Shown piece after piece: positions 1-64,000 of a stretch of 64,000 bases of DNA; the first letter of the stretch is position 1, and the number at the start of each line of letters is the position of its first letter. Source of the stretch: an uncultured Gammaproteobacteria bacterium (GTDB taxonomy: Bacteria; Patescibacteriota; Microgenomatia; Levybacterales; UBA12049). The notes beneath the pieces were generated by a model that did no database searches, was not told the origin of the DNA, and worked only from the letters and a program-made list of their open reading frames with translations. The stretch spans positions 13,203-77,202 of the forward strand of contig CAYOZJ010000005.1 of the NCBI GenBank assembly GCA_964408485.1. Direction: 5' to 3'. The position numbers and the translations under genes are program-made.

Positions 1-36
1 CTTGACAAAGCTCTTACAAAACAAAATAATACACAT

Positions 37-828
37 ATGACCTCTATCTATCCTGAATTAAAAATTGATCGCATTAAATCCCCTAACCGCTTTTACGCCG
101 TACCAATAGTCGGCTTTTTAGTAAAACTCATTATGGTAATTCCCGTTGGTATTGAGCTGTGGGTATTAACTATCGCTCAATTTTTTGTGTATGTATTTAA
201 TAGCTTTTATATATCCTTTAAAGGGACATATTGGAAAAGTGCATATCGACTTAATTTGGGCATTATGAGACTGGAAACAAATCTTAATTTTTTCCTTTGG
301 GGACTAACCGATACCTATCCAGGATTTGATTTTAAAACAACAAACTACACTTTAGATATTGCCTATAATAAAAAGCCCAACAGACTTTTTGCAACACCAA
401 TTTTAGGACTTATTATTCGTTTTGTTATGCTTCTTCCGTATTCCATTTATTCTCAGGTTGTATCAACAGCATCATTTATCGCAATTCTTGTTTCCTGGAC
501 AGACGTACTTTTTAAGAAAAAATATCCTGCAACAACTTTCGAGATTGCTAGGGATTCTATTCGCGTTGATCAAGCAGCAAAAATGTATTACCTTGGCATG
601 TCAGACAGTTACCCTTCTTGGTGGATTTCTATGAATCATCAAGGACTCAAAATTCTTCTTCTTATTGCAGCAGCGCTTATTACTCTTTTCCAACTGAATA
701 ACCAAGTACAATCCTACATGCGACTTCCTGAACAAATACAAAAACAAATGGAGCAGCCCAAAACTCATTCAGACTATCAAAGCAAAATAACTTCCCCAGC
801 AGACAACAATTATAACTACTCGTACTAG
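37..828 (+). CDS. Membrane protein with two tandem DUF4389-like domains
   Basis: Two repeats each carrying the YPxL...NR...P(I/V)xGxxxxxIxxxP core and a TDxYPxF / SDSYPSW tail; hydrophobic segments. TTGACA at 2-7 with an A/T-rich -10-like hexamer about 17 nt downstream. Confidence 0.65.
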   Translation: MTSIYPELKIDRIKSPNRFYAVPIVGFLVKLIMVIPVGIELWVLTIAQFFVYVFNSFYISFKGTYWKSAYRLNLGIMRLETNLNFFLWGLTDTYPGFDFKTTNYTLDIAYNKKPNRLFATPILGLIIRFVMLLPYSIYSQVVSTASFIAILVSWTDVLFKKKYPATTFEIARDSIRVDQAAKMYYLGMSDSYPSWWISMNHQGLKILLLIAAALITLFQLNNQVQSYMRLPEQIQKQMEQPKTHSDYQSKITSPADNNYNYSY

Positions 829-858
829 TGGGTTTTAGGAAAATTTACTCTTGTTGGA

Positions 859-1098
859 TCAACTTTTTTTCATTCCTTCACCTCTTGGTCTTCCACGAGG
901 TTTTTCTACTTTATTTATCATATGATAACCCCTTTCACGATCTGGCGTAGGTAATTCAGGCATATCAAGCTGTTCGATATGAGATCTTGCTGCAGCTTTT
1001 GCTGCTTGCTGCTCTGCATTTCGAGCTCTCATTTCCTCTTCACGTTTTAAATAATTATTAACAGTTATCGCGTAAGGACTTTCGTGCTTATCAGTCAT
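859..1098 (-). CDS. Hypothetical small basic protein (79 aa)
   Basis: Intact ORF between flanking genes; Arg/Lys-rich C-terminus; no recognisable family. Confidence 0.3.
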   Translation of the reverse strand: MTDKHESPYAITVNNYLKREEEMRARNAEQQAAKAAARSHIEQLDMPELPTPDRERGYHMINKVEKPRGRPRGEGMKKS

Positions 1099-1137
1099 AA
1101 AGCAACTTTATTATAATAAACTTTCTCCAAAATACAA

Positions 1138-2802
1138 TTGACTTCTTTAATCTCTCCTGAGAGACTATCTTATATGCAATTTCTTAAGCAGATCTCCTGG
1201 AGAGCATATCTAGTCATCTTTTTATTTATTCTCGCCTACTTACTATTAGGAATAATCAAACACAATCACTACTTATCTGGTTACGATTTAGCAGTATCGG
1301 ATCAAGTTATGTGGAAATATAGCGTTTTCCATAATCCTCTTACTACAATTCATGCATATCCTTTTACCTATATGTTTGAGGATCACATTGAATTTATTTA
1401 TGTATTCCTGTCTCCTATTTTTTGGTTGTGGAATACTGTTATTGCGCTTATTAGCATTCAAGCAATATTTTTCTGTCTATCAGGAATTCCCATGTATTTG
1501 CTAGCACGAAAAAAGGGATTACATGAAATTCTTTCACTGACTCTTTTATTTTCTTATTTATTTTTCTTTGGTACACAAAATGCTCTTTGGAATGATGTAC
1601 ACAGCAATGTCTTTGGCGTAAGTTTTCTTGCATGGATGATTTATTTTCTTGAATCAGGAAATACTCTTTGGCTTTGGATTAGTTTTTTCTTTTGTATTAC
1701 AGCAAAAGAAGACATGGCATTTTTAACTGGCGCGGTTGGAGCTGTGTGGCTTCTCAAAAGCGTAAAGCGTAAAGCATTAAGCGTAAAAAACTTAAAGCCT
1801 GTCATCTCGAGCATGCCGCTTCGGGGAAGCAAATACTCTTGGGGTAATGCGAGAGATCTCGTTGAAAGATTTCTCACTTTCGTTCGAAATGACAATATAA
1901 AAACCTCACTCCTTCTTATCTTCTTTTCCCTTTTCTATCTTCTTTTAGTATTTGTTGTATACTTTCCACACTTTACCCCAGGATATAGATTTTCCGGCAA
2001 TGAGAGTCTCCTTGCAAACACACTCCATTGGAATTACTTAGTTGATACAGTGTCAAAGCGACAAATCATTGTCTACTCATTGGGTTGGTTTGGATTTTTA
2101 CCTATTCTAAGTCCATTGTATTTACTCCCCTGGTTTGCAGATATTTTTCATTTCTTTGTCTTAGGACATGCAGTAGATTCTGCAGCAGAAATTTTTCTCC
2201 ATTACCGAGTAAGCATGGCGCCACTTCTTCTTTGGCCAACAATAGAAGGAATACAATTCCTCCTGCAAAGAGCAAACAGACTACCGACTACCGCTGCAGT
2301 CCGTAGTCCGAAAGCCCTAGGCACTACTCTTCAGCTTTTTCTTGCTCTCTACCTTCTTGTTTGCGCTTTTGCTTTACAATACACGCTTCACCTTCCCATA
2401 AGCTATTTGACCAAATCCTGGTTTTGGCATACACCTGCCTCTGTTATAACGATAAACAATACGCTCAAGTATTTACCAAAAAATGCATCTGTTGTTAGTC
2501 AAAATAATATTACGCCACACATTGCCCATAGAGACACTATTTTTACGCTTTGGCCAACTACCAATGGATTTAAAACGCTTGCGGATTCTCCTTGTGGTAA
2601 GTTGACTTGTCCATGGTTTCACTGGGTTGGTAATCCACAGTACATGATTGTTGACTCGTCAAGCGATTTTGATATTCGTCACTTTCTCCAAAATAGACCT
2701 GACTTTTTGGACGCCCTGAATACATTTGAAAAACTTAAAAAAATATCTGTAGTCCACCGTGAAGGCACCACTACTTTGTATAAAGTTCTTCAAAATCCAT
2801 AA
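1138..2802 (+). CDS. Polytopic membrane protein, DUF2079-like
   Basis: N-terminal GYDLAVSDQVMW motif and many TM segments resemble the DUF2079 family. Start uncertain: TTG at 1138 or ATG at 1174. Carries in-frame repeat insertions C1 (1758-1790), A4 (1815-1837) and B3 (1869-1894). Confidence 0.5.
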   Translation: MTSLISPERLSYMQFLKQISWRAYLVIFLFILAYLLLGIIKHNHYLSGYDLAVSDQVMWKYSVFHNPLTTIHAYPFTYMFEDHIEFIYVFLSPIFWLWNTVIALISIQAIFFCLSGIPMYLLARKKGLHEILSLTLLFSYLFFFGTQNALWNDVHSNVFGVSFLAWMIYFLESGNTLWLWISFFFCITAKEDMAFLTGAVGAVWLLKSVKRKALSVKNLKPVISSMPLRGSKYSWGNARDLVERFLTFVRNDNIKTSLLLIFFSLFYLLLVFVVYFPHFTPGYRFSGNESLLANTLHWNYLVDTVSKRQIIVYSLGWFGFLPILSPLYLLPWFADIFHFFVLGHAVDSAAEIFLHYRVSMAPLLLWPTIEGIQFLLQRANRLPTTAAVRSPKALGTTLQLFLALYLLVCAFALQYTLHLPISYLTKSWFWHTPASVITINNTLKYLPKNASVVSQNNITPHIAHRDTIFTLWPTTNGFKTLADSPCGKLTCPWFHWVGNPQYMIVDSSSDFDIRHFLQNRPDFLDALNTFEKLKKISVVHREGTTTLYKVLQNP

Positions 2803-2873
2803 TTTAATCTTTGTCAGGATTATGTCAAGCAACTATTGACTATAGGTATATAATATATTTAGAGGATAAATAT

Positions 2874-3143
2874 ATGGCTCAAGAACCAGAACCAACACTA
2901 TTAGAAGATGTAACAACAGCAATAGGACATGTTTGGAATGGAGCTAATCATGCATCACGTTTTCATCGTCATGTAAGCGATGGACCCAGAATACCAGGTA
3001 AATTGGGCAAAGTAATTCATGCAGCAGAAGGAGCAGGAGTACTTGCTGCATTTGCCATTACTGCGCTTGAACTTAAAGGACATGTGGATGCAGCTCGTAC
3101 TAGAAGGTCAGGACCTAATAAACCTCAGGTTGGTGGACAATAA
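2874..3143 (+). CDS. Hypothetical small protein (89 aa)
   Basis: ATG preceded by agaggataaatat (SD-like) inside listed ORF 2811-3143; no family recognised. Confidence 0.3.
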   Translation: MAQEPEPTLLEDVTTAIGHVWNGANHASRFHRHVSDGPRIPGKLGKVIHAAEGAGVLAAFAITALELKGHVDAARTRRSGPNKPQVGGQ

Positions 3144-3163
3144 AGTTTCCTTACTTAAGGAAT

Positions 3164-3817
3164 TTACAGTAAAATTGTCGCCAAAAGTCCCATTGCCACC
3201 CCCAGTATACTTCCTCCTATGACATCGCTTGCCCAGTGCTCTCCTAAGTAAATTCTGCTAATAAGCATTATTATATCGTATATAGCTATTCCAGCATAAA
3301 TGATATATTTTTGTGTCCGAGAAAGTTTTTTATTTTTCCCAACCAGTATCCCCAAAAATGCTGTCAAAAAGAGTGCTCGACCAGCATGACCCGAAGGATA
3401 TGAATTAGTTGCTTGTACGTAAAACTCAGGAAAGGTAAAAACATCATGAGTACGGAGTAAAAAATGAGGAGGTGGCAAATGGTGAACAAATGCTTTGCCA
3501 TAAATCTCCAAAAAATGCATGAGACCATAAAAAAATAATGCCCCAACAACTACTAACCACTTCCTGTGTGAATAGCTATATATTCCAGCGATAAGAAGTA
3601 AAACAATAGTGACAATCTCAAACTTCCCAATATCACTAAAAAAAGAAAATAGCCCGTCAAACCGTCTACTTACATGGTGTTGAAGTCGTACTGTTGTATT
3701 AAAATCAAAATGGACAAAAAGATTAAGATGCACCAAATACGAAAAAGCGACAAATAAAAGAAGTGTCCCAAGGCCAAACCATACTAGAATCCATGCTTCA
3801 CGAGAAATTTTCACCAT
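3164..3817 (-). CDS. PAP2-family phosphatase (phosphatidic acid / undecaprenyl-diphosphate phosphatase-like)
   Basis: Has the PSGH and SRxxxxxHxxxD motifs (PSGHAGRAL, SRIYLGEHWASDV) and about 6 TM segments. Confidence 0.75.
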   Translation of the reverse strand: MVKISREAWILVWFGLGTLLLFVAFSYLVHLNLFVHFDFNTTVRLQHHVSRRFDGLFSFFSDIGKFEIVTIVLLLIAGIYSYSHRKWLVVVGALFFYGLMHFLEIYGKAFVHHLPPPHFLLRTHDVFTFPEFYVQATNSYPSGHAGRALFLTAFLGILVGKNKKLSRTQKYIIYAGIAIYDIIMLISRIYLGEHWASDVIGGSILGVAMGLLATILL

Positions 3818-3915
3818 AATTTATTCTAACATAGGATAACGACTGCATGAAGGATTTAAAACACTCCCAAGTGCAGTATTTTTTTTAAAAACTATATGAT
3901 ATAATATCCACAATT

Positions 3916-4173
3916 ATGGTAGTAGAAACGCAAGGAGAATTTTGTTCAATCAAGGTTGTTAATACGGCAGAACGAATGAACAACTTTGATCCCGCTAATA
4001 CAGCAGCAACGCTAGAAGCCGTAGACAGACTGGGAACATCAAGTTTGAGAAGAAGAATGCCGGGCACATCTTCTTCAGCCGACGTTGATGCTTTTTATAG
4101 AAATGGCGGTCATGTACAGGTAAAACAAGCAATTGCACGCAGAAATGAACTAAGAAAACAACATCTCCTCTAA
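3916..4173 (+). CDS. Hypothetical protein (85 aa)
   Basis: ORF only; no motif recognised. Confidence 0.2.
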   Translation: MVVETQGEFCSIKVVNTAERMNNFDPANTAATLEAVDRLGTSSLRRRMPGTSSSADVDAFYRNGGHVQVKQAIARRNELRKQHLL

Positions 4174-4259
4174 ATCATACCTCTTCTTTCCATTTATTAT
4201 AAGTCTCTTTCTTGCCTCTTTTTAAACATTCTATTACACTTATAGGCTTAAATTCGTGC

Positions 4260-4288
4260 TTGACAAAGAGTTTAATGGTTGCTATACT
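4260..4288 (+). promoter_or_regulatory. Sigma70-like promoter TTGACA-N17-TATACT
   Basis: TTGACA 4260-4265, 17-nt spacer, TATACT 4283-4288, 9 nt upstream of ATG at 4298. Confidence 0.5.
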
Positions 4289-4297
4289 TTACGTAAT

Positions 4298-4528
4298 ATG
4301 GCAATTGATGTTCAGCGACCAACAAATCTTCTAAAAGAATTGGCAGAGAAATTTTCTGAACCAGTAGCACGCAGAAATCCTGTACCCTCAGCAAAAGCTT
4401 CAACTCACGAAGCTTATTTAGCCACTTTACAACGCCCAAGCAGATCTCGTGATCAACTACGACTCGCTCGACACAATGCAGATCAACAGCATACGCATGT
4501 CTTAGGTTTTCTTCTTCGAAATAAGTAA
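4298..4528 (+). CDS. Hypothetical small protein (76 aa) with near-leaderless start
   Basis: ATG 9 nt after a perfect -10; in frame with listed ORF 4256-4528. Confidence 0.35.
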   Translation: MAIDVQRPTNLLKELAEKFSEPVARRNPVPSAKASTHEAYLATLQRPSRSRDQLRLARHNADQQHTHVLGFLLRNK

Positions 4529-4650
4529 TTCCCTTCCTTTTTGAACCCTTAACTTTTTTATTAACCCTACTCTACCTTCAACTCTTTGAGCAATTTCTTG
4601 AATTCTCTATCCTATTTGACTTCCATTTTTCTTTTCCATCATAATAAAGC

Positions 4651-5988
4651 ATGGCTATACAACCCGGCACTCCAGAAATTACACCACCTAAAGCTAAAAG
4701 CACCAAGGATACTCCTCCATTAACTCCCTTTCATTCTCAATATGTGGAACGTTTAGGACCTAATGGCGAAATAACCAGGTATCGGCTGCGTCAGTCAGGC
4801 GAAGGAAACTCAGGCAACTTGTATGACCTATCTCATCCTGATGTAGATTTTTGGCGAATAAACCAATATAGAACCCTTATGGAAAACACTATTAAGCCAT
4901 ATAAAGTCTTGAGCTCAAAAATGCATGACATAGAACTTTTTTCCAAACCGGAATCAAGACAGCGCCCTATTGTACAAAAGAACTTACAAGACAGCCTAAA
5001 TCAATTACTTGGAGGAGCAACTATCCTTTCATCAGAAATATCTCGCACCATGCGAGAAGCAACTCAAGAAGGAAGTGTAGCGCTAACTATTGGTTCATTT
5101 TTTAAGCATGTTGCCAATGATGGACCAAGGAGTAATTTAGAAATACCTCTTTCTTGGCTTGCAACATCAAGCTTTGAGGGTTATACCATGGTAGATACTC
5201 TCGCTCGATATGTTTATGGAGTAAAAGCAGAACCGGCTGATATAACAACACAAAGAGAATCTCAACAGCAAGACATACCTCAAAGGCTTGAAAAACTGCT
5301 TGATACACAGATTCCTATGGATGTTTTGAAAAGTGCAGCAGAACGCTTGCGAAAAAATCCAGTAGGCATAACGCTCAGCATGCTTTTGCAAGAAGTAAGT
5401 AGATCTTATCCCCCATTCATGGACAATATTGCAGAAAATCTTTCGAGCCAACAACCAATAGAACAACAGTCTGCCCACCTTATGCTGAAAACTTTTCAAG
5501 AATTTATTGCTACCTATCCTGAACCCATGCTCATAAAAGATCCACCGTGGAAAGAATGGTATAACCGCATAAAAAATAATCGCCTATTGGGAAAACCACT
5601 ATTCTCTCGCCAATCCTTTACACCAGAGGAAATGCTTAAAATACTGATAGGAGCTAAAAGCAGAGATAAAAGCATATCTAAAAAAACAGATCAGTTTATG
5701 AGCGCCTTGCATAATGCACCAAGTCAGGTTGGTAAAATGACTATGAATGATGCAATGGAACAAGTGAAAAAAACTTATCCTGATGGAATAATTCCTGGAA
5801 TAGAAGCTGCTGCAAAAACAAATGCAGCATTAAATAATCAGCCCTTCGAAGGAAGACTTCCTCTCTCACCGAATCAGGAAAGATATATAAGAAGAGTACG
5901 AAAAGAAGACAGAGAGAGCATACGATACTATCTGGAGCAGAATAACTACTTGCTTAATTTGTATCAGAAATATGTAGGCTTATTTTAG
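4651..5988 (+). CDS. Hypothetical protein (445 aa)
   Basis: Long intact ORF; no family recognised. Confidence 0.5.
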   Translation: MAIQPGTPEITPPKAKSTKDTPPLTPFHSQYVERLGPNGEITRYRLRQSGEGNSGNLYDLSHPDVDFWRINQYRTLMENTIKPYKVLSSKMHDIELFSKPESRQRPIVQKNLQDSLNQLLGGATILSSEISRTMREATQEGSVALTIGSFFKHVANDGPRSNLEIPLSWLATSSFEGYTMVDTLARYVYGVKAEPADITTQRESQQQDIPQRLEKLLDTQIPMDVLKSAAERLRKNPVGITLSMLLQEVSRSYPPFMDNIAENLSSQQPIEQQSAHLMLKTFQEFIATYPEPMLIKDPPWKEWYNRIKNNRLLGKPLFSRQSFTPEEMLKILIGAKSRDKSISKKTDQFMSALHNAPSQVGKMTMNDAMEQVKKTYPDGIIPGIEAAAKTNAALNNQPFEGRLPLSPNQERYIRRVRKEDRESIRYYLEQNNYLLNLYQKYVGLF

Positions 5989-6867
5989 ATCCAACTCTTT
6001 GAGGAATTTTTTGAATTCTCCATTCAATTCTTCATGCTCTAGTGCCATTTCTACAACTGTTTTCATATATTCCAGCTTATTTCCCGTGTCATAATACCGA
6101 CCATTTTCTATTTCTACTGCGTACACTGGGACTCCTTGCTTTTCTAGCATATTAATTGCATCAATAAGCCAAATTTCTCCACCTTTTCCCGGCTCAACTT
6201 TTCGCAGTGCTTCAAAAATTTCAGGAGGCAAAATATATGCGCCGTGTGTTGCCAAGTTACTTGGAGCCTCATCTGGCTCTGGTTTTTCTATAATTGCTTT
6301 AATTTTAAATACCTTATCCTCCCCTGGTACAGCTTCCAAATCTGCTATTCCATAGCGCTTGAGGTCTTCTTTTTTATCTATTCTCACGCCGGAAATAACA
6401 ATACCGCCGTATTTTTCGTACACTTCAATCATTTGCTGAAGGCGTGGAGGCTTACTGTAAATAAACTCATCTCCCCAGAGGACGGCAAATGGTTCATTTT
6501 CTATTGTTGGCTCAGCTGCTAAGACCGGTGTTCCATTTCCATACGGACCTTTCTGCCTCACATAAATAAAATTGGCCATTTCAGAAATTCGCTCTGTCTC
6601 TTCAAGAAGCTTCTGCTTTTTTCCCATTTCTAAGTTGGCAATAAGCTCAGCATTTGGCTTGTCAAAATGATCCTCAATTGCTCGCTTAAGCGAGCCTGTA
6701 ACAATAATAATATCCTCTATACCTGATGCAACGGCTTCTTCTACAACATACTGAATAACCGGTTTATCAACTATGGGAAGCATTTCTTTTGGCATTGCCT
6801 TTGTCTGAGGGAGAAATCGGGTGCCAAAACCTGCGGCTGGGATAACGGCTTTGCGTATCTTTTTCAT
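5980..6867 (-). CDS. galU: UTP--glucose-1-phosphate uridylyltransferase
   Basis: N-terminal KAVIPAAGFGTRFLPQTKAMPKEMLPIVDKPVIQY is a classic GalU signature; length fits. Confidence 0.9.
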   Translation of the reverse strand: MKKIRKAVIPAAGFGTRFLPQTKAMPKEMLPIVDKPVIQYVVEEAVASGIEDIIIVTGSLKRAIEDHFDKPNAELIANLEMGKKQKLLEETERISEMANFIYVRQKGPYGNGTPVLAAEPTIENEPFAVLWGDEFIYSKPPRLQQMIEVYEKYGGIVISGVRIDKKEDLKRYGIADLEAVPGEDKVFKIKAIIEKPEPDEAPSNLATHGAYILPPEIFEALRKVEPGKGGEIWLIDAINMLEKQGVPVYAVEIENGRYYDTGNKLEYMKTVVEMALEHEELNGEFKKFLKELDLK

Positions 6868-6948
6868 TATGAGTAATTGCTATTGTACCCAAGAATCTCT
6901 TTACTTGTCAATCCAAGTTTGATACAATATCTGCTAGATCAGTACGTT

Positions 6949-7131
6949 ATGACCACACCGGTAACCTTTTTACAGCAAGTCTACGCAGAACTGAAAAAGG
7001 TCACCTGGCCGACAAGGCAAGAGATTGTGAGGCTAACAGCAACAGTTATCTTGATAAGCGTCATTGTGGGAGTATTTATAGGTGGACTTGACTTCATCTT
7101 TACTTCACTCCTTCAACTGGTTGTTAAATAA
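6949..7131 (+). CDS. secE: Preprotein translocase subunit SecE
   Basis: 60-aa protein with a single TM helix and the motif ELKKVTWPTRQE, immediately upstream of nusG. ATG at 6949 is preferred over TTG at 6877. Confidence 0.8.
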   Translation: MTTPVTFLQQVYAELKKVTWPTRQEIVRLTATVILISVIVGVFIGGLDFIFTSLLQLVVK

Positions 7132-7139
7132 TCAAACTT

Positions 7140-8105
7140 ATGACAGACGATACAACAAAATTAGTAGAGGAAGCCATGGAAGAGGCTCAGGACGAACCTA
7201 CTACAGTAACAGAAACAGAAGAAGTTTTCAAAGAGCAAACTCCTGCAGAAAAAGCAGAAGAAGTAGTTGAAGAAGAATCGAAAGATGAAGAAGCAACTGC
7301 ACCGGAGCTTATTGCAGAAGAAGCAGTTGAGCTTGAAAACAAGCCTGAAGAATCATCCGACGCCGAGGCTATGGATGACAAGCCTCAAGTAGAAGAAGTT
7401 TCCAATGAAGAAATAAAGGTTGAAGAAACACCAGTAGAAGAATCCCCTGTCATTTCGAACGAAAGTGAGAAATCTAATACAGACGAGATTGCCGCGTCGC
7501 AAGCTCCTCGCAATGACGATAAGAATGATGAAAAACCTCAAGATGTTTTAGCTGAAGAGAAAAAGGAAATTGTTATTCCAGATAATGCAAAATGGTACAT
7601 TATTCATACCTATGCTGGGCACGAAAATAAAGTGGCAAAAGCTCTTAGACAGCGAGCAGAAACCATGGGTTTTGCAGATAAAATCTTTGATATTATTGTC
7701 CCAACAAGAGAAGTTACTAAAGTTGCAGGCGGTAAAAAGTCTCAAGTCCAAGAAAAAATCTTCCCAGGATATGTTATTGTCCGAATGGTCTTAACTGATG
7801 AGTCATGGATTTTAGTGCGCACTACTCCAGGCGTAACAGCCTTTATTGGTGCAGGCAATAAGCCAACCCCAATCTCAGAAAAAGAAGTAGAAGCAATCCA
7901 GAAATTTATGAAGGTAGAAGAACCTTTATACAAAGCATCTTTTGTTGTTGGTGAGGCTGTAAAGATAGTCGATGGTCCATTTGCTGATTTCTTGGGTACT
8001 ATTGATAGTATTGATGAAACAAAAGGCAAACTTAGAGTGTTAGTCTCTATCTTTGGTCGAGAAACACCAGTTGAGTTAGACCTTTTACAGGTTAGTAAAA
8101 TCTAA
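7140..8105 (+). CDS. nusG: Transcription termination/antitermination factor NusG with a ~140-aa acidic N-terminal extension
   Basis: NGN domain (KWYIIHTYAGHENKV) and KOW domain (FVVGEAVKIVDGPFADFLGTI). The Glu/Asp-rich N-terminal extension contains in-frame repeat element B1 (7449-7517). Confidence 0.9.
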   Translation: MTDDTTKLVEEAMEEAQDEPTTVTETEEVFKEQTPAEKAEEVVEEESKDEEATAPELIAEEAVELENKPEESSDAEAMDDKPQVEEVSNEEIKVEETPVEESPVISNESEKSNTDEIAASQAPRNDDKNDEKPQDVLAEEKKEIVIPDNAKWYIIHTYAGHENKVAKALRQRAETMGFADKIFDIIVPTREVTKVAGGKKSQVQEKIFPGYVIVRMVLTDESWILVRTTPGVTAFIGAGNKPTPISEKEVEAIQKFMKVEEPLYKASFVVGEAVKIVDGPFADFLGTIDSIDETKGKLRVLVSIFGRETPVELDLLQVSKI

Positions 8106-8106
8106 T

Positions 8107-8331
8107 ATGGCAGGAGAACTTACATTAAAGCAAAGGTTTGTAGGAAAATCCTCTGGAAGACCATCAGGTGGAGTCGTCTATGATACAGAAAAACGAGCTT
8201 TCACGGATGGAAGAGATGCTGAACCTGCCACGCGAGCTGAAAAACTTGCTGTCGCAGGAACCGGAGGAAGAAGGCCAAAAAGTGGTTCAGTATGGGTATT
8301 TAATCAAAGCGGAGAAGCAATAAAGCTATAA
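8107..8331 (+). CDS. Hypothetical small basic Gly-rich protein (74 aa) in nusG-rplK insertion
   Basis: ATG 1 nt after the nusG stop; GC-richer than its surroundings; no family recognised. Confidence 0.3.
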   Translation: MAGELTLKQRFVGKSSGRPSGGVVYDTEKRAFTDGRDAEPATRAEKLAVAGTGGRRPKSGSVWVFNQSGEAIKL

Positions 8332-8335
8332 ACTT

Positions 8336-8560
8336 ATGTCAGACAGAAAAACTATATCAAATAAAGCAGCCAAAAGAAGAAGGGGTGGAACAAACCAGGA
8401 GTTTGCTGGGGTAGTTGCACCAAAAAGTGAATCAACCCAATTAACAGAATTACACTTGCATCAAGAACGAACCGGGACAGTACCACCGTCTACTCCTAAG
8501 CGTAAGGTTTTTGATCCGTTTGGTCGGTGGAGTAAAGCAGATGGGAGAAATATAGAATAA
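8336..8560 (+). CDS. Hypothetical small basic protein (74 aa) in nusG-rplK insertion
   Basis: Tightly packed between the preceding ORF and rplK (stop 1 nt before the rplK ATG). Confidence 0.3.
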   Translation: MSDRKTISNKAAKRRRGGTNQEFAGVVAPKSESTQLTELHLHQERTGTVPPSTPKRKVFDPFGRWSKADGRNIE

Positions 8561-8561
8561 T

Positions 8562-8981
8562 ATGGCTAAAAAAATAAAGACATTAATTAAATTAAATATT
8601 CCAGCCGGAAGTGCAACACCAGCACCACCAGTTGGTACAGCTTTAGGCCCACACGGACTTCCTATTATGGAATTCGTGAAAGCATTTAACGACAGAACGC
8701 AAGATCAAAAAGGCAATATCTTACCAGTTGTTATTACTGTCTTTGAAGACCGAACATTTAGTTTTATTACCAAGCGCCCACCTATTGCTGAAATGATTAA
8801 AAAAGCACTAGGAAGAGCAGGATCTGGTAAGCCAGGAAAAGAATCAGCAGGCACACTTTCTATGACACAAGCTCGAAAGATTGCAGAAGATAAATTGGAA
8901 GATTTGAATACAGACAACGTAGATCAGGCAGTAAAAATCGTTGCAGGAGTAGCACGAAGTATGGGAGTAGAAGTCAAGTAA
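8562..8981 (+). CDS. rplK: 50S ribosomal protein L11
   Basis: MAKKIKTLIKLNIPAGSATPAPPVGTALGPHG is the canonical L11 N-terminus. Confidence 0.95.
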   Translation: MAKKIKTLIKLNIPAGSATPAPPVGTALGPHGLPIMEFVKAFNDRTQDQKGNILPVVITVFEDRTFSFITKRPPIAEMIKKALGRAGSGKPGKESAGTLSMTQARKIAEDKLEDLNTDNVDQAVKIVAGVARSMGVEVK

Positions 8982-9097
8982 AACTTGAAGATACGAATTC
9001 ATGCAAATGGTTACTCCAAATGAATCCAAATAAAGGAATATTTGGATCAATTCGGACTAATAATTCGGATACATTAGGTATTTCCTGAAAGGAATTT

Positions 9098-10033
9098 ATG
9101 GGAAAAGTTAAAACAATAGATCCAGAAAAACAAGAGCAATTAGCAAAAGAAAAAGCGGCAAAAGAAGCTGAAAGACTGGCACAAGTTGAGGCTGCACGTT
9201 CGGCTGCTTCTGTGAGAGCAAAGGATAAGGTTGGAAAAGAATTAAGAAGCAAGAATCAAGAATCAAGCTCAGAAGAGAAAAAAGAAACAAGTGTCATTCT
9301 GGGGAACGAAGTGACTCCAGAATCTAACGTAGATGCTGGACAAGCCAGCATGACAGATCAAAAAGAACCCAAAAAAAGTAAAAAGGTCTCTAAATATGCT
9401 GCTAAAAAAGGCGCAAAAGGACGAGAAAGGTCTGAAAATTACAAAAAAGCACTTGCTCAAGTAGACAAATCAAAGCAGTATTCTATAAAAGAAGCGTTAG
9501 CACTCTTAGATAAAACTCATTTGGCAAAATTCGATGAAACAGTAGAGTTACACATAAATACAGCATCAGCTGGCCTTTCTGGACAAGTAACTCTCCCTCA
9601 TGGTACAGGTAAAAACGTTAGAGTTGCTATTCTTGCACCAAGTAAAGACGCAAAAGCAGCAGATGACCTTTTGAAAGAAATTGAATCAGGAAAAATTAAT
9701 TTTGATATTTTAGTGGCAACACCTGATGCAATGCCTAAGCTAGCGCGAGTTGCTAAAGTACTCGGACCTCGAGGACTTATGCCAAATCCAAAGAATGGTA
9801 CTGTTAGTCCAAATCCAGAAGCTGTTGCCAAGCAATATGAAGGTGGACAAATGCATTACAAAACAGAAGCAAAGACTCCTATCATGCATTTAGCAGTTGG
9901 TAAGCTTTCTTTTGGACCAGAAAAACTTGAACAAAATATTACTGCAATGTTAAAAGCAGTAAAAATGGAAAATATTAAAAAAGTTGTTGTTAAATCAACA
10001 ATGTCTCCAGCAGTCAGACTTCTTGTCAAATAA
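9098..10033 (+). CDS. rplA: 50S ribosomal protein L1 with a Lys/Glu-rich N-terminal extension of ~84 aa
   Basis: C-terminal 228 aa align with L1 (SKKVSKYAAKKGAKG...VATPDAMPKLARVAKVLGPRGLMPNP). ATG at 9350 is an alternative start. The extension contains a caagaat-type short repeat. Confidence 0.9.
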   Translation: MGKVKTIDPEKQEQLAKEKAAKEAERLAQVEAARSAASVRAKDKVGKELRSKNQESSSEEKKETSVILGNEVTPESNVDAGQASMTDQKEPKKSKKVSKYAAKKGAKGRERSENYKKALAQVDKSKQYSIKEALALLDKTHLAKFDETVELHINTASAGLSGQVTLPHGTGKNVRVAILAPSKDAKAADDLLKEIESGKINFDILVATPDAMPKLARVAKVLGPRGLMPNPKNGTVSPNPEAVAKQYEGGQMHYKTEAKTPIMHLAVGKLSFGPEKLEQNITAMLKAVKMENIKKVVVKSTMSPAVRLLVK

Positions 10034-10355
10034 CCTTTCTTTCGGTATTATTCTTTGCAATGACCGAACCCATTCCGTTTGATCCACGCCGAAAACCAAA
10101 AACATGTGGTCTTGACGTAGAACATGTTGGCCCAACAGAAAGAATTAGTGCCAATCAAGCAAAAACTAATGCTAGGTGTAGAAATTGCAAAATAGGAAAA
10201 ATTGGATTTGATCCTAATGCTGTTTACTCACGAGTTATGCCCGGCGTAATATATCCACAGTACGAACTGAATAGACGTGGAAGAGAAAGTATATACGAAA
10301 GACAGAGAATCTGTGAAGAAGATCAAAGACTCCAGAGATTTGAAGAATGATCTTC

Positions 10356-10384
10356 TTGACAAAACTATAAGTCTAAGGTATACT
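10356..10384 (+). promoter_or_regulatory. Sigma70-like promoter TTGACA-N17-TATACT
   Basis: TTGACA 10356-10361, 17-nt spacer, TATACT 10379-10384, 6 nt upstream of ATG at 10391. Confidence 0.5.
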
Positions 10385-10390
10385 CCACCC

Positions 10391-10615
10391 ATGCCTTTAA
10401 TACGCAGACAAAGAAGTTTAGATCTCAGATTTGGTATATTGCCAGGATCAGATGGTAAAGAACAATCAGCTGGTTCGTTTAGAATGAAGTTAGTCCCAAA
10501 TCCGGAAAATGAAGGCGTATTAAGAATACTAAGAGAATTTGTCAAAAATCCTTCTGATGAGATACCTAAAAATGGAGCACTCTTCCCTTCTACATCAAAA
10601 ATTGAAAACATATAG
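10391..10615 (+). CDS. Hypothetical small protein (74 aa), probably leaderless
   Basis: ATG 6 nt after a perfect -10 and in frame with listed ORF 10277-10615; lies in the ~1-kb rplA-rplJ spacer. Confidence 0.3.
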   Translation: MPLIRRQRSLDLRFGILPGSDGKEQSAGSFRMKLVPNPENEGVLRILREFVKNPSDEIPKNGALFPSTSKIENI

Positions 10616-10659
10616 TCTTATAGCACTCAATTCCCGAAACAATTAGATTAACTCATAGT

Positions 10660-10688
10660 TTGAACTGGCTCATCATTTAATGTAAAAT
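10660..10688 (+). promoter_or_regulatory. Sigma70-like promoter TTGAAC-N17-TAAAAT
   Basis: TTGAAC 10660-10665, 17-nt spacer, TAAAAT 10683-10688; ATG at 10698. Confidence 0.45.
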
Positions 10689-10697
10689 ATACATCTA

Positions 10698-10937
10698 ATG
10701 GCAACGTGTGATGTGGAGCAAACAGAGAGTTTTGGTAGTCAAGCAGGTGAAGTCGTACGAAAGTATACTTGTCCAAGATCAGACTGCTGCATGGACTTTA
10801 ATGTTAGACCAAAAACAACACGTAACGTCTACCCTATTAGCACCGAGGGACTAAATAAAGCTAGGAAAGAGAGGCTGACAGAAAAAGATGGCATTTCAAA
10901 AGAGTGTCAAAGAAGACAACAGGCACGATTAAATTAA
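10698..10937 (+). CDS. Hypothetical small Cys-containing protein (79 aa)
   Basis: ORF with its own promoter inside the rplA-rplJ spacer; 6 Cys, possibly metal-binding. Confidence 0.3.
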   Translation: MATCDVEQTESFGSQAGEVVRKYTCPRSDCCMDFNVRPKTTRNVYPISTEGLNKARKERLTEKDGISKECQRRQQARLN

Positions 10938-11074
10938 AACCTTGCAACTTTCTATTTTTTACTCTATAATACATATATCCAAAGACCGGAAGCGATCATT
11001 AAGTCTTCCAGAGGAGAATTAGTCAGGTACAATACTGCACCTGACATAGCAATAAAAAGAACAGATTGCTAGCA

Positions 11075-11098
11075 AACACTCCTCGAGAGTGTTTTTTT
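11075..11098 (+). terminator. Hairpin plus T-run directly upstream of rplJ (attenuator/terminator-like)
   Basis: Arms aacactc / gagtgtt with loop ctcga, then ttttt, ending 7 nt before the rplJ ATG. Confidence 0.4.
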
Positions 11099-11104
11099 AA
11101 ATCT

Positions 11105-11644
11105 ATGAACGACACAACAACAGTTTCAAAAAATAAAGAAGCAAAGATAGCAATTGTGGCTGAGGTAAAGGAAAAAGTAGACCGAGCTAAAGCTATGGTC
11201 TTTACTGACTACACAGGACTTACCCACAAACAGCTTGAAGACTTAAAAAAAGAACTTCGTAAAGCAGATGCTGAATACATGGTCGCAAAAAATACCTTAG
11301 TAAAATTAGCTTTGGGTGATAAAGTTGCAGATCAGGAAGATAAATTCCAAAATCCTACAGGCACAATGTTTTTATATGGCGATATCGTTGCTCCTCTTAA
11401 AGCTTTAGCCAAAATGGTCAAGGAAGTAGAAAAACCTTCAATTAAATTCGGTTTACTCGATGGCAAAGTCATGACAGACAAAGAAGTGCTTAAGCTCTCT
11501 ACCCTTCCATCCCGAGAAGTCTTACTCGCACAACTTGCAGGCATGCTTAAGTCACCAATCAGCAACTTACACCGAGCACTCAATTGGAATCTCCAAAAGT
11601 TAGTTTTAACACTTAGCGCAGTACAGAAGACAAAGAGTGTATAA
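11105..11644 (+). CDS. rplJ: 50S ribosomal protein L10
   Basis: KAMVFTDYTGLTHKQLEDLKKELRKADAEYMVAKNTL is typical of L10; ATG at 11105. Confidence 0.9.
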   Translation: MNDTTTVSKNKEAKIAIVAEVKEKVDRAKAMVFTDYTGLTHKQLEDLKKELRKADAEYMVAKNTLVKLALGDKVADQEDKFQNPTGTMFLYGDIVAPLKALAKMVKEVEKPSIKFGLLDGKVMTDKEVLKLSTLPSREVLLAQLAGMLKSPISNLHRALNWNLQKLVLTLSAVQKTKSV

Positions 11645-11745
11645 AGTAGCAAGTATTACGTATTAGGTATAAATAAAGAACTTATTTTTATACTTACTAC
11701 ATACTACTTAATACATAATACAAAGGTAAAGGGGGTGAATTTATA

Positions 11746-12135
11746 ATGGCAAAATTAACACAAGAAGAATTATTAAAAGCAGTCGAAGAAATGTCCGTTT
11801 TGGAGCTTTCTGAATTTGTAAAAGCACTTGAAGAAAAGTTTGGAGTATCAGCAGCAGCTATGGCAGTTGCAGCACCAGCCGGTGCAGCAGCAGGAGCCCC
11901 AGCAGAAGCAGCAGAAGAACAAACAGTCTTTAATGTTGTCTTAGCAAATGCAGGAGCAAATAAAATCGGCGTTATTAAAGCGATCCGAGAATTAGTCCCA
12001 ACATTGGGATTAACAGAAGCAAAAGCATTAGCAGATTCAGCTCCAAAGGAAGTTTTGACTGCAGTTAATAAGGAAACAGCAAATACAGCAAAAGAAAAAC
12101 TTACAGCAGCCGGCGCAACCGTCGAGCTGAAATAA
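11746..12135 (+). CDS. rplL: 50S ribosomal protein L7/L12
   Basis: [34 protein letters not shown], an Ala-rich hinge, and a C-terminal domain ending TVELK. Confidence 0.95.
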
Positions 12136-12174
12136 GTTTTTTTCCGAAAGGAAGCTTGTTTGCAAAAACAAGGA

Positions 12175-12213
12175 CCAGGTACAAGGAATTTCTTTGTACC
12201 TGGTTTTTTATTT
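12175..12213 (+). terminator. Rho-independent terminator after rplL
   Basis: Stem ccaggtacaa / tgtacctgg followed by ttttttatttc. Confidence 0.7.
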
Positions 12214-12242
12214 CTAAAACTCCTCTGTGCTAGAATAGCTTT

Positions 12243-13634
12243 ATGCCACAAAACTCAGAAGGTCCACAACAAAATCAGCCTCCCCAAAATCCAGAAAGCC
12301 AACCAAATACACAACCGCAAAGACCCCAAATAGAATCTCAATCCCCTACTCCGGAAAGGCAATCTCCCTTGCAAGGACTCTTATCCAGACGGGAATTTGC
12401 ATTAAAAGCAGCTGCAACAATAACTGTACTTGCTGGAGGACCAATGCTTACGGAATTTGTTCGCGCGCAGGGAGCTTTAGACAGTGAGAAAAAAGCCTAT
12501 GAAGACGGGAAAAAACCTCCTGAGGTTTTTCTTGCAGAAAATAAAGAGCTTTTAAGCAATATTTCTCTGGGCACAACTTTTATTCCTGAAGATTTCCGCG
12601 AAAATAAAGCCCTTGGCATAAAAGGATTACAGTGGTTACGAAATGATTTAGGAATGACGAATCTTCGCATTGCCATTCGCCAAGATACTGTCCCTGATAT
12701 CACAAATCCAGAGCCTAACTTATCTTATTACAAAGATTTCTTTGCAGAAATGAAACGTTTAGGTTTTAATCTCACTCTTTGTATTGGAGCCAAGACCCCT
12801 GTCTATCCTGAATCACATATTGATGCCAAAACAAAAAATGCAGATGAGGAACTAAAACAAGATAAAAAAGTTATTACTGTAGATCCAAGCTCAAAGGCAG
12901 GAATATTACTGCTCGATGAAACAAAACGTCTTGCAGCTGCTTTTGCTCATCAATTCCCTGACATGATGGGTCTTGTTGACACAATTCAACCAAGCAATGA
13001 ACCATTTGTTGTGGATGGCAAACCACAATTAGATATTTCGCCCTCATATTTACGCGAAGAGATTAGTGCACTTGCAGAAGTTTTTCCGGGCAAATCGATC
13101 TTACTCAATCACTTTGGCGTACCTGATTTACATCATCTAGGTGCGGGTACGCAGCTAACTCGTGCAACTAATTTTGCTGTAGAACTGCGAAAAGCAGGAT
13201 TACCTGTTACGCTTGCCTATGACTATTACCAACGTAATGATTTCAAAACCGAGACGGAGGGCATTGTTCCAGATAGCATTGCTATAACAGAAGCTGTTGC
13301 ACTGCGAGGTAATGAGGTATTTACATGGTCTGGGAATGTTTGTGAAACAAATGGTATTACACGAACAGCAGGAGAAGTTGCATGGGAGCATTGGGGAGAT
13401 CAATATCAACCCGAAGTAGATGTACATCAATTTCAAGGACAATTACTACGCGTAGCACGTACAGTTATTAATCCAAGCAAACCTTCGCGTCTTATGCTAT
13501 TTGGGAGTACATCACAGATACAAGACCGTTTTGTTGTAAATGATGATAAAACTATTTCCGAGAGACTCCTCCTCCCTTCTCAGGAAGCAATGTACCAACA
13601 AATAGCAGCAATTAATAATCTCCAGGCTTCATGA
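12243..13634 (+). CDS. Secreted protein with Tat-like signal (SRREFALKAAATITVLAGG); possible clan GH-A TIM-barrel glycoside hydrolase
   Basis: Pro/Gln-rich N-terminus, then the twin-arginine motif SRREF and a hydrophobic stretch; a NEP motif (IQPSNEPF) resembles the catalytic acid/base of GH5-like enzymes. The family call is tentative. Confidence 0.45.
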   Translation: MPQNSEGPQQNQPPQNPESQPNTQPQRPQIESQSPTPERQSPLQGLLSRREFALKAAATITVLAGGPMLTEFVRAQGALDSEKKAYEDGKKPPEVFLAENKELLSNISLGTTFIPEDFRENKALGIKGLQWLRNDLGMTNLRIAIRQDTVPDITNPEPNLSYYKDFFAEMKRLGFNLTLCIGAKTPVYPESHIDAKTKNADEELKQDKKVITVDPSSKAGILLLDETKRLAAAFAHQFPDMMGLVDTIQPSNEPFVVDGKPQLDISPSYLREEISALAEVFPGKSILLNHFGVPDLHHLGAGTQLTRATNFAVELRKAGLPVTLAYDYYQRNDFKTETEGIVPDSIAITEAVALRGNEVFTWSGNVCETNGITRTAGEVAWEHWGDQYQPEVDVHQFQGQLLRVARTVINPSKPSRLMLFGSTSQIQDRFVVNDDKTISERLLLPSQEAMYQQIAAINNLQAS

Positions 13635-13853
13635 AGAGGAAATTTACTCCAGGCCTTCACTAAAATTTTCTATTTTTGTGGATAAAATGTGTAATGCGCT
13701 AACTACAGGCTTCCTGTATAGAGTAGCCTTCTTAATTATTGTAATAATAACTATTTTTGGAAATAGCGGTACTAATCTTTTATTTTAAAAAAGCGAAATG
13801 CAGAATACGTTATCTTTTCATTTCCTGGATTGAATTCAATGTTATCAAAACTC

Positions 13854-14462
13854 CTATGCAGGTCTAACACGCGGATTTTTGGGCGTCACATCATATCCAT
13901 GATCCTCTGGACGCTGCTTTACATTAACAAGATGACCATAATGTTTGGGAATAGTGTGACTATACATATGAACCGAGCTATGTGTATCACCATCTGTGTC
14001 ATCTGTTAATTGTCCGCTTGAACTCCATCTGCTATAAAAAGGGGATAAGTGTGCAATTGCTCCTGCAACAGCACCAGGGTACACTCGATGCTCATCTTTA
14101 TGCTGATTATGCATACCAATTTTATCCTGCCTTACTCTGTCCTGATTACTGTAGGTGGAGCGTACTCTTACAACAGTTGTTCCATTAGGATAACGCGCCC
14201 ATCCACCTTCGGAAAATCCAAATCGCTCTCCTTCTTCATCTAAAAATGACATTTCTCTATTTTCAACTGTTCCCCCTCCGCCTTTTATGGCAACTTCGCC
14301 TCTTCCATCAGAACTTTTTGCTCGTATATGAATTTGTTGAACTTGCGAGGATTCATCGTTATTTGTCCACTGGTATGATTCAATTTCTTTTCCGTATGCT
14401 TCTTGTAAACGTTGTTCTTCTGCATTAGGTGATATTTCTGGTGAACCATTATTATTTATCAT
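13854..14462 (-). CDS. Hypothetical protein (202 aa)
   Basis: Intact ORF, Gly/His-rich, divergent from the HTH gene; no family recognised. Confidence 0.4.
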   Translation of the reverse strand: MINNNGSPEISPNAEEQRLQEAYGKEIESYQWTNNDESSQVQQIHIRAKSSDGRGEVAIKGGGGTVENREMSFLDEEGERFGFSEGGWARYPNGTTVVRVRSTYSNQDRVRQDKIGMHNQHKDEHRVYPGAVAGAIAHLSPFYSRWSSSGQLTDDTDGDTHSSVHMYSHTIPKHYGHLVNVKQRPEDHGYDVTPKNPRVRPA

Positions 14463-14597
14463 CGTACTGATAATAAAATCATTTTAAAAAATATGCAATG
14501 AGATTATCTTTTTTATTGAGAAAATAATTTTATTTTTTCATTTTCCTTATTGACACTTTTGTTACAGTTTGTTATTTTGTAAGTACATTAACACTAC

Positions 14598-14626
14598 ATT
14601 GATCCCGATACAATCGGGATTGATTA
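14598..14626. promoter_or_regulatory. Palindromic motif (F family) upstream of the HTH gene: TTGATCCCGATACAATCGGGATTGAT
   Basis: Inverted repeat atcccgat / atcgggat 23 nt before the ATG at 14649; related copies at 33031-33060 and 63109-63135. Confidence 0.5.
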
Positions 14627-14648
14627 ACAAACAATTAGTTGTGAGCCT

Positions 14649-14858
14649 ATGATTAATCAAACACTATCAATTCAAAACTTACCAGATCTTTTAACAGTAA
14701 AAGAAGTTGCACAAATTCTTCGCGTCTCTCCATTAACAATAAAACGTTGGGGTAAAAGAGGAAAATTACCAGCAATCAGAATTAATTCAAGGGGCGATAG
14801 ACGATATAAAAAAGAAGCAGTACTTTGGCTTCTAGGTATACAACAAAAAGTTGCATAG
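14649..14858 (+). CDS. Excisionase-family helix-turn-helix DNA-binding protein
   Basis: LTVKEVAQILRVSPLTIKRWGKRGKLPAIRI matches the excisionase/MerR-like HTH_17 pattern. Confidence 0.75.
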   Translation: MINQTLSIQNLPDLLTVKEVAQILRVSPLTIKRWGKRGKLPAIRINSRGDRRYKKEAVLWLLGIQQKVA

Positions 14859-14916
14859 CCTCTAAATTCCAAGATACAAGTTTTCCAAGAGACAAATAAA
14901 TTTCAATTACCAATAC

Positions 14917-15264
14917 TCAAATAGATTTGTTGATGATTGCAGATAGAATATTTTTGAGCTCAACGGATTCTCTAAGAAGTTTCTCAATCTCCATCTTATG
15001 CGTCTTGTTTGATTCAAATAGTAAATCTAACCAATAAATTGTTTCCTTAGCTTCTTTTCGAGAAATTTTGATTCTCATAACAAAATCCTTCTTCCCTAGT
15101 GCATCGTTTGCCTCGCGATAATTAGCACCAATTGATGTTCCGCTTCGCACGACTTGGTCGATGAGAGAATTGTTAATTGAGTTTTTTTGAAGTTTTGAAC
15201 AGAATTGTAATAAGTCTTTGGAAAAAGCGAGAGTTCTTTCTTCTAAATCAAATAGCTTTGCCAT
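14917..15264 (-). CDS. Four-helix-bundle protein (23S rRNA intervening-sequence protein family)
   Basis: VRSGTSIGANYREANDALGKKDFVMRIKISRKEAKETIYWLDL is the hallmark of this family. Confidence 0.8.
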   Translation of the reverse strand: MAKLFDLEERTLAFSKDLLQFCSKLQKNSINNSLIDQVVRSGTSIGANYREANDALGKKDFVMRIKISRKEAKETIYWLDLLFESNKTHKMEIEKLLRESVELKNILSAIINKSI

Positions 15265-15323
15265 TTATTGTATATTTTGGTTATTATTTGTATCTTGCTT
15301 CTTGGTTTTTGGAATTTGCGTAA

Positions 15324-16196
15324 CTACACCCCACGCCGATATTCAGCCATGTATTCTCTGTGAATTAATTCCTCATCTGGATTTTCAAAATGATTCTTAA
15401 TAAATCGTATTGTTTCCTTTGGATCCTGCGTATTAACCCATACACCAGTACCAACTTCAAATGCACCAAGTAACTTACTTCTTGGAATAAGTCGTATATA
15501 CCAATCTCGTCCAGGATAAATATAATAATTAAATGGAAATGCACTGCCATGCCGAATAGACATAATTTGGATAAGTCTACTCATAACAAATGCTAAATCA
15601 ATAATCTCTTCTTCATAAATATCACCAAACAATTGCTTTTTTCTTTTTGGCTGTATCCACACTTCATCCGGCCATTGCGTTGTGATTGGGCAAAAAAGAG
15701 TAAAAAGATTTGTTTCTTGTATTTCCCCATCTGGCTTAAGAGGAGAACGAATATCTAGCGTTACTTGTTTGGGAATAACAACAACTTGTGTATGCGCATG
15801 AGGCAAACTTTCTCCAGCTAATTCTCCTCTATTATGAAACATGTACACCTGCCCTTTTTTCTTATATTTATTGTATCTTTCTTTATAAACGGTAAATAAT
15901 TGCTCGACATGATGCTGAGGAAGCTCATCTATGTTTTTATGATGATCCGGAGAATGAACAATAATTTCATGAACTGGTGCAAAAGGAAATTTATTTTGCA
16001 GGACTCGAATCTGCCAATTACTGTCCCCTGGATTACCACCTACTCGTGCTAATTCTTTCTCATGACCTTCTGTCCCAATACAAAATGGACAATGCGGTAC
16101 TACTTGCTTACTAACATTCGGTCGTTTAGAACGCTTAGGGTCAAGAATCACCCATTTATTCCAAGACAAATCTTTAAGAAATTGAAAATCAGACAT
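15324..16196 (-). CDS. Galactose-1-phosphate uridylyltransferase-like HIT-family protein
   Basis: N-terminal zinc motif VPHCPFCIGTEGHE plus an HxHxQ-type active site (LPHAHTQVVV). Confidence 0.7.
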   Translation of the reverse strand: MSDFQFLKDLSWNKWVILDPKRSKRPNVSKQVVPHCPFCIGTEGHEKELARVGGNPGDSNWQIRVLQNKFPFAPVHEIIVHSPDHHKNIDELPQHHVEQLFTVYKERYNKYKKKGQVYMFHNRGELAGESLPHAHTQVVVIPKQVTLDIRSPLKPDGEIQETNLFTLFCPITTQWPDEVWIQPKRKKQLFGDIYEEEIIDLAFVMSRLIQIMSIRHGSAFPFNYYIYPGRDWYIRLIPRSKLLGAFEVGTGVWVNTQDPKETIRFIKNHFENPDEELIHREYMAEYRRGV

Positions 16197-16303
16197 AGGC
16201 AGTATACTAACAATATGATAAAAAATGACAAAAATAAACTATATCTAAAAGTATAGTAATATACTTTAACTATTCAGAAGAAAACAAAAATGAAGCAGAA
16301 TTA

Positions 16304-16573
16304 TTATTTAACTCTTCGCATTCCATGTCCATTACCATCAGTTGTATGTATAAATGTTCTTGAACCTCCTCTATGGAGAGTTATTGTAACTTCCTCCTCA
16401 GGACTTAATTCTCTTGTCGTTGCTCCACTTCCTGAAAGATTCAATGCATCGGTAACACTCTGAGCATACCCATCACCATGATTTATATCAAATGCTACTG
16501 GCTTTCCATCAGAACCAATAGCAACTCTATGAAAAGCTCTTGCAAGAGATAATCCTCTATGTAATTCACTCAT
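16304..16573 (-). CDS. Hypothetical protein (89 aa)
   Basis: ORF only. Confidence 0.3.
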   Translation of the reverse strand: MSELHRGLSLARAFHRVAIGSDGKPVAFDINHGDGYAQSVTDALNLSGSGATTRELSPEEEVTITLHRGGSRTFIHTTDGNGHGMRRVK

Positions 16574-16617
16574 CCGATGAATTTAGCATAAAAAGCTCTT
16601 TCTTACAATAACTGTTT

Positions 16618-17484
16618 TTAGTAAGCTTTATGGGAAGACAATTTTTGTTTGACGACTAAAAGAGTGAATTTAATCAGTGCGAACTGTCTTTTTAGCCTCC
16701 ACGGTTGAATAATAAGTCTAAACAACCACTCAAAACCTAAATCCCGAACTAATTTCGGTGCTCGAGGCACTTTCCCACTAATATAGTCAAACGCTCCCCC
16801 AACTCCAACCATTACTTTTACTGGAATTTTGCCCACATAACTTGCCATCCACCTCTCCTGCTTAGGCACACCTAAGGCTACAAACAGCACATCTATGTTC
16901 GGAATTAAGAATTTAGAATTAAGAATCAAGGGTTTTTTGTTTTGATCTTCATTCCTTGCTTCTTGCTTCTTGCTTCTTGCTTCTTCCGAGATTGCAACAG
17001 AACTCTCCTCAGGCCAATGATCATCTGCAAAAACAATCTTCAAATTCGGGTAACGTCTCCGCAAGCACTCAGCAGTCATTTCTGCTACATTGGGTCCTGC
17101 ACCAAGAAACCCTATCGTTATAGGCCAATCGTTAGCTCTTTCGCAGAGCTTTTCAACCAATTCTACACCAGTAAAACGCTCCCCTAGTCTTTTACCCATG
17201 ACTAATGCTCCCACACCCATCCCTACTCCATCGTTCAAGGCTATTTTGGCTTGATTAAGGATAGTCTTGAAGTCAGAATTTTTATGAGCGAGTGCTATCA
17301 TTTCTGGATTAGGGGTCACAATGTAGTACGGTTTTGTATTTTTCTTCAAAGAATTAGTAATATACTCCAGGATATTTTCTTTTGATGCATTTGTTATACC
17401 AACTCCTAAGATTTCTGTTTTCACCAAATCACTACTACTGCTATAAGCCTCCTGAGTTTTTTTATTAATTATTCTATTTGGCAT
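16618..17484 (-). CDS. WecB/TagA/CpsF-family glycosyltransferase
   Basis: ILGVGITNASKENILEYI...TPNPEMIALA...ALGVPKQERWM match the family. Contains a low-complexity insertion with a heptanucleotide repeat at 16955-16982. Confidence 0.85.
   Translation of the reverse strand: MPNRIINKKTQEAYSSSSDLVKTEILGVGITNASKENILEYITNSLKKNTKPYYIVTPNPEMIALAHKNSDFKTILNQAKIALNDGVGMGVGALVMGKRLGERFTGVELVEKLCERANDWPITIGFLGAGPNVAEMTAECLRRRYPNLKIVFADDHWPEESSVAISEEARSKKQEARNEDQNKKPLILNSKFLIPNIDVLFVALGVPKQERWMASYVGKIPVKVMVGVGGAFDYISGKVPRAPKLVRDLGFEWLFRLIIQPWRLKRQFALIKFTLLVVKQKLSSHKAY
16955..16982. repeat. Tandem heptanucleotide repeat (cttgctt) x4 inside the TagA-like CDS
   Basis: Direct reading; unit length is not a multiple of 3. 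Confidence 0.8.
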
Positions 17485-17767
17485 ACTTTGTATATATTTT
17501 ATGTTCGCGATAATTGATTTTAAAATTCGTCTTTTACCCTATATTTTTTAATTTATTACGCAATTATTACTTTTTATATTATAAGACTATAATGATATTG
17601 AAAAATGTGAAATACTACACATTAGTCTGAAGCTAGAATATTTACGATAAATCTTATGGGGTAATAATGACATAATTTATTTTATAGAACTATTAAATTC
17701 TTATATTGTTAAATTGTTACGATGTTTGTTTAGCAATTTAGTAATTTAGGAATATAACAATTGGGTT

Positions 17768-18784
17768 CTATTTTTTAGATATGGATCTCTTATAGAGCTC
17801 AATATTCTCTAGTGCAACGCCTGTCCCACGCACAACACACAAAAGAGCATCTTCTGCTACGTGACACGGGACGCCGGTGAGATGTGTCATAAATTTATCC
17901 AGATTATGAAGCAAACTCGTACCTCCACTCATAACAATTCCTTTATCTATAATGTCAGATGCCAACTCAGGAGGTGTATCCTCAAGTACCAGCTTCACTC
18001 CATTCACTATGTCAGTGATAGGCTCGAGGATTGCCTCATTAACTTGAAGCTCAGTCATTTCTATGGTCCGGGGAAGTCCAGTTATGCTATCACGGCCACG
18101 AATTTCCATTTTCTTTGGGTCTTTTTTTTCTGCTTCTGTCGGATATGCATTCCCAATGGTTATTTTTATTTCCTCAGATGTACGCTCTCCTATAAGGAGA
18201 TTAAATTTCTTTCGCGTATAGGTTGCAATTGCCTCATCTATTTTATTTCCCCCAACCCTAACACTATTATGAACAACCACTCCACCTAAAGAAATAACTG
18301 CAGCCTCTGTACTACCTCCTCCAATATCTACAACCATATGTCCTGCAGCTTGTGCAATAGGAATTTTTGCACCAATTGCAGCAGCGAGTGGCTCTTCTAT
18401 TAGATATGCTGCCTTTGCACCGGCTGCCATTGTTGCATCCAAAACAGCCCGTCTTTCTACCTGCGTAACGCCAGATGGAATACAAATCATAACCTCGGGC
18501 TTAAAAAAGCGGGACTTGCCACAGGCTTTGTCGATAAAATAAGAAAGCATTGCCTCGGTTATGGTGTAATCGGCAATCACACCATCTCGCATGGGGCGTT
18601 GAGCAACAATATTTCCAGGTGTTCTGCCAAGCATCTCCTTTGCTTCTTTACCAACAGCAACAACACGATTATCCTCAGCAGTTACCGCAACAACCGTTGG
18701 CTCATTTAAGACAATTCCCTCTCCTGCTAAATAGACAAGTGTATTAGCAGTACCAAGATCTATTCCTACTCTTTTGCTAAACAT
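17768..18784 (-). CDS. mreB: Rod shape-determining protein MreB
   Basis: VGIDLGTANTLVY and a full actin-fold sequence. Confidence 0.95.
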   Translation of the reverse strand: MFSKRVGIDLGTANTLVYLAGEGIVLNEPTVVAVTAEDNRVVAVGKEAKEMLGRTPGNIVAQRPMRDGVIADYTITEAMLSYFIDKACGKSRFFKPEVMICIPSGVTQVERRAVLDATMAAGAKAAYLIEEPLAAAIGAKIPIAQAAGHMVVDIGGGSTEAAVISLGGVVVHNSVRVGGNKIDEAIATYTRKKFNLLIGERTSEEIKITIGNAYPTEAEKKDPKKMEIRGRDSITGLPRTIEMTELQVNEAILEPITDIVNGVKLVLEDTPPELASDIIDKGIVMSGGTSLLHNLDKFMTHLTGVPCHVAEDALLCVVRGTGVALENIELYKRSISKK

Positions 18785-18790
18785 ATATAA

Positions 18791-18906
18791 AAATTTCTAA
18801 TTACTAATTTCTAATTGACCTAATCAAATCTCAAATCCGAATTTTCCAATTGTGCCATTTGTGCTTTTTTAGAAATTAGATTAATTAGGTGAATTAGGTT
18901 AATTGA
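18791..18906. repeat. Intergenic AT-rich repeat element, D family copy 1
   Basis: ttctaattgacctaa...gtgcttttttagaaattagattaattaggtgaattaggttaatt; related copies at 46472-46590 and 33125-33207. Confidence 0.7.
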
Positions 18907-19023
18907 TAATATCAAAAGCTATTGTTTCTATATCACTTTTGTTTACTAGCTTTGATATTACTTGAGTATATACAGCTTACATTTTTCTTGCAAGCTATTC
19001 TTTTAGTAGGTATAATAAGCCAT

Positions 19024-20223
19024 ATGCGTCGGCAAATCCTTATATCTTTCTTCATACTTCTCTTCCTAGGAATTGGCACCCTCATTGCTGTTTTCTATGG
19101 CAGGGGCTATAGAATTGACTTATCTGGCAGTAAAGGAATACTGAAAGGTTCAGGGCTTCTTGTAGCAACAAGTACTCCAGACGGCGCGCAGGTTTTGGTG
19201 AATGAGCATTTAACAACCGCAACCAACAATACAATAAATCTTGCACCAGGAACGTATAAAGTCCGTATCTTTAAAGATGGTTATTTCCCTTGGGAAAAAA
19301 CAATTACTGTCCAAGAAGAAGTGGTAAGCAAAGCAGAAGCGCTCCTTTTCCCAACAACACCAAAATTAGAGAGTATTACGGCAACAGGCGCGTTAAATCC
19401 CGCAATTGATCCATCTATGACCAAAATTGCCTATGCTGTCGCCAGTCAGTCTGCTACAAAAAATGGTGTCTATGTATTAGATATGGCTAATAGATCGCTT
19501 CTCAACCTTCAAAATAATGCAACCCAAATTTCTGATGGGACTGTTGTTGATTTTACGCAGGCAAATTTATCTTGGTCACCTGACGGAAAGCAAATTCTTG
19601 CAAGCATAACTCCAACAGGAACAACGAGGCCTACTATATATCTTTTGGATACATCTAAAATGAATACGACACCTCAAGATGTCACAGAAACTATTGCTAC
19701 TGTTAATACTAACTGGGAAAAGATCGCAACAGAAAAAGAAACAGCACAACTCAATACGCTCAAACCTACACTTAAGCTATTTGCAATGCAAAACATGGCA
19801 AATCTCCAGTGGTCGCCAGATGAAACAAAGTTTTTCTATACTGCATCAGAATCTGGCTTACTACAACAAATAATAACACCAAAGATTATTGGCGCTGACT
19901 CTGTCCAGGAAGACAGGAATCTGGTAAAAGGAAATGCCTACCTGTATGACACGAAGGAAGACAAAAACTTCCTTATTGTTAAGGCAGAAGATGTAGTTGG
20001 TCAAAAAATTATGTGGTTTCCTGATAGTAAGCATCTTATTGTTGTCCACAACAAGCGAGTTGATATTCGTGAATATGACGGAGCAAACAATACAACAATC
20101 TATGCAGGACCATTTATTGATAGTGACGGCTTCCCATGGCCAACAGGAGATAATATTGTAGTGTTAACCAATCTAGGCAATTCTGATATTCAACCAAATC
20201 TCTACACCATATCGCTTAAGTAA
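19024..20223 (+). CDS. Membrane-anchored PEGA-domain protein with TolB-like WD40 beta-propeller repeats
   Basis: N-terminal TM helix, a PEGA-like segment (STPDGAQVLVNEHL...GTYKVRIFKDGYFPWEK) and SWSPDGKQIL / QWSPDETKFFY propeller repeats. ATG at 19024 is preferred over TTG at 18922. Confidence 0.6.
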   Translation: MRRQILISFFILLFLGIGTLIAVFYGRGYRIDLSGSKGILKGSGLLVATSTPDGAQVLVNEHLTTATNNTINLAPGTYKVRIFKDGYFPWEKTITVQEEVVSKAEALLFPTTPKLESITATGALNPAIDPSMTKIAYAVASQSATKNGVYVLDMANRSLLNLQNNATQISDGTVVDFTQANLSWSPDGKQILASITPTGTTRPTIYLLDTSKMNTTPQDVTETIATVNTNWEKIATEKETAQLNTLKPTLKLFAMQNMANLQWSPDETKFFYTASESGLLQQIITPKIIGADSVQEDRNLVKGNAYLYDTKEDKNFLIVKAEDVVGQKIMWFPDSKHLIVVHNKRVDIREYDGANNTTIYAGPFIDSDGFPWPTGDNIVVLTNLGNSDIQPNLYTISLK

Positions 20224-20237
20224 CTTAGTGAATCTTG

Positions 20238-20309
20238 CGTCCCCGGGCAGAATTGAACTGCCATTGGGCCCTTAGGACGGGTCTGTTCTATCCGTTAAAC
20301 TACAGGGAC
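20238..20309 (-). tRNA. tRNA-Arg (anticodon CCU)
   Basis: Manual fold: acceptor GTCCCTG/CGGGGAC, D arm GTTT/GAAC, anticodon loop GTCCTAA (U33, A37), T arm GGCAG-TTCAATT-CTGCC, 72 nt. One A-C mismatch in the anticodon stem. Confidence 0.7.
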
Positions 20310-20323
20310 ACGTGTGCGCTGAG

Positions 20324-20395
20324 TCGGGGTGCTGGGAATTGAACCCAGTGTCTCTTAGTCCCGAACCAAGCGTGATACCGATTCACTACACCCCG
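20324..20395 (-). tRNA. tRNA-Pro (anticodon CGG)
   Basis: Manual fold: acceptor CGGGGTG/CACCCCG, D arm GTGA/TCAC, anticodon stem CTTGG/CTAAG, loop TTCGGGA (U33, G37), T arm CTGGG-TTCAATT-CCCAG, 72 nt. Confidence 0.8.
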
Positions 20396-20461
20396 AGTCT
20401 TTGTATTTTACTTCTATTGTGACTAAAATGAAATGAGTTACTTAAGTCACTTAAGATACTT

Positions 20462-21019
20462 ATGAGTTTTCCTAAATACAAATATCTTCTTACCTATCGG
20501 TATAGCGAGATCATTGTTGACTTAAATGTACAGTTTTGTGAGAAATTCCTGGCTGGATTTGATTATAGACGTACTCGAGAACAAATGATTCAAGCCGGAA
20601 GATCGGGCAAGCAAAATATTATTGAAGGCGTGAGCGATGCTCGCACATCAACACATGTCGAATTGAAACTACTGGGAGTTGCTAATGGGTCTTTGGAAGA
20701 ATTACTGGCAGATTATGAGGACTTTTTGAGACAAAGAAAACTAGAAATATGGGCGAAGGATGACCAAAGAATTCTTGTTTTTCGAAGAAAAGCATTTGAT
20801 CTAAGTAACCTAAGAAACTTAAGTACCTTAGGTGAGCTTATAGAAAAGCCAATTTTGCCAGAAAATCCAGAGCAAGCTACCAATTTTCTTCTGACTCTTC
20901 TTCACCAAGCAACCTATCTTCTATCAAGACAAATCAAAGCTGCTGAGGAAAAATTTATTAAAAACGGTGGCTATACTGAAAACCTTTTGAAGAAAAGACT
21001 GAATGCAAGAAAAAAGTAA
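20462..21019 (+). CDS. Four-helix-bundle-like protein (PF05635-like motif)
   Basis: NIIEGVSDARTSTHVELKLLGVANGSLEEL resembles the IaEG...A.GSlaEL core of the four-helix-bundle family. Confidence 0.45.
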   Translation: MSFPKYKYLLTYRYSEIIVDLNVQFCEKFLAGFDYRRTREQMIQAGRSGKQNIIEGVSDARTSTHVELKLLGVANGSLEELLADYEDFLRQRKLEIWAKDDQRILVFRRKAFDLSNLRNLSTLGELIEKPILPENPEQATNFLLTLLHQATYLLSRQIKAAEEKFIKNGGYTENLLKKRLNARKK

Positions 21020-21041
21020 ATTCCCAGCACTCCGACACAGA

Positions 21042-22229
21042 TTATGCAGTTTGTTGTTTCTCGCGAAGCATCCTAATTGCCATATCCAAAACCATTCCTG
21101 CTGCATGATAATTAAGAAGTCTTGCTTTATGCAGGGTAAATATTTCTTCTGGCGTTGCCATATAAATTTTTCCATCTTGCGTTAATTTCTCAATAACATC
21201 ATCTGGTAGAGGTGGAAATTCTATTGCCAAATTTTTCGAATTAAGTCGATTTGCATCTGCATAAGGCAATGGCTCAGGTCTTACCTCATCTGCTGTTGCT
21301 TCCGGAGTAATAAGAAGACTTGGTTCGATAAGTAAATCGGTAAATTGCTTTCCTTCTGGTACAGTTGCTGCCAAGACATTACTCAGTGGATCATCTGTTA
21401 TCCCTCCTGCTGCAATTGTATTAAGCTTACTGACTGATGTTTGAACTGGTGTTCTGACAAGGGCATGCATATCAGAGTGTGCTCCTGGCTCTTGCTCTAA
21501 GGCAATAGCAATACGTCCTTGACTATCACGGAGGAGTGCAACAAAACCACTTACGGCAATCTCTTTAATACCATTAGGAGTCCAAATACTAACAAGTTCG
21601 GGCTTCTGATCAATAATTGGCTGCCACCATTCCAATACAACCTTGTCTTGACCATTTTCATCTTTTGCATGGCTTCCATCTACATTAAGTTGATATTTCG
21701 TAACGAGTAACCCTTTTACATCAAATGCACTGCCCTTCTCGCCACTAGATTGAATCTCGCCAACTATCTTTTCTCCGTTTTGATTATAAGAAACATATAA
21801 CGCGTGAGGAATATTTCTACCTCCCTTTCCACTATCTTCAACATACCTAATAAGTCCAGGGTCTATTTGATTGTCTACTTGTATTTTTGCATCTTCTGGT
21901 AATGTATCCGTGCTAATGGGACTTACTGAAAATGCTCGCTCCCATCCCCTTTGGGGTACATCGGTTTCCTGAATAACCATTTCAGGAAGTGCTTTCATAC
22001 GCTCCCCAAGCCATCCATTAAGCTCTGGTGTTCCTTCTTTTTGCAAAACATCGCGCATATATGGCTGGACAAATTCTTCACTAAATCTTTTAAGCGCCTC
22101 GGTTTTCCTTTGCATCTCAACGGATATAACTGGTTCTGACTTCATTGACATAACCGGTGCGGGCATAATATCGCCTCTTTGTTGTAATGGCTTTATTCCA
22201 AATTGTTGAGGTCCTTTTCCTTCTACCAT
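21042..22229 (-). CDS. Hypothetical protein (395 aa)
   Basis: Long intact ORF; no family recognised. Confidence 0.5.
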   Translation of the reverse strand: MVEGKGPQQFGIKPLQQRGDIMPAPVMSMKSEPVISVEMQRKTEALKRFSEEFVQPYMRDVLQKEGTPELNGWLGERMKALPEMVIQETDVPQRGWERAFSVSPISTDTLPEDAKIQVDNQIDPGLIRYVEDSGKGGRNIPHALYVSYNQNGEKIVGEIQSSGEKGSAFDVKGLLVTKYQLNVDGSHAKDENGQDKVVLEWWQPIIDQKPELVSIWTPNGIKEIAVSGFVALLRDSQGRIAIALEQEPGAHSDMHALVRTPVQTSVSKLNTIAAGGITDDPLSNVLAATVPEGKQFTDLLIEPSLLITPEATADEVRPEPLPYADANRLNSKNLAIEFPPLPDDVIEKLTQDGKIYMATPEEIFTLHKARLLNYHAAGMVLDMAIRMLREKQQTA

Positions 22230-22276
22230 AGATTAATTATATCATTTTCAGCTTGAAAATTGAGTAAAAACCTGCG

Positions 22277-23119
22277 ATGATAGAACAACCTCACCCCAAC
22301 CCTCTCCTAAAAGGAGAGGGAGATCAAAGTGAAGAATTTATTTATATGGAGCCAAAGCTTACTAAAGACGAGAAAAAAGCGCTTCGCCAAGAGGAATGGA
22401 GAGAAAAAGCAGATAAGGAAAGAAAAAACAGGGTTTACAAAATAATTGCAATTTGGTCTTTGGGTGGCATGCTTCTTATTCTGGCTCTTTGGGCATTAGT
22501 TGCTTTTTCTACTGGAACAACAACATCCTCGTCGGGACCAACACTCACCGCGCCCAAAGTAACTTCGAGTGATTTTCAATCCAATCCTAACCCTTCGACA
22601 AGCTCAGGGAAGATTGTCACCCTTATTGAATATGCAGATTTTCAATGTCCAGCGTGTAAATCATACTATCCAATTGTTAAGCAAATTCAGACAATGTATG
22701 GGACGAGATTAAATTTTGTGTATAGATTTTTCCCACTTAAAAGTGTCCATCAAAATGCTGTTAATAGCGCAAAAGCAGCATATGCAGCAGGCTTGCAAAA
22801 GGATGCATCGAATGGTGCGTCCCAAGGAAAATTCTGGGAAATGCATGATAGATTATTTGAAACGCAGGATAGTTGGGCAACCGTTACTAATCCTGAGTCA
22901 ATCTTTCTTGGCTATGCAAAAGATTTAGGACTTAATAATGATGAATTTAAGAAAGATTATGAGGCACAAGCAACAGCTGATTTTATTGACCAATCGTATA
23001 GCAATGATACTGCAATGGGATTAAATAGCACACCAACATTTTTTGTTAATAACAAGCAAATTGATAATCCACAAAGCTTAGATGACTTTAAAAAGTTGAT
23101 TGATGAAGCAATAAAATAG
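22277..23119 (+). CDS. DsbA-family thiol:disulfide oxidoreductase (membrane-anchored thioredoxin fold)
   Basis: N-terminal TM helix and a CPAC active site (EYADFQCPACKSY). ATG at 22343 is an alternative start. The palindrome ccctctcctaaaaggagaggg (22300-22320) lies in the 5' region and a 22-bp direct repeat is at 22591 and 23121. Confidence 0.75.
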   Translation: MIEQPHPNPLLKGEGDQSEEFIYMEPKLTKDEKKALRQEEWREKADKERKNRVYKIIAIWSLGGMLLILALWALVAFSTGTTTSSSGPTLTAPKVTSSDFQSNPNPSTSSGKIVTLIEYADFQCPACKSYYPIVKQIQTMYGTRLNFVYRFFPLKSVHQNAVNSAKAAYAAGLQKDASNGASQGKFWEMHDRLFETQDSWATVTNPESIFLGYAKDLGLNNDEFKKDYEAQATADFIDQSYSNDTAMGLNSTPTFFVNNKQIDNPQSLDDFKKLIDEAIK

Positions 23120-23120
23120 A

Positions 23121-23175
23121 CCCTTCGACAAGCTCAGGGATAATTTTTTCCTGAGCGAACGAAGTGAGTCGAAGG
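23121..23175. repeat. Palindromic repeat element (A family) immediately after the dsbA-like stop; possible terminator
   Basis: cccttcgacaagctcaggga...tcctgagcgaacgaagtgagtcgaagg followed by atttttat. Confidence 0.6.
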
Positions 23176-23183
23176 ATTTTTAT

Positions 23184-23711
23184 ATGGATGACTATTCGTT
23201 GAAAAAGTTTTTTACCTCTCCTTTTCCGATAAAAGTACTCCCCTACTTATTACTTATCTTTGCTGCTTTAGGGTTTTTGGATGCAGGATATCTTACTATT
23301 CAACACTACCAACATGCTATTCCTCCATGCACTGTTGGAGGCTGTGAGACAGTCTTAACAAGCAGTTTTGCCACAGTTGCAGGTATTCCCCTCGCACTTT
23401 TGGGAGTTGGGTTTTATCTAGCCATATTGGTTCTAACAGGAATTTTTATAAGCTTTCGTCATTCTGGGGACGAACAACGTGAGGACTCCAGAATCTCAAA
23501 CAACCCAGATTCTGGACGCACTACGTTTGCCAGAATGACAGTTACTATTCTCTTTACTCTCTGTTCTCTCGGCCTCTTGGTTGGCCTGGGACTTATTGCT
23601 CTTCAAGCATTTATTCTCCATGCATGGTGTTATTATTGTCTATTTTCCGAGCTGATTGATTTTCTACTGTTTGACACAGCATGGTGGCTGTGGAATAATA
23701 ATCGCGCATGA
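23184..23711 (+). CDS. Vitamin K epoxide reductase (VKOR) family protein
   Basis: GYLTIQHY...CTVGGCETVLTSSFATVAGIPLALLG and a C-terminal CYYC. Carries an in-frame palindrome ccagaatctcaaacaacccagattctgg at 23488-23515. Confidence 0.8.
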   Translation: MDDYSLKKFFTSPFPIKVLPYLLLIFAALGFLDAGYLTIQHYQHAIPPCTVGGCETVLTSSFATVAGIPLALLGVGFYLAILVLTGIFISFRHSGDEQREDSRISNNPDSGRTTFARMTVTILFTLCSLGLLVGLGLIALQAFILHAWCYYCLFSELIDFLLFDTAWWLWNNNRA

Positions 23712-23929
23712 CAGGTGAAGCCACCCCAAGAGAACCAGGAGCTATTGACGCACAACAAAGAGCAACTCGCCATTTAAGACGTTTAGAAATAGGGAATAAG
23801 CACAATGCAGGAATAGGTATAGAGGGAATGAAGCAGAGAGTCGAGCGTACAAGAAAACAAGGAGAAATAGTTAGAATTTACCAAGACTTACACAGTTCTC
23901 CTGAGGATCCAAATCCACCTGCAGCCTAA
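23708..23929 (+). CDS. Hypothetical protein (73 aa)
   Basis: ORF only; starts 4 nt before the VKOR stop (overlap 23708-23711). Confidence 0.2.
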   Translation: MTGEATPREPGAIDAQQRATRHLRRLEIGNKHNAGIGIEGMKQRVERTRKQGEIVRIYQDLHSSPEDPNPPAA

Positions 23930-23931
23930 AA

Positions 23932-24396
23932 TTATTTTAATTCTTCTTCTGAGTACACCTGAGACATGTCCATTTTTGCCCAAGGGAAAATTTCATCATC
24001 CTTAAAAAGAAGTCCTTTTTCTTTTTGCGCATGCTCTGCAGATTCAGATGCATGAATTAAGTTATATTGCTGACTCATACCAAAGTCTCCCCGAATTGTC
24101 CCAGGCTGTGCATCTCGCGCTTTGGTAACACCAATCATTGTGCGTACTGTAGTAGCAGCATCTTTTCCTTCCCACACCATAGCAACAACTGGGTATGACT
24201 GCATATAGTCACGAAGAGACGGAAAAAATGGCTTATCTTTGTGATGCACATACCACTCTTCAAGAAGATCTGAGCTAAGGTTAACCATCTTTAAAGCGGT
24301 TAAGTGAAGACCTTTTCTTTCAAATCTGTGTATGACCTCGCCAATGAGTGCTCTTTGTACTCCGTCTGGCTTAACGAGTACTACTGTTTGTTCCAT
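23932..24396 (-). CDS. ndk: Nucleoside diphosphate kinase
   Basis: MEQTVVLVKPDGVQRALIGEVIHRFE...NLIHASES; start taken at the internal ATG (24396) of listed ORF 23932-24492. Confidence 0.9.
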   Translation of the reverse strand: MEQTVVLVKPDGVQRALIGEVIHRFERKGLHLTALKMVNLSSDLLEEWYVHHKDKPFFPSLRDYMQSYPVVAMVWEGKDAATTVRTMIGVTKARDAQPGTIRGDFGMSQQYNLIHASESAEHAQKEKGLLFKDDEIFPWAKMDMSQVYSEEELK

Positions 24397-24409
24397 ACAA
24401 TCTATTTTT

Positions 24410-24922
24410 TCATGTTTGGTCTTTATTTGCAAGCGGCTTAAACCCTCTTCCTCCTTTTTGCGCCTGCCTTCTGGCATTTTGTCGACGTACATCTTGTAAG
24501 TCTTCCTGCATACCTGCTTTTACTGCTGCGTCTACGTGGTTTTGATAAACAACAGGACTTTTCCAACTTTCCTCGGTGCCTTTCCTCTGTCGTATAGAAG
24601 CAGAAGGAACACTGGGATATCTTTTTGTCACCTCAGGCAAATGAGCACGTAAACTACTCTCTGATACACCCAATGCACTTGCAATTTGACTATTTGTTTT
24701 AAAAGAATGCAATTGATCTGCAATAAGCGGGTAAGATCTCTCCCAATCTATGGCTATAGATGCCTGAGGAACGTCAGGGTGTATCATTCTCACTTCCGGC
24801 ACGTGACGCTTCACATTGCTTTTGGAAATTCCTAACTCATCTGCAATTTGTTGCCTTGTTTTATTAGAACGTAACCCCTGAGCTATGATTTGATATCTCT
24901 TATTTCGCTCTGAAAGTCTCAT
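24410..24922 (-). CDS. Small DNA-binding protein with two tandem HTH repeats (paralog 5 of the array)
   Basis: QIADELGISKSNVKRHVPEV and QIASALGVSESSLRAHLPEV repeats. Confidence 0.5.
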   Translation of the reverse strand: MRLSERNKRYQIIAQGLRSNKTRQQIADELGISKSNVKRHVPEVRMIHPDVPQASIAIDWERSYPLIADQLHSFKTNSQIASALGVSESSLRAHLPEVTKRYPSVPSASIRQRKGTEESWKSPVVYQNHVDAAVKAGMQEDLQDVRRQNARRQAQKGGRGFKPLANKDQT

Positions 24923-24930
24923 TTAATGAT

Positions 24931-25326
24931 TTATCTTTGCCTCTCTTGCCTTTGTTGTCTATTTTCCACTTCTCGTCTTGTTGCGGCGGCTCTTTTTGTT
25001 TGCAACCCTTTCTGTGCTGCTGCAACACGTTGCTCATAGGTTTGAGACTGCCTTATTTTATCTCCAAACTTCTTTTGCTCCTCTTCGCTCATATTTTTCC
25101 ACCATTCCCTGGTTTGCTTACCAACATGAGCTCTCTGTTCCTCTGTCCATATGCCCTTTGGTGCATTTGGAAGTCGTTTTTCGCGAATAAGTCTCCTATA
25201 CCGATCCTCTGTTGCGCTGCTTGAACGATTGATTTCCCTAGCGATTTTCGCTACTGGCCACCCCATCCCTTTTAGACGAATCACCTCACTATCTAGAAAT
25301 GCTTCTTCTTCATCTGTTCGTTGCAT
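24931..25326 (-). CDS. Small HTH protein with a basic C-terminal tail (paralog 4)
   Basis: WPVAKIAREINRSSSATEDRYRRL HTH, a W-containing motif (REWWKNMSEEEQKK) and a KR-rich tail. ATG at 25326 avoids overlap with the upstream gene. Confidence 0.5.
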   Translation of the reverse strand: MQRTDEEEAFLDSEVIRLKGMGWPVAKIAREINRSSSATEDRYRRLIREKRLPNAPKGIWTEEQRAHVGKQTREWWKNMSEEEQKKFGDKIRQSQTYEQRVAAAQKGLQTKRAAATRREVENRQQRQERQR

Positions 25327-25327
25327 A

Positions 25328-25831
25328 TTATTTCCTTCTTGGCCTCCCTTTTGCTTCATGTCCTTTTTTAGCCGCTGCAGCTCTATTTTCCCGAGTTCGA
25401 CGAGTCTGAGCAGCTCTTATCGCATCCTTTGCTGCTCCTCTTTCCTTATCGGTCATAACATCCCATCTTTTTGCTGCCAGATCTGAAGCTTGATCTCTGT
25501 GCTCTTGTGTTCGTGGGTATGATTTACCTTCAGGGGCAGAAAGAGTACCTTGCTCTCTCAGTTTTCTAACTCTATATTTCACATTATGAATAGGCATTCC
25601 TCCAAGATCGTCGCCAATTTCCTTAAGCGTCCTTCCTGCCACAACTCCCTCCCGGATAATCCTTTCTTCTTCAGGACTAATATCTAGAGGCTTCATTAAG
25701 CCTTGTGTACGACTTTGGTATTGTTGAGGAGATAAATTTCTCCAAGAATCATTGGCTCTTTTTCTATTTCGATTTGAAACAGCAGTTGGCTCTTGAGCAC
25801 TACTCAAACTTTCATTTTTTTTATTTGCCAT
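25328..25831 (-). CDS. Small HTH protein with a basic C-terminal tail (paralog 3)
   Basis: RTLKEIGDDLGGMPIHNVKYRVRKL HTH; KRWDVMTDKERGAAKD motif. Confidence 0.5.
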   Translation of the reverse strand: MANKKNESLSSAQEPTAVSNRNRKRANDSWRNLSPQQYQSRTQGLMKPLDISPEEERIIREGVVAGRTLKEIGDDLGGMPIHNVKYRVRKLREQGTLSAPEGKSYPRTQEHRDQASDLAAKRWDVMTDKERGAAKDAIRAAQTRRTRENRAAAAKKGHEAKGRPRRK

Positions 25832-25874
25832 AAGAGACTTAGAAAGATTCTATCAGTTTTTTATCAAAAATATA

Positions 25875-26237
25875 TTACATTTCAGGAGGTTTTCTTTTTC
25901 CTTTCCTCGATATTCTCCCACCTATTCCACCACTCCGTCTTCTATTTGTATGGTATGCTTCATCACCTTTTGCAGCTCGCCTTTTCATCCCGCCAACTGC
26001 TGCATCTCGAAATTCAGAAGACTCTGGTGCCCAAAATCTACTCATGGCATTACTTACTCGCTCGCTTTTATTAGGAAGTAAATCAGGTTCTGTATTTCGA
26101 ATTGAGGCAATACGCCGTATAACTGTGGAGACACTTACATGTAATTCTGAGGCAATTTCTGGATCTGTCTTACCCTCAACGAGAATAAGTCGCTTAATCT
26201 TTTCATCAATATCAGCATCAAGTTTTTTGCCACCCAT
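25875..26237 (-). CDS. Small HTH protein with a basic C-terminal tail (paralog 2)
   Basis: DPEIASELHVSVSTVIRRI HTH; SRFWAPESSEF motif. Confidence 0.5.
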   Translation of the reverse strand: MGGKKLDADIDEKIKRLILVEGKTDPEIASELHVSVSTVIRRIASIRNTEPDLLPNKSERVSNAMSRFWAPESSEFRDAAVGGMKRRAAKGDEAYHTNRRRSGGIGGRISRKGKRKPPEM

Positions 26238-26251
26238 ACTGAACCTGTAAT

Positions 26252-26662
26252 TTAGTTAGTAACCTGACCTTGTCTTCGTTTTTGTTGTTTTACTTCTCTT
26301 GCTTTTGCAATATTGGCTCTTAGTTTTGCAGCTTCATCCTCTCTTTCCATTCTCCTCTTCCCTCCAGCTATTCTGTTATCACGCACAGACTCTAATTTTG
26401 ATGCTTCCTGAAGTCCTCTTTGCCAATTCTCCCGCACATCGGGATCTGACCAAGCTCTACTAAGAGAACGCGATCGACGCTTTTCCCACGGAAGTATACC
26501 TTCTACACCACCTTGCTTCATACGCTCTATTCTATACGCAACAGTGTCTGGGTGACGCCTAACTTCTCTACCAATATCTTCAGTACTAAAACCCTGATCA
26601 AGAAGTTCAAGAATTCTCTGATTTATTGGATCATTCGGATCCTCGGCTCTTACTTGAGGCAT
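26252..26662 (-). CDS. Small HTH protein with a basic C-terminal tail (paralog 1)
   Basis: FSTEDIGREVRRHPDTVAYRIERM HTH; SRAWSDPDVRENW motif; starts 2 nt after the M16 peptidase stop. Confidence 0.5.
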   Translation of the reverse strand: MPQVRAEDPNDPINQRILELLDQGFSTEDIGREVRRHPDTVAYRIERMKQGGVEGILPWEKRRSRSLSRAWSDPDVRENWQRGLQEASKLESVRDNRIAGGKRRMEREDEAAKLRANIAKAREVKQQKRRQGQVTN

Positions 26663-26664
26663 AG

Positions 26665-27936
26665 TTATGCTAATTTAAGAAGTGATTCAAATTGTGCTGT
26701 ATCTTTAAAATCTCCAATAATTGCTAAATTAAGTGTCTCTTCAACTAAGTATTTTTTGGCAACTCGCTCTAAATCAGCAATAGTCACTGCATCAATTTTC
26801 TGCATATTCTCTTCTGGATTTTCCAACCTCTTCTCAAGTAACTCTTGATGAGCATAATAGTCTGCAACAGATCGTGAATCTTCTAAATCAAGGACAAAGT
26901 GACCTTTAATATATTCTTTTGCTTTAATAAGCTCTTCTTCCTTAATATTTCCAGGCTGTTTTATTTTTTCAAGCTCTTCTAAAATAACTTTTATTGCACT
27001 TTCTACTCTATTTTTATCTACTCCCGCTGCGGTAACAAACGTCCCACAGTCTGTATAATTATCAGAGCTTGTTCTTACATAATAGGCTAATCCTCGCTTC
27101 TCTCTAACCTCGTTAAAAAGGCGTGAACTCATTCCTCCACCTAAAATTGCTGCTAATACTTCTAGTGCGTCTTCATCTGGATGGTCAAGCCCAACAGTCC
27201 TAACCCCAAGAGCCAAATGGACTTGTTCTGTTTTTTTATTTTTAATAAAAACAGCTGGTGTTTTTTGTGCGTCTACTACCTTACTCGCTTTTATAGTGCT
27301 AAATTTACTCATTGGGCCAAAGTATTTACTTACCAATTCTTCGGCAGTTGTATCGATACCACCTGCAACAACAACAGTCATATTATCCGGACTATACAGG
27401 CTCTGCATATATGTGACAAAATCCTCCCGCGTGATTGAGCGAATAACTTCTTTTGTCCCTGCTGTGTCCCATCCCATTGGGGTATCACCATACAAAAGTC
27501 TTTCGTAGATGTCTCCTAAATTTCGCATTGGCGTATCTTCATACATATTAATTTCCTCAATAATTACTCCTTTTTCTTTTTCTATCTCTGGCTTTGGAAG
27601 CAAAGAATCAGTAAGCATATCAGACAAAAGATCGAGACATGTCTCCACATGAGTGGATTGTGCTTTTATGTAATACCCAGTCGTCTCTTTACTCGTAAAT
27701 GCGTTAAATTCTCCACCAATTCCATCGATTAATCCTGCAATATCCATTGCAGATGGACGCTTTGTTGTGCCCTTGAAAGCCATGTGCTCGAGGAAATGGG
27801 AAATACCACTATTTTTTACTGTTTCGTATCTACTTCCTGCACCAACCATCACGAGGACTGTTGCGGACTCAAAGGAAGGCATTGGGATAATGAGTACCCG
27901 AAGACCATTTGGTAAAACTGTTTTTCTGTAATCCAT
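26665..27936 (-). CDS. M16-family (pitrilysin/insulinase-like) zinc peptidase
   Basis: HxxEH zinc-binding motif (SHFLEHMAFKGT) and a two-domain length of 423 aa. Confidence 0.85.
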   Translation of the reverse strand: MDYRKTVLPNGLRVLIIPMPSFESATVLVMVGAGSRYETVKNSGISHFLEHMAFKGTTKRPSAMDIAGLIDGIGGEFNAFTSKETTGYYIKAQSTHVETCLDLLSDMLTDSLLPKPEIEKEKGVIIEEINMYEDTPMRNLGDIYERLLYGDTPMGWDTAGTKEVIRSITREDFVTYMQSLYSPDNMTVVVAGGIDTTAEELVSKYFGPMSKFSTIKASKVVDAQKTPAVFIKNKKTEQVHLALGVRTVGLDHPDEDALEVLAAILGGGMSSRLFNEVREKRGLAYYVRTSSDNYTDCGTFVTAAGVDKNRVESAIKVILEELEKIKQPGNIKEEELIKAKEYIKGHFVLDLEDSRSVADYYAHQELLEKRLENPEENMQKIDAVTIADLERVAKKYLVEETLNLAIIGDFKDTAQFESLLKLA

Positions 27937-28680
27937 ACGTTCTAGACGATTGAAAATAGAATATGGAAGATAGGTTTAGAAGATGGAAAAATTGAGGATG
28001 GATTAGGACTTTCTATATTCTATTCTCAACCTTCTACCCCTATTTTCTACTATCAACCTTCTATTTCTTTCCATCTCAAAGTATATCACTGGAAAATTGG
28101 GTGGACAAGAGGGAAAAAAGGAAAAATTATTTCTTTTCCAGCTTATCCAGCTCTTCTCTTATAACGCTGGCTTCCAATTCAAGCCTTCGTGCAGCTGCAG
28201 GGTCATCAACCAATGAAGCACGCTCTCTTTTTGTGAGCCCATGCAAATTGCATAGATTCTAAGATAGATTGTGGAGAAATTCCCTTGCCTTGAGATCTTC
28301 TTCTAAAAGAGCTAAGACCTTCTCTATATCTTTCTCGAGGATCTTTATCTCGTTGTGGTCCAGAATTGGTAGATGTTCTCATGTCTGTATTATACTACAG
28401 GATTTCAAGTAGATCAATTGTATTTTGACTTATAGTAGGTATTACTGATAAAATCAGCTTGTATGAAAAAATGTCCTGCATTTATTGACGCTCTCCCTGG
28501 AGTGGGTGACGTTGCATGCGGTGAGAAACGTCAAGAAGGAATTTACAATATGAGAAGACGCTGTCCAATTAAAAATCAAACTACCGAAAATTGTGAAATA
28601 GAAGGCCCTCTTGCTCCTTGGTTTGTGCGCAAATGGGAACATACCAGAGATGCTACAAAAAGAAGATAAAAACTTAATGT

Positions 28681-30510
28681 CTACATTTTCTCAGGAGCTT
28701 GGATACCAAGCAAATTAAGGCCTTGTTTTAAGACAATTCCCACTCCTTGAGTCAGCGCAAGTCTAAATTCTTTTTCTTTTTCTGAATCTGCATTCAGAAT
28801 TCTGTATTTTTGATAGAAATTGTTAAACATCTGAGATAACTCAAACACATATTCACAAATCATATTTGGTGCATAATTCTCTGCTGCAGATTCTACAGTT
28901 GGACCAAATTGAACAAGTTTTTGTAGTAAGATTTTCTCCTCACTCTGGGGTGTATAATCTGAGGATAATCTATTTTTTGCCTGAGCTGTGCCGCTTCGGG
29001 GAAGCAAATACTGAGTCGAGTGTCGAAGGCCCTTCGACTCACTCTGTTCGCTCAGGGAAGAAGAATTACTTTGGGCTTTACTTAAAACACTTTGGGTCCT
29101 GGCATATGTATACTGAATGTACGGTCCAGAATGCCCATCAAGAGATACTGATTTTTCAATATCAAAAACAGCATTCTGTGCTGTCCCACCTTTGAGAACC
29201 GAATATTTCACTGCACCGATGGTTACTTTTTCCAAAGCTTCATCTCTCTCTTCTCCAACAACTTTCCCTTCTTTAAAAAGACTGTCTGCAGCTGCCTTCA
29301 CCTGGTCAATAAGCCAATCAACAGTGAGTATATCTCCCGTACGTGAGCTCATTTTTTTACCAACCAACTGAACCATTCCCATAGACAGATGATATTGCTT
29401 ATCTTTAAACTTCTCTGGATCAAGTAATTCTAGGGCCTTGAAAACTACTTGAAAATACCCAGCCTGTTCATTGGCAACCACATGAATTTTTTTATCGAAG
29501 TGACTGGCTTCCCATTCATCATATGCATTTTGCATTTCTTTTCCTTCATACGTTGGATTTCCAGCTTGAGTTATGAATACACGCGTGTGAAGACCATACC
29601 TCTCGCCTGGGAAAATAACTGATCCATCTGGATCTTTAACAAATATTTTCCCAACATTTTTCTCAACAAGTTGCTTTCCCTTCTCATACATTTGGCTTTC
29701 TAAGAAAAGCTTGTCGTATTTTGTATAAAACCTACTATAAAACTCATCATAATAATCCATGCTCCACTTGTGCGTTTGCACATACATATCCCAGTGGTAT
29801 CCAGGTACTTTTCGATATAAATCATTATTAATTTTGTCAATTTTTTCCCTTTCCTGCTCATAATCAAGGTTCCCTCGAACATATCCTTCTCCTAAAAAGT
29901 GCGACTTGTCTTTTGCACTCCATTCCTCAACTTCATCAAGTTTTAAATCCTTTTCCTGCATGATTTTTTCTATACCATAGATTGCTTTCGCAACATGTGG
30001 TCCAATATCACCTTGGTAATTCGCACGGAAAACCTTAGCTCCTTGAGATTCTAAAAGCCTAGAAAGAGACTCACCTGTAATAAGCGTACGCATATGGCCA
30101 ATATGCATTTCTTTATGTGTATTTGGATGAGCAAATTCAACAAGATATTGAATATTTTCCATTTTCTTTGTTGTGGCAACTTTTTCCGGAGCATTAAGCA
30201 CATGCTCGAGATCCTTTTTTAATGTCTCTGCTGATAAGTAAAAATTAATAAACCCTGGGGTAGCTGCTTCTACTTTTTCTAGTTCTCCTGAGCCTGCCGA
30301 ATGGATTCCCGAGTAATTACCGAACTCCTTAACTATTTCTTGAGCAGTATCCAGTGGACTTTTACCTAAAATCTTGGATAATTGAAAAGCAACATTACTT
30401 GTGTAATCACCTTTACTGATATCTTTTGGTATAGATATTATAGTATTTACCTGCTTATCTGTTAATTTCTTAACAACTTCTTGTAATTTTTTTTGTAATT
30501 TATCTTTCAT
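28681..30510 (-). CDS. argS: Arginine--tRNA ligase
   Basis: HIGH motif (MHIGHMRT) and a C-terminal DALR domain ending LNLLGIQAPEKM. Contains the in-frame A-family repeat insertion 28975-29060. Confidence 0.9.
   Translation of the reverse strand: MKDKLQKKLQEVVKKLTDKQVNTIISIPKDISKGDYTSNVAFQLSKILGKSPLDTAQEIVKEFGNYSGIHSAGSGELEKVEAATPGFINFYLSAETLKKDLEHVLNAPEKVATTKKMENIQYLVEFAHPNTHKEMHIGHMRTLITGESLSRLLESQGAKVFRANYQGDIGPHVAKAIYGIEKIMQEKDLKLDEVEEWSAKDKSHFLGEGYVRGNLDYEQEREKIDKINNDLYRKVPGYHWDMYVQTHKWSMDYYDEFYSRFYTKYDKLFLESQMYEKGKQLVEKNVGKIFVKDPDGSVIFPGERYGLHTRVFITQAGNPTYEGKEMQNAYDEWEASHFDKKIHVVANEQAGYFQVVFKALELLDPEKFKDKQYHLSMGMVQLVGKKMSSRTGDILTVDWLIDQVKAAADSLFKEGKVVGEERDEALEKVTIGAVKYSVLKGGTAQNAVFDIEKSVSLDGHSGPYIQYTYARTQSVLSKAQSNSSSLSEQSESKGLRHSTQYLLPRSGTAQAKNRLSSDYTPQSEEKILLQKLVQFGPTVESAAENYAPNMICEYVFELSQMFNNFYQKYRILNADSEKEKEFRLALTQGVGIVLKQGLNLLGIQAPEKM
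28975..29060. repeat. A-family palindromic repeat element inserted in frame in argS
   Basis: cctgagctgtgccgcttcggggaagcaaatactgagtcgagtgtcgaaggcccttcgactcactctgttcgctcagggaag; a near-identical copy is in leuS at 43121-43201. Confidence 0.85.
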
Positions 30511-30516
30511 AGTTTT

Positions 30517-30575
30517 GTCATTCCTACGAAGGCAGGAATCTAGTTTCTGGATCCCGGATCAAGTCCGGGATGACA
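30517..30575. repeat. B-family-like hairpin element between argS and the MBL gene (overlaps the last 5 codons of the MBL gene)
   Basis: gtcattcctacgaaggcaggaatc ... gatcccggatcaagtccgggatgac. Confidence 0.5.
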
Positions 30576-31149
30576 TCTTTTTATTCTCAAACATTTTTCC
30601 ATGACCCGGAATAATCCAATCTGCTAGCTCCAAAATTTCTTTACGTGAAGTAACTAACTCATCCATCTTTTCTGCAAAATCATCCGATTTTTCTACATTT
30701 ACCACCTGCTCTTCTCCTTCTGACCACCAAAAACAATCTCCTGCAGCAACAACTGTGCCATTTTCTGTTGGAACAACAAGAGAAGCATGCGCATATTCGT
30801 GCCCAGGGGTTGCAATAACAGTAATATCTGTGTCGGGAAGCATTTTTACGCCTGCAACAGCAACAGACTGCATGTAGACAGCCTCTTCATCTATTACTTT
30901 TGCATTAGGAAATAATCCCACATTCATTGCATGATCCAAATGATGATGGGTAATAAAGACCATATCGATATCTTCAATGCTTAAACTTCTCTTTTTAAGC
31001 TCTGCAAATAATAAATCCCTATTTGCTCCAGGATCTACAAGAATCTTCTTGCCACTACCAGTCACAATAAGAGTACAGGAGCTGCTTGCATCCCAACCAG
31101 CCTCAGTTATCTTTGCATATCCTTCAATTAAAACGTCAACTTTATTCAT
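30559..31149 (-). CDS. MBL-fold metallo-hydrolase
   Basis: HxHxDH motif (ITHHHLDH) and further His/Asp ligands. Confidence 0.8.
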   Translation of the reverse strand: MNKVDVLIEGYAKITEAGWDASSSCTLIVTGSGKKILVDPGANRDLLFAELKKRSLSIEDIDMVFITHHHLDHAMNVGLFPNAKVIDEEAVYMQSVAVAGVKMLPDTDITVIATPGHEYAHASLVVPTENGTVVAAGDCFWWSEGEEQVVNVEKSDDFAEKMDELVTSRKEILELADWIIPGHGKMFENKKMSSRT

Positions 31150-31294
31150 ACTACAGCTATTATACTCACAACAGATTCTGTTTTAAACCATAAAAAAATC
31201 CGCTCCTTCAGGCCTCCTTACTGAGGCCCTGAAGCAACGGACTTTCGGAAGTACTACTTTACTACAGGTTAGCGTGCCTGTCAAGGGGGTAAAA

Positions 31295-31687
31295 TTAGGC
31301 AAAATTACCCTGATCAGATGCATCTGGTGCATTGGTACCATGATGGGTAAATCGCAAATCCTCACTGTTAATGCCTACAACAGTACTTCCACCAGGACCA
31401 AAGCGTGAAATTCTTGCGGGACCGATAACATTTTTACGCGTAATAGTCATTCCCACTGTTGGCCCGTCATCTTTAGCTATAACGCTCCCATCATTATTAC
31501 TACTTACGGTAGTTGAGCCATTGTCTGGTATTACTCTTGTTCCATCCGCTAATGTTTATGTGCCAATACTGTCAACAACTCCCAATCCTTTTCCTACTGG
31601 CACAGGACTAGCATAAATAACACGTGTACCGTTAATTCCTCTATCAACAGCTGGCAAAAGTGCTTCACCGATTAATCTTCCAATCAT
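31295..31687 (-). pseudogene. Interrupted ORF of ~130 codons with a single in-frame TAA (31556-31558)
   Basis: Translation runs MIGRLIGEALLPAVDRGINGTRVIYASPVPVGKGLGVVDSIGT, then a stop, then TLADGTRVIPDNGSTTVSS...GNFA, all in one frame. Confidence 0.4.
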
Positions 31688-31771
31688 TAATCTATTATAT
31701 CATCACTACAGGATAATTCAAGTCTATTTTGCCTTGATTATTACTATAAACGGAGTATAATAATCGGATCT

Positions 31772-32038
31772 ATGGGAATTGAAGTTGAAGAAGCAGGAAA
31801 CAGCACTCTTCCTCAAGGAGGAAAATTTGAGAAATTAACTGATAGTAGAAGATATGCTATCTTGGATTCTTCTGGTCACCCTACTGAAGCTACAGTTCGA
31901 ACATTTCCTCGAGGTGTGGGTCAAGGAGGTTCTGCACACGTTAAAAGAGAAATTTTAGGTGAAACAGAAAGAGTAGAAATCAAAGCTGGTGAGAGAAGAC
32001 CTTTGGGTATAGGCGGTATTGTTTTAAAGGGTTATTAA
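31772..32038 (+). CDS. Hypothetical protein (88 aa)
   Basis: ORF only. Confidence 0.25.
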   Translation: MGIEVEEAGNSTLPQGGKFEKLTDSRRYAILDSSGHPTEATVRTFPRGVGQGGSAHVKREILGETERVEIKAGERRPLGIGGIVLKGY

Positions 32039-32149
32039 TCCTTTCCTCTTGACACCATTCCCCCATTGGTTCAGTATAAAACTAGAGGAGTTACCCTCAC
32101 CTTAATCCTCTCTCTGTCAACAGGGCGAGGAAAATCAAGGAAGGAAAGC

Positions 32150-32587
32150 ATGAAGATACTTTTAATTGATGACGAGGAAGCAATCTTGGATGTTTTTAAG
32201 CAAGCCTTAGAAACCTCCAATTTTGAAGTTATTACCGCACTTACTGGCTCTGAGGGAATGGACAAAACCAAAAATGAGCATCCGGATGTTATTTTTCTTG
32301 ACCAAGTTTTGCCTGACATGAATGGTAATCAAGTACTGCAACAACTAAAGGCAGATCCTGATACAAAGGCCATACCCATTGCAATTCTTTCCAACTTTAA
32401 CCAAGACACACTTGTCCAAAATGCGATGAAAATGGGTGCGTCAGACTATATATTAAAGTATCAAATATCACCAAATGATTTGGCTACAAAGGCTAACGCA
32501 CTTTTACAGGAAGTACACAAAGCAGAGCCTTCTCCACAAACCATTCACCCGGTTAAAATAGTACCAAAAATAGAAATTAAGAATTAA
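32150..32587 (+). CDS. Response-regulator receiver (CheY-like) single-domain protein
   Basis: MKILLIDDEEAIL...FLDQVLPDMNG...AIPIAILSN plus an SD-like aaggaaag upstream; ATG at 32150 within listed ORF 32066-32587. Confidence 0.8.
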   Translation: MKILLIDDEEAILDVFKQALETSNFEVITALTGSEGMDKTKNEHPDVIFLDQVLPDMNGNQVLQQLKADPDTKAIPIAILSNFNQDTLVQNAMKMGASDYILKYQISPNDLATKANALLQEVHKAEPSPQTIHPVKIVPKIEIKN

Positions 32588-32598
32588 AATTTTATACT

Positions 32599-33027
32599 AT
32601 GAATCCAAATCAGGACTACAAACAACTATTAACAGAAGTTATTAAAAAACAAATTGTTATTTTAGGTCCAGATATTACGCTTTCCAAAGCTCGCAATGTG
32701 AAAGGACTTGTGGTTGCAAATGATGGAACTGTTACTGCATATACGGGCGAGCCTCAAGCAGTAACTCAAGCATTGATTGATCAATTTGTCCAACTTTCTG
32801 GCCTTATCGTAAAGCAGACAATGGAACCACTTCTCTCGATGCCACAACCAACACTTCAAAACCCTTCTGTCATTGCGAGTGAAACGAAGCAATCTAATAC
32901 TAATAACGAGATTGCCGCGTCGCAAGCTCCTCGCAATGACGTGAGTACACCAGCTCAACCTATTACATCTGTGGCTACTCCCCCTACAACCACCCCTACT
33001 CCTGCTAAAAATCCATTGGCAGCATAA
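32599..33027 (+). CDS. Hypothetical protein with a Pro/Thr-rich C-terminus
   Basis: ORF translationally coupled to the receiver gene; contains in-frame repeat element B2 (32869-32940). Confidence 0.4.
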   Translation: MNPNQDYKQLLTEVIKKQIVILGPDITLSKARNVKGLVVANDGTVTAYTGEPQAVTQALIDQFVQLSGLIVKQTMEPLLSMPQPTLQNPSVIASETKQSNTNNEIAASQAPRNDVSTPAQPITSVATPPTTTPTPAKNPLAA

Positions 33028-33030
33028 CTG

Positions 33031-33060
33031 TATTGACCCCGATTGAATCGGGGTTGACAA
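33031..33060. promoter_or_regulatory. Palindromic motif (F family): TATTGACCCCGATTGAATCGGGGTTGACAA
   Basis: Perfect 9-bp arms accccgatt / aatcggggt, 4 nt after the stop of the preceding gene. Confidence 0.5.
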
Positions 33061-33124
33061 TTGATCAATGATGGTTGACTATTAAATAGATCCTGGAATT
33101 GGAAGGATGCGCCAGAAAGGAAAG

Positions 33125-33207
33125 TAACCTAATTATCTAATTGACCTAATTAACCTAAAGATAAAGTACCTTATTTTTAGAAATTAGAAATTAGAAATTA
33201 GAAATTT
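33125..33207. repeat. D-family AT-rich intergenic repeat (copy 3) with (agaaatt)x4 at 33178-33205
   Basis: taacctaattatctaattgacctaattaacctaa ... tttttagaaattagaaattagaaattagaaatt. Confidence 0.65.
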
Positions 33208-33213
33208 TAGGCT

Positions 33214-33573
33214 ATGCTTAATATTGACCCACAACGATTATTAACCGTCATAATAGAGGCTGGAAGCTTTATGTCTGCATTTGCCGCAATCGCTGCTGGC
33301 ATTGTCATGGCCAGTGTCACCAAGAAATTTGGTACAGGTATTTTAGCAAGTGGGTTTAAAACAAATTCGTGGGGAGTATTTTTTATTGCATTTGGCATTA
33401 TTATTGACGCGCTCAATTCGTACCTGACTGTTAACAACTATACTGCAGTACTTCCACCATATGTTTCGATATGTATTCTTTTGGCAAAAGAAGCGTGCTT
33501 TGTTGTTGGTACATACATTATTGTTATTGGAAGCAAGAAAACAGGTGATAAATTAGAATCCCTCATGAAATAA
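33214..33573 (+). CDS. Small membrane protein (119 aa, ~3 TM)
   Basis: Hydrophobic ORF between the receiver and sigma-factor genes. Confidence 0.45.
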   Translation: MLNIDPQRLLTVIIEAGSFMSAFAAIAAGIVMASVTKKFGTGILASGFKTNSWGVFFIAFGIIIDALNSYLTVNNYTAVLPPYVSICILLAKEACFVVGTYIIVIGSKKTGDKLESLMK

Positions 33574-33586
33574 TTCCCCATTGCCA

Positions 33587-33616
33587 TTGCTTTTATCTTC
33601 TCTACAGCCTTATAAT
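33587..33616 (+). promoter_or_regulatory. Sigma70-like promoter TTGCTT-N17/18-TATAAT upstream of the sigma factor gene
   Basis: TTGCTT 33587-33592, TATAAT 33611-33616, ATG at 33627. Confidence 0.45.
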
Positions 33617-33626
33617 ACGTCAACTT

Positions 33627-34154
33627 ATGGCTACTGACGAAGCAAGGCAGTACGAACAAATCAATGAAAACTGGGATAGCTTAATGCGTACTGCATTAGG
33701 AAAAGGATTAAGCCCTCAAGATGCTCAGGACGCTGTTCAAAATGCATATCTAACTGTTCTCTCCAAACCCAAATATAGATCAACGGCGCATGTAGGCACA
33801 TTGGTTGCTGTTACCAGATCCAGAGCAGTAGATCTTCAGAGAAGAAATGCTCCAGGAAAAAGACGAGCACAACCAATAGATAGCTTACCAATACATGCGC
33901 AGGAAATATTACTCAGAGATCATCAAACAGAAAGCCCCGAAGCTGTAGCTCTGAGACGAGAAGAGTATGCAGCAATTAGTGATGGATTAAGTAAAACCAA
34001 ACCAAATAACAGAAGAGCGTTTCTTCTTCATGTCAGGGAAGGTATGCCATATAGCGAAATTGCAGATACAACTGAAACAAGCACCAGTAACGTAAAGACA
34101 CAAATTCATAGAGCTCGAGGAAGTATTAAAAAATCTGTTAGCCAACTCGGGTAG
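33627..34154 (+). CDS. ECF-type sigma-70 family RNA polymerase sigma factor
   Basis: Region 2 (AQDAVQNAYLTVLSKPKYRS...TRSRAVDLQRR) and region 4 HTH (MPYSEIADTTETSTSNVKTQIHRARGSI). Confidence 0.8.
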   Translation: MATDEARQYEQINENWDSLMRTALGKGLSPQDAQDAVQNAYLTVLSKPKYRSTAHVGTLVAVTRSRAVDLQRRNAPGKRRAQPIDSLPIHAQEILLRDHQTESPEAVALRREEYAAISDGLSKTKPNNRRAFLLHVREGMPYSEIADTTETSTSNVKTQIHRARGSIKKSVSQLG

Positions 34155-34195
34155 TTCCCCTTTACTTTTTTCTTTCCCCTTTCCATACTAATTGT

Positions 34196-35992
34196 ATGGA
34201 CATATTTCCCCTTTTAACTCTTGGAGGCATGGTTGGATTTGCTATTTTAGCAATATATTTTGCACTGACAAGTAAGAATCTTAAAAAGACCATTAACCAA
34301 CATGATATTGTACAAAAAAGACGCTTGTACGAAATTGCGGTGCTCAAGACAATTCAAGATAGAATTGGCTACTCGCTTGATGTAGAACGTGTTATTGATA
34401 CGCTTACTGGAAGTCTTAAAAATCTCTTTCCCTACTCTACTGTATCCTCTCTTATTTTACATGCTGAAGAAGTTATTATTAAGACAACACTTGAGGAAAA
34501 GGTTGGGACACAATTTTTAGAGCAAGTCAAAAAAAGCATGCTTGCCTCAATGAGCAGTCTTGCTACAACTCCCCTTCCCCAACATGTTGAAGAGATACGC
34601 ACAGGGCTTGTCATAGATGATACGAATCCTAAGCAATTAGCTTCGTTTTTTCATATCCCTCTTATCGTGAATGGTCAAATTGTTGGGCTTATTAGTATTT
34701 GCTCTACCAAACCAGGATTATACAAGGAAGAAGATATGACAATTATGTACCAACTCACTGCAACAGCATCCAATGCGCTTTCCCGTCTGCGTGCTCTCAT
34801 AAGCAATGAGCAAGAAAAGCTAACAGCCATGATAACAAGCCTTGCCGATGGCATTGTGATGATAGATAACACCTATAAATTAACCTTTATTAACCAATCT
34901 GCAAGAAATCTAATTGGCATTCCCCACTTAAGTAATCCCACTATCTTTGATGTCGTGAATATGTTGTCTAAAGAAAAGGATTTTGGCGCAAAAATTAAAG
35001 AAGCGCTTTCGCAAAATAAGATTATTGAAGAAAAAGAACTCCATTTAGGAGATGAAACAGTCGCTCAAGTTATTGTAACCCCCGTTTTGGGGGCTGTAGA
35101 AGACACAGAGACTTTAGATAGAAAGGTTATGGGAGTGACAGTGCTTATTCATGACATAACGCTTGAAAAAGGCCTACAGCAAATGAAGGAAGATTTTACC
35201 AATGCAGTTGTTCATGAATTGAGAAGTCCTTTAACAGCCATTAAAGCAGCAAGCGAGATGATGGTGAGTAATGCCGAGCTTCCTGCATCAGATAAAAAAC
35301 TCGCAACGATTATTGAGCAACAATCTAAACGACTTCTGAATGATATTAATTCCCTTTTGGATGCTGCCAAATTGGAGGCAGGTCATTTTACTGTCTGGCA
35401 AGCACCATTTGACATGAGTAAAGTTGCAACAGAAACAATTTCTCTTTTCCAGCCGGAAGCTATAAAAAAACAAATTACTATTACCTACCAGGTTGAGGAT
35501 GCATTACCACTCGCATTCATAGATAGCAGCCGCATGGCACAGGTACTGAATAATTTATTATCAAATAGCCTTAAATTCACTCCTGCTGGCGGAAAAATTA
35601 CTATTAAAATAGTTGGACAATATAATAATCAGCTTCCCACAACACCAACCAATCCCGGAATACTCGTGTCAGTAAGCGATACTGGTATTGGTATACCACA
35701 GGACAAGCAAAAACAGCTTTTTACAAAATTTGCATCGCTCCAAAAACCACAAATGAGCATGCGCGCAGATCATGGACAGCAACCTGAAATAACCGAAGGC
35801 ACAGGACTTGGACTTTTCATTGCTAAAGGAATTGTAGAGGCACATGGAGGAAATATTTATGTTAATTCTACTCCCGAACATGGGACAACCATTTTCTTTA
35901 CCCTGCCTGTTGCACATGAAGAAGCAAAAACACTACTTAACCCTAAGCTACAAAGTGTCTTGGAACAATATACGCCAAAGGTACTGAATTAA
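34196..35992 (+). CDS. Sensor histidine kinase (TM, GAF/PAS-like, HisKA, HATPase_c)
   Basis: H-box FTNAVVHELRSPLTAI, N-box LLSNSLKFTPAGG, G-boxes DTGIGIP and GTGLGLFIAKGIVEAHGG. Confidence 0.9.
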   Translation: MDIFPLLTLGGMVGFAILAIYFALTSKNLKKTINQHDIVQKRRLYEIAVLKTIQDRIGYSLDVERVIDTLTGSLKNLFPYSTVSSLILHAEEVIIKTTLEEKVGTQFLEQVKKSMLASMSSLATTPLPQHVEEIRTGLVIDDTNPKQLASFFHIPLIVNGQIVGLISICSTKPGLYKEEDMTIMYQLTATASNALSRLRALISNEQEKLTAMITSLADGIVMIDNTYKLTFINQSARNLIGIPHLSNPTIFDVVNMLSKEKDFGAKIKEALSQNKIIEEKELHLGDETVAQVIVTPVLGAVEDTETLDRKVMGVTVLIHDITLEKGLQQMKEDFTNAVVHELRSPLTAIKAASEMMVSNAELPASDKKLATIIEQQSKRLLNDINSLLDAAKLEAGHFTVWQAPFDMSKVATETISLFQPEAIKKQITITYQVEDALPLAFIDSSRMAQVLNNLLSNSLKFTPAGGKITIKIVGQYNNQLPTTPTNPGILVSVSDTGIGIPQDKQKQLFTKFASLQKPQMSMRADHGQQPEITEGTGLGLFIAKGIVEAHGGNIYVNSTPEHGTTIFFTLPVAHEEAKTLLNPKLQSVLEQYTPKVLN

Positions 35993-36288
35993 GAGTTACT
36001 TAAGGGTCCATCAAAATGATTACGAAATGCTTCCTGGGACATAATATGATCTAAACCATCCGCAAGAGCAAAACGAACATGACCTGTTCCCTTTTCTACT
36101 GGTCGGTTATTAATATCCCTCTCTTCTATAGCTTGAACTACCGCACGTTCACCTTCACGAATACCATAACCAATACCATCAGTTACAGGTCTAGGCAAAC
36201 CATTCCTTCTATACAACTGTCCTGCTTGTATTTGAGGCTTTCTTCCTAACATGAATCCTATATTACTCTCTCTCTGAGAAATTTTCAA
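35989..36288 (-). CDS. Hypothetical protein (99 aa)
   Basis: ORF only. Confidence 0.3.
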   Translation of the reverse strand: MKISQRESNIGFMLGRKPQIQAGQLYRRNGLPRPVTDGIGYGIREGERAVVQAIEERDINNRPVEKGTGHVRFALADGLDHIMSQEAFRNHFDGPLSNS

Positions 36289-36386
36289 GAGGTAACTTGA
36301 GGCTAAAAAGGGATAGCATAAAGACTTTAGTAGAATCGCCAGGATAAAAGAAAAATAAGAATTATCCAGTAAAAGAGGTAAAGGTA

Positions 36387-36644
36387 TTAATCCTCGCTAT
36401 AACCATCACGGAATCCCTCAACTGCTCCTACAGTAATCCCGAATCCCTCAACAACGGCACCACCAGGACCTATTAAAATACCCGCTACTAGAGCTGGGCC
36501 AACAGATATTACTGCTCCAACACCTGCACCTTTAAAACCTTCTTCTACTCCATCTAGAACTCTCTCATATTTTGTTCTTCTACCCTGACGAATTCTTGAT
36601 GGCTTTTTTATTACTTCAGTTGATCTTGGTATATCTGCACTCAT
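36387..36644 (-). CDS. Hypothetical Gly-rich small membrane protein
   Basis: GVGAVISVGPALVAGILIGPGGAVVEG hydrophobic Gly-rich segment. Confidence 0.3.
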   Translation of the reverse strand: MSADIPRSTEVIKKPSRIRQGRRTKYERVLDGVEEGFKGAGVGAVISVGPALVAGILIGPGGAVVEGFGITVGAVEGFRDGYSED

Positions 36645-36691
36645 AAAGCTAATATAAATTTTGAAATTATTTGAGGTTTTATCGAATCTAG

Positions 36692-36946
36692 TTATCTAAC
36701 ACGTATGTCGCGTCCGCCTGTAATTTTTCTTATTGAGTGTTCTGTTTGAGCTACTAAATCAGGACGACCTCTTCTTCTTTCTATTGCTGCAAGCCATTGA
36801 TTATCACCTATTATAGCTAACTCAGATCCTGACAAACCCGAACCAGGATTACGTTCTTCAAGGATTCGATGATATCGTGCAAGAGATTCGCTAGTTCCTG
36901 CAAGCTTTTTTCTTAACGAAGCTGCTTCCTCAGTATCTACTCCCAT
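36692..36946 (-). CDS. Hypothetical protein (84 aa)
   Basis: ORF; start moved to the internal ATG so it does not overlap 36978-37202. Confidence 0.25.
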   Translation of the reverse strand: MGVDTEEAASLRKKLAGTSESLARYHRILEERNPGSGLSGSELAIIGDNQWLAAIERRRGRPDLVAQTEHSIRKITGGRDIRVR

Positions 36947-36977
36947 TACGAGATAATAGTACACCATTAGATAAAAA

Positions 36978-37202
36978 TCAACGTCTATTATTTCCTGGAG
37001 AATCAGGCGGTTCCTGATCTCGTCTTGTTTCTTGGTTATATATTGCCCGAGCACCTAAACCTGATATCAACATACTTCCAACAACTACTGCAGCACCAAC
37101 GAGAGGCTTATCTTTAGGAAACCCTCCGCAAATTTCTGCAGCTGTCGTAAGGACTCCTCCTGTCACCGCCCCTGCTAAAGAAAATACTGTTCGTTCTGCC
37201 AT
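36978..37202 (-). CDS. Hypothetical Gly-rich small membrane protein
   Basis: LAGAVTGGVLTTAAEICGG...GAAVVVGSMLISGLGA. Confidence 0.3.
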   Translation of the reverse strand: MAERTVFSLAGAVTGGVLTTAAEICGGFPKDKPLVGAAVVVGSMLISGLGARAIYNQETRRDQEPPDSPGNNRR

Positions 37203-37238
37203 TAAACAATTCTATCAAAAAATATCCTATATAACAAT

Positions 37239-38516
37239 CTATTTTCTTCTGAAGAATATAACTAAGGACACAAGAAGTAAGTAATACCCAAGTGTAAAAA
37301 ATATCGGGAGACTGTTGATTTGCACAAGGACTGCATGACCTGCAAAAAATGCGGTAATAGATTGTAAGTACCAAAGAAGTGGAATACACATCCATACAAT
37401 AAGTCTGCCAAGAGGCTCAAGAATTAATCCTATGACTATTCCCACTCCTCCAATAATCATAATAAGCGGAATTGTCCAAAGTACAAGCACATTAGCAAGA
37501 ATAGAAAGCAAAGAATATTGTCCAAAGGTCGCGAGGATAATGGGCAGAGTTGCAGCTTGCGCTGCAAGTGTTGTTGAGAGGTCATCTCCAAGAATTGAAT
37601 GATTAAATAGGCTCGATTTTAGCACTAATATACCCGCAGTTGCTAAAATAGATAATTGAAACCCCACATCAAATAACAGCAACGGACTCCACAAAAGCAT
37701 GGTTGCACCAACAAGAAATAATATATACAACGCGCTATATTGCCTACCAAAAAGCGAGGCTGAAAAAGCAATACTTCCCATAAGTGCAGCACGTACAATA
37801 GATCCTTCAAAGCCAGAAATTGTGACGTACAGAAAAATTCCTCCAATACTTACCACAATCGCCCACTGCCTTTTTAAGAAAGCGCCAAGCAAGCTAATAA
37901 GAAATCCTGCAACAAGTGTTACATTCATTCCAGACGCTGCAACGATGTGTGAAAGTCCAGTGATACGAAATGATCTAGTTATTTGATCTGTTAGTAAACT
38001 TTTGATACCGAAAATAATACCAACGAGTAGGCCAGAGTATGGTTGTGAAAAATTATTTTCACAAAAATCAATTATTTTCTGGCGAAGAGGAGTGAAAAGT
38101 GGTAAAAAACCACTATTTTTAGCCTTAATTTGAGGGTTTTGGATTGTCAGGACAGTCCTTTCATTCTTTAGCAGACTATCAAATAGAGTGCTTGCCACGT
38201 ATAAATGCCCCTCGGGAGTGCGAGGCTGTAAGCCTCCAGACCGAGGTAAATTTTGTATGTGGCCATTTACCTCTAGTGTCTGTCCATACGAAAAGGATTC
38301 ATCACTATTTGTTTTTACTAAAACTTTTGTACTATGCCAAAAGTCTCCAACAGATAGAAAAAACTGTTGACTATTCCCTACCACTTTTGGGTCCTCTAAA
38401 AGAGTAGTAGTAAAAGAAACTTCCTTGTCTGTTGGAAAAGAAAACGGAGTCAAATAAAAAAGCCCAAGACGAAGAAATAAAAAAAGCGTAGTAAAAACAA
38501 TGAAAAATCTATACAT
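37239..38516 (-). CDS. comEC: ComEC/Rec2-family DNA internalization channel protein (no C-terminal MBL domain)
   Basis: N-terminal DUF4131-like OB region followed by the competence-domain motif GLSHIVAASGMNVTL and multiple TM helices. Confidence 0.8.
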   Translation of the reverse strand: MYRFFIVFTTLFLFLRLGLFYLTPFSFPTDKEVSFTTTLLEDPKVVGNSQQFFLSVGDFWHSTKVLVKTNSDESFSYGQTLEVNGHIQNLPRSGGLQPRTPEGHLYVASTLFDSLLKNERTVLTIQNPQIKAKNSGFLPLFTPLRQKIIDFCENNFSQPYSGLLVGIIFGIKSLLTDQITRSFRITGLSHIVAASGMNVTLVAGFLISLLGAFLKRQWAIVVSIGGIFLYVTISGFEGSIVRAALMGSIAFSASLFGRQYSALYILFLVGATMLLWSPLLLFDVGFQLSILATAGILVLKSSLFNHSILGDDLSTTLAAQAATLPIILATFGQYSLLSILANVLVLWTIPLIMIIGGVGIVIGLILEPLGRLIVWMCIPLLWYLQSITAFFAGHAVLVQINSLPIFFTLGYYLLLVSLVIFFRRK

Positions 38517-38583
38517 AATAATTGCTAAATTGTTAAATTCTTAAGAAGCTTATAGCAATAAAACAATTTAATAATTTAAGAAT

Positions 38584-39231
38584 TTAGTATACCGTTATCT
38601 TGTCTTTTATTTTTGCAAAGACGCTATTTGTCACAACCTTTTTTGCTGTTAAATCTTCAATAGCTCCATACGGGCGTCCTGAAATAATTTTTTGCGCAGT
38701 TACCGGACCAATACCCGGAAGACTATCTAATTGCGATTCTGAAGCTGAATTAATGTTTATCAAACCTGTCTGGGCACCCAAAACACTGGATTCCCCTGCA
38801 TTATTCATGCTGCTTACTGCATTTTGCTGGACTTCCCCAACTTTCGGCACATAGATTTTCACTCCATCTGCCAACTTTGCTGCTAAATTAAGTGATTTTG
38901 TTACAACTGCTCTATCTGCATCGCTAGAAAGTCCTCCTGCGGCAATAAGCCCGTCCTGAACCCTGGCATCTCGAGGCAACTTATACACCCCAGGCTTTAC
39001 TACTGCTCCTTCCACATCTACTTGCATTGTCAAAAGAGGGGTAGAGCTTATGGCAGAAGAGCTTGTCTTAGTAGATATTTCCTGTGAAGTAGCCTGCTTT
39101 TCAGAATGTAGCAACTGTATCAAACCAATGCTAAAAAATATCAAACCACCAAGAAAGAGTACTATTGGAAGATAATATGACTTAGGAATATTCCTAAGAA
39201 AATCAAACAGTTTTTCAGACAACTGCTCCAT
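38584..39231 (-). CDS. comEA: ComEA competence protein (TM anchor, SLBB domain, tandem helix-hairpin-helix)
   Basis: ININSASESQLDSLPGIGPVTAQKIISGRPYGAIEDL HhH motif; immediately upstream of comEC on the same strand. Confidence 0.85.
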   Translation of the reverse strand: MEQLSEKLFDFLRNIPKSYYLPIVLFLGGLIFFSIGLIQLLHSEKQATSQEISTKTSSSAISSTPLLTMQVDVEGAVVKPGVYKLPRDARVQDGLIAAGGLSSDADRAVVTKSLNLAAKLADGVKIYVPKVGEVQQNAVSSMNNAGESSVLGAQTGLININSASESQLDSLPGIGPVTAQKIISGRPYGAIEDLTAKKVVTNSVFAKIKDKITVY

Positions 39232-39237
39232 GGAAAT

Positions 39238-39267
39238 AGCGTAAAGGGTAAAGCGTTAAGGGTCAAG
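39238..39267. repeat. C-family repeat copy (agcgtaaagggtaaagcgttaagggtcaag)
   Basis: Related copies at 1758-1790 and, in reverse orientation, 48986-49012. Confidence 0.6.
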
Positions 39268-39345
39268 AGAGAAAAACGAAAAATGTCAAATAGGATATGA
39301 GAATGTATAAAAGTTAAGAATTTTTATAGACATCGAGGTTTAGAT

Positions 39346-39591
39346 TTAAGAGTTAGGACTCCTCCCTTGTTTTGCGGAGACTCTTCTCTGTTTTCTCTCA
39401 ACTTTTATACCCGTAGATAATCTCAATTCTTGTAATGTGTTCCATATAGAATCAAGTGCAGCATCAAATAGAATATCGTCTGGGATAGTAGGATCATTCA
39501 AAATGCGCCTACTACGGGCAAGTTGTCTTCTAATCGTTCTTAAATCTTTTACTGCTTCTTTTTCCCAAGGAGATGGTTCTGATGATGACAT
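39346..39591 (-). CDS. Small hypothetical protein (81 aa), type-B member of a tandem pair
   Basis: Shares the pattern DLRTIRRQLARSRRILNDPTIPDDILFDAALDSIWN with the ORF at 40087-40308. Confidence 0.4.
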   Translation of the reverse strand: MSSSEPSPWEKEAVKDLRTIRRQLARSRRILNDPTIPDDILFDAALDSIWNTLQELRLSTGIKVERKQRRVSAKQGRSPNS

Positions 39592-39620
39592 ATAGGCATC
39601 CTACTGTTTTAAAAAATAAA

Positions 39621-39660
39621 TTTCAACAAACAAAATTAACTATTTTCCCAGGCACGTAGG
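39621..39660. repeat. leuS-3'-end-like repeat copy E3
   Basis: tttcaacaaacaaaattaactattttcccaggcacgtagg, nearly identical to 40640-40669 inside leuS. Confidence 0.8.
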
Positions 39661-39666
39661 ATACCT

Positions 39667-39939
39667 CTAAGAATTTTGATAAAAACTCCTTCCACTTGGC
39701 AATATTATCTTCTTCTTACCTGTCTGAAGATCTGTTTCAACAACTGTTATTCCATTTGTTCCATATAAACGCGTAGTACGCTTCTGGTCTGTTGTTATCG
39801 CATGGAAAATAACATCCCCGTGACTATTAGATTCCACCTCGTGCATAACTTTTTTGCCATTTATAGAAATTGCTCTTCTCTTGCGGCGATCATCAACTAG
39901 TTTCCAGAGCTCTAAGGGCTTTCTTGGTAATTCTGACAT
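39667..39939 (-). CDS. Small hypothetical protein (90 aa), type-A member of a tandem pair
   Basis: ORF; weak similarity to the ORF at 40383-40601 (GD.IF..I...QKRTT vs GDRWIFYSDGTHSV). Confidence 0.4.
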   Translation of the reverse strand: MSELPRKPLELWKLVDDRRKRRAISINGKKVMHEVESNSHGDVIFHAITTDQKRTTRLYGTNGITVVETDLQTGKKKIILPSGRSFYQNS

Positions 39940-40003
39940 CTTGTCATTAAAGCATTTTTACCTGAGGAGGTCAAAGGTAAATGAAGCTAAAAAGTCTTAG
40001 ATG

Positions 40004-40033
40004 ACAAAATTCAAAATCTTTCCAGGCACGTAG
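40004..40033. repeat. leuS-3'-end-like repeat copy E2
   Basis: acaaaattcaaaatctttccaggcacgtag. Confidence 0.75.
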
Positions 40034-40086
40034 ATGAATCTAGAAAAAACCTTTCATTCCCTTCCTATGCTTTTCCACTTCTTTTC

Positions 40087-40308
40087 TTAGGAGGGATTGA
40101 ACGTCTTCCTTGTAGCTCTATACCTTATACCTATACGTATACTGTTTTCCCATATTGGATGAGAAAGAAGTCTTATCGCAGCACCAAGCTGCTCATCTAC
40201 ATTAGCTTTAGGGTTGTTTAATGTATCCCTATCCTCAGCAATTTCGCTTCGTACATCTGCTAGTTGTTCTTCTAGGGTTTTCTTAGAATGGGTTTGTTCT
40301 GTTGTCAT
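40087..40308 (-). CDS. Small hypothetical protein (73 aa), type-B member of a tandem pair
   Basis: LADVRSEIAEDRDTLNNPKANVDEQLGAAIRLLSHPIWEN parallels the ORF at 39346-39591. Confidence 0.4.
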   Translation of the reverse strand: MTTEQTHSKKTLEEQLADVRSEIAEDRDTLNNPKANVDEQLGAAIRLLSHPIWENSIRIGIRYRATRKTFNPS

Positions 40309-40340
40309 GCTTGCAATACTAATGTTTTAAGGAATAATTT

Positions 40341-40367
40341 TCAATACACAAAATTGAGAATTTCTCT
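40341..40367. repeat. Degenerate leuS-3'-end-like repeat copy E4
   Basis: tcaatacacaaaattgagaatttctct. Confidence 0.4.
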
Positions 40368-40382
40368 ATAAAAATGAAGAAG

Positions 40383-40601
40383 TTACTTATTTTTGAGTAA
40401 ATCTATCGTAATTCTCTTGCGAGGTGTTATTGTTATGTCAGACACAACTCTTCCCGTACTTGTCCTTCTTCTGTGTATAACACTATGTGTTCCATCTGAA
40501 TAGAATATCCACCGATCTCCGTTATCATATTGTCCAGTAGCCACCTGATGTACTTTTTTTGAGGCCTCTTGGTGGCTATTTATATCTTCTTGCGACATCA
40601 T
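40383..40601 (-). CDS. Small hypothetical protein (72 aa), type-A member of a tandem pair
   Basis: ORF directly downstream of leuS. Confidence 0.4.
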   Translation of the reverse strand: MMSQEDINSHQEASKKVHQVATGQYDNGDRWIFYSDGTHSVIHRRRTSTGRVVSDITITPRKRITIDLLKNK

Positions 40602-40629
40602 GCAAGTATAACTTAAGTAAAGGATAAGA

Positions 40630-43317
40630 TCAAAATACTACAAAATTAACTATTTTCCCAGGCACGTAGATAACTTTTCTTACTGTCTTTCCTTCTAAAT
40701 GAGCTTTTACTTTCCCTGATGCCTGTGCTGCTTGTTCTATATCAGATTGCTTCGCATCGCTCGCAATGACGAGAGTGTCGCGGAGTTTTCCATTAATTTG
40801 GACCGCGACCGTAACTGTATCAGAAACTATCAAACTATCATCGTGGCTAGGCCACTTCTCCTGATGAATTGACGTAAATGCCTCATCTCCAGCCTCACTA
40901 TCAGTAAGCTTATTCAACTGCCAAAGCTCTTCTGTTATATGCGGAGCAAACGGGGACAAGATAATCAGAAAATTCTTGAATTCTTCCTCCATAATTTGAG
41001 GCTTAGCATCTAAATAATTAAGCCACTTCATCATTGCTGCAACAGCTGTATTATTTTTTATATCTGCAATGTCTTCCCCAACCTTTTTTATGGCTGTATG
41101 CATCTGAAAGAGATCTTCTCTTGTCATTCCATTTATTGCCTGAGCTTGTCGAAGGCCCTCCCCGACCAAACCTTTCGATTCGCTTCGCTCACTCAGGGAA
41201 GAATTAACAACCCTTGGATACAAGTCCCAAACACGCTTGAGGAAGCGAAACATCCCGTACATTGCTGTTGTTGACCATGGCCCTGTTGCCTGGTACGGCA
41301 TCATAAAAGATAAATAGACACGCACAGCATCTGTACCAAACTCTTTAACAACATCATCCGGATTGATCACATTACCCTTGGACTTACTCATCTTATTGCC
41401 ATCTGGACCCAAAACAATGCCATGCTGAACACGCTTAAGGGCAAATTCATCAAAGTCCACCATACCTAGGTCTTTAAAGAATTTTGTGAAAAATCGTGCG
41501 TAAAGAGTGTGTCCCAAGGTATGCTCTCCCCCTCCAAAATAAATATCTAAAGGCATAAGCTTCGCAACCTCTTTAGGATCAAATGGACCTTTTGTGTACT
41601 GAGGATCAACATATCGGTAGTAATACCAAGCACTATCGAAAAATGTGTCTAATGTCTCTGGATCACGCTTTGCCTCACGTCCACATTTTGGACAAGCTAC
41701 TTTTAGCCACTCGCTATTACTTTCCAAAGGCGCTTTTCCTTTTGGCTGATAATCAACATCGTAGGGAAGATTTACTGGTAAATCTTTTAATGGTACCGGA
41801 ACCATTCCATCTATATCGCAATATATCATTGGAACGGGTGTTCCCCAATATCTTTGGCGACTAACAGACCAATCTCGAAGATGATATTGAATTTTTCTCT
41901 TACCAATGCCTTTCTGCTCTATCTGTTGAGTCATCTTTTCTTTTGCATCCTTACTGCTTAAAGCATTGAATTCTCCTGAATTAAATAATTCTGATTTCTC
42001 TTTATATGTTGTTTTTATTTCTGAATAGCTCCAGAATCCTTCTTCTTCTACTTTGGCACCATCTTCTGTTGGTTTAACTACAAATGTAATTGGTAAATTA
42101 AATTTTTCCGCGAATTCATGATCACGCTCATCATGACCAGGAACACCCATAACTGCACCTGTTCCATAGTTCATTAAAACGTAATCCGCAACCCAAACAG
42201 GAACTTCTTCATTAGTAAAGGGATTAATGACATACCCACCTGTAAAAACACCTGTTTTATCTTTTGTTTCAATGAGTCTATCACGCTCTGTCTTTTCTGA
42301 AGCGTCTTTAACATAGGCTTGAACTTCTTTTTTTATCGTGTCGTCCTTAACTTGTTTTAGAATCTCGTCAACTAATGGATTCTCAGGCGCTAAGACAACG
42401 AAGGAAACGCCAAAAATAGTATCCAGGGCTGTGGTAAATACTTCAATTTTGAATTTTGAATTTTGAATTTTGAATTCGAGCTGAACGCCTTCAGATCGTC
42501 CTATCCAATCATTTTGCGCTGTCATGACGGATTTTGGCCAGTCTACCCCATTACCATCTTTATTCCATAAAAGTTGTTCTGCATAGTCTGTAATGCGTAA
42601 AAACCACTGCTCTACTTCCTTTTGCACAACGGTATCGCCACATCTCCAGCATTTCCCATTTTCTACATGCTCATTGGCAAGGACTGTTTGGTCTGTTGGG
42701 CACCAATTGGAAAGCGTCTTGCCTCTATAAGCAATTCCTTTTTCATACATTTTTTCAAAAATCCATTGATTCCAAATATAATATTCAGGCAGACATGTTA
42801 CAGTTACATGATCCCAATCAATCATTGTACCCATGGTCTCGAATTGCATAGTCATGGTCTCTATATTCTTGAGCGTCCAGTCTTGTGGGTGAATATTACG
42901 CTTGATTGCTGCGTTTTCTGCAGGAAGACCGAAAGCATCGTATCCCATGGGGAAGAAAACATTATAACCTTGCATACGCTTAAAACGAGAGAGCACATCT
43001 GGGGCAACGAAGGTAAACCAATGACCAATATGTAAATCTCCTGAAGGATATGGAAGCTCAACAAGCGTATAAAACTTACCCTTCGATTTCCTAGACTCAG
43101 GACTAGGTTCGCCGAACCGTCGCACTTGCTCACTCAGGGAAAATTTTTTGCCTGAGCTGTGCCGCTTCGGGGAAGCAAATACTGAGTCGAGTGTCGAAGG
43201 CTTATCGCTATTACTGTCAAACTTGTATAGCCCTGCCTCACGCCACACGTCTTGCCATTTCTTTTCTATGTCCTTTGGAAAATATTTTTTCCATTCTGAT
43301 TGCGCTTGCTTATTCAT
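40630..43317 (-). CDS. leuS: Leucine--tRNA ligase
   Basis: HIGH (DLHIGHWFTF) and KMSKS (KMSKSKGN) motifs; 895 aa. Contains in-frame repeat insertions A3 (41139-41201) and A2 (43121-43201), a B-like segment (40745-40785), and the heptanucleotide repeat at 42445-42472. Its last ~30 coding nt (40640-40669) are the E-repeat. Confidence 0.95.
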   Translation of the reverse strand: MNKQAQSEWKKYFPKDIEKKWQDVWREAGLYKFDSNSDKPSTLDSVFASPKRHSSGKKFSLSEQVRRFGEPSPESRKSKGKFYTLVELPYPSGDLHIGHWFTFVAPDVLSRFKRMQGYNVFFPMGYDAFGLPAENAAIKRNIHPQDWTLKNIETMTMQFETMGTMIDWDHVTVTCLPEYYIWNQWIFEKMYEKGIAYRGKTLSNWCPTDQTVLANEHVENGKCWRCGDTVVQKEVEQWFLRITDYAEQLLWNKDGNGVDWPKSVMTAQNDWIGRSEGVQLEFKIQNSKFKIEVFTTALDTIFGVSFVVLAPENPLVDEILKQVKDDTIKKEVQAYVKDASEKTERDRLIETKDKTGVFTGGYVINPFTNEEVPVWVADYVLMNYGTGAVMGVPGHDERDHEFAEKFNLPITFVVKPTEDGAKVEEEGFWSYSEIKTTYKEKSELFNSGEFNALSSKDAKEKMTQQIEQKGIGKRKIQYHLRDWSVSRQRYWGTPVPMIYCDIDGMVPVPLKDLPVNLPYDVDYQPKGKAPLESNSEWLKVACPKCGREAKRDPETLDTFFDSAWYYYRYVDPQYTKGPFDPKEVAKLMPLDIYFGGGEHTLGHTLYARFFTKFFKDLGMVDFDEFALKRVQHGIVLGPDGNKMSKSKGNVINPDDVVKEFGTDAVRVYLSFMMPYQATGPWSTTAMYGMFRFLKRVWDLYPRVVNSSLSERSESKGLVGEGLRQAQAINGMTREDLFQMHTAIKKVGEDIADIKNNTAVAAMMKWLNYLDAKPQIMEEEFKNFLIILSPFAPHITEELWQLNKLTDSEAGDEAFTSIHQEKWPSHDDSLIVSDTVTVAVQINGKLRDTLVIASDAKQSDIEQAAQASGKVKAHLEGKTVRKVIYVPGKIVNFVVF
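42445..42472. repeat. Tandem heptanucleotide repeat (aattttg) x4 inside leuS
   Basis: Direct reading; encodes LEFKIQNSKFKIEVF. Confidence 0.8.
43121..43201. repeat. A-family palindromic repeat element inserted in frame in leuS
   Basis: Near-identical to 28975-29060 in argS. Confidence 0.85.
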
Positions 43318-43318
43318 A

Positions 43319-43747
43319 TTATTTCCACAAAGAGAATTTCTTCGTTAGTTCACGAGCCTGTGCATCGGGTGCAAAAAAACAAATACCATAATACTCCAAC
43401 TCAGCCTCAGGCGTCTCGCTTGTTCGTTTCTTTTGATCAGCAAATGTCCCAACGGTCATAGTACTGGTGAAATCGTTAAAAATCACTCCCACCTCTTGCA
43501 AGTTATTTCGTAACGTTCTAATCTGATTAGAATTGTCTGAGGATAAAACAATAAACGGATTATCTGAAATGCTTGGATGAACTCCACCATCTTTATCTGT
43601 GTAATTATCAAAACGCATTGCTTCCTTATCAGGATTAAAGGCAGATAATCCTGCTGCCATATGAGCAACAGCATTCATAACACTTCCTACAGGTATTTTT
43701 TTATTTAAAACAGCTACAAATCTGTATGTTGTTGGTTCTGTATTCAT
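43319..43747 (-). CDS. DUF2000-family protein
   Basis: YRFVAVLNKKIPVGSVMNAVAHMAAGLSA matches the DUF2000 N-terminal pattern; 142 aa. Confidence 0.55.
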   Translation of the reverse strand: MNTEPTTYRFVAVLNKKIPVGSVMNAVAHMAAGLSAFNPDKEAMRFDNYTDKDGGVHPSISDNPFIVLSSDNSNQIRTLRNNLQEVGVIFNDFTSTMTVGTFADQKKRTSETPEAELEYYGICFFAPDAQARELTKKFSLWK

Positions 43748-43767
43748 ATTTTTAGTATATCACCCAT

Positions 43768-43817
43768 GTCATTCTGAGTGAAACGAAGAATATATCCTTC
43801 ACTCCGTTCAGGATGAC
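43768..43817. repeat. B-family-like hairpin element (intergenic)
   Basis: gtcattctgagtgaaacgaag...ccgttcaggatgac. Confidence 0.5.
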
Positions 43818-43953
43818 AAAATAAAAAACTCCCTTTCGGGAGTTCAATTAAAAAATTACTCCCACACAAACTACTCCTCAAGAAGGAGTGCTGTTGTGAG
43901 AAGCCCTTCGACTACGCTCAGGGTAAAAAGTTTTATTGTCATGAAAGAATTAT

Positions 43954-44664
43954 ATGCCTGAAGGAAATGATATGTCAAGCAATTTTCTCCCCCTTGAAGC
44001 AATCCTTCACTTCTTTTACTATTGTTATATGAAGATTACCCTTCACTCTTTTGTACTTCTTCTTTCTTTTGGGATTATTTTTGCCTGGGAGAATAGCCCA
44101 CTCGCGGATTACACAATACAAGTCCTGGCAATCATGGTCATTATTTACCTTATTGCTCAATTTGTTAAACGCAGGCTTAAGATGCAGGAGACAATTTGGG
44201 AAGGAATACCTGATGTTTTTGCTTTAAATACAGCTATTTTTCTTCTTATTTTTGCAACAGGACAAATGACAAGCTGGTTTTTCTTTCTTCTTTACTTCTT
44301 AGGATTTGGTATAACGTTTATTTTTGAGCCTGCTACGGTTTTTATTTTTGCTATAGGAACTGTTGCTGTTTTTATTCCAACAATACTTACAAATGGCGGT
44401 AACTTAGGCACCTATATTCAGTTAGGATCATTTTTATTTATCTCTCCTCTTCCCTATTTTTTTGGCAAAGAATATCGAGACCGCGAAAAGCAGCAAGATG
44501 AAATTGTTGGGCTCGCAGAGAGGTCTGAAGAAGCTGGCACAACCATAGCAAGTGATGTAGAAAAAGTACTCCAGAATGAAAAAAAGAATTTAAAGTCAGA
44601 AGACGTTGAAAAACTAAATGAAATTCTTGAAGAAACAGAAGACTTACGCTCTGAAACCAAGTAA
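43954..44664 (+). CDS. Polytopic membrane protein with an acidic C-terminal tail
   Basis: About 5 TM segments, then an EEAGTTIASDVEKVLQNEKKNLKSEDVEKLNEILEETEDLR tail; ATG near 44026 is an alternative start. Confidence 0.45.
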   Translation: MPEGNDMSSNFLPLEAILHFFYYCYMKITLHSFVLLLSFGIIFAWENSPLADYTIQVLAIMVIIYLIAQFVKRRLKMQETIWEGIPDVFALNTAIFLLIFATGQMTSWFFFLLYFLGFGITFIFEPATVFIFAIGTVAVFIPTILTNGGNLGTYIQLGSFLFISPLPYFFGKEYRDREKQQDEIVGLAERSEEAGTTIASDVEKVLQNEKKNLKSEDVEKLNEILEETEDLRSETK

Positions 44665-44722
44665 TAAACCAATGACTAATGATAAATACTACCAATCAAT
44701 CTCTTAATAAGAGAATAATCCA

Positions 44723-45493
44723 ATGAAGAAAAAACTTCTATTCAGGCATTCAGCATTTTTTGTATTGATTGGATTATTGGTTTATTTGTCTATTGGATTA
44801 TTTAGTAAAAGCGCAAGCGCTTTTACTATGTCTAATGCTTTCTATATTATTATCTTGGGTAACTTAAATTCCATTTCAGGCCAAGTAAGCGGAAGCAATC
44901 GGACACTTACTTTTACCAGTGGCGAATTGGGTGCGGGACTCTATACCGGGACAAATTACATACTCTGCGCAGGATTTTATGGAGGTATTTTTTGTAATAA
45001 ATCTTCTGTTGTGTCTGGACTTTTTACTTTTACGGTTACTCCAACCAATATTGACTTTGGAACCATTGACCCAACAAGCCCAGTAACTCGCACAAATATA
45101 CTCAATGTATTAAGTACTGCATCAGGATACTCTGTAACAACAATAGAAAACCATAACTTGTCTGCAAGCAGCTCGGCAATTCCAGACACAACATGCGACA
45201 GCGGACTCTGTAATTCTACTACAGCCACTGCCTGGACTAGCAACCTTACGTATGGCTTTGGCTATAGATGTGACAATGTGAGCCAGCTTGATTGCTCAGT
45301 ACTCCCAACAAATTATTACAAACCCTTCCCCAATGCAGCGCTGTCTCAGAATCCACAGGTTATTATGCAAAATGCCAATGGATCAGCAAATGAAAAACAA
45401 GTCCAGGTAACATACAAGGTCAATGTAAGCGGCTCACAGCTCCCTGGCGTATATACGAATACCATTACGTATGTAGCTTCTCCTAATTTTTAA
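44723..45493 (+). CDS. Secreted/cell-surface protein (signal peptide)
   Basis: MKKKLLFRHSAFFVLIGLLVYLSIGLFSKSASA signal; Thr/Ser/Asn-rich body. Confidence 0.5.
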   Translation: MKKKLLFRHSAFFVLIGLLVYLSIGLFSKSASAFTMSNAFYIIILGNLNSISGQVSGSNRTLTFTSGELGAGLYTGTNYILCAGFYGGIFCNKSSVVSGLFTFTVTPTNIDFGTIDPTSPVTRTNILNVLSTASGYSVTTIENHNLSASSSAIPDTTCDSGLCNSTTATAWTSNLTYGFGYRCDNVSQLDCSVLPTNYYKPFPNAALSQNPQVIMQNANGSANEKQVQVTYKVNVSGSQLPGVYTNTITYVASPNF

Positions 45494-45499
45494 TGCAAA

Positions 45500-46474
45500 A
45501 TGAATAATGCTATACGAATTATGCTAAGAGGTACTTTTATTTTTATGCTTATTGCGTACTGCTTATTGCGTACTGCTCCTGCAAAGGCCGAGACTTTTAG
45601 TCTCGGAATTTATCCTCCTATTATGCAAATTCAGACTAATGCACCAACACTTATTACTAAGGATTTTACCGTTGTTAATGCCAATGATAACGCAACGAAT
45701 GTATCTATTGCTCTACGACTCTTTACTTCTTCAAATACTAATAATGGCGCAGTACAATACCTGCCTGCCTCAACCAAACCATCACCTGACGGCAATATAT
45801 TCAAAAGAATTCAAATCTTAGACAATGGTAATCCTATTACGTCCCTCAGCCTTGCCCCCAAGCAGAAAAAAGACTTAACCATTCGCATTGCACTACCAAA
45901 AGACGAGCCTGGGGGAGATTATTATTTTTCTATTCTTTTTCAATCTGCAGATGATATTATTGGAGGCACGAACGGTACACATATTACGGCTGGAATCGCA
46001 AGTAATGTCCTTTTGTCTATTGCTCCCAAAGACGCAACGAGTGGATTTTTGGATGAATTTTCAGCACCTGTATTTGCAACGACTGGTCCAATCCCCTTTA
46101 CAGTAAGAGTCACAAATACCAGCAGGCACTTCGTAGCACCAACAGGACAAATTCTTGTGCGTAATATGTTTGGACAACTCATTGGAAAAGTAGATTTGCT
46201 CTCAGTAAATGTTTTGGGCAATTCAACACGATTCATTCCATCCAAGGATAACAAAGAAATGAATGGCCATCCTATTGCCTTATGGAATGAAAAAGTGCTT
46301 TTTGGAGCCTACAGGGCAAATATTATTTTGTCTCTTTCCAACGATGGACCAGTCTTTACACGCGTTATTTATTTCTTTGTTATGCCGTGGCAATACATGG
46401 TGGGAGCATTTCTTTTGGTTGTTATCGTTAGTGTTGTCATTGTTAGAGTAAGAAAACAAATAAAAAATTCATAA
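45500..46474 (+). CDS. Cell-surface protein with N-terminal signal and a C-terminal TM anchor plus basic tail
   Basis: Signal-like N-terminus; C-terminal AFLLVVIVSVVIVRVRKQIKNS. Confidence 0.5.
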   Translation: MNNAIRIMLRGTFIFMLIAYCLLRTAPAKAETFSLGIYPPIMQIQTNAPTLITKDFTVVNANDNATNVSIALRLFTSSNTNNGAVQYLPASTKPSPDGNIFKRIQILDNGNPITSLSLAPKQKKDLTIRIALPKDEPGGDYYFSILFQSADDIIGGTNGTHITAGIASNVLLSIAPKDATSGFLDEFSAPVFATTGPIPFTVRVTNTSRHFVAPTGQILVRNMFGQLIGKVDLLSVNVLGNSTRFIPSKDNKEMNGHPIALWNEKVLFGAYRANIILSLSNDGPVFTRVIYFFVMPWQYMVGAFLLVVIVSVVIVRVRKQIKNS

Positions 46475-46590
46475 TTTCTAAGTATTCTAATTTCTAATTG
46501 ACCTAAACAAACCCCAAGCTCAAATTTCTAATGTCTTGTCATTGGTGCTTTTTTAGAAATTAGGGTAATTAGGTAAATTAGGTTAATTTA
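46472..46590. repeat. D-family AT-rich intergenic repeat (copy 2) between convergent genes
   Basis: ttctaatttctaattgacctaaacaaa...ggtgcttttttagaaattagggtaattaggtaaattaggttaattt. Confidence 0.7.
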
Positions 46591-47478
46591 GTAGCCTACT
46601 CCCTTCATCCAGTGATGATGAAGCTTACGCTTTTTGAAAAGAAAATCAAATGCATGATTTATTTTAATACTCGGAACAGGTATGCCTGGAAGAGCTGTCG
46701 GACGGTACTTCCGTAAAAGAATAATAATAAGGATAATGACTATCAGGACAAGCAGTAACCAAACCCACCACGGAATTTCAAAAAGGTTAAAACCAGGAAG
46801 TTGCCCAAGACCAGAGGGAGTTGGGCCAGCCGTGGGCTTAAAACCGCTTATTCCTTGAATAAGAATCTTCTTAAGTTGTTGCTCAGATGGCTTACCTGCC
46901 AACACTGAGTCTGCGAAAAGCTCGTTATTTCCTGCTTTTTGAATCTTAATATTACACGCGTAATATCCACCTATATCTGCAATTACCGAACATCCCGTAT
47001 TCCCATTAAGATGAACTGTGATTCTCGCCCCAGGCATACCGTACCCAAAAGCTAATGCATCATCGCCAATTTGCACATCTGTGCGCTGCACTCCAAGCGT
47101 TGGTGGCAAAAATATACCTGTTTTGGTAATTACGCCATTGATCGGCGTTACGCTTACGCATGCCTCAGATTGTCCAAGTTTCTTGTAATCAACTGCATCA
47201 AAACATATCGTACTTGTTGCTTTTGGTACTGTCACATTGCTAAAACTAAAGTTACCCTGCGCGTCTGCTGTGGTCGAGGTAATAACAGTATTATTAATTG
47301 TTAAGACAACTGAGGCAAAAGGAGCAATATAGCCACTAACAGAAAGCGAATATCCAGCAACAGTAACTTGAACATTTGTCTGCGCACTTTGTGTAGCTGA
47401 AGCAGCCTCTACCTTGTCATGAAAAGTGACTGTGAAAATAAATAAAAAGAGAAAAAGTGAAAATAGCCTCAACTTCAT
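46588..47478 (-). CDS. Cell-surface protein with signal peptide, Ig-like beta region and a TM helix near the C-terminus
   Basis: MKLRLFSLFLFLFIFTVTF signal; WWVWLLLVLIVIILIIILLRKYR TM helix. Confidence 0.5.
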   Translation of the reverse strand: MKLRLFSLFLFLFIFTVTFHDKVEAASATQSAQTNVQVTVAGYSLSVSGYIAPFASVVLTINNTVITSTTADAQGNFSFSNVTVPKATSTICFDAVDYKKLGQSEACVSVTPINGVITKTGIFLPPTLGVQRTDVQIGDDALAFGYGMPGARITVHLNGNTGCSVIADIGGYYACNIKIQKAGNNELFADSVLAGKPSEQQLKKILIQGISGFKPTAGPTPSGLGQLPGFNLFEIPWWVWLLLVLIVIILIIILLRKYRPTALPGIPVPSIKINHAFDFLFKKRKLHHHWMKGVGY

Positions 47479-48214
47479 AGTCTCTCTTTATTGTAGACAG
47501 TATAAAATCCAATCACAAGGGACTAGATTTGCTCAGTAAGAAAAATATCTTTGATTGCTAAACGCTTACATCTAAAAATAAAAGAGGGTGGCGCGAGTTG
47601 GGAGTCCCCCATTGAGTGCCCGCAGTGAAACGAGGACATTGAATGAGGGTGACGAGCGACAGGACCCTGAGTAAACATAATACTTTTCACAAGATACGTA
47701 CAAACAAAACAAAGAAAATAGAAAATTGGATGGAAAAAATCAAACTTCCTATTAAACCAATCCAAACAACAGACATATCATATCTGTCACTTTATCCTTC
47801 TCTCTGCTAAAAGCCATGCCTCAAACTCGTGCCTAAGAATTATACGAAAATAAATACAACAAGCATAAAAATACGAAATAAAATATAATTTTGGTTTTCA
47901 CCGGTATTTCCTGTGAAATATACTATTACAGGACTCATTATGTTTTTAGATATAATTTGATATAGATTTATATTACATATTTTATCTACTTTGTGACTGA
48001 TGTTTTACTTTTATTCGGTTTTAAAATCCTTTTTCACGTTTAAAAAATATTATTTTCACAGATTCGATTTTTTATTTTTTACTTTACTCCAGGTCATTGA
48101 CAAGCTAATGTATAATTTCTACGCTTAAATAGTAGTAGTACAGCTCTTGATAATTCGTATAATCCGTATAATCTCGAGGCTAAGGAAACAAAAAGCAAGA
48201 TTTCATACTGCCCT

Positions 48215-51200
48215 ATGGAATATTTACAAAAGTTTAGAATTTATTTACTTTCATTAACACCTGCACCGTCAGCAGTAACTGTGAAAAATTACTGCTTAGA
48301 CGTGAAGCACTTTATTTCGTGGTCAGAACAGAAAAATCACGCACCCTTCGATCCATCAAAAGTTACCCAGGATGAAATAGAAAAGTTTCGACAGGATGAG
48401 AATGGACATCTCTCTGCTCGCTCACTCGATAGGCACGTATCAAGCTTACGAAAATTCTTCCACAGCCTTAAATTACAAGGCGTATTATCAACAAGTCCAT
48501 TTGAAAATACAGTATCTACTCAATTACCAACAGATCCCTACAAGCTAAAACAATTCAAAGATTTCCTTTATGTCTATAACGCAAGTAATCTAACTATAAA
48601 AAACTACATCATTGATGTGAAGCAGTTTTTCAAATGGGCAGAGGAAAAAATTCAAGCTCAGACAGACCAGGAGTCTGAAGAAATTACCCCTCTTTCCTAC
48701 CTAAGTAATGACCTTTTAGCCACATACCGAGATGAATTATTCTCAGGAAATGTTTTCTCAGCCTCATCTATCAACCGAAAGCTCTCTTCTCTTCGCAAGT
48801 ATATTGGCTGGGCAAAGTCACAAAATTTCTTGGAAAACGAATTAGACTCCCGTAATAATCCAAACGAAGTAGCAAACATAGCTAGCGCTCACACTTCTAG
48901 CGTGCTAGAAGTGAATCAGAACAAAGCGGAAAGCGAAAAGCGTAAAGAATTAGAAACCAAAAAAGAAGCAAATGGGAAAAACCTTGACGCTTTACCCTTA
49001 ACGCTTAACGCTGGTTACTCTCCTTTTCCTCCTCTTCGTCTTGCTCAAAAGATATCAAAAGGATTCAATTATGGTTTGGACGTTGCTATTATCGCTCCTC
49101 TTGCTAAGCTCGTATTGCAAGGTACAAAAGTGCTCTGGACACTCCAAGGAAAACCTCTTTTTGTTGCAGCAAAGAAATCATTAAGGCTAGCAAGTCCTGT
49201 GAAAAATATATCTAAGTTTGCAGTACAGGCTGGAGAAGTTTCCACAGCTAACTTTTCATGGTATCAAAAAATTTGGCATCACGCACAAAACACACGACCT
49301 AACTGGTACAGAAGATATCATCAACTACCAGTCGCCCATTATTTTAACTGGGCGATACTCATGATTGTTATGACAATCATTGGTGTTGGTTTTTATAATA
49401 GCTTTATTGCAAAGCCACAGAATAGTAAACCACTTTTAGCAGCAGCCCAACCAAACAGAATTCTTTCTTTCCAGGGTAGACTTACTGATAGCAGCAATAA
49501 TCCAATCACCACTTCTTCAAATTTGCGGTTTGCTATTTATACAGACGCAACTTCAACAGGTTCTGCCCAACTATGGCAAGAATTAGACAATGTTACGCCG
49601 GATGCTAACGGCGTATTTTCTGTTTTGCTTGGAAAAAACAGTAGCATTCAACAATCGCTCTTTGCTAATAATGCGAATTTATATTTGGGTATTACTGTCG
49701 AACAGACACCCGAGCTCACTCCTCGCCAACAACTCGCAACAGTTGCCTATGCGACCAACGCAGAAACACTCCAAGGTCTACCACCTATCACCCAGTCTGG
49801 CGCGGGAACAAGCAATGTCGTCCTCGCACTAAATTCTTCTGGTAATTTATCCATTGGTGCAGCATCCACTTTTCAGACCGTTGGTGGCGCATTTACGCTT
49901 GCTGGAGATACGCTTGTCTTAAATACCAATCCCGGTACAAATGGTAACATAACCATAACCCCAGACGGCCTAGGTTTTATAGATTTGCAAAAGCCACTTG
50001 TTAATACAACACAAAACAATAACATTCCATCAGCTTCAGGCTCTGTGGAAATTGATGATACGCTTGCAATTCTTGCAACATCAGATGCTGTCCCTGCCCA
50101 AACAATTAATCAAGACGGTGCAGGTGCACTTTTCACAGCTTCAGCTGGAGGTATTAGTAAATTCACCATTGGCAATTCAGGGACAATAACTGCCAGCAAT
50201 TACAATACAGCAGGTGGCGTTTTTTATGCAGATGGTACTGGTCTTTTTCTCCAAACAACAGCAGGCGCGATTGGCCAATGTCTTACATCTAATGGATCTT
50301 CTGGTCCAAGCTGGACAGCATGTAGTGGTGGATCTGCAAACAACTTTTGGACAATTACAAATGGCGCATTGTATCCAGTGAATACAACACTTGATGTCCT
50401 CTTTGGCGGAACTGCATCAAATGGCGCTAATTTTGCCTTTATTAACAACGCACCAGGATCCGGCACACCAACAGCATCTGTTTCAGGAAATATTACGCTT
50501 AATAGCGCAGGCCTCATTCAGACAACAAATAACCAACAGCTGACTATTGGCGGCGATACGACAGGCAATATCGTCCTCAAGCCATTGAATGGTGCAGGAA
50601 CTGTTACCTTATCTGGCTACGCAACAGGAATAATTCATTCAACGTCTGGAGTTTTATCTTCAAGTGCTGTTGACTTGGCAAGCGGAGATGTAACTGGTGT
50701 GTTGCCTTTAGCAAATGGGGGTACAAATAATAGCTTGGTTGCAGATAATGGTGGCATCGTCTATTCAGACGCAACAAGACTTCAAGTTTTGGCGCATGCG
50801 GGATCTGCAGGACTTTGTCTTACCTCTGGTGGCGCAGGCGCCCCAAGCTGGGCGAGCTGTTCGGGAAGTAATTCCAACTTCTGGAATGTAAATAACGGCG
50901 TCATTTACCCAAGCAATTCAACGCTTGATTTTATTTTGGGTGGAGACGGCGCAACAACATCTGCAAAATTTGCAGTCCTGAATATGACAGGTTCTGGAAC
51001 ACCAGTTGCATCAGTAAGTAGTGGTTTGAATGGAAATGCTACATATATCGCAGCAGATGGAACACTTCAGACAACAAGAAACCATGCGCTAACAATTGGC
51101 GGAAGCACAACTGGAAACATAATCCTTAGCCCGCTTAACAGCTTGGGATATGTCCAACTAAATGGAACAGTCAATTCTAATCTTGTCCCAACAATCACTG

Positions 51201-54200
51201 ACACCTATAACTTGGGCTCACCAAGTAATGAATGGAATAACTTATATGTTAAAAATCTTGTTGTCTCAGGAAGCATCGCAGGATTTTGGCAAAGAAATTC
51301 AGGTGTCCTCTCCCCTACCAATATTACAGACGACTTAGCGATTGGCGGTATAGCAACAAATACTGCAAGATTCCAAGTCTTTGCAAATACAGGCAATGCA
51401 ACAACTGCAGGTAATTTAACTTTCACCGGAAATGGTAGCCAAATTCAGACAACAAGTAACCAAACTCTCACTCTTGGAGGAAATACCACAGGAGGTATCG
51501 TGTTATCTCCAAGTAATGGAACAGGCACAATTGGTCTCAATGCAAGCAACATAACAACAAATCAAACAACTGTAAATCTTCTCAACACCACAGCAACAAC
51601 GGTTAATTTTGCAGGCGCTGCAACAACAGTAAGTATTGGCAATTCAGGAGGATCTACAACAATCAATGGCGGTTTAGTGGTAAATGCAGACACACAGCTT
51701 CTTGGCAATACAACGTTAGGCGACAGCTCATCTGACACAATTGCCTTTATTGGCCAAGTAAATACCAATATTCTCCCTTCCACAACAAATGCTCGTGATC
51801 TTGGCTCCCTTGCTCAACAATGGAATAATATTTATGGAAATCACATTTTTAGCAATGGTGTTGAATTGTCCCAATTCTTCCAGAGAAATTTTGGCGTTAT
51901 ATCCCCATTGAATATCACTGACGACTTAGCTGTCGGTGGAACAGCAACAAATACTGCTAAATTTCAGGTATCTGGCTTAACAGGCAATGCAACAACTACG
52001 GGTACACTTACGTTTGATGGGACGGGTAACCTTATCCAGACAACTAAATTCCAGGATTTAACAATTGGTGGGACAACAACTGGAAATATTACACTCAGTC
52101 CAAAAAATGGAACAGGCACAGTTACCATTGCAGGGCTGTCATCGGGTGTAGTACATAGTACCGGGGGCATCCTCTCTTCAAGTAACGTAAACTTAACCAG
52201 TGAAGTAACCGGTATCCTTCCTATTGCCAATGGAGGCACAAATACTAATACAATAGGTTCGGCAGGAAGCATTGCCTACTCAACCGGTACTGCATATGCA
52301 TTTAATTCAGTGGGATCCACAGGTCAATGTCTTGTATCTAATGGATCTGGAGCCCCTAACTGGACATCATGTACTACTGCAGCAGGCGCAACAAATTACT
52401 GGACACTCGATGGCGGCAATGGAATTTTGTATCCTGTTAATACAACACTTGATGTGTTGTTTGGTGGAACATCGAGTAACTCTGCTAATTTTGCATTTCT
52501 TAATAATGCACCAGGATCTGGTACACCAACTGCATCCATTTCCGGTAACTTAACTCTCAATAGCGCTGGAAACATTCAAACAACAAATAACCAACCACTG
52601 ACCATTGGCGGCAATACAACGGGAAGTGTTACCTTAGCGCCAAGCAATGGAAATGGAACGCTCAATCTTAATGCTACAAATATTAATACAAATCAGACAA
52701 GTGTAAATCTTCTCAACACAACAGCAACAACAATTAATTTTGGAGGTGCAGCAACAAGTATTAATATCGGTAATGCAGGAGGCTCAGCAACATTTAATGG
52801 CGGGCTTGTCGTCAATGCAGATACAACGCTTAACGGCAACACAACCTTAGGAGATAGCTCGAGTGATCGAGTCACTTTTAACGGACTAGTGAATTCAAAT
52901 ATCATTCCATCTGCAAATAATACCTATGACTTAGGCTCAATCACGAATGCATGGAATAATATTTTTGTTAACAACATTATCTCAAGTGGCAACATATCAG
53001 GACTTTGGCAAAGATTTTTGGGAGTCCTATCCCCTGTTAATATTGGCGATGACTTAGCAATCGGTGGGACAGCAACAGGTACAGCCAAATTTCAAGTGTT
53101 TGGTAACACTGGCAATGCAACAACTGCAGGTAATCTCACATTTAATGGCAATGGAGTAATTCAAGCAACAAATAATCAACCTCTTACGATTGGCGGAGAT
53201 ACAACAGGCAGTATAACAGTAGCGCCTAATAATGGTACTGGCACAGTAAATCTTAACGCTACAAATATTAATACCAATCAAACAAGTGTAAACCTACTTA
53301 ATTCTACTACTACAGCAATTAATTTTGGAGGTGCAGCAACTGCGCTTTCAATCGGTGCAGGATCTGGAACAACAACAGTTAATAATGGTCTCACAGTTAC
53401 CGGAACAAGCACCTTAAATGGCAATGTTGTTTTGGGAGCAAATAGTACCAAAACAATTACCGCAAACGGACAGTTTAATTCCTCTCTTATTCCATCAGTA
53501 ACCGATACTTACGATTTAGGATCAATTGCACTTGAGTGGAATAATCTGTATGTTAAAAATATTATTGCAGGGGGCAATGTATCTGGATTTTGGCAGAGAT
53601 TCTTGGGAGTTATTTCTCCAACAAATATCACGGACGACTTAGCAATTGGTGGAACAGCAACAAATACAGCAAGGTTCCAGGTTTTTGGAAATACAGGCAA
53701 TGCAACAACTACAGGTACACTTACTTTTGATGGGACCGGTAGCCTTATCCAGACAACACGAAACCAAGGCCTAACAATTGGAGGAGATACAACAGGAAAT
53801 ATTACGATAAAACCACTCAATGGAACAGGAACAGTCACTATTGCAGGACTTGGGACAGGAGTAGTACATAGCACAAATGGACTTCTTTCTAGTAGTGCAG
53901 TGAATTTAGCAAATGGCTCAGCAGATATAACTGGAACTCTTTCAACAAGTAATGGCGGTACGGGACAAAATTCATACGCTGGCGGCGATCTTCTGTATTA
54001 TGCATCCGGAACATCTTTATCCAAACTCACTATTGGCGGCGCAAATACAATCCTCACATCAACCGGCACAGCTCCACAATGGTCAAGTAGCCTCACACTT
54101 GGAGGCAACTTAAATGTGAATGGTAACACAACGCTTGGAGACACCGCTGGGGATACGATAACCTTTAATGGTCAAGTTAATTCCAATATTATCCCAACAA

Positions 54201-57200
54201 GCAGTAATGCATTTGATTTAGGATCCATAACCAATGCATGGAACAATTTGTACGTTAACAACATTATCTCAAGCGGTAATATCTCAGGATTCTGGCAAAG
54301 AAATTCTGGCGCACTTTCCCCTGCTAATATTACCGACGATCTTTTAGCAGGCGGTACAGCAACAAGTACAGCAAAGTTTGCAGTCTTAAATATGGCAGGA
54401 GGTACACCTGTTGCTTCTATTTCTTCAGGACTTTCTGGAACAGGACTATATCTCTCAGCAGATGGAAGTATCCAAACAGTAAGAAATCAAGGTCTAACAC
54501 TTGGTGGGGCAACAACGGGAAATATCATTCTCTCTCCACTTGGCGGAACAGGAACAGTAACAATAAATGGCCTTGGAACTGGCATTGTCCACAGTACAAC
54601 GGGGGTACTCTCAAGTAGTGCAGTAAATTTAGCAAATACAGATGTCACAGGAATTTTGCCTTTGGCAAATGGAGGAACAAATGCAAACCTTACCGCAGAT
54701 AATGGCGGCATAGTCTACTCAGATGCTTCTAAGTTGCAGATATTGGCTCATGCAGGCACAGTTGGACAATGTTTGGTAAGCGGCGGATCAGGAGCACCAA
54801 GCTGGACAAATTGTAGTAGTGCCTCGCAAAATTGGTGGAATGTAAATAATGGCGCACTCTTTCCTATCAATTCAACGCTTGATCTTCTCTTAGGTGGAGA
54901 CGGCGCAACAACATCTGCAAAATTTGCAGTACTCAATATGACTGGGAGTGGCACACCAACTGCATCAGTAAGTAGTGGTTTGAATGGAAATGCAACATAC
55001 ATTACAGCAGATGGAACACTTCAAACAACACGCAACCAAGGACTGACGATTGGAGGCGCAACAACAGGAAATATTACGCTTTCTCCTCTTAATGGTGGAA
55101 GTGTAAGTACAATCAATCTTAATGCCAGGACACTTGCAACCAACCAAACGACGGTCGATCTGCTTAACACAACGGCAACAAGTATTAACTTTGGAGGAGC
55201 AGCAACCTCTCTTTCTATTGGAAATTCAGGTGGAACAACAACAGTCAATGGTGCCTTAGCCGTAAATGGCAATACCAACTTAAATGGCAATACAACAATT
55301 GGCGACAACGCATCAGATACCATTGCATTTACTGCACATGTTAACTCCAGCATCCTTCCCAGCACTGATACAACCTATGACTTAGGAAGTGGTTCGCTTA
55401 GGTGGAATAATGTCTATGCTGGCAATCTCATTCTTCCTGTTACAGGCGGAATCGATGGCTATTGGACACTTGCCTCAAGTGTTCTATCACCAACAAATAC
55501 GTGGAATGATTTAGTAATAGGCGGAACGTCAACAAGCAGCGCTAAATTCCAAGTATTTTCCAATACAGGTAATGCTACAACGTCTGGTAATTTGACATTC
55601 AATGGCAATGGAACAATTCAGACAACGAATAATCAGCCACTTACTCTTGGTGGCAACAGTACAGGTAATATCATTCTTTCCCCAAATAACGCAGCAGGAT
55701 CGGTAACAGTTAATGGATTTATAAGCAGTAATCTTATTCCATCAAGAAATGATACGTATGACTTAGGCTCTGGGACAAATGAATGGAATAACTTGTATGT
55801 TAAAAACATTATCTCGACCGGTAATTTAGCAGGATTCTGGCAGAGAAATTCTGGCACACTCGCTCCCCTTAATATTAGTGATGATTTGCTCGCCGGTGGA
55901 ACAGCAACAAGTACAGCGCGATTTGCTGTGCTTAATATGTCTGGCCCTGGTACACCAACAGCATCTGTTAGCTCAGGACTTTCTGGCACTGGTATGTATT
56001 TTGATGCCAATGGAACAATCCAAACAGTCAGAAACCAAGGCTTGACTCTTGGTGGGGCGACAACGGGAAATATCACACTTTCACCTCTTAATGGAAGTGG
56101 AATAGTAACAGTGAATGGGACAAGTTTGCTGAGCTCTGGAACATCATTTAACTTGCTTACTGGCGCAACAACAATTTCCATCGGCGCAGGGTCCGGAACA
56201 ACAACAGTTAATAACGGCCTAACTGTTACCGGAACAAGCACATTAAATGGCAATGTCGTATTAGGCGCGAGCAGTAGTCAAACAATCGCAGCAAATGGTC
56301 AATTTACAACAAGTCTTATCCCAAATACTGACGCGTCATTTGATCTTGGATCTAGTCCATCCAATAGATGGAGAAACCTTTTCCTGTCTGGTAATTCAAC
56401 AGTTGGTGGCAATGAAACAGTTACCGGAACAGCAACAGTTGGTAATTTAGTTTTGGCATCAACTGCTAATTATGGCGGGTTCTGGCAGAGATTTAGCGGT
56501 GCACTCTCCCCTGTTTATTCAACAGATGATATTCTTGTAGGGTCAAATGCAACAACATCTGCAAAGTTTGCACTTTTAAACATCGCAAATGGCACACCTG
56601 TTGCTTCTATTTCATCAGGTTTTTCTGGAACAGGCATGTACTTTGATGCAACTGGGACTATTCAAACAGTGAGAAATGCAGTACTTACTCTTGGCGGCAA
56701 TACAACAGGTGGAGTAGTATTTGGCAGTAATGTTGCATCAAATATTCTGCCAAAGTTTACTAATACCTATGATTTGGGATCACTTGCTCTTCAGTGGAAT
56801 AATGGATATTTCAACAATATTTATGCAAATGGTCAGCCCATAACACAACTATTCCAAAGAAATTCTGGCGCACTTTCCCCTCTCAATATTACTGATGACT
56901 TACTCTTGGGTGGCACAGCAACAAGTACTGCTAGATTTGCATTTATTAATAACACTGGGACAGGCGCACCAACTGCTTCTATCTCAAGTAACTTCTCACT
57001 TGTTGTCCCAACAGGCGCAGCACCAGCAGAAACAATTAATGTCTTAAATGGTGGAAGTCTTAATATTCAACACTCAGCAGGTGGAGACACAGGACTCACA
57101 AGTTCACTCTTTATAGACAAAGCAGGACAAGTTGGTGTTGGGACAGCAAGTGTATCTCATCAGCTTGAAATTGCCGGAAGTTCAACGCAATTTAATTCAA

Positions 57201-60200
57201 CAGTCTATCTGAATCCTTCAACATTTGGATCTTCAAAACGAGCTGGTCTTAATCTTGATAATTGGCTCTTAGCACAAGATATTGGAGGAACAGGTGTAAA
57301 AGATTTTGTTATCTATGACACAGCAAGTGGCCAATCAAAATTCTACATAACTGCCAATGCAAATGGTGGAGCAGGCTTTGGTTTGCCTGTACTTGGCGCT
57401 GTCAATAGCCTTGGTAACTCAGAATTTGTCGTAAATCAACCAAATACCGCTGGAGACATACTAAGTGCATCAACATCTGGCACAACAAAATTTGTGATTA
57501 CCAATGATGGGACCGTTGGTATTGCAAATAATGTAACCGATGCAACTATTCTTAATAAATCTGCTCTTGATGTACGAAAAGATTCCTTTGGTAATGCACT
57601 AACACTCTTCAAACAGCTTTCCTCTGATACCAATGCAGATATTATTACTGCATCTAATTCTGCAGGACTTACGGAATACAGACTCACTAATGCAGGCGTT
57701 GAACAGGCAAGACAATTCCAGGATTTGGATAGCACTGCTTACTTCCTTGATCCTGCAGCATCTGGCAATTCTCTTATCATTGCAGGGACAGCTGGTATTG
57801 GAACAACCTCTCCCCTTGCATCCAGTGGCTTAGATATAGAGAAAAATGCATTAGGCAATGCAGCAGAAGTGGTTAATCAATTAGGTAATGGCGATATCTT
57901 TACTGCTTCTGCATCTGGAGTTAAGAAGTTTACTATTCAAAATGATGGAACACTGGTTGCTGGAAAATACACAACAAACAAAGGCATACTATATATTAAT
58001 GATACAGCTGGAACAATTGCCGAGACAGGACAAGGCGCAGCAAATACTGTACTTCATGGAAATGGCACATCTGCTCCATCATTTAGCGCTGTTGACTTGG
58101 CAGCAGATGTTACAGGCATTCTTCCACTCGCAAATGGAGGAACAAATAATAATATTACTGCAGATAATGGTGGTATAGTCTACTCAGATGCAACCAAACT
58201 CCGACTATTAGCTTCTACGGTAACTGCAGGCCAATGCCTTTTGTCCGGATCAAGCAGCGCGCCAACATGGGGAAGTTGCGGAAGTGGAACAGGCGTAAAT
58301 TGGTGGACAATGAGCAACGGCGCACTCTTCCCTCTTAATAACACCCTTGATTTGTTTGTTGGCGGCAGCGCTACAACATCTGCAAAATTTGCAGTGCTCA
58401 ATATGACTGGGAGTGGCACACCAACAGCATCTGTAAGCTCAGGACTTTCTGGCAATGCAACATATATTACCGCAGACGGATCTTTACAGACAGCACGAGC
58501 AGCAACATTGACCTTGGGCGGAACCACCACCGGCAATATTGTATTAAAACCACAAAATGGTGGAGGCTCTATAACGATCGATGGCCCAACACTTGATACA
58601 ACAAATACAACCTTTAATGCATTTACCACTGCTTCAACGCTTGGTATTGGCGCTGCATCCGGGACAACAACAATAAATAATGGCCTTACTGTAGCTGGCA
58701 ATATTAGTGATAATGGTGGAACATTCACAACAAATCAGACAACATTCAACTTGCTCAATACAACAGCAACAACAATTAATTTTGGTGGCGCTGCAACTGT
58801 TGCACTCAATGTTGGTGCAGCAACAACACCAATTAATCTAAAAGGTAACGTTACACTTGGTACTGATGCAACAAACACTATTACATCAAATGGTTTATAT
58901 GCATCTGATCTTATTCCAACAGGCAATGGATCAATCAACTTGGGATCAGCAACACATTACTATGGCACAGTCTATGCAAATAATTTTATTGCGCCAGTAA
59001 GTGGCGGTGTATCCGGCTTCTGGCAATTAACAAATAGTGTTATCTCCCCTGTTAATGCATGGAATGATTTGGCAATCGGTGGCAATGCAACGGGAAGCGC
59101 AACACCATGGCAAGTATTTGCAACAACTGTTGGCGTTAATACTGCAGGCACAGCAACATCTTCTGGAAATCTTTCATTCAGAGGAACAAATACCAATATT
59201 AACTTGCTTAATGGTAGTATCCTAAGTGTCAAAACATCCATTGGTGGAGACGCAGGACTCGGTACAGTCCTTACCATAGCCAACAATGGCAACCTAACTG
59301 CAACAGGAACATTAAATCTTAACAGTGGAATTCTGGCAACAAATCAAACAACAGCAAGTCTCTTTGATGCAACAGCAACAAGTATTAATATTGGCTCCGG
59401 TGCAACATCAGGTATCGGTATTGGCAATGCAAGTGGAATCAATACAATTAGGGGAAATGTTGTCTTGAATAGCACATCAGGAAATACCCTAACGATTAAT
59501 GGCCGTGTAAATACAGATATCATTCCTGATGTAACTAACTCTCATGATTTGGGCTCTAACGACCTTAAATGGAGAAACATTTTCGCAGGAAGCGCAGTAA
59601 CAACAAATAATCTTTATCTTCCTGTTAGTGGCGGCACTGATGGCTACTGGTCCTTAGCCAGTAATGTGCTATCTCCAACAAATAATTGGAATGACTTGGC
59701 AATAGGAGGAACAGCAACAAGTACTGCTAAATTCCAAGTATTTAGTAACACAGGGAATGCAACAACAGCTGGAAATCTTACTTTTAACGGCAACGGAGTA
59801 ATTCAGACAACCAATAATTTACCATTTACTCTCGGTGGAAATTCTACAGGAACAATTACCCTTGCTCCATCTAATGGTGGCGCAGGCAGTATTCTTAACC
59901 TCAACGCAGCAAATATTAATACTAATCAAACAAGTGTTAATTTACTTAACACAACAGCAACAACAATTAATTTAGGTAACGCCGCAACAACATTAAATCT
60001 TGCTAATAATGCCCTCACAACAACAATTGGTATCGGCGGATCTGGTGGAACAACAACAGTCAATAACGCTCTAACGGTAACTGGTGCAACTACACTAAAT
60101 GGTACGATCAACTTAGGCAATGCAACAAGTGATGACATAACAGCAACAGGATTTTTTGCAAGCTCACTCATTCCAAAAGCAGCAGATACCTATAACCTTG

Positions 60201-63200
60201 GCTCTGTGGCCAATGAATGGGACACACTGTATATCAGACAAATAGTTACTCCATCATCTGGAGGCTTGGCTGGCTTCTGGCAATTATCTAACAAGGGTGT
60301 TTTGGCTCCTGCGAATATTGGTAACGATGTCTTAATTGGCGGCGGCATTGCAACACCATCTGCAGCAACAGATACTGGATTCCAGATTTTTGGAAGTGGA
60401 CCAAACCAAGCAACAGCAACAACATCAGGCAATCTGGCTTTCTATGGCTCAGCACCCACAATCAGCACACAAAGAATGGTTCCATTGACTATTGGCAATG
60501 CAACAACCGGCCCGATTCAACTGTCTCCAAAAGGAACAACAGGCCTGTATGTTGCAGGAACAGGTAATGTTGGGATTGGCACAACTACACCTGGATTTAA
60601 TTTAGAAATTGCTGGTATAACAACACAGTATGGAGCAGCACTGCACATTGATCCGTCAACCTTTGGCTCATCGAAACGAGCTCAACTTGAATTAGACAAC
60701 TGGCAAGTCGCTCAAGACCTCAGTGGAAATGGAACAAAAGACTTTTTCCTTTACGACACTGTTAACGCAGCTACTCGCTTTTACATAAACACCATAGGAG
60801 GTACTGGCATTGGTGCAACAAGTAATCTCGGTAATGCAACACTTATCGTTAATCAAAATAACACGTCTGGTCTTGGGGACATTATCACAGCCTCAGCATC
60901 AGGCACAACACAATTCAAGCTCACCAATGCAGGTATTGTTCAAGCAAAGTCATTCCAGGATTTAGATGATACAAGATACTTTATTGATCCTGCATCATCA
61001 GGTACAGCACTTAGCTTAAACGGTACAGCATCTATGGCGGCTGATCTTACCTTCACTGGTGCTAGTACAACGCATAATATTTATACCTTTAATAATGGCA
61101 ATCTTGATTTCCAAATGAGTCCTGGAGGTGCTATCCCAACGACAGGGGTTGTCCACTCTTTATATCTGCAGGCAGCAACTGGGAATGTAGGTATTGCTAC
61201 AACTTCACCATCAGACACATTAGATATTGCAGGAAATGCCACTGCATCTGGAAATCTTTCTTTCAGAGGAAATGCAACAACACATAATTTAAATCTTCTT
61301 AATAATGGTCAGCTTAATATTAATACGTCTGTTGGAGGCATAGCGACACTTAATACCGCCCTTACTATTGCGGCGGGAAATAATACAACTGCTGGTAATA
61401 TAGGTATAAATAATGTAAGTCCATCGCGCCAGCTTGATGCTTCGGGCTCGTGGGGTGGGAATGTAACAAGCACGCAAGATACAACAGCCTCCAATCATAC
61501 TGATACAGTATCATCGAGTTCTCTTGTATACTTTGTTAATTATACGCTCTCCAGCCCTGGAGGATCTTTCACAACCACCTTTAATATTACTGGTCTACCT
61601 CAAGTTGAAGGCTCATTTTTCATGGTCCGGGTAAGAGCAAATACGAATAATACACAGACCGCAACAGCCTCACTCCAAGCAAATGGGCAAAGCTTAGGAA
61701 GTGCCACAGGAAGCAATGGAGCTAGTAACAAAGATGGCCTTTATGCATATATAGGATCGCAGTGGAATCTTATTGCTAGCAATGACAGCAATAATCAGAA
61801 TGTTGACTTGGCTGAACTTTTCCCATATGGTGCAAAACGCCCAATCCCTGGAGAACTTTTAGCGAGTAATGTACAAAATCATCAAGTACAGTTAGACAGA
61901 ACAGGAAAAGAATATGATCAGAAAGCAATGGGAATTGTCACAACAAATCCAAATATTCTCTTTGGCAAAGATTCAAGTGAAGCAGGCATTCAAAATGATA
62001 ATACATTCCCAATTGATGGAAAAATAGGCTTAGCTCTTGCAGGACGTGTACCAACAATTGTCACCAATCTTGATGGACCTATCGACCAGGGAGATTCTAT
62101 TACCACTTCACCACTTGCAGGCGTTGGCATGAAACCCAACAAAGCAACGCAAACTGTTGGAAAAACACTTGATTCGTTTAATCCTTTAGATGGGAGCACG
62201 GTATGTACATCAGTCGCAAGCTACGACAGCATTCCTTGGCCAAATGACAATGGGACAAATGCTGCTCATCCTTGCTTTAGTGTTCCTGTTGCATCATTCG
62301 ATCAAGCAACGCAACAAATCTTAAATAGTGAATATCATCTTAATCAAACAGACTCAGTATATGTTGGTAAAGTTATGGTTTTGGTAGGCAATGGCTTTGT
62401 GGATCCAGACGTATACCTTACAACAACTGGTGACATACACTTTACCGATGCATCAGCATCTGCTAACTTCACCGTACCACACTACTATAGTGTTGCAGAT
62501 GCAGTAGGACTTCCTATTACCAGAATGGGAAGATTTCTAGAACTTGCAGTGGGTAATCTACGAGCAGGTAGTATCCAAACCCAACAACTCTTTACTAATT
62601 CTCTTGCTATCGCAACAAGCAATGTGACTATTGCCGGAGTAAGTCTCCATGATTATATACAAAATATTGTTACAGAAGTGTTGCAAAACAATCAACAAAC
62701 AGTGAATAGTCCAATAGCCTCAGTTGATCAACTTCATGCTGGTGTTATATCACCTCTTGGCACAGACAATAGTATTGCACTAAGCATAAATAACTCTAGG
62801 TTAGAAGTGAAAAATGGCGCATCTGGGTCTGCTGTGGCTACAATAGACAATCAAGGAAATGCGTCATTTAGTGGCACATTAAATTCACAAAATCTTGCAG
62901 TAAATGCAGATGCAACAATCTCTGGAACACTTCATGCAGGAAAAATCGTGGCTGATGATATCGTAGGACTCAGAGCAGCTGTGGGTACATTATCTGCTCA
63001 AAACATAACGAATGTAACCAACATTTACTTCGCTACACCAAGCGCAGCACCTACTGGGGTAAATTTTGCTACAGGACCTAGTGGTAATAGCAGTACGAAT
63101 TCTGGAGTGCTAACCCCGATTCAATCGGGGCTAAATCCATACATCGGTTATACCAATTTAGCCTCATATTCTGGCTTCTTGGCATATGTACCAAATCTTT

Positions 63201-63910
63201 CTGCAGACACTGCAATGTTTAATCAAGGCCTTGTGTCCTTGGGTACAACAAGTCTTGGAGACACAACAGTAACAGGACAACTCTCTATTGGAACAAATCT
63301 GATCCTCGCGGATAGTAGTGTTAATGTCCTTGGGTCATCATTTGAAATCCAGTCACTGAGACAAGGTGGAGTAAATTTTGAAGGAGGACTTATTGCAATC
63401 GATACTGACGGCAATTTAATGGTTAACGGCAATGCAGTATTTAGTAAAAACTTGGCAGCAAATGTTATCTCGCCACTAAGCAATGATCGCAACCTAACTA
63501 TTAAATTGGGAGAGAATTCTCAAGACTCAGCCTTAGCAACCTCAAATCTTGCAGTACAAAATGCATCTGGATCTGGAGTATTTAGTATTGATCAATTGGG
63601 CAATATCTTAGCAAGCGGTGCAGCAACTATCGGTAAACTTAACCTGACTGCTGCACAGCCTGCTTTGGCAGTAAGTAATACCGAACAAATTGCAACTGGA
63701 TCAGCTGGAACAGCTGCTATTAAGGCAAATCATACAGAAATAACAATCGATAACAAACTAGTAACTAATAGATCACTTATCTATATTACTCCTGTTGGTG
63801 CAAGCTCAGTACCATACCTACTGCGACAGGTAACAAATACTTCATTTACTGTGGGGATCCCTACATCACAATTTACCGATACCACATTTAACTGGCTCAT
63901 CGTTAATTAA
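48215..63910 (+). CDS. Giant (5231 aa) membrane-anchored surface protein: two N-terminal integrase core-binding (SAM-like) domains, one TM helix, long Thr/Asn/Gly-rich beta-rich repeat region
   Basis: Single uninterrupted 15.7-kb ORF. Residues ~5-100 and ~110-205 each match the Phage_int_SAM-like pattern (FRIYLLSLTPAPSAVTVKNYCLDVKHFISW...SARSLDRHVSSLRKFFHSL; FKDFLYVYNASNLTIKNYIIDVKQFFKW...SINRKLSSLRKYIGW). TM helix VAHYFNWAILMIVMTIIGVGFY. Many ~250-aa repeats carrying NQPLTIGGNTTGNI, NINTNQTSVNLLNTTATTINFGGAAT and ISGFWQRNSGVLSPTNITDDLAIGGTATNTAKFQVF. Carries in-frame repeat elements C3 (48925-49012) and F3 (63109-63135). Confidence 0.9.
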   Translation: MEYLQKFRIYLLSLTPAPSAVTVKNYCLDVKHFISWSEQKNHAPFDPSKVTQDEIEKFRQDENGHLSARSLDRHVSSLRKFFHSLKLQGVLSTSPFENTVSTQLPTDPYKLKQFKDFLYVYNASNLTIKNYIIDVKQFFKWAEEKIQAQTDQESEEITPLSYLSNDLLATYRDELFSGNVFSASSINRKLSSLRKYIGWAKSQNFLENELDSRNNPNEVANIASAHTSSVLEVNQNKAESEKRKELETKKEANGKNLDALPLTLNAGYSPFPPLRLAQKISKGFNYGLDVAIIAPLAKLVLQGTKVLWTLQGKPLFVAAKKSLRLASPVKNISKFAVQAGEVSTANFSWYQKIWHHAQNTRPNWYRRYHQLPVAHYFNWAILMIVMTIIGVGFYNSFIAKPQNSKPLLAAAQPNRILSFQGRLTDSSNNPITTSSNLRFAIYTDATSTGSAQLWQELDNVTPDANGVFSVLLGKNSSIQQSLFANNANLYLGITVEQTPELTPRQQLATVAYATNAETLQGLPPITQSGAGTSNVVLALNSSGNLSIGAASTFQTVGGAFTLAGDTLVLNTNPGTNGNITITPDGLGFIDLQKPLVNTTQNNNIPSASGSVEIDDTLAILATSDAVPAQTINQDGAGALFTASAGGISKFTIGNSGTITASNYNTAGGVFYADGTGLFLQTTAGAIGQCLTSNGSSGPSWTACSGGSANNFWTITNGALYPVNTTLDVLFGGTASNGANFAFINNAPGSGTPTASVSGNITLNSAGLIQTTNNQQLTIGGDTTGNIVLKPLNGAGTVTLSGYATGIIHSTSGVLSSSAVDLASGDVTGVLPLANGGTNNSLVADNGGIVYSDATRLQVLAHAGSAGLCLTSGGAGAPSWASCSGSNSNFWNVNNGVIYPSNSTLDFILGGDGATTSAKFAVLNMTGSGTPVASVSSGLNGNATYIAADGTLQTTRNHALTIGGSTTGNIILSPLNSLGYVQLNGTVNSNLVPTITDTYNLGSPSNEWNNLYVKNLVVSGSIAGFWQRNSGVLSPTNITDDLAIGGIATNTARFQVFANTGNATTAGNLTFTGNGSQIQTTSNQTLTLGGNTTGGIVLSPSNGTGTIGLNASNITTNQTTVNLLNTTATTVNFAGAATTVSIGNSGGSTTINGGLVVNADTQLLGNTTLGDSSSDTIAFIGQVNTNILPSTTNARDLGSLAQQWNNIYGNHIFSNGVELSQFFQRNFGVISPLNITDDLAVGGTATNTAKFQVSGLTGNATTTGTLTFDGTGNLIQTTKFQDLTIGGTTTGNITLSPKNGTGTVTIAGLSSGVVHSTGGILSSSNVNLTSEVTGILPIANGGTNTNTIGSAGSIAYSTGTAYAFNSVGSTGQCLVSNGSGAPNWTSCTTAAGATNYWTLDGGNGILYPVNTTLDVLFGGTSSNSANFAFLNNAPGSGTPTASISGNLTLNSAGNIQTTNNQPLTIGGNTTGSVTLAPSNGNGTLNLNATNINTNQTSVNLLNTTATTINFGGAATSINIGNAGGSATFNGGLVVNADTTLNGNTTLGDSSSDRVTFNGLVNSNIIPSANNTYDLGSITNAWNNIFVNNIISSGNISGLWQRFLGVLSPVNIGDDLAIGGTATGTAKFQVFGNTGNATTAGNLTFNGNGVIQATNNQPLTIGGDTTGSITVAPNNGTGTVNLNATNINTNQTSVNLLNSTTTAINFGGAATALSIGAGSGTTTVNNGLTVTGTSTLNGNVVLGANSTKTITANGQFNSSLIPSVTDTYDLGSIALEWNNLYVKNIIAGGNVSGFWQRFLGVISPTNITDDLAIGGTATNTARFQVFGNTGNATTTGTLTFDGTGSLIQTTRNQGLTIGGDTTGNITIKPLNGTGTVTIAGLGTGVVHSTNGLLSSSAVNLANGSADITGTLSTSNGGTGQNSYAGGDLLYYASGTSLSKLTIGGANTILTSTGTAPQWSSSLTLGGNLNVNGNTTLGDTAGDTITFNGQVNSNIIPTSSNAFDLGSITNAWNNLYVNNIISSGNISGFWQRNSGALSPANITDDLLAGGTATSTAKFAVLNMAGGTPVASISSGLSGTGLYLSADGSIQTVRNQGLTLGGATTGNIILSPLGGTGTVTINGLGTGIVHSTTGVLSSSAVNLANTDVTGILPLANGGTNANLTADNGGIVYSDASKLQILAHAGTVGQCLVSGGSGAPSWTNCSSASQNWWNVNNGALFPINSTLDLLLGGDGATTSAKFAVLNMTGSGTPTASVSSGLNGNATYITADGTLQTTRNQGLTIGGATTGNITLSPLNGGSVSTINLNARTLATNQTTVDLLNTTATSINFGGAATSLSIGNSGGTTTVNGALAVNGNTNLNGNTTIGDNASDTIAFTAHVNSSILPSTDTTYDLGSGSLRWNNVYAGNLILPVTGGIDGYWTLASSVLSPTNTWNDLVIGGTSTSSAKFQVFSNTGNATTSGNLTFNGNGTIQTTNNQPLTLGGNSTGNIILSPNNAAGSVTVNGFISSNLIPSRNDTYDLGSGTNEWNNLYVKNIISTGNLAGFWQRNSGTLAPLNISDDLLAGGTATSTARFAVLNMSGPGTPTASVSSGLSGTGMYFDANGTIQTVRNQGLTLGGATTGNITLSPLNGSGIVTVNGTSLLSSGTSFNLLTGATTISIGAGSGTTTVNNGLTVTGTSTLNGNVVLGASSSQTIAANGQFTTSLIPNTDASFDLGSSPSNRWRNLFLSGNSTVGGNETVTGTATVGNLVLASTANYGGFWQRFSGALSPVYSTDDILVGSNATTSAKFALLNIANGTPVASISSGFSGTGMYFDATGTIQTVRNAVLTLGGNTTGGVVFGSNVASNILPKFTNTYDLGSLALQWNNGYFNNIYANGQPITQLFQRNSGALSPLNITDDLLLGGTATSTARFAFINNTGTGAPTASISSNFSLVVPTGAAPAETINVLNGGSLNIQHSAGGDTGLTSSLFIDKAGQVGVGTASVSHQLEIAGSSTQFNSTVYLNPSTFGSSKRAGLNLDNWLLAQDIGGTGVKDFVIYDTASGQSKFYITANANGGAGFGLPVLGAVNSLGNSEFVVNQPNTAGDILSASTSGTTKFVITNDGTVGIANNVTDATILNKSALDVRKDSFGNALTLFKQLSSDTNADIITASNSAGLTEYRLTNAGVEQARQFQDLDSTAYFLDPAASGNSLIIAGTAGIGTTSPLASSGLDIEKNALGNAAEVVNQLGNGDIFTASASGVKKFTIQNDGTLVAGKYTTNKGILYINDTAGTIAETGQGAANTVLHGNGTSAPSFSAVDLAADVTGILPLANGGTNNNITADNGGIVYSDATKLRLLASTVTAGQCLLSGSSSAPTWGSCGSGTGVNWWTMSNGALFPLNNTLDLFVGGSATTSAKFAVLNMTGSGTPTASVSSGLSGNATYITADGSLQTARAATLTLGGTTTGNIVLKPQNGGGSITIDGPTLDTTNTTFNAFTTASTLGIGAASGTTTINNGLTVAGNISDNGGTFTTNQTTFNLLNTTATTINFGGAATVALNVGAATTPINLKGNVTLGTDATNTITSNGLYASDLIPTGNGSINLGSATHYYGTVYANNFIAPVSGGVSGFWQLTNSVISPVNAWNDLAIGGNATGSATPWQVFATTVGVNTAGTATSSGNLSFRGTNTNINLLNGSILSVKTSIGGDAGLGTVLTIANNGNLTATGTLNLNSGILATNQTTASLFDATATSINIGSGATSGIGIGNASGINTIRGNVVLNSTSGNTLTINGRVNTDIIPDVTNSHDLGSNDLKWRNIFAGSAVTTNNLYLPVSGGTDGYWSLASNVLSPTNNWNDLAIGGTATSTAKFQVFSNTGNATTAGNLTFNGNGVIQTTNNLPFTLGGNSTGTITLAPSNGGAGSILNLNAANINTNQTSVNLLNTTATTINLGNAATTLNLANNALTTTIGIGGSGGTTTVNNALTVTGATTLNGTINLGNATSDDITATGFFASSLIPKAADTYNLGSVANEWDTLYIRQIVTPSSGGLAGFWQLSNKGVLAPANIGNDVLIGGGIATPSAATDTGFQIFGSGPNQATATTSGNLAFYGSAPTISTQRMVPLTIGNATTGPIQLSPKGTTGLYVAGTGNVGIGTTTPGFNLEIAGITTQYGAALHIDPSTFGSSKRAQLELDNWQVAQDLSGNGTKDFFLYDTVNAATRFYINTIGGTGIGATSNLGNATLIVNQNNTSGLGDIITASASGTTQFKLTNAGIVQAKSFQDLDDTRYFIDPASSGTALSLNGTASMAADLTFTGASTTHNIYTFNNGNLDFQMSPGGAIPTTGVVHSLYLQAATGNVGIATTSPSDTLDIAGNATASGNLSFRGNATTHNLNLLNNGQLNINTSVGGIATLNTALTIAAGNNTTAGNIGINNVSPSRQLDASGSWGGNVTSTQDTTASNHTDTVSSSSLVYFVNYTLSSPGGSFTTTFNITGLPQVEGSFFMVRVRANTNNTQTATASLQANGQSLGSATGSNGASNKDGLYAYIGSQWNLIASNDSNNQNVDLAELFPYGAKRPIPGELLASNVQNHQVQLDRTGKEYDQKAMGIVTTNPNILFGKDSSEAGIQNDNTFPIDGKIGLALAGRVPTIVTNLDGPIDQGDSITTSPLAGVGMKPNKATQTVGKTLDSFNPLDGSTVCTSVASYDSIPWPNDNGTNAAHPCFSVPVASFDQATQQILNSEYHLNQTDSVYVGKVMVLVGNGFVDPDVYLTTTGDIHFTDASASANFTVPHYYSVADAVGLPITRMGRFLELAVGNLRAGSIQTQQLFTNSLAIATSNVTIAGVSLHDYIQNIVTEVLQNNQQTVNSPIASVDQLHAGVISPLGTDNSIALSINNSRLEVKNGASGSAVATIDNQGNASFSGTLNSQNLAVNADATISGTLHAGKIVADDIVGLRAAVGTLSAQNITNVTNIYFATPSAAPTGVNFATGPSGNSSTNSGVLTPIQSGLNPYIGYTNLASYSGFLAYVPNLSADTAMFNQGLVSLGTTSLGDTTVTGQLSIGTNLILADSSVNVLGSSFEIQSLRQGGVNFEGGLIAIDTDGNLMVNGNAVFSKNLAANVISPLSNDRNLTIKLGENSQDSALATSNLAVQNASGSGVFSIDQLGNILASGAATIGKLNLTAAQPALAVSNTEQIATGSAGTAAIKANHTEITIDNKLVTNRSLIYITPVGASSVPYLLRQVTNTSFTVGIPTSQFTDTTFNWLIVN

Positions 63911-63945
63911 CGATTGTTAGTCATATTGGTATCTTGCTAGAATAG

Positions 63946-64000
63946 AGTGAAACATATGAAAAAATACCTTCCGCTTCTGGGTATTGTCACTTTCTTTATT
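63946..64000 (+). CDS. Start of a downstream gene (partial; signal-peptide-like MKKYLPLLGIVTFFI)
   Basis: ATG at 63946; the ORF runs off the window. Confidence 0.3.

What the first reader, a model, noticed from the sequence alone, without database searches (positions are those of the whole stretch)
48215..63910. Giant 5231-aa surface protein with duplicated tyrosine-recombinase core-binding domains on the cytoplasmic side
A single 15.7-kb ORF fills a quarter of the window. Its first ~210 residues form two tandem copies of the N-terminal SAM-like/core-binding domain of phage-type tyrosine recombinases (L..F..YL....s.nT...Y..D...F..W followed by S...R.lSsLR.FF.fL), but no catalytic integrase domain follows. 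Instead there is one TM helix and ~4800 residues of Thr/Asn/Gly-rich repeats with a beta-helix/fibre flavour. A DNA-binding-type domain pair fused to the cytoplasmic side of a giant extracellular fibre is unusual. It could mean transmembrane signalling, an anchoring role, or a domestication of a recombinase arm-binding fold. Giant surface proteins are suspected attachment factors in episymbiotic small-genome bacteria.
Basis: partly seen in the sequence, partly recalled or inferred. Interest (0 to 1): 0.85.

Follow-up and report, generated by a model that had tools for sequence, protein, structure and literature searches.

The report
Membrane-anchored phage-like fibre with recombinase DNA-binding domains
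A tiny-genome soil bacterium encodes a 5,231-residue surface fibre built like a phage tail spike, whose inner end carries two copies of a recombinase DNA-binding domain but no enzyme part; databases wrongly call this apparently undescribed protein family an 'integrase'.

Summary
ORF 48215-63910 (+) encodes 5,231 aa. Two Xer-type core-binding (CB) domains (aa 12-89, 111-203) each pass Pfam's cut-off, and no catalytic domain follows. There is one TM helix (376-398). The 110 residues before it carry net charge +13, so the N-terminus is cytoplasmic. About 4,800 residues of Thr/Gly/Asn-rich divergent repeats follow. New findings: (1) Just outside the membrane sits a domain related to the cell-proximal domain of Bdellovibrio MAT adhesive fibres. 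(2) Near the C-terminus is a phi29-gp12-type auto-chaperone starting at D4531, then a family-conserved 520-aa module, so this is a tailspike-like, probably trimeric fibre. (3) It is not a one-off: a single-copy gene with the whole 478-aa N-module occurs in 34 of 41 genomes of this order, at 1,300-7,100 aa, in conserved synteny, usually labelled 'site-specific integrase'. (4) In sister orders the CB module is a separate upstream gene that splits CB2 at one loop. Contigs from four soil runs tile the gene with no sign of a chimera. Likely role: a host- or surface-contact fibre coupled through the CB pair to DNA or a cytoplasmic partner. That coupling is inferred. I found no paper on the family.

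The parts
48215..63910 (+). Whole gene, 5231 aa plus stop codon
   Evidence: tiled by independent contigs at even depth
48248..48481 (+). CB domain 1 (aa 12-89), Xer-type core-binding / SAM-like four-helix domain
   Evidence: PF02899 E=1.4e-8. AF2 pLDDT >90, helices 2-13, 20-41, 52-62, 68-87. Foldseek best local hits are XerA/XerD/lambda Int CB domains. Family-invariant K24 N25 Y26 D29 F33 R73 S76.
48545..48823 (+). CB domain 2 (aa 111-203). Its helix B-C loop (aa ~142-165) is the place where sister orders split the gene.
   Evidence: PF02899 E=4.1e-10. AF2 helices 111-120, 125-149, 165-177, 183-202. Invariant T127 N130 Y131 D134 F138 W141 N187 R188 K189 L190 R194. Split point.
48824..49009 (+). 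Variable, low-confidence linker (aa 204-265)
   Evidence: Length-variable in alignment A1; pLDDT <50
49010..49339 (+). Basic cytoplasmic juxtamembrane region (aa 266-375) with family motifs YSxFPPxRLxQK, NIxKxFYAP and RxTRPxWYxxYH
   Evidence: 15 K/R against 2 D/E, net +13. Invariant S269 P273 R275 R361 P362 W364 Y365 Y368. Helices 272-311 and 349-370.
49340..49408 (+). Single transmembrane helix (aa 376-398), signal-anchor type
   Evidence: Only hydrophobic window in 5231 aa; AF2 helix 372-399
49439..49642 (+). Cell-proximal fibre start (aa 409-476), similar to the N-terminal domain of Bdellovibrio MAT fibres
   Evidence: NF053851 Bdello_MAT_N E=2.8e-5 here, matched by 25 of 34 family members with best E=4e-7, all below the curated cut-off. 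Beta strands 417-472, pLDDT up to 92. Motif PRILSFQGRLTD conserved.
50132..61534 (+). Repeat shaft (aa ~640-4440). It holds mosaic ~180-200-aa modules, five C-x13-C loops, and two ~400-aa knob-like modules (aa ~2921-3290 and ~4078-4440).
   Evidence: Self-BLAST of 120-aa windows gives 12-24 copies each at 25-77 % identity. Cys pairs at 689/703, 868/882, 1372/1386, 2186/2200, 3341/3355. Weak PHROG tail-fibre hits, E~3e-4.
61805..62314 (+). phi29-gp12 / Peptidase_G2-type intramolecular chaperone, beginning at D4531 (motif DLAELF). The predicted autocleavage site lies immediately before it.
   Evidence: Profile A3 hits PDB 3GQH (gp12 C-terminal fragment) at E=3.4e-5, aligned from residue 1 of that chain. 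D4531 and E4534 are invariant in A3. Relatives carry PF11962 or PF13884 at the same place.
62345..63907 (+). Family-conserved C-terminal module (aa ~4711-5231), fold unknown
   Evidence: Shared at 36-59 % identity with the 25 aligned family members of 1,241-6,048 aa. AF2 is confident only for the last ~70 aa, a beta-sandwich.
43954..47478 (.). Syntenic neighbour cluster: multi-pass membrane protein (43954-44664 +), secreted protein (44723-45493 +), WxLIP_PGBD-like protein with C-terminal TM (45500-46474 +), Big_6 Ig-like TM protein (46588-47478 -)
   Evidence: Same order next to leuS and the fibre gene in L017, L018 and L019. Pfam; signal and TM segments. A functional link to the fibre is inferred from synteny only.

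Best explanation
The gene encodes a very long member of a family specific to one class of Patescibacteria (relatives carry Levybacteria and Woesebacteria labels). The family consists of single-pass, N-in membrane-anchored surface fibres built on the phage tail-spike plan. The TM helix (aa 376-398) acts as a signal-anchor. About 4,800 residues are exported. A phi29-gp12-type C-terminal intramolecular chaperone starting at D4531 drives folding into a probably trimeric fibre and is then probably cleaved off. The cell-proximal end resembles the invariant N-domain of Bdellovibrio MAT prey-recognition fibres. The fibre most likely mediates contact with host cells or surfaces. The cytoplasmic end carries two Xer-type core-binding domains plus a basic juxtamembrane segment. 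It is not a recombinase. The CB pair most likely acts as a nucleic-acid-binding or adaptor module that couples the fibre base to the nucleoid or to gene control. Shown here: domain identities, topology signal, family distribution, synteny, the split-gene forms and assembly integrity. Inferred: trimer formation, autocleavage, adhesion, DNA binding.
For: CB domains: Pfam above cut-off for each copy, high-confidence four-helix models, best structural matches to the CB domains of XerA, XerD and lambda Int. They also share hallmark residues with the genome's own XerD-like protein. Conserved basic residues lie on helices B and D (K24, R73, R79, K80; K129, R188, K189, R194). These correspond to the helices reported to contact DNA in integrases and FliZ (PMC3367168). 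Topology: one TM helix, net +13 before it, and Cys pairs only after it. Fibre: MAT N-domain match in 25 of 34 members, gp12 auto-chaperone match aligned from the post-cleavage residue, and G2 or S74 chaperone domains in relatives. Selection on the module: single-copy gene with the complete 478-position module in 34 of 41 genomes of the order. Seventy-five of 201 genomes of the class have a hit, but none of the ~284 genomes sampled from other classes of the phylum does. Coupling of CB to fibre is kept even when the gene is split. FliZ shows that a CB domain without a catalytic domain can be a sequence-specific DNA-binding regulator. MAT fibres are surface-located trimers that recognise prey.
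Against: The CB domains are near neutral (net +2 and -1), which is weaker than expected for a dedicated DNA binder. No DNA target is known. The MAT N-domain match is below NCBIfam's curated cut-off. The window's own protein does not reach Pfam PF11962 even at E<=1, so the chaperone call rests on a family profile. The conserved 520-aa module after the chaperone has no phage precedent and its fold is unresolved. No expression or localisation data exist.
Confidence: 0.55

Rival explanations
1. The CB pair binds no DNA. It is a protein-protein docking module that ties the fibre base to a cytoplasmic partner or to itself in the trimer. Its Xer-like residues are kept for fold stability only.
For: Near-neutral net charge of both CB domains. 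In sister orders CB2 is assembled from two polypeptides, so there the domain serves as a docking interface. A 114-member cluster of 172-aa SAM-only proteins exists.
Against: The conserved residues include several surface-type basic residues on helices B and D, not just core hydrophobics. No partner is known.
Confidence: 0.25
2. It is a membrane-tethered transcription factor with regulated release. Host contact or force on the fibre triggers proteolysis near or in the TM helix, which frees the CB pair to act on DNA (Notch-, RIP- or MyRF-like logic).
For: The layout of DNA-binding-type domain, single TM helix and huge extracellular part matches bitopic regulators. The genome encodes M50 site-2 proteases. 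MyRF combines a DNA-binding domain, a TM helix and a phage-derived self-cleaving chaperone (cited in PMC10769870; domain order from my own knowledge).
Against: The self-cleaving chaperone lies outside the cell and ~4,100 residues from the TM helix, so its cleavage cannot free the CB pair. Site-2 proteases are found in all 14 control genomes and so are uninformative. No cleavage motif was identified. No rhomboid was found.
Confidence: 0.1
3. The N-terminal domains are only a folded cytoplasmic 'stopper' that enforces N-in topology during export of a very long chain. The choice of fold is a historical accident, for example a fusion with an integrase fragment.
For: Any stable domain would fix the topology. 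Fibre genes and integrase genes can be neighbours in prophages (my own knowledge).
Against: Thirty-one invariant positions across 34 members that share only 34-60 % identity with the window's protein, with two domains kept in tandem. The arrangement is kept even as a separate gene in other orders. Some members lack the middle region but still keep both CB domains (L011, L016).
Confidence: 0.07
4. The database label is right and it is a site-specific integrase or Xer recombinase. Alternatively, the giant ORF is an assembly chimera.
For: PGAP and JGI names for relatives are 'site-specific integrase' and 'XerD'. Unitig contigs break at repeat borders.
Against: There is no catalytic domain anywhere in the protein, and the Xer models match only their first ~95 positions. 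Two ordinary Xer-like genes lie elsewhere in the genome. Four runs cover the ORF at even depth with 0-1 differences in the listed pieces. Same-genus genomes have intact frames of 3859, 4599 and 5066 aa. Both conserved ends are in one frame.
Confidence: 0.02

Closest known systems
Bdellovibrio bacteriovorus MAT (mosaic adhesive trimer) fibres (PMC10769870)
   Same: Phage-like bacterial surface fibre. It has a conserved cell-proximal N-terminal domain (sequence match at aa 409-476), a long repetitive shaft and an autoproteolytic chaperone in many members (S74 in MAT; G2 or S74 in this family). The presumed role is recognition of other cells.
   Different: MAT fibres are about 1,000 aa, sit on a Gram-negative surface through an unknown element, and are reported with no TM anchor or cytoplasmic domain. 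Their variable part is the C-terminal tip. Here the C-terminal 520 aa are conserved and it is the shaft length that varies. The match is below the curated cut-off.
Phage phi29 tail spike gp12 (pre-neck appendage) with C-terminal auto-chaperone, PDB 3GQH; Pfam Peptidase_G2
   Same: The D-x-A-E-x-F motif at the start of the released chaperone fragment aligns to D4531. It is preceded by a long beta-rich shaft.
   Different: The gp12 chaperone fragment is 163 aa and ends the protein. Here ~530 more conserved residues follow. The N-terminus attaches to a membrane rather than a virion.
Tyrosine recombinases XerC/XerD/XerA and lambda Int
   Same: The core-binding domain fold and its hallmark residues are present twice in tandem.
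   Different: There is no catalytic domain, so no recombination chemistry. The protein is membrane-anchored. The two CB domains lie in one chain rather than one per protomer.
FliZ of Escherichia coli (PMC3367168)
   Same: A CB-type domain without a catalytic domain, used as a DNA-binding module. Three family members give weak FliZ model hits.
   Different: FliZ is a small soluble repressor with one CB-like domain. DNA binding is not shown for the present family.
Bitopic membrane regulators (ToxR/CadC type) and eukaryotic MyRF
   Same: The order N-terminal cytoplasmic DNA-binding-type domain, single TM helix, large extracytoplasmic part. MyRF also contains a phage-derived trimerising self-cleaving chaperone.
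   Different: The DNA-binding fold differs (winged helix or Ndt80 against CB). In MyRF the chaperone lies between the DNA-binding domain and the TM helix, so cleavage frees the factor. Here it lies at the far extracellular end. This comparison rests on my own knowledge of these families.

Membership tests
Tyrosine recombinase (Xer / phage integrase) | N-terminal core-binding (SAM-like) domain | tested here: met
   PF02899 hits twice, each above the cut-off; the fold matches Xer and Int CB domains
Tyrosine recombinase (Xer / phage integrase) | C-terminal catalytic domain (PF00589) with the catalytic residue set and Tyr nucleophile | tested here: not met
   No PF00589 hit in scans covering all 5231 aa. 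XerC/XerD models align only to their positions 7-94. CB2 is followed by a linker and a TM helix.
MAT (mosaic adhesive trimer) fibre superfamily | Conserved N-terminal, cell-proximal domain (NCBIfam NF053851) | tested here: inconclusive
   E=2.8e-5, 24 bits at aa 409-476, with 25 of 34 relatives matching (best E=4e-7). The curated cut-off is 60 bits.
MAT (mosaic adhesive trimer) fibre superfamily | Intertwined homotrimeric beta-prism or beta-helix shaft | not testable with these tools
   No experimental structure exists, and no trimer model of the shaft could be obtained with these tools. The monomer model of the C-terminal region has low confidence.
MAT (mosaic adhesive trimer) fibre superfamily | Location on the cell surface and binding to other cells | not testable with these tools
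   Only indirect support: N-in topology signal and extracellular Cys pairs
Phage tail spikes and fibres with a C-terminal intramolecular chaperone (Peptidase_G2, phi29 gp12 type) | Sequence match to the chaperone domain, including the post-cleavage D-x-A-E-x-F start | tested here: met
   Family profile A3 against PDB 3GQH, E=3.4e-5, aligned from chain residue 1 to D4531. D4531 and E4534 are invariant. Caveat: the single sequence does not reach Pfam PF11962, though relatives do.
Phage tail spikes and fibres with a C-terminal intramolecular chaperone (Peptidase_G2, phi29 gp12 type) | Autocleavage and release of the chaperone after trimer assembly | not testable with these tools
   Needs protein chemistry
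Bitopic membrane-bound transcription regulators (ToxR-like) | N-in single-pass topology with a cytoplasmic DNA-binding-type domain | tested here: met
   Single TM helix at 376-398, net +13 upstream, no signal peptide
Bitopic membrane-bound transcription regulators (ToxR-like) | OmpR-type winged-helix domain and demonstrated promoter binding | tested here: not met
   The domain is CB-type, not winged helix. DNA binding is untested.
MyRF-like self-cleaving membrane transcription factors | Chaperone or cleavage domain placed between the DNA-binding domain and the TM helix, so that cleavage frees the factor | tested here: not met
   The chaperone starts at aa 4531, outside the cell and far after the TM helix at 376-398

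The most novel reading that the evidence does not exclude
The fibre forms a direct physical link between the outside world and DNA. A trimer would present six Xer-type CB domains at the membrane, and these would bind specific chromosomal sites, for example dif-like sites (each CB pair would mimic the XerC-XerD pair on the two arms of dif). This would tether the nucleoid to the host-contact site, or switch genes or DNA handling when the fibre engages a host. The split-gene forms would then be a two-protein version of the same device, joined by reassembly of one CB domain from two chains.
Probability: 0.15. Interest if true: 0.9.

Novelty: new variant of a known kind. Interest (0 to 1): 0.68.

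Why it matters
How ultra-small Patescibacteria find, hold and respond to their hosts is largely unknown outside a few cultured Saccharibacteria. This family is a single-copy, nearly order-wide, syntenic gene. It takes 1.4 % of a 1.09-Mb genome here (15.7 kb) and looks like a phage-derived contact fibre. That makes it a concrete candidate for the host-contact apparatus of the Levybacteria/Woesebacteria group. A recombinase DNA-binding fold at the cytoplasmic base has no described precedent that I could find. It suggests a testable link between surface contact and DNA or gene control. It also shows a fresh way in which phage parts (tail-spike chaperone, fibre, integrase arm) have been recombined into a cellular device. 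In practical terms, hundreds of database entries named 'site-specific integrase' or 'XerD' are mis-annotated, and this inflates counts of mobile-element genes in these genomes. The recurrent split of one four-helix domain at a single loop is a natural split-domain system worth study in its own right.

Tried and rejected
- Three-copy complex prediction of aa 4440-4720: no verdict (score 0.27, mark 0.42). It is not used as evidence either way.
- AF2 of the C-terminal module aa 4690-5231: mean pLDDT 53.6, with only the last ~70 aa confident, so no fold search was run on it.
- Single-sequence PDB searches of aa 1-230 and aa 4400-5231: no hits.
- Profile of the C-terminal module against the PDB: only a marginal 40-residue match to phage lambda tip attachment protein J (E=0.02). 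Not used.
- PHROGs: only weak tail-fibre hits (E~3e-4) on the two knob-like modules.
- ESM Atlas by features: no usable hit.
- Foldseek of the 480-aa multi-domain model: the best hits are the right fold but E>=0.028, because the query is long.
- Intron hypothesis for the split CB2 in sister orders: no Rfam family at E<=0.1 in eight loci. One locus has directly overlapping stop and start, and the larger gaps hold whole ORFs. I therefore read the arrangement as two genes, not an intron.
- RNA evidence: no RNA holder listed.
- Joints in the read layout (for example 57919->59984) have 20-23 nt sides and are not counted as evidence of alternative structures.
- Eight literature searches and look-ups inside five papers found no description of this family. 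Papers outside the library may exist.
- Competence link (comEC/comEA ~9 kb upstream): the 10-kb flanks of three relatives' loci show no competence gene, so I treat the link as coincidental.
- Diversity-generating retroelement idea, prompted by bAvd-like ORFs: not pursued. I did not search for a reverse transcriptase.
Full report
OBSERVATION. The window holds one open frame from 48215 to 63910 on the + strand, 5,231 codons. Homologues start with the same ME-x-L N-terminus, so the ATG is the true start. Pfam finds Phage_int_SAM_1 twice. When the halves are scanned apart, aa 12-89 scores 35.3 bits (E=1.4e-8) and aa 111-203 scores 40.2 bits (E=4.1e-10), against a cut-off of 22.3 bits. NCBIfam XerC and XerD models match, but only over their first ~95 positions. 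Pfam scans that together cover all 5,231 residues find no catalytic integrase domain and nothing else above cut-off. Hydropathy gives exactly one membrane-spanning segment, aa 376-398. The remaining ~4,800 residues are 14 % Thr, 13 % Gly, 11 % Asn and 10 % Ser.

IS THE ORF REAL? The repeats are old and divergent. The 120-aa windows find 12-24 internal copies at 25-77 % identity. Nucleotide copies reach at most 83 %, and there is no long tandem array. Collapse or mis-joining by a short-read assembler is therefore unlikely. Four soil-metagenome runs of a single study hold the sequence, and one of them may be the source sample. Their contigs cover all 30 bins at even depth (about 8-11 in X1), and the listed long pieces differ in 0-1 letters. 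Contigs from the other samples bridge most of the break points seen in X1. The few joints have only 20-23 matching letters on one side, below the tool's own reliability mark. Three other genomes of the same genus have intact frames of 3,859, 4,599 and 5,066 aa with the same N-terminal module. The gene is real.

ANATOMY, INSIDE THE CELL. An AlphaFold2 model built on 34 family sequences gives two four-helix bundles at pLDDT above 90 (helices 2-13, 20-41, 52-62, 68-87 and 111-120, 125-149, 165-177, 183-202). Then come a disordered linker, a long helix 272-311, helices 349-370, the TM helix 372-399 and a beta domain 417-472. Foldseek's best local matches are the core-binding domains of XerA, XerD, lambda Int and IntI (probability about 1.0, for example 2.1 A over 87 residues). 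E-values are weak (0.028 or higher) because the query is a long multi-domain chain. Both domains align with the CB domain of the genome's own XerD-like protein at the hallmark positions. That genome has two ordinary Xer-like genes elsewhere. The 110 residues before the TM helix hold 15 Lys/Arg and 2 Asp/Glu. This is a strong positive-inside signal. The helix also lies 375 residues from the N-terminus, and paired cysteines (C-x13-C, five times) occur only after it. Together these place the CB pair in the cytoplasm and the rest outside. The CB domains themselves are near neutral, at +2 and -1.

ANATOMY, OUTSIDE THE CELL. Right after the membrane, aa 409-476 match the N-terminal domain model of the Bdellovibrio 'mosaic adhesive trimer' fibres (E=2.8e-5). 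Twenty-five of 34 family members match it, with best E=4e-7. All scores are below NCBIfam's curated cut-off, so this is a consistent but sub-threshold similarity. MAT proteins are trimeric, surface-located, prey-recognising fibres. Their invariant N-domain is thought to sit next to the cell surface (PMC10769870). The shaft (aa ~640-4440) is a mosaic of repeat modules, with two ~400-aa knob-like modules at about 2921-3290 and 4078-4440. These give weak phage tail-fibre hits. Near the end, a profile of aa 4440-4720 with relatives matches the crystal-structure fragment of the phi29 tail-spike gp12 auto-chaperone (3GQH, E=3.4e-5). The alignment begins at residue 1 of that fragment and at D4531 here, and D4531 and E4534 are invariant in the family. 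From my own knowledge, that gp12 fragment is the piece released by autocleavage after trimer assembly. Relatives carry Pfam Peptidase_G2 or Peptidase_S74 chaperone domains at the same position. The last ~520 residues form a module shared at 36-59 % identity with the aligned family members, which range from about 1,240 to 6,050 aa. Its fold could not be modelled with confidence. So both ends are fixed and the shaft length varies.

THE FAMILY. The first 460 residues retrieve 53 proteins of 2,900-7,100 aa with 31-50 % identity over the whole module. They also retrieve more than 100 shorter proteins, many of about 1,400-1,500 aa. Where named, these are almost all from Patescibacteria (Levybacteria, Woesebacteria) and are labelled 'site-specific integrase' or 'XerD'. 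Thirty-one positions are invariant across the 34 aligned members. They include the CB hallmarks and three cytoplasmic juxtamembrane motifs. In whole genomes, 34 of 41 genomes of the window's order (29 of 34 high-quality ones) have a hit. It lies at one locus per genome and in most cases spans the full 478 positions. In a 201-genome sample of the class, 75 have a hit. In a 301-genome sample of the phylum only 7 genomes match, all of the window's class. None of the ~284 genomes from other classes matches at E<=1e-20. Synteny is kept across genera in this order: leuS, 3-5 small membrane or secreted ORFs, an Ig-like (Big_6) TM protein, the fibre gene, sometimes a second giant ORF, then a TPR protein. 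Among 82 retrieved members with both ends present, the window's protein is the third longest (a biased sample).

SPLIT FORMS. Outside the window's order the module is often in two genes. In 8 of 10 loci fetched, an upstream ORF of 130-196 aa carries CB1 plus helices A-B of CB2. The giant ORF then begins with helices C-D of CB2 (Pfam profile positions 42-83 of 83), followed by the TM helix and the fibre start. The break is always in the same loop, which is also length-variable in fused members. In one locus the stop and start overlap, which suggests translational coupling. In others the gap holds a whole NYN-domain ORF or a four-helix-bundle ORF resembling the 23S-rRNA-IVS/bAvd proteins. No known intron family matches the gaps. 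A 114-member Atlas cluster of 172-aa SAM-only proteins, most often from Woesebacteria, fits the small partner. This shows that selection keeps the CB module with the fibre base whether or not they are one chain. In the split forms, one CB domain must be rebuilt from two polypeptides.

MECHANISM. Shown: domain identities, topology signal, family-wide conservation, linkage. Inferred: the chain inserts as a signal-anchor protein. The exported part folds from the C-terminal chaperone into a trimer, as in phage spikes and MAT fibres. The chaperone, perhaps with the conserved tail module, is cleaved before D4531. The mature fibre projects from the cell and binds host cells or surfaces. It may reach a few hundred nanometres, a rough scaling from phage fibres on my own knowledge. 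For the CB pair I favour a nucleic-acid-binding or adaptor role at the fibre base. The conserved basic residues lie on helices B and D, which correspond to the DNA-contacting helices in integrases. FliZ proves that a CB domain without a catalytic domain can be a sequence-specific DNA binder (PMC3367168). Against this stand the neutral net charge and the use of CB2 as a docking interface in split forms, which support a pure protein-adaptor rival. A regulated-release model (MyRF- or RIP-like) is possible. It is not helped by the chaperone, which lies far outside the cell. Site-2 proteases exist in the genome but occur in all 14 control genomes too.

COMPARISON AND NOVELTY. The protein works like a MAT or phage-type adhesive fibre. 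It is not a tyrosine recombinase, because the defining catalytic domain was tested for and is absent. It shares the bitopic layout of ToxR-like regulators and, loosely, the part list of MyRF, but fails their defining features. Eight full-text searches and look-ups in five papers found no description of the family. I rate it a new variant of a known kind: phage-derived bacterial surface fibres, with an unprecedented membrane anchor and cytoplasmic recombinase-type module. I set interest at 0.68. The architecture is confirmed, widespread and unexplained, but the function of the surprising part is still inference.

Noticed in passing
L007-L015 (other orders of the same class), e.g. L008:1046-1525, 1613-2191, 2228-3499; L009:907-1302 and 1278-2501: The second CB domain is split between two genes at one fixed loop. 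The gap ranges from an overlap to ~680 bp, and the larger gaps hold a whole NYN-domain ORF (L008, L013) or a four-helix-bundle ORF like the 23S-rRNA-IVS/bAvd proteins (L014, L015). No Rfam intron match. This may be a natural split-domain pair, or a hot spot for selfish ORFs.
   Followed up: partly
L017:8458-10004: In a fused-form relative, a bAvd/23S_rRNA_IVP-type ORF ends 4 nt inside the fibre gene's start, and a HicA toxin with a partner ORF precedes it. The same ORF type fills the split in other lineages, so it recurs at the 5' side of this gene.
   Followed up: no
window 43954-47478: Conserved neighbour cluster: a multi-pass membrane protein with an acidic tail, a secreted protein, a WxLIP_PGBD-like protein with a C-terminal TM helix, and a Big_6 Ig-like TM protein on the opposite strand. 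It is syntenic with the fibre gene in three other genera. It may be a surface complex working with the fibre.
   Followed up: partly
window 47479-48214: A 736-bp AT-rich spacer with no ORF of 100 aa or more lies upstream of the fibre gene, which is long for a 1.09-Mb genome. Relatives have extra small ORFs here. Promoter-like matches are not clearly above chance (7 found against 4.1 expected).
   Followed up: partly
window 37239-39231 (-): comEC and comEA competence genes lie ~9 kb upstream. The 10-kb flanks of three relatives' loci show no competence gene, so the proximity is probably coincidental.
   Followed up: partly
window 50882-51138 vs 54836-55092; genus relatives G001, G003, G004: An internal block duplication (81 % nt identity, 3,954 nt apart; protein blocks ~700-1000 and ~2020-2320 at 55-77 %). 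Frame lengths within the genus range from 3,859 to 5,264 aa. The shaft grows and shrinks by block duplication.
   Followed up: partly
window 57919-59984: Contigs in three runs suggest a form that skips 2,064 nt, but only 23 letters match on one side. This could be a shorter allele in a co-occurring strain or just a shared repeat word.
   Followed up: no
L017:21065-28036; L018:14767-23607; L020:150-5071: Some relatives have a second giant ORF (2,323 and 2,946 aa, no Pfam family) directly downstream of the fibre gene. In the window's genome two TPR proteins and a dockerin-domain protein follow instead.
   Followed up: no
window 48215-49654 and public databases: Named family members are almost all annotated 'site-specific integrase', 'XerD' or 'phage integrase SAM-like domain-containing protein', although they lack a catalytic domain. 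A few carry non-Patescibacteria bin labels (Armatimonadetes, Eisenbacteria, Sulfotelmatobacter), which probably reflect binning errors.
   Followed up: partly

What the first reader, a model, noticed from the sequence alone, without database searches (positions are those of the whole stretch)
48215..63910. Giant 5231-aa surface protein with duplicated tyrosine-recombinase core-binding domains on the cytoplasmic side
A single 15.7-kb ORF fills a quarter of the window. Its first ~210 residues form two tandem copies of the N-terminal SAM-like/core-binding domain of phage-type tyrosine recombinases (L..F..YL....s.nT...Y..D...F..W followed by S...R.lSsLR.FF.fL), but no catalytic integrase domain follows. 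Instead there is one TM helix and ~4800 residues of Thr/Asn/Gly-rich repeats with a beta-helix/fibre flavour. A DNA-binding-type domain pair fused to the cytoplasmic side of a giant extracellular fibre is unusual. It could mean transmembrane signalling, an anchoring role, or a domestication of a recombinase arm-binding fold. Giant surface proteins are suspected attachment factors in episymbiotic small-genome bacteria.
Basis: partly seen in the sequence, partly recalled or inferred. Interest (0 to 1): 0.85.

Follow-up and report, generated by a model that had tools for sequence, protein, structure and literature searches.

The report
Giant membrane fibre with recombinase-type DNA-binding head
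This 15.7-kb gene of a small-genome Patescibacteria (CPR) bacterium encodes a 5,231-residue cell-surface fibre with one membrane-crossing helix; its inner end carries two DNA-binding domains borrowed from site-specific recombinases (the enzymes that cut and rejoin DNA), and its outer tip carries parts like those of phage tail fibres. Dozens of such genes sit in CPR genomes, and databases mislabel them as 'site-specific integrases'. If the inner domains really bind DNA, the protein could link contact with a host cell to the cell's own DNA.

Summary
Window 48215-63910 (+) is one ORF of 5,231 aa. Residues ~1-95 and ~100-205 are two tandem core-binding (CB) domains of tyrosine recombinases: Pfam PF02899 E=3e-18 and PF13495 E=5e-11. 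An AlphaFold model matches the CB domains of XerA, XerD and lambda Int. No catalytic recombinase domain is present. There is a single signal-anchor TM at 376-399 with conserved W[YF]RRYH before it. The ectodomain holds ~20 divergent ~190-aa repeats and a conserved C-terminal module built from phage tail-fibre parts: a domain folded like the phi29 gp12 intramolecular-chaperone/autoprocessing domain (Z 12.6), a lambda gpJ-like segment and a lectin-like tip. In homologs the same spot holds Peptidase_S74 or Peptidase_G2 autoprocessing domains. This is a widespread Patescibacteria family: more than 60 giant homologs, found in 34 of 41 related genomes. Contigs from 4 soil runs cover the gene evenly, so it is not an assembly artefact. 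The same genome has a second giant fibre of this build with a different DNA-binding head (HTH_17 + MerR). Best reading: a host-attachment fibre anchored N-in/C-out, whose cytoplasmic CB head is a conserved, swappable DNA-binding module. Most likely it is a membrane-tethered, contact-sensing DNA-binding protein, similar to ToxR (inferred, not shown).

The parts
48182..48188 (+). purine-rich possible ribosome-binding site (AAGGAAA), ~27 nt before the start
   Evidence: sequence; weak, since CPR often lack Shine-Dalgarno
48215..63910 (+). giant ORF, 5,231 aa (P0001)
   Evidence: contig support
48215..48499 (+). CB1: tyrosine-recombinase core-binding (SAM-like) domain, residues ~1-95; invariant T22 K24 N25 Y26
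   Evidence: Pfam PF13495/PF02899; AF2 model + Foldseek vs XerD/lambda Int CB; alignment of 40 homologs A1
48512..48829 (+). CB2: second core-binding domain, residues ~100-205; invariant T127 K129 N130 Y131, R188 K189
   Evidence: Pfam PF02899 best stretch 111-203; model; A1
48830..49324 (+). basic cytoplasmic linker (net charge +12), long helix at residues 272-310, conserved motifs YSxFPPLRL and W...GKPxF
   Evidence: model secondary structure; charge; alignment A1
49304..49321 (+). juxtamembrane motif W[YF]RRYH (residues 364-369), conserved across the family, positive-inside signal
49340..49411 (+). single transmembrane signal-anchor helix (residues 376-399); N-terminus cytoplasmic, C-terminus outside (inferred)
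   Evidence: hydropathy; conserved in ~all homologs; model helix 372-399
49412..50014 (+). conserved extracellular membrane-proximal region beginning PRILSFQGRLTD (residues ~400-600)
   Evidence: A1 consensus; BLAST to P0002
50012..61414 (+). array of ~20 divergent Thr/Asn/Gly-rich repeats, period ~190-200 aa, some with a Cys pair spaced 14 apart (GQCL...SWT.C) at residues 688/703, 868/882, 1372/1386, 2186/2200, 3341/3355
61775..62389 (+). domain folded like the phage intramolecular-chaperone/autoprocessing domain of phi29 gp12 (residues 4521-4725); the same position holds Peptidase_S74 or Peptidase_G2 in homologs
   Evidence: VIA Z 12.6/12.4 vs 3suc/3gqh; BFVD preneck appendage hits; homolog Pfam; alignment A2
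62837..62950 (+). segment matching the lambda gpJ tip attachment protein (profile positions 360-397)
   Evidence: A2 profile vs PDB sequences, E=0.0015-0.003
63638..63907 (+). C-terminal beta-sandwich like tailspike/receptor-binding tips and the H-type lectin of Helix pomatia (residues 5142-5231), ending in conserved FNW[LI]IVN
   Evidence: VIA Z 5.8-9.7 vs tailspikes, K1 lyase, pyocin fibre, 2ccv; C-terminal motif conserved in homologs

Best explanation
P0001 belongs to a widespread Patescibacteria (CPR) family of giant single-pass membrane proteins. Each carries a cytoplasmic head made of two tandem tyrosine-recombinase core-binding (CB) domains and a basic helical linker. An internal signal-anchor helix follows, placing the N-terminus inside and ~4,830 residues outside. 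The outside part is a long repetitive stalk ending in a module assembled from phage tail-fibre parts: an intramolecular-chaperone/autoprocessing-type domain, a gpJ-like segment and a lectin-like receptor-binding tip. The ectodomain most likely works like a phage receptor-binding fibre used by the episymbiont to attach to its host cell. The head is probably a DNA-binding module, and the protein most likely acts as a membrane-tethered, contact-sensing DNA-binding protein: either a ToxR-like one-component regulator or a tether that holds the nucleoid at the host-contact site. Shown: the anatomy, the CB fold, the phage-fibre homology of the C-terminus, the family's spread and its conservation. Inferred: topology, host attachment, DNA binding by the head and any signalling.
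For: The CB fold is established by Pfam and by structure. Topology: the internal TM comes after a 370-aa folded domain and a conserved RR-containing juxtamembrane motif, and there is no N-terminal signal peptide. The extracellular C-terminus is homologous to phage tail-fibre/RBP parts: phi29 gp12 autochaperone Z 12.6, 140 BFVD phage fibre/appendage hits, lambda gpJ profile hit. Homologs carry Peptidase_S74, Gp34_trimer, Laminin_G_3 or Kelch in the ectodomain. The head is conserved and under selection: ~60 giant homologs keep both CB domains, the juxtamembrane motif and the C-terminal FNWxIVN, with invariant K/N/Y/R residues in both CBs. It is found in 34 of 41 relatives. A second fibre in the same genome (P0132) carries a different DNA-binding head (HTH_17 excisionase-like + MerR) at the same place before its TM. 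Its repeats are 40-49% identical to P0001's, and its C-terminus holds an H-type lectin. So a DNA-binding cytoplasmic head has been fitted to this kind of fibre more than once. CB1's net charge (+3, pI 9.2) matches the genome's own XerC/D CB domain.
Against: No experiment shows DNA binding, transcriptional regulation or host attachment. CB domains of recombinases bind DNA weakly on their own and normally act as a clamp with the catalytic domain. CB2 is near-neutral (median net charge +1), which does not suit a strongly DNA-binding surface. The SAM-like fold can also serve protein-protein contacts. No target DNA motif or co-regulated genes were identified. No RNA run was listed, so expression is unknown. 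A 15.7-kb gene is an unusual investment for a sensor. Topology rests on inference (no TM/topology predictor was available), and cleavage after the TM at the conserved LAA motif cannot be excluded.
Confidence: 0.5

Rival explanations
1. The CB tandem works as a protein-protein interaction or oligomerisation module, not a DNA-binding one. It would cluster the (likely trimeric) fibres at the membrane or recruit cytoplasmic partners, much as SAM domains oligomerise. The protein would then be purely an anchored adhesin.
For: The SAM-like fold supports protein contacts. CB2 is not basic. Invariant residues could equally mark an interaction surface.
Against: The paralog P0132 uses an HTH_17 + MerR head, a classic DNA-binding pair, at the same position. 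That argues that the DNA-binding property is what is selected.
Confidence: 0.25
2. The head is a vestige of a mobile-element gene fusion: an integrase fragment joined to a phage tail-fibre-derived gene, kept by chance and of no current function.
For: Both heads (CB; HTH_17/Xis-like) come from integrase/excisionase families of mobile elements. The ectodomain is phage-fibre-like.
Against: The head is conserved across >60 giant homologs at 35-60% identity, with invariant residues, in 34/41 relatives. The CB duplication predates the family. No similarity to the genome's own recombinases. Drift would have eroded an unused 370-aa domain.
Confidence: 0.08
3. The protein is a processed precursor. Either signal peptidase cuts after the TM at the conserved LAA motif, releasing the fibre, or the IMC-like domain autoprocesses and sheds the C-terminal module, as phage tail fibres shed their S74 chaperones. 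The head and TM would then remain as a small separate membrane protein.
For: A conserved LAAxP motif lies 10-14 residues after the TM. The S74 Ser-Lys-type motif (SDxRLK ... GFIAQxV ... PELV) is found in type-B homologs at the IMC position, and a Peptidase_G2 IMC hit in P0002.
Against: The distance from TM to LAA is long for signal peptidase I. P0001 itself lacks the S74 motif (type-A variant). The C-terminal FNWxIVN module is conserved, which argues that it stays part of the mature protein.
Confidence: 0.15
4. Assembly chimera or collapsed repeat artefact.
For: Repeats break contigs at unit boundaries.
Against: Even depth, and all four runs support the same sequence. The same architecture appears in dozens of independent genomes.
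Confidence: 0.02

Closest known systems
Tyrosine recombinase core-binding (CB) domains (XerC/XerD, XerA, lambda Int, Cre N-terminal domain)
   Same: Same fold and Pfam families (PF02899/PF13495). Structural matches to XerA 5hxy, XerD 1a0p, lambda Int 1z19/2oxo.
   Different: Two CB domains in tandem, with no catalytic domain, fused through a linker to a TM helix and a giant ectodomain. No detectable similarity to the genome's own XerC/D-like recombinases.
ToxR/TcpP/CadC one-component membrane-bound transcription regulators
   Same: Topology: N-terminal cytoplasmic DNA-binding domain, one TM, C-terminal extracellular/periplasmic sensor (inferred for P0001).
   Different: The DNA-binding fold is a recombinase CB pair, not an OmpR-type winged HTH. 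The 'sensor' is a ~4,800-aa phage-fibre-like stalk. Regulation is untested.
Phage tail fibres and receptor-binding proteins (phi29 gp12 pre-neck appendage, K1F endosialidase with S74 chaperone, lambda gpJ, tailspikes)
   Same: C-terminal module folds like the gp12 autochaperone domain (Z 12.6). Many BFVD tail-fibre and appendage hits. gpJ-like segment. Lectin or RBP-like tip. Homologs carry Peptidase_S74 and Gp34_trimer.
   Different: Cellular, chromosomal gene anchored in the membrane by a signal-anchor TM, with a 370-aa cytoplasmic head and a ~20-unit repeat stalk. The IMC-like domain is internal, not terminal.
Giant repetitive bacterial adhesins (e.g. Bap, LapA, SiiE; FhaB-domain megaproteins of Patescibacterium danicum, PMC11809585)
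   Same: Very long repetitive extracellular proteins thought to mediate attachment. CPR giant proteins are thought to mediate host adhesion (PMC11809585, discussion).
   Different: No N-terminal signal peptide; instead an internal signal anchor with a conserved cytoplasmic recombinase-CB head. No FhaB/haemagglutinin domain (Pfam scans).

Membership tests
Tyrosine recombinase (site-specific integrase), the name given to many homologs in NCBI | N-terminal core-binding domain | tested here: met
   Pfam PF02899/PF13495; Foldseek CB matches
Tyrosine recombinase (site-specific integrase), the name given to many homologs in NCBI | C-terminal catalytic domain (Phage_integrase PF00589) with R-H-R-Y catalytic residues | tested here: not met
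   No catalytic domain anywhere in 5,231 aa; the genome has two separate full recombinases. So it is not a recombinase, and the 'site-specific integrase' annotation is wrong
ToxR-like membrane-tethered transcription regulator | N-in/C-out single-pass topology | tested here: met
   Inferred from internal TM after a 370-aa domain and positive-inside motif; no topology predictor run
ToxR-like membrane-tethered transcription regulator | cytoplasmic sequence-specific DNA binding | not testable with these tools
   CB fold is DNA-binding in recombinases; a paralog carries a MerR HTH head; binding not measured
ToxR-like membrane-tethered transcription regulator | regulates transcription of target genes | not testable with these tools
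   no expression data; no RNA run listed
Phage tail fibre / receptor-binding protein modules | intramolecular chaperone/autoprocessing domain | tested here: met
   Structural match to phi29 gp12 CTD, Z 12.6; BFVD 'preneck appendage' and 'intramolecular chaperone auto-processing' hits
Phage tail fibre / receptor-binding protein modules | S74-type Ser-Lys autocleavage motif | tested here: not met
   Absent in P0001 (type-A motif); present in type-B homologs P0003/P0014/P0020
Phage tail fibre / receptor-binding protein modules | trimerisation domain | tested here: inconclusive
   Gp34_trimer found in homolog P0002, not detected in P0001
Giant CPR FhaB-domain adhesins | FhaB/haemagglutinin-type domains | tested here: not met
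   Pfam scans of the whole protein found no such domain

The most novel reading that the evidence does not exclude
The CB-headed fibres, and the HTH-headed paralogs in the same genomes, are contact-sensing one-component regulators or nucleoid tethers. Binding of the lectin-like tip to a host cell would be relayed through the single TM to cytoplasmic DNA-binding heads, which reprogram gene expression or position the chromosome at the host-contact site. On this reading, episymbiotic CPR bacteria have made a modular signalling system from domesticated mobile-element parts: recombinase and excisionase DNA-binding domains joined to phage tail-fibre ectodomains.
Probability: 0.3. Interest if true: 0.85.

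Novelty: new variant of a known kind. Interest (0 to 1): 0.62.

Why it matters
How ultrasmall episymbiotic Patescibacteria recognise and attach to their host cells is a central open question, and giant surface proteins are prime candidates. This family is abundant, conserved and misannotated as 'site-specific integrase' across public databases. It joins a phage receptor-binding-fibre ectodomain to a cytoplasmic DNA-binding-fold head, a build with no precedent found in the literature searched. If the head binds DNA, these fibres could couple host contact directly to the nucleoid or to gene expression. That would make host recognition by CPR testable with defined molecules: DNA binding of the expressed head, and attachment through the lectin-like tip. 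It would also be a clear case of recombinase and excisionase DNA-binding domains, and phage tail-fibre parts, reused for a cellular function.

Tried and rejected
Pfam, PHROGs and PDB-sequence searches of the repeat region (residues 400-4500) found no domain. ESM-Atlas feature search of residues 400-700 gave only uncharacterised clusters. Rfam found nothing in 40000-64000. A GC-rich stretch upstream at 47580-47660 matched no RNA family. The promoter scan found no excess over shuffles and no terminator. Literature searches found no description of this family. Two papers discuss giant CPR adhesins in general (PMC11809585) and CPR episymbionts (PMC13059738). No RNA holder was listed for the gene, so expression could not be assessed. 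I considered and rejected an assembly artefact: even contig depth in 4 runs and no shared frameshifts. I considered and rejected a cleaved N-terminal signal peptide: the TM is internal at 376-399. I considered and rejected a recent copy of the genome's own Xer recombinases: no BLAST similarity. Charge comparison of the CB domains with the genome's XerC/D CB was not decisive. No TM/topology predictor or signal-peptidase predictor was available, so topology rests on rules, not a predictor.

Full report
Observation. The window holds one ORF of 5,231 aa at 48215-63910 (+), with an ATG start and no internal stop. Its N-terminal ~210 residues form two core-binding (CB, 'SAM-like') domains of tyrosine recombinases: Pfam Phage_int_SAM_1 E=3e-18 and Phage_int_SAM_4 E=5e-11. 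The two domains are 35% identical to each other. An AlphaFold model of residues 1-430, built with a 40-sequence alignment, has pLDDT ~95 over both CB domains. Foldseek places them with XerA, XerD, lambda Int and archaeal Int CB domains, prob 0.97-1.0, TM-score by target up to 0.74. No catalytic recombinase domain occurs anywhere in the protein. The genome's genuine recombinases are separate genes (two full XerC/D-like ORFs of 290 and 349 aa). The CB domains show no BLAST similarity to them.

Topology and anatomy. A single hydrophobic segment at 376-399 follows a 370-aa folded cytoplasmic region: two CB domains plus a basic linker (net +12) containing a 39-residue helix. Conserved positive residues (W[YF]RRYH) sit on its N-terminal side. 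Almost every homolog keeps the same motif and TM. No N-terminal signal peptide exists. By the positive-inside rule and because a 370-aa folded domain cannot pass Sec as an N-terminal tail, this is a type II (N-in, C-out) signal anchor (inference). The ectodomain starts with a conserved PRILSFQGRLTD region. It continues with ~20 divergent Thr/Asn/Gly-rich repeats of ~190-200 aa, several with a 14-residue Cys-pair loop. It ends in a conserved ~700-aa module.

The C-terminal module. Its AlphaFold model (pLDDT 72) was compared with structures. Residues 4521-4725 match the phi29 gp12 C-terminal intramolecular-chaperone/autoprocessing domain, Z 12.6 and 12.4. Residues 5142-5231 match C-terminal beta-sandwiches of phage tailspikes, K1 capsule lyase, pyocin fibres and the H-type lectin of Helix pomatia, Z 5-9.7. 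BFVD gives 140 phage hits at E<=1e-3, among them 'preneck appendage' barrels, 'intramolecular chaperone auto-processing domain' proteins and tropism determinants. A profile of the module matches lambda gpJ, the tip attachment protein, at E 0.0015. In homologs the position of P0001's IMC-like domain holds Peptidase_S74, chaperone of endosialidase, with its Ser-Lys-type motif (type B). Other homologs carry a 'GRVPVKVST' motif (type A, including P0001) and a weak Peptidase_G2 IMC hit. Other homologs carry Gp34_trimer, Laminin_G_3 or Kelch domains. The ectodomain is thus a phage receptor-binding-fibre-like structure, likely trimeric.

Family and context. The genome is 1.09 Mb, 19 contigs, 98% complete, CPR-like. 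The search for homologous proteins found 66 giant homologs of 2,900-7,100 aa. All are Patescibacteria where named (Levybacteria, Woesebacteria, Saccharimonadales, Microgenomates), and many are annotated 'site-specific integrase' or 'XerD'. Shorter hits are mostly partial fragments. Nearly all keep the CB tandem, the juxtamembrane motif, the single TM and a C-terminal FNW[LIW][IV][VI]N end. The head module occurs in 34 of 41 related genomes, usually once. The closest homolog's locus keeps the same upstream neighbours: leucyl-tRNA synthetase, small genes and a Big_6 protein (window 40630-43317 and 46588-47478). Contigs of four soil metagenome runs from one study cover the ORF with even depth, so the gene is not a collapse or chimera.

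A second giant fibre in the same genome. The C-terminal module query found another 5,053-aa ORF on contig C12 (P0132). It has the same build: N-terminal HTH_17 (excisionase-like) + MerR DNA-binding domains, a TM at ~240-266 with RR before it, repeats 40-49% identical to P0001's, the type-A IMC motif, and a C-terminal H-type lectin. That head occurs in 28 of 41 relatives. A DNA-binding cytoplasmic head fitted to this fibre type has therefore arisen at least twice, from recombinase CB and from excisionase/MerR HTH families.

Mechanism. Best explanation (confidence 0.5 overall; anatomy ~0.9, DNA-binding output ~0.35-0.4): a host-attachment fibre of an episymbiotic CPR bacterium. Its lectin-like, phage-RBP-like tip binds the host. 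Its cytoplasmic CB head binds DNA, making it a contact-sensing, membrane-tethered regulator like ToxR, or a nucleoid tether at the contact site. Rivals:
- The head is a protein-interaction scaffold (0.25).
- The head is a vestigial mobile-element fusion (0.08).
- The fibre is processed: cleaved after the TM at a conserved LAA motif, or at the IMC (0.15).
- Assembly artefact (0.02).
Not tested: DNA binding, expression, attachment and processing.

Comparison and novelty. It works like ToxR-family membrane regulators in topology and like phage tail fibres in its ectodomain. It is not a recombinase: it lacks the catalytic domain. It is not an FhaB-type CPR adhesin: no FhaB domain. Its CB head has no known counterpart on a surface fibre. 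I rate it a new variant of a known kind, a giant membrane-anchored adhesin. The family exists in public data under a misleading name, but I found no description of it in the literature.

Noticed in passing
G000:C12:10505-27999 (locus L013:3220-18381, - strand; protein P0132): A second giant protein (5,053 aa) in the same genome with a different cytoplasmic DNA-binding head (HTH_17 + MerR), one TM, repeats related to P0001's, the type-A IMC motif, and a C-terminal H-type lectin.
   Followed up: partly
public protein databases (e.g. homologs P0005, P0012, P0015, P0018, P0020, P0026, P0032, P0043): Dozens of these 3,000-7,000-aa surface fibres are named 'site-specific integrase' or 'site-specific recombinase XerD' because of the CB head, although they lack any catalytic domain: a systematic misannotation.
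   Followed up: yes
homologs P0003, P0014, P0020 (positions ~2650, ~4340, ~3320): Family members split into type B, with a Peptidase_S74 (endosialidase chaperone) autocleavage motif, and type A, with a GRVPVKVST motif, at the same internal IMC position. Type A includes P0001.
   Followed up: partly
window 46588-47478 (-) and 40630-43317 (-): The upstream neighbours (Big_6/CarboxypepD_reg protein; leucyl-tRNA synthetase) are kept in the same order next to the closest homolog in another genome (GCA_964598355.1, locus L009).
   Followed up: yes
G000:C5:77149-82837 (locus L010): Downstream of the giant gene are TPR-repeat proteins, a dockerin type I domain protein and a DUF559/MTES_1575 restriction-endonuclease-like protein. 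The homolog's locus also has dockerin proteins (one with a GH26 mannanase), an unusual finding in CPR.
   Followed up: no
window 47580-47660: A short GC-rich stretch in the AT-rich intergenic region upstream of the gene; no Rfam match.
   Followed up: partly
window 50012-61414: Repeat units carry a conserved disulfide-capable loop (GQCL...SWTAC, Cys spaced 14) in a subset of units, encoded by the 52-nt DNA repeat family D20.
   Followed up: no
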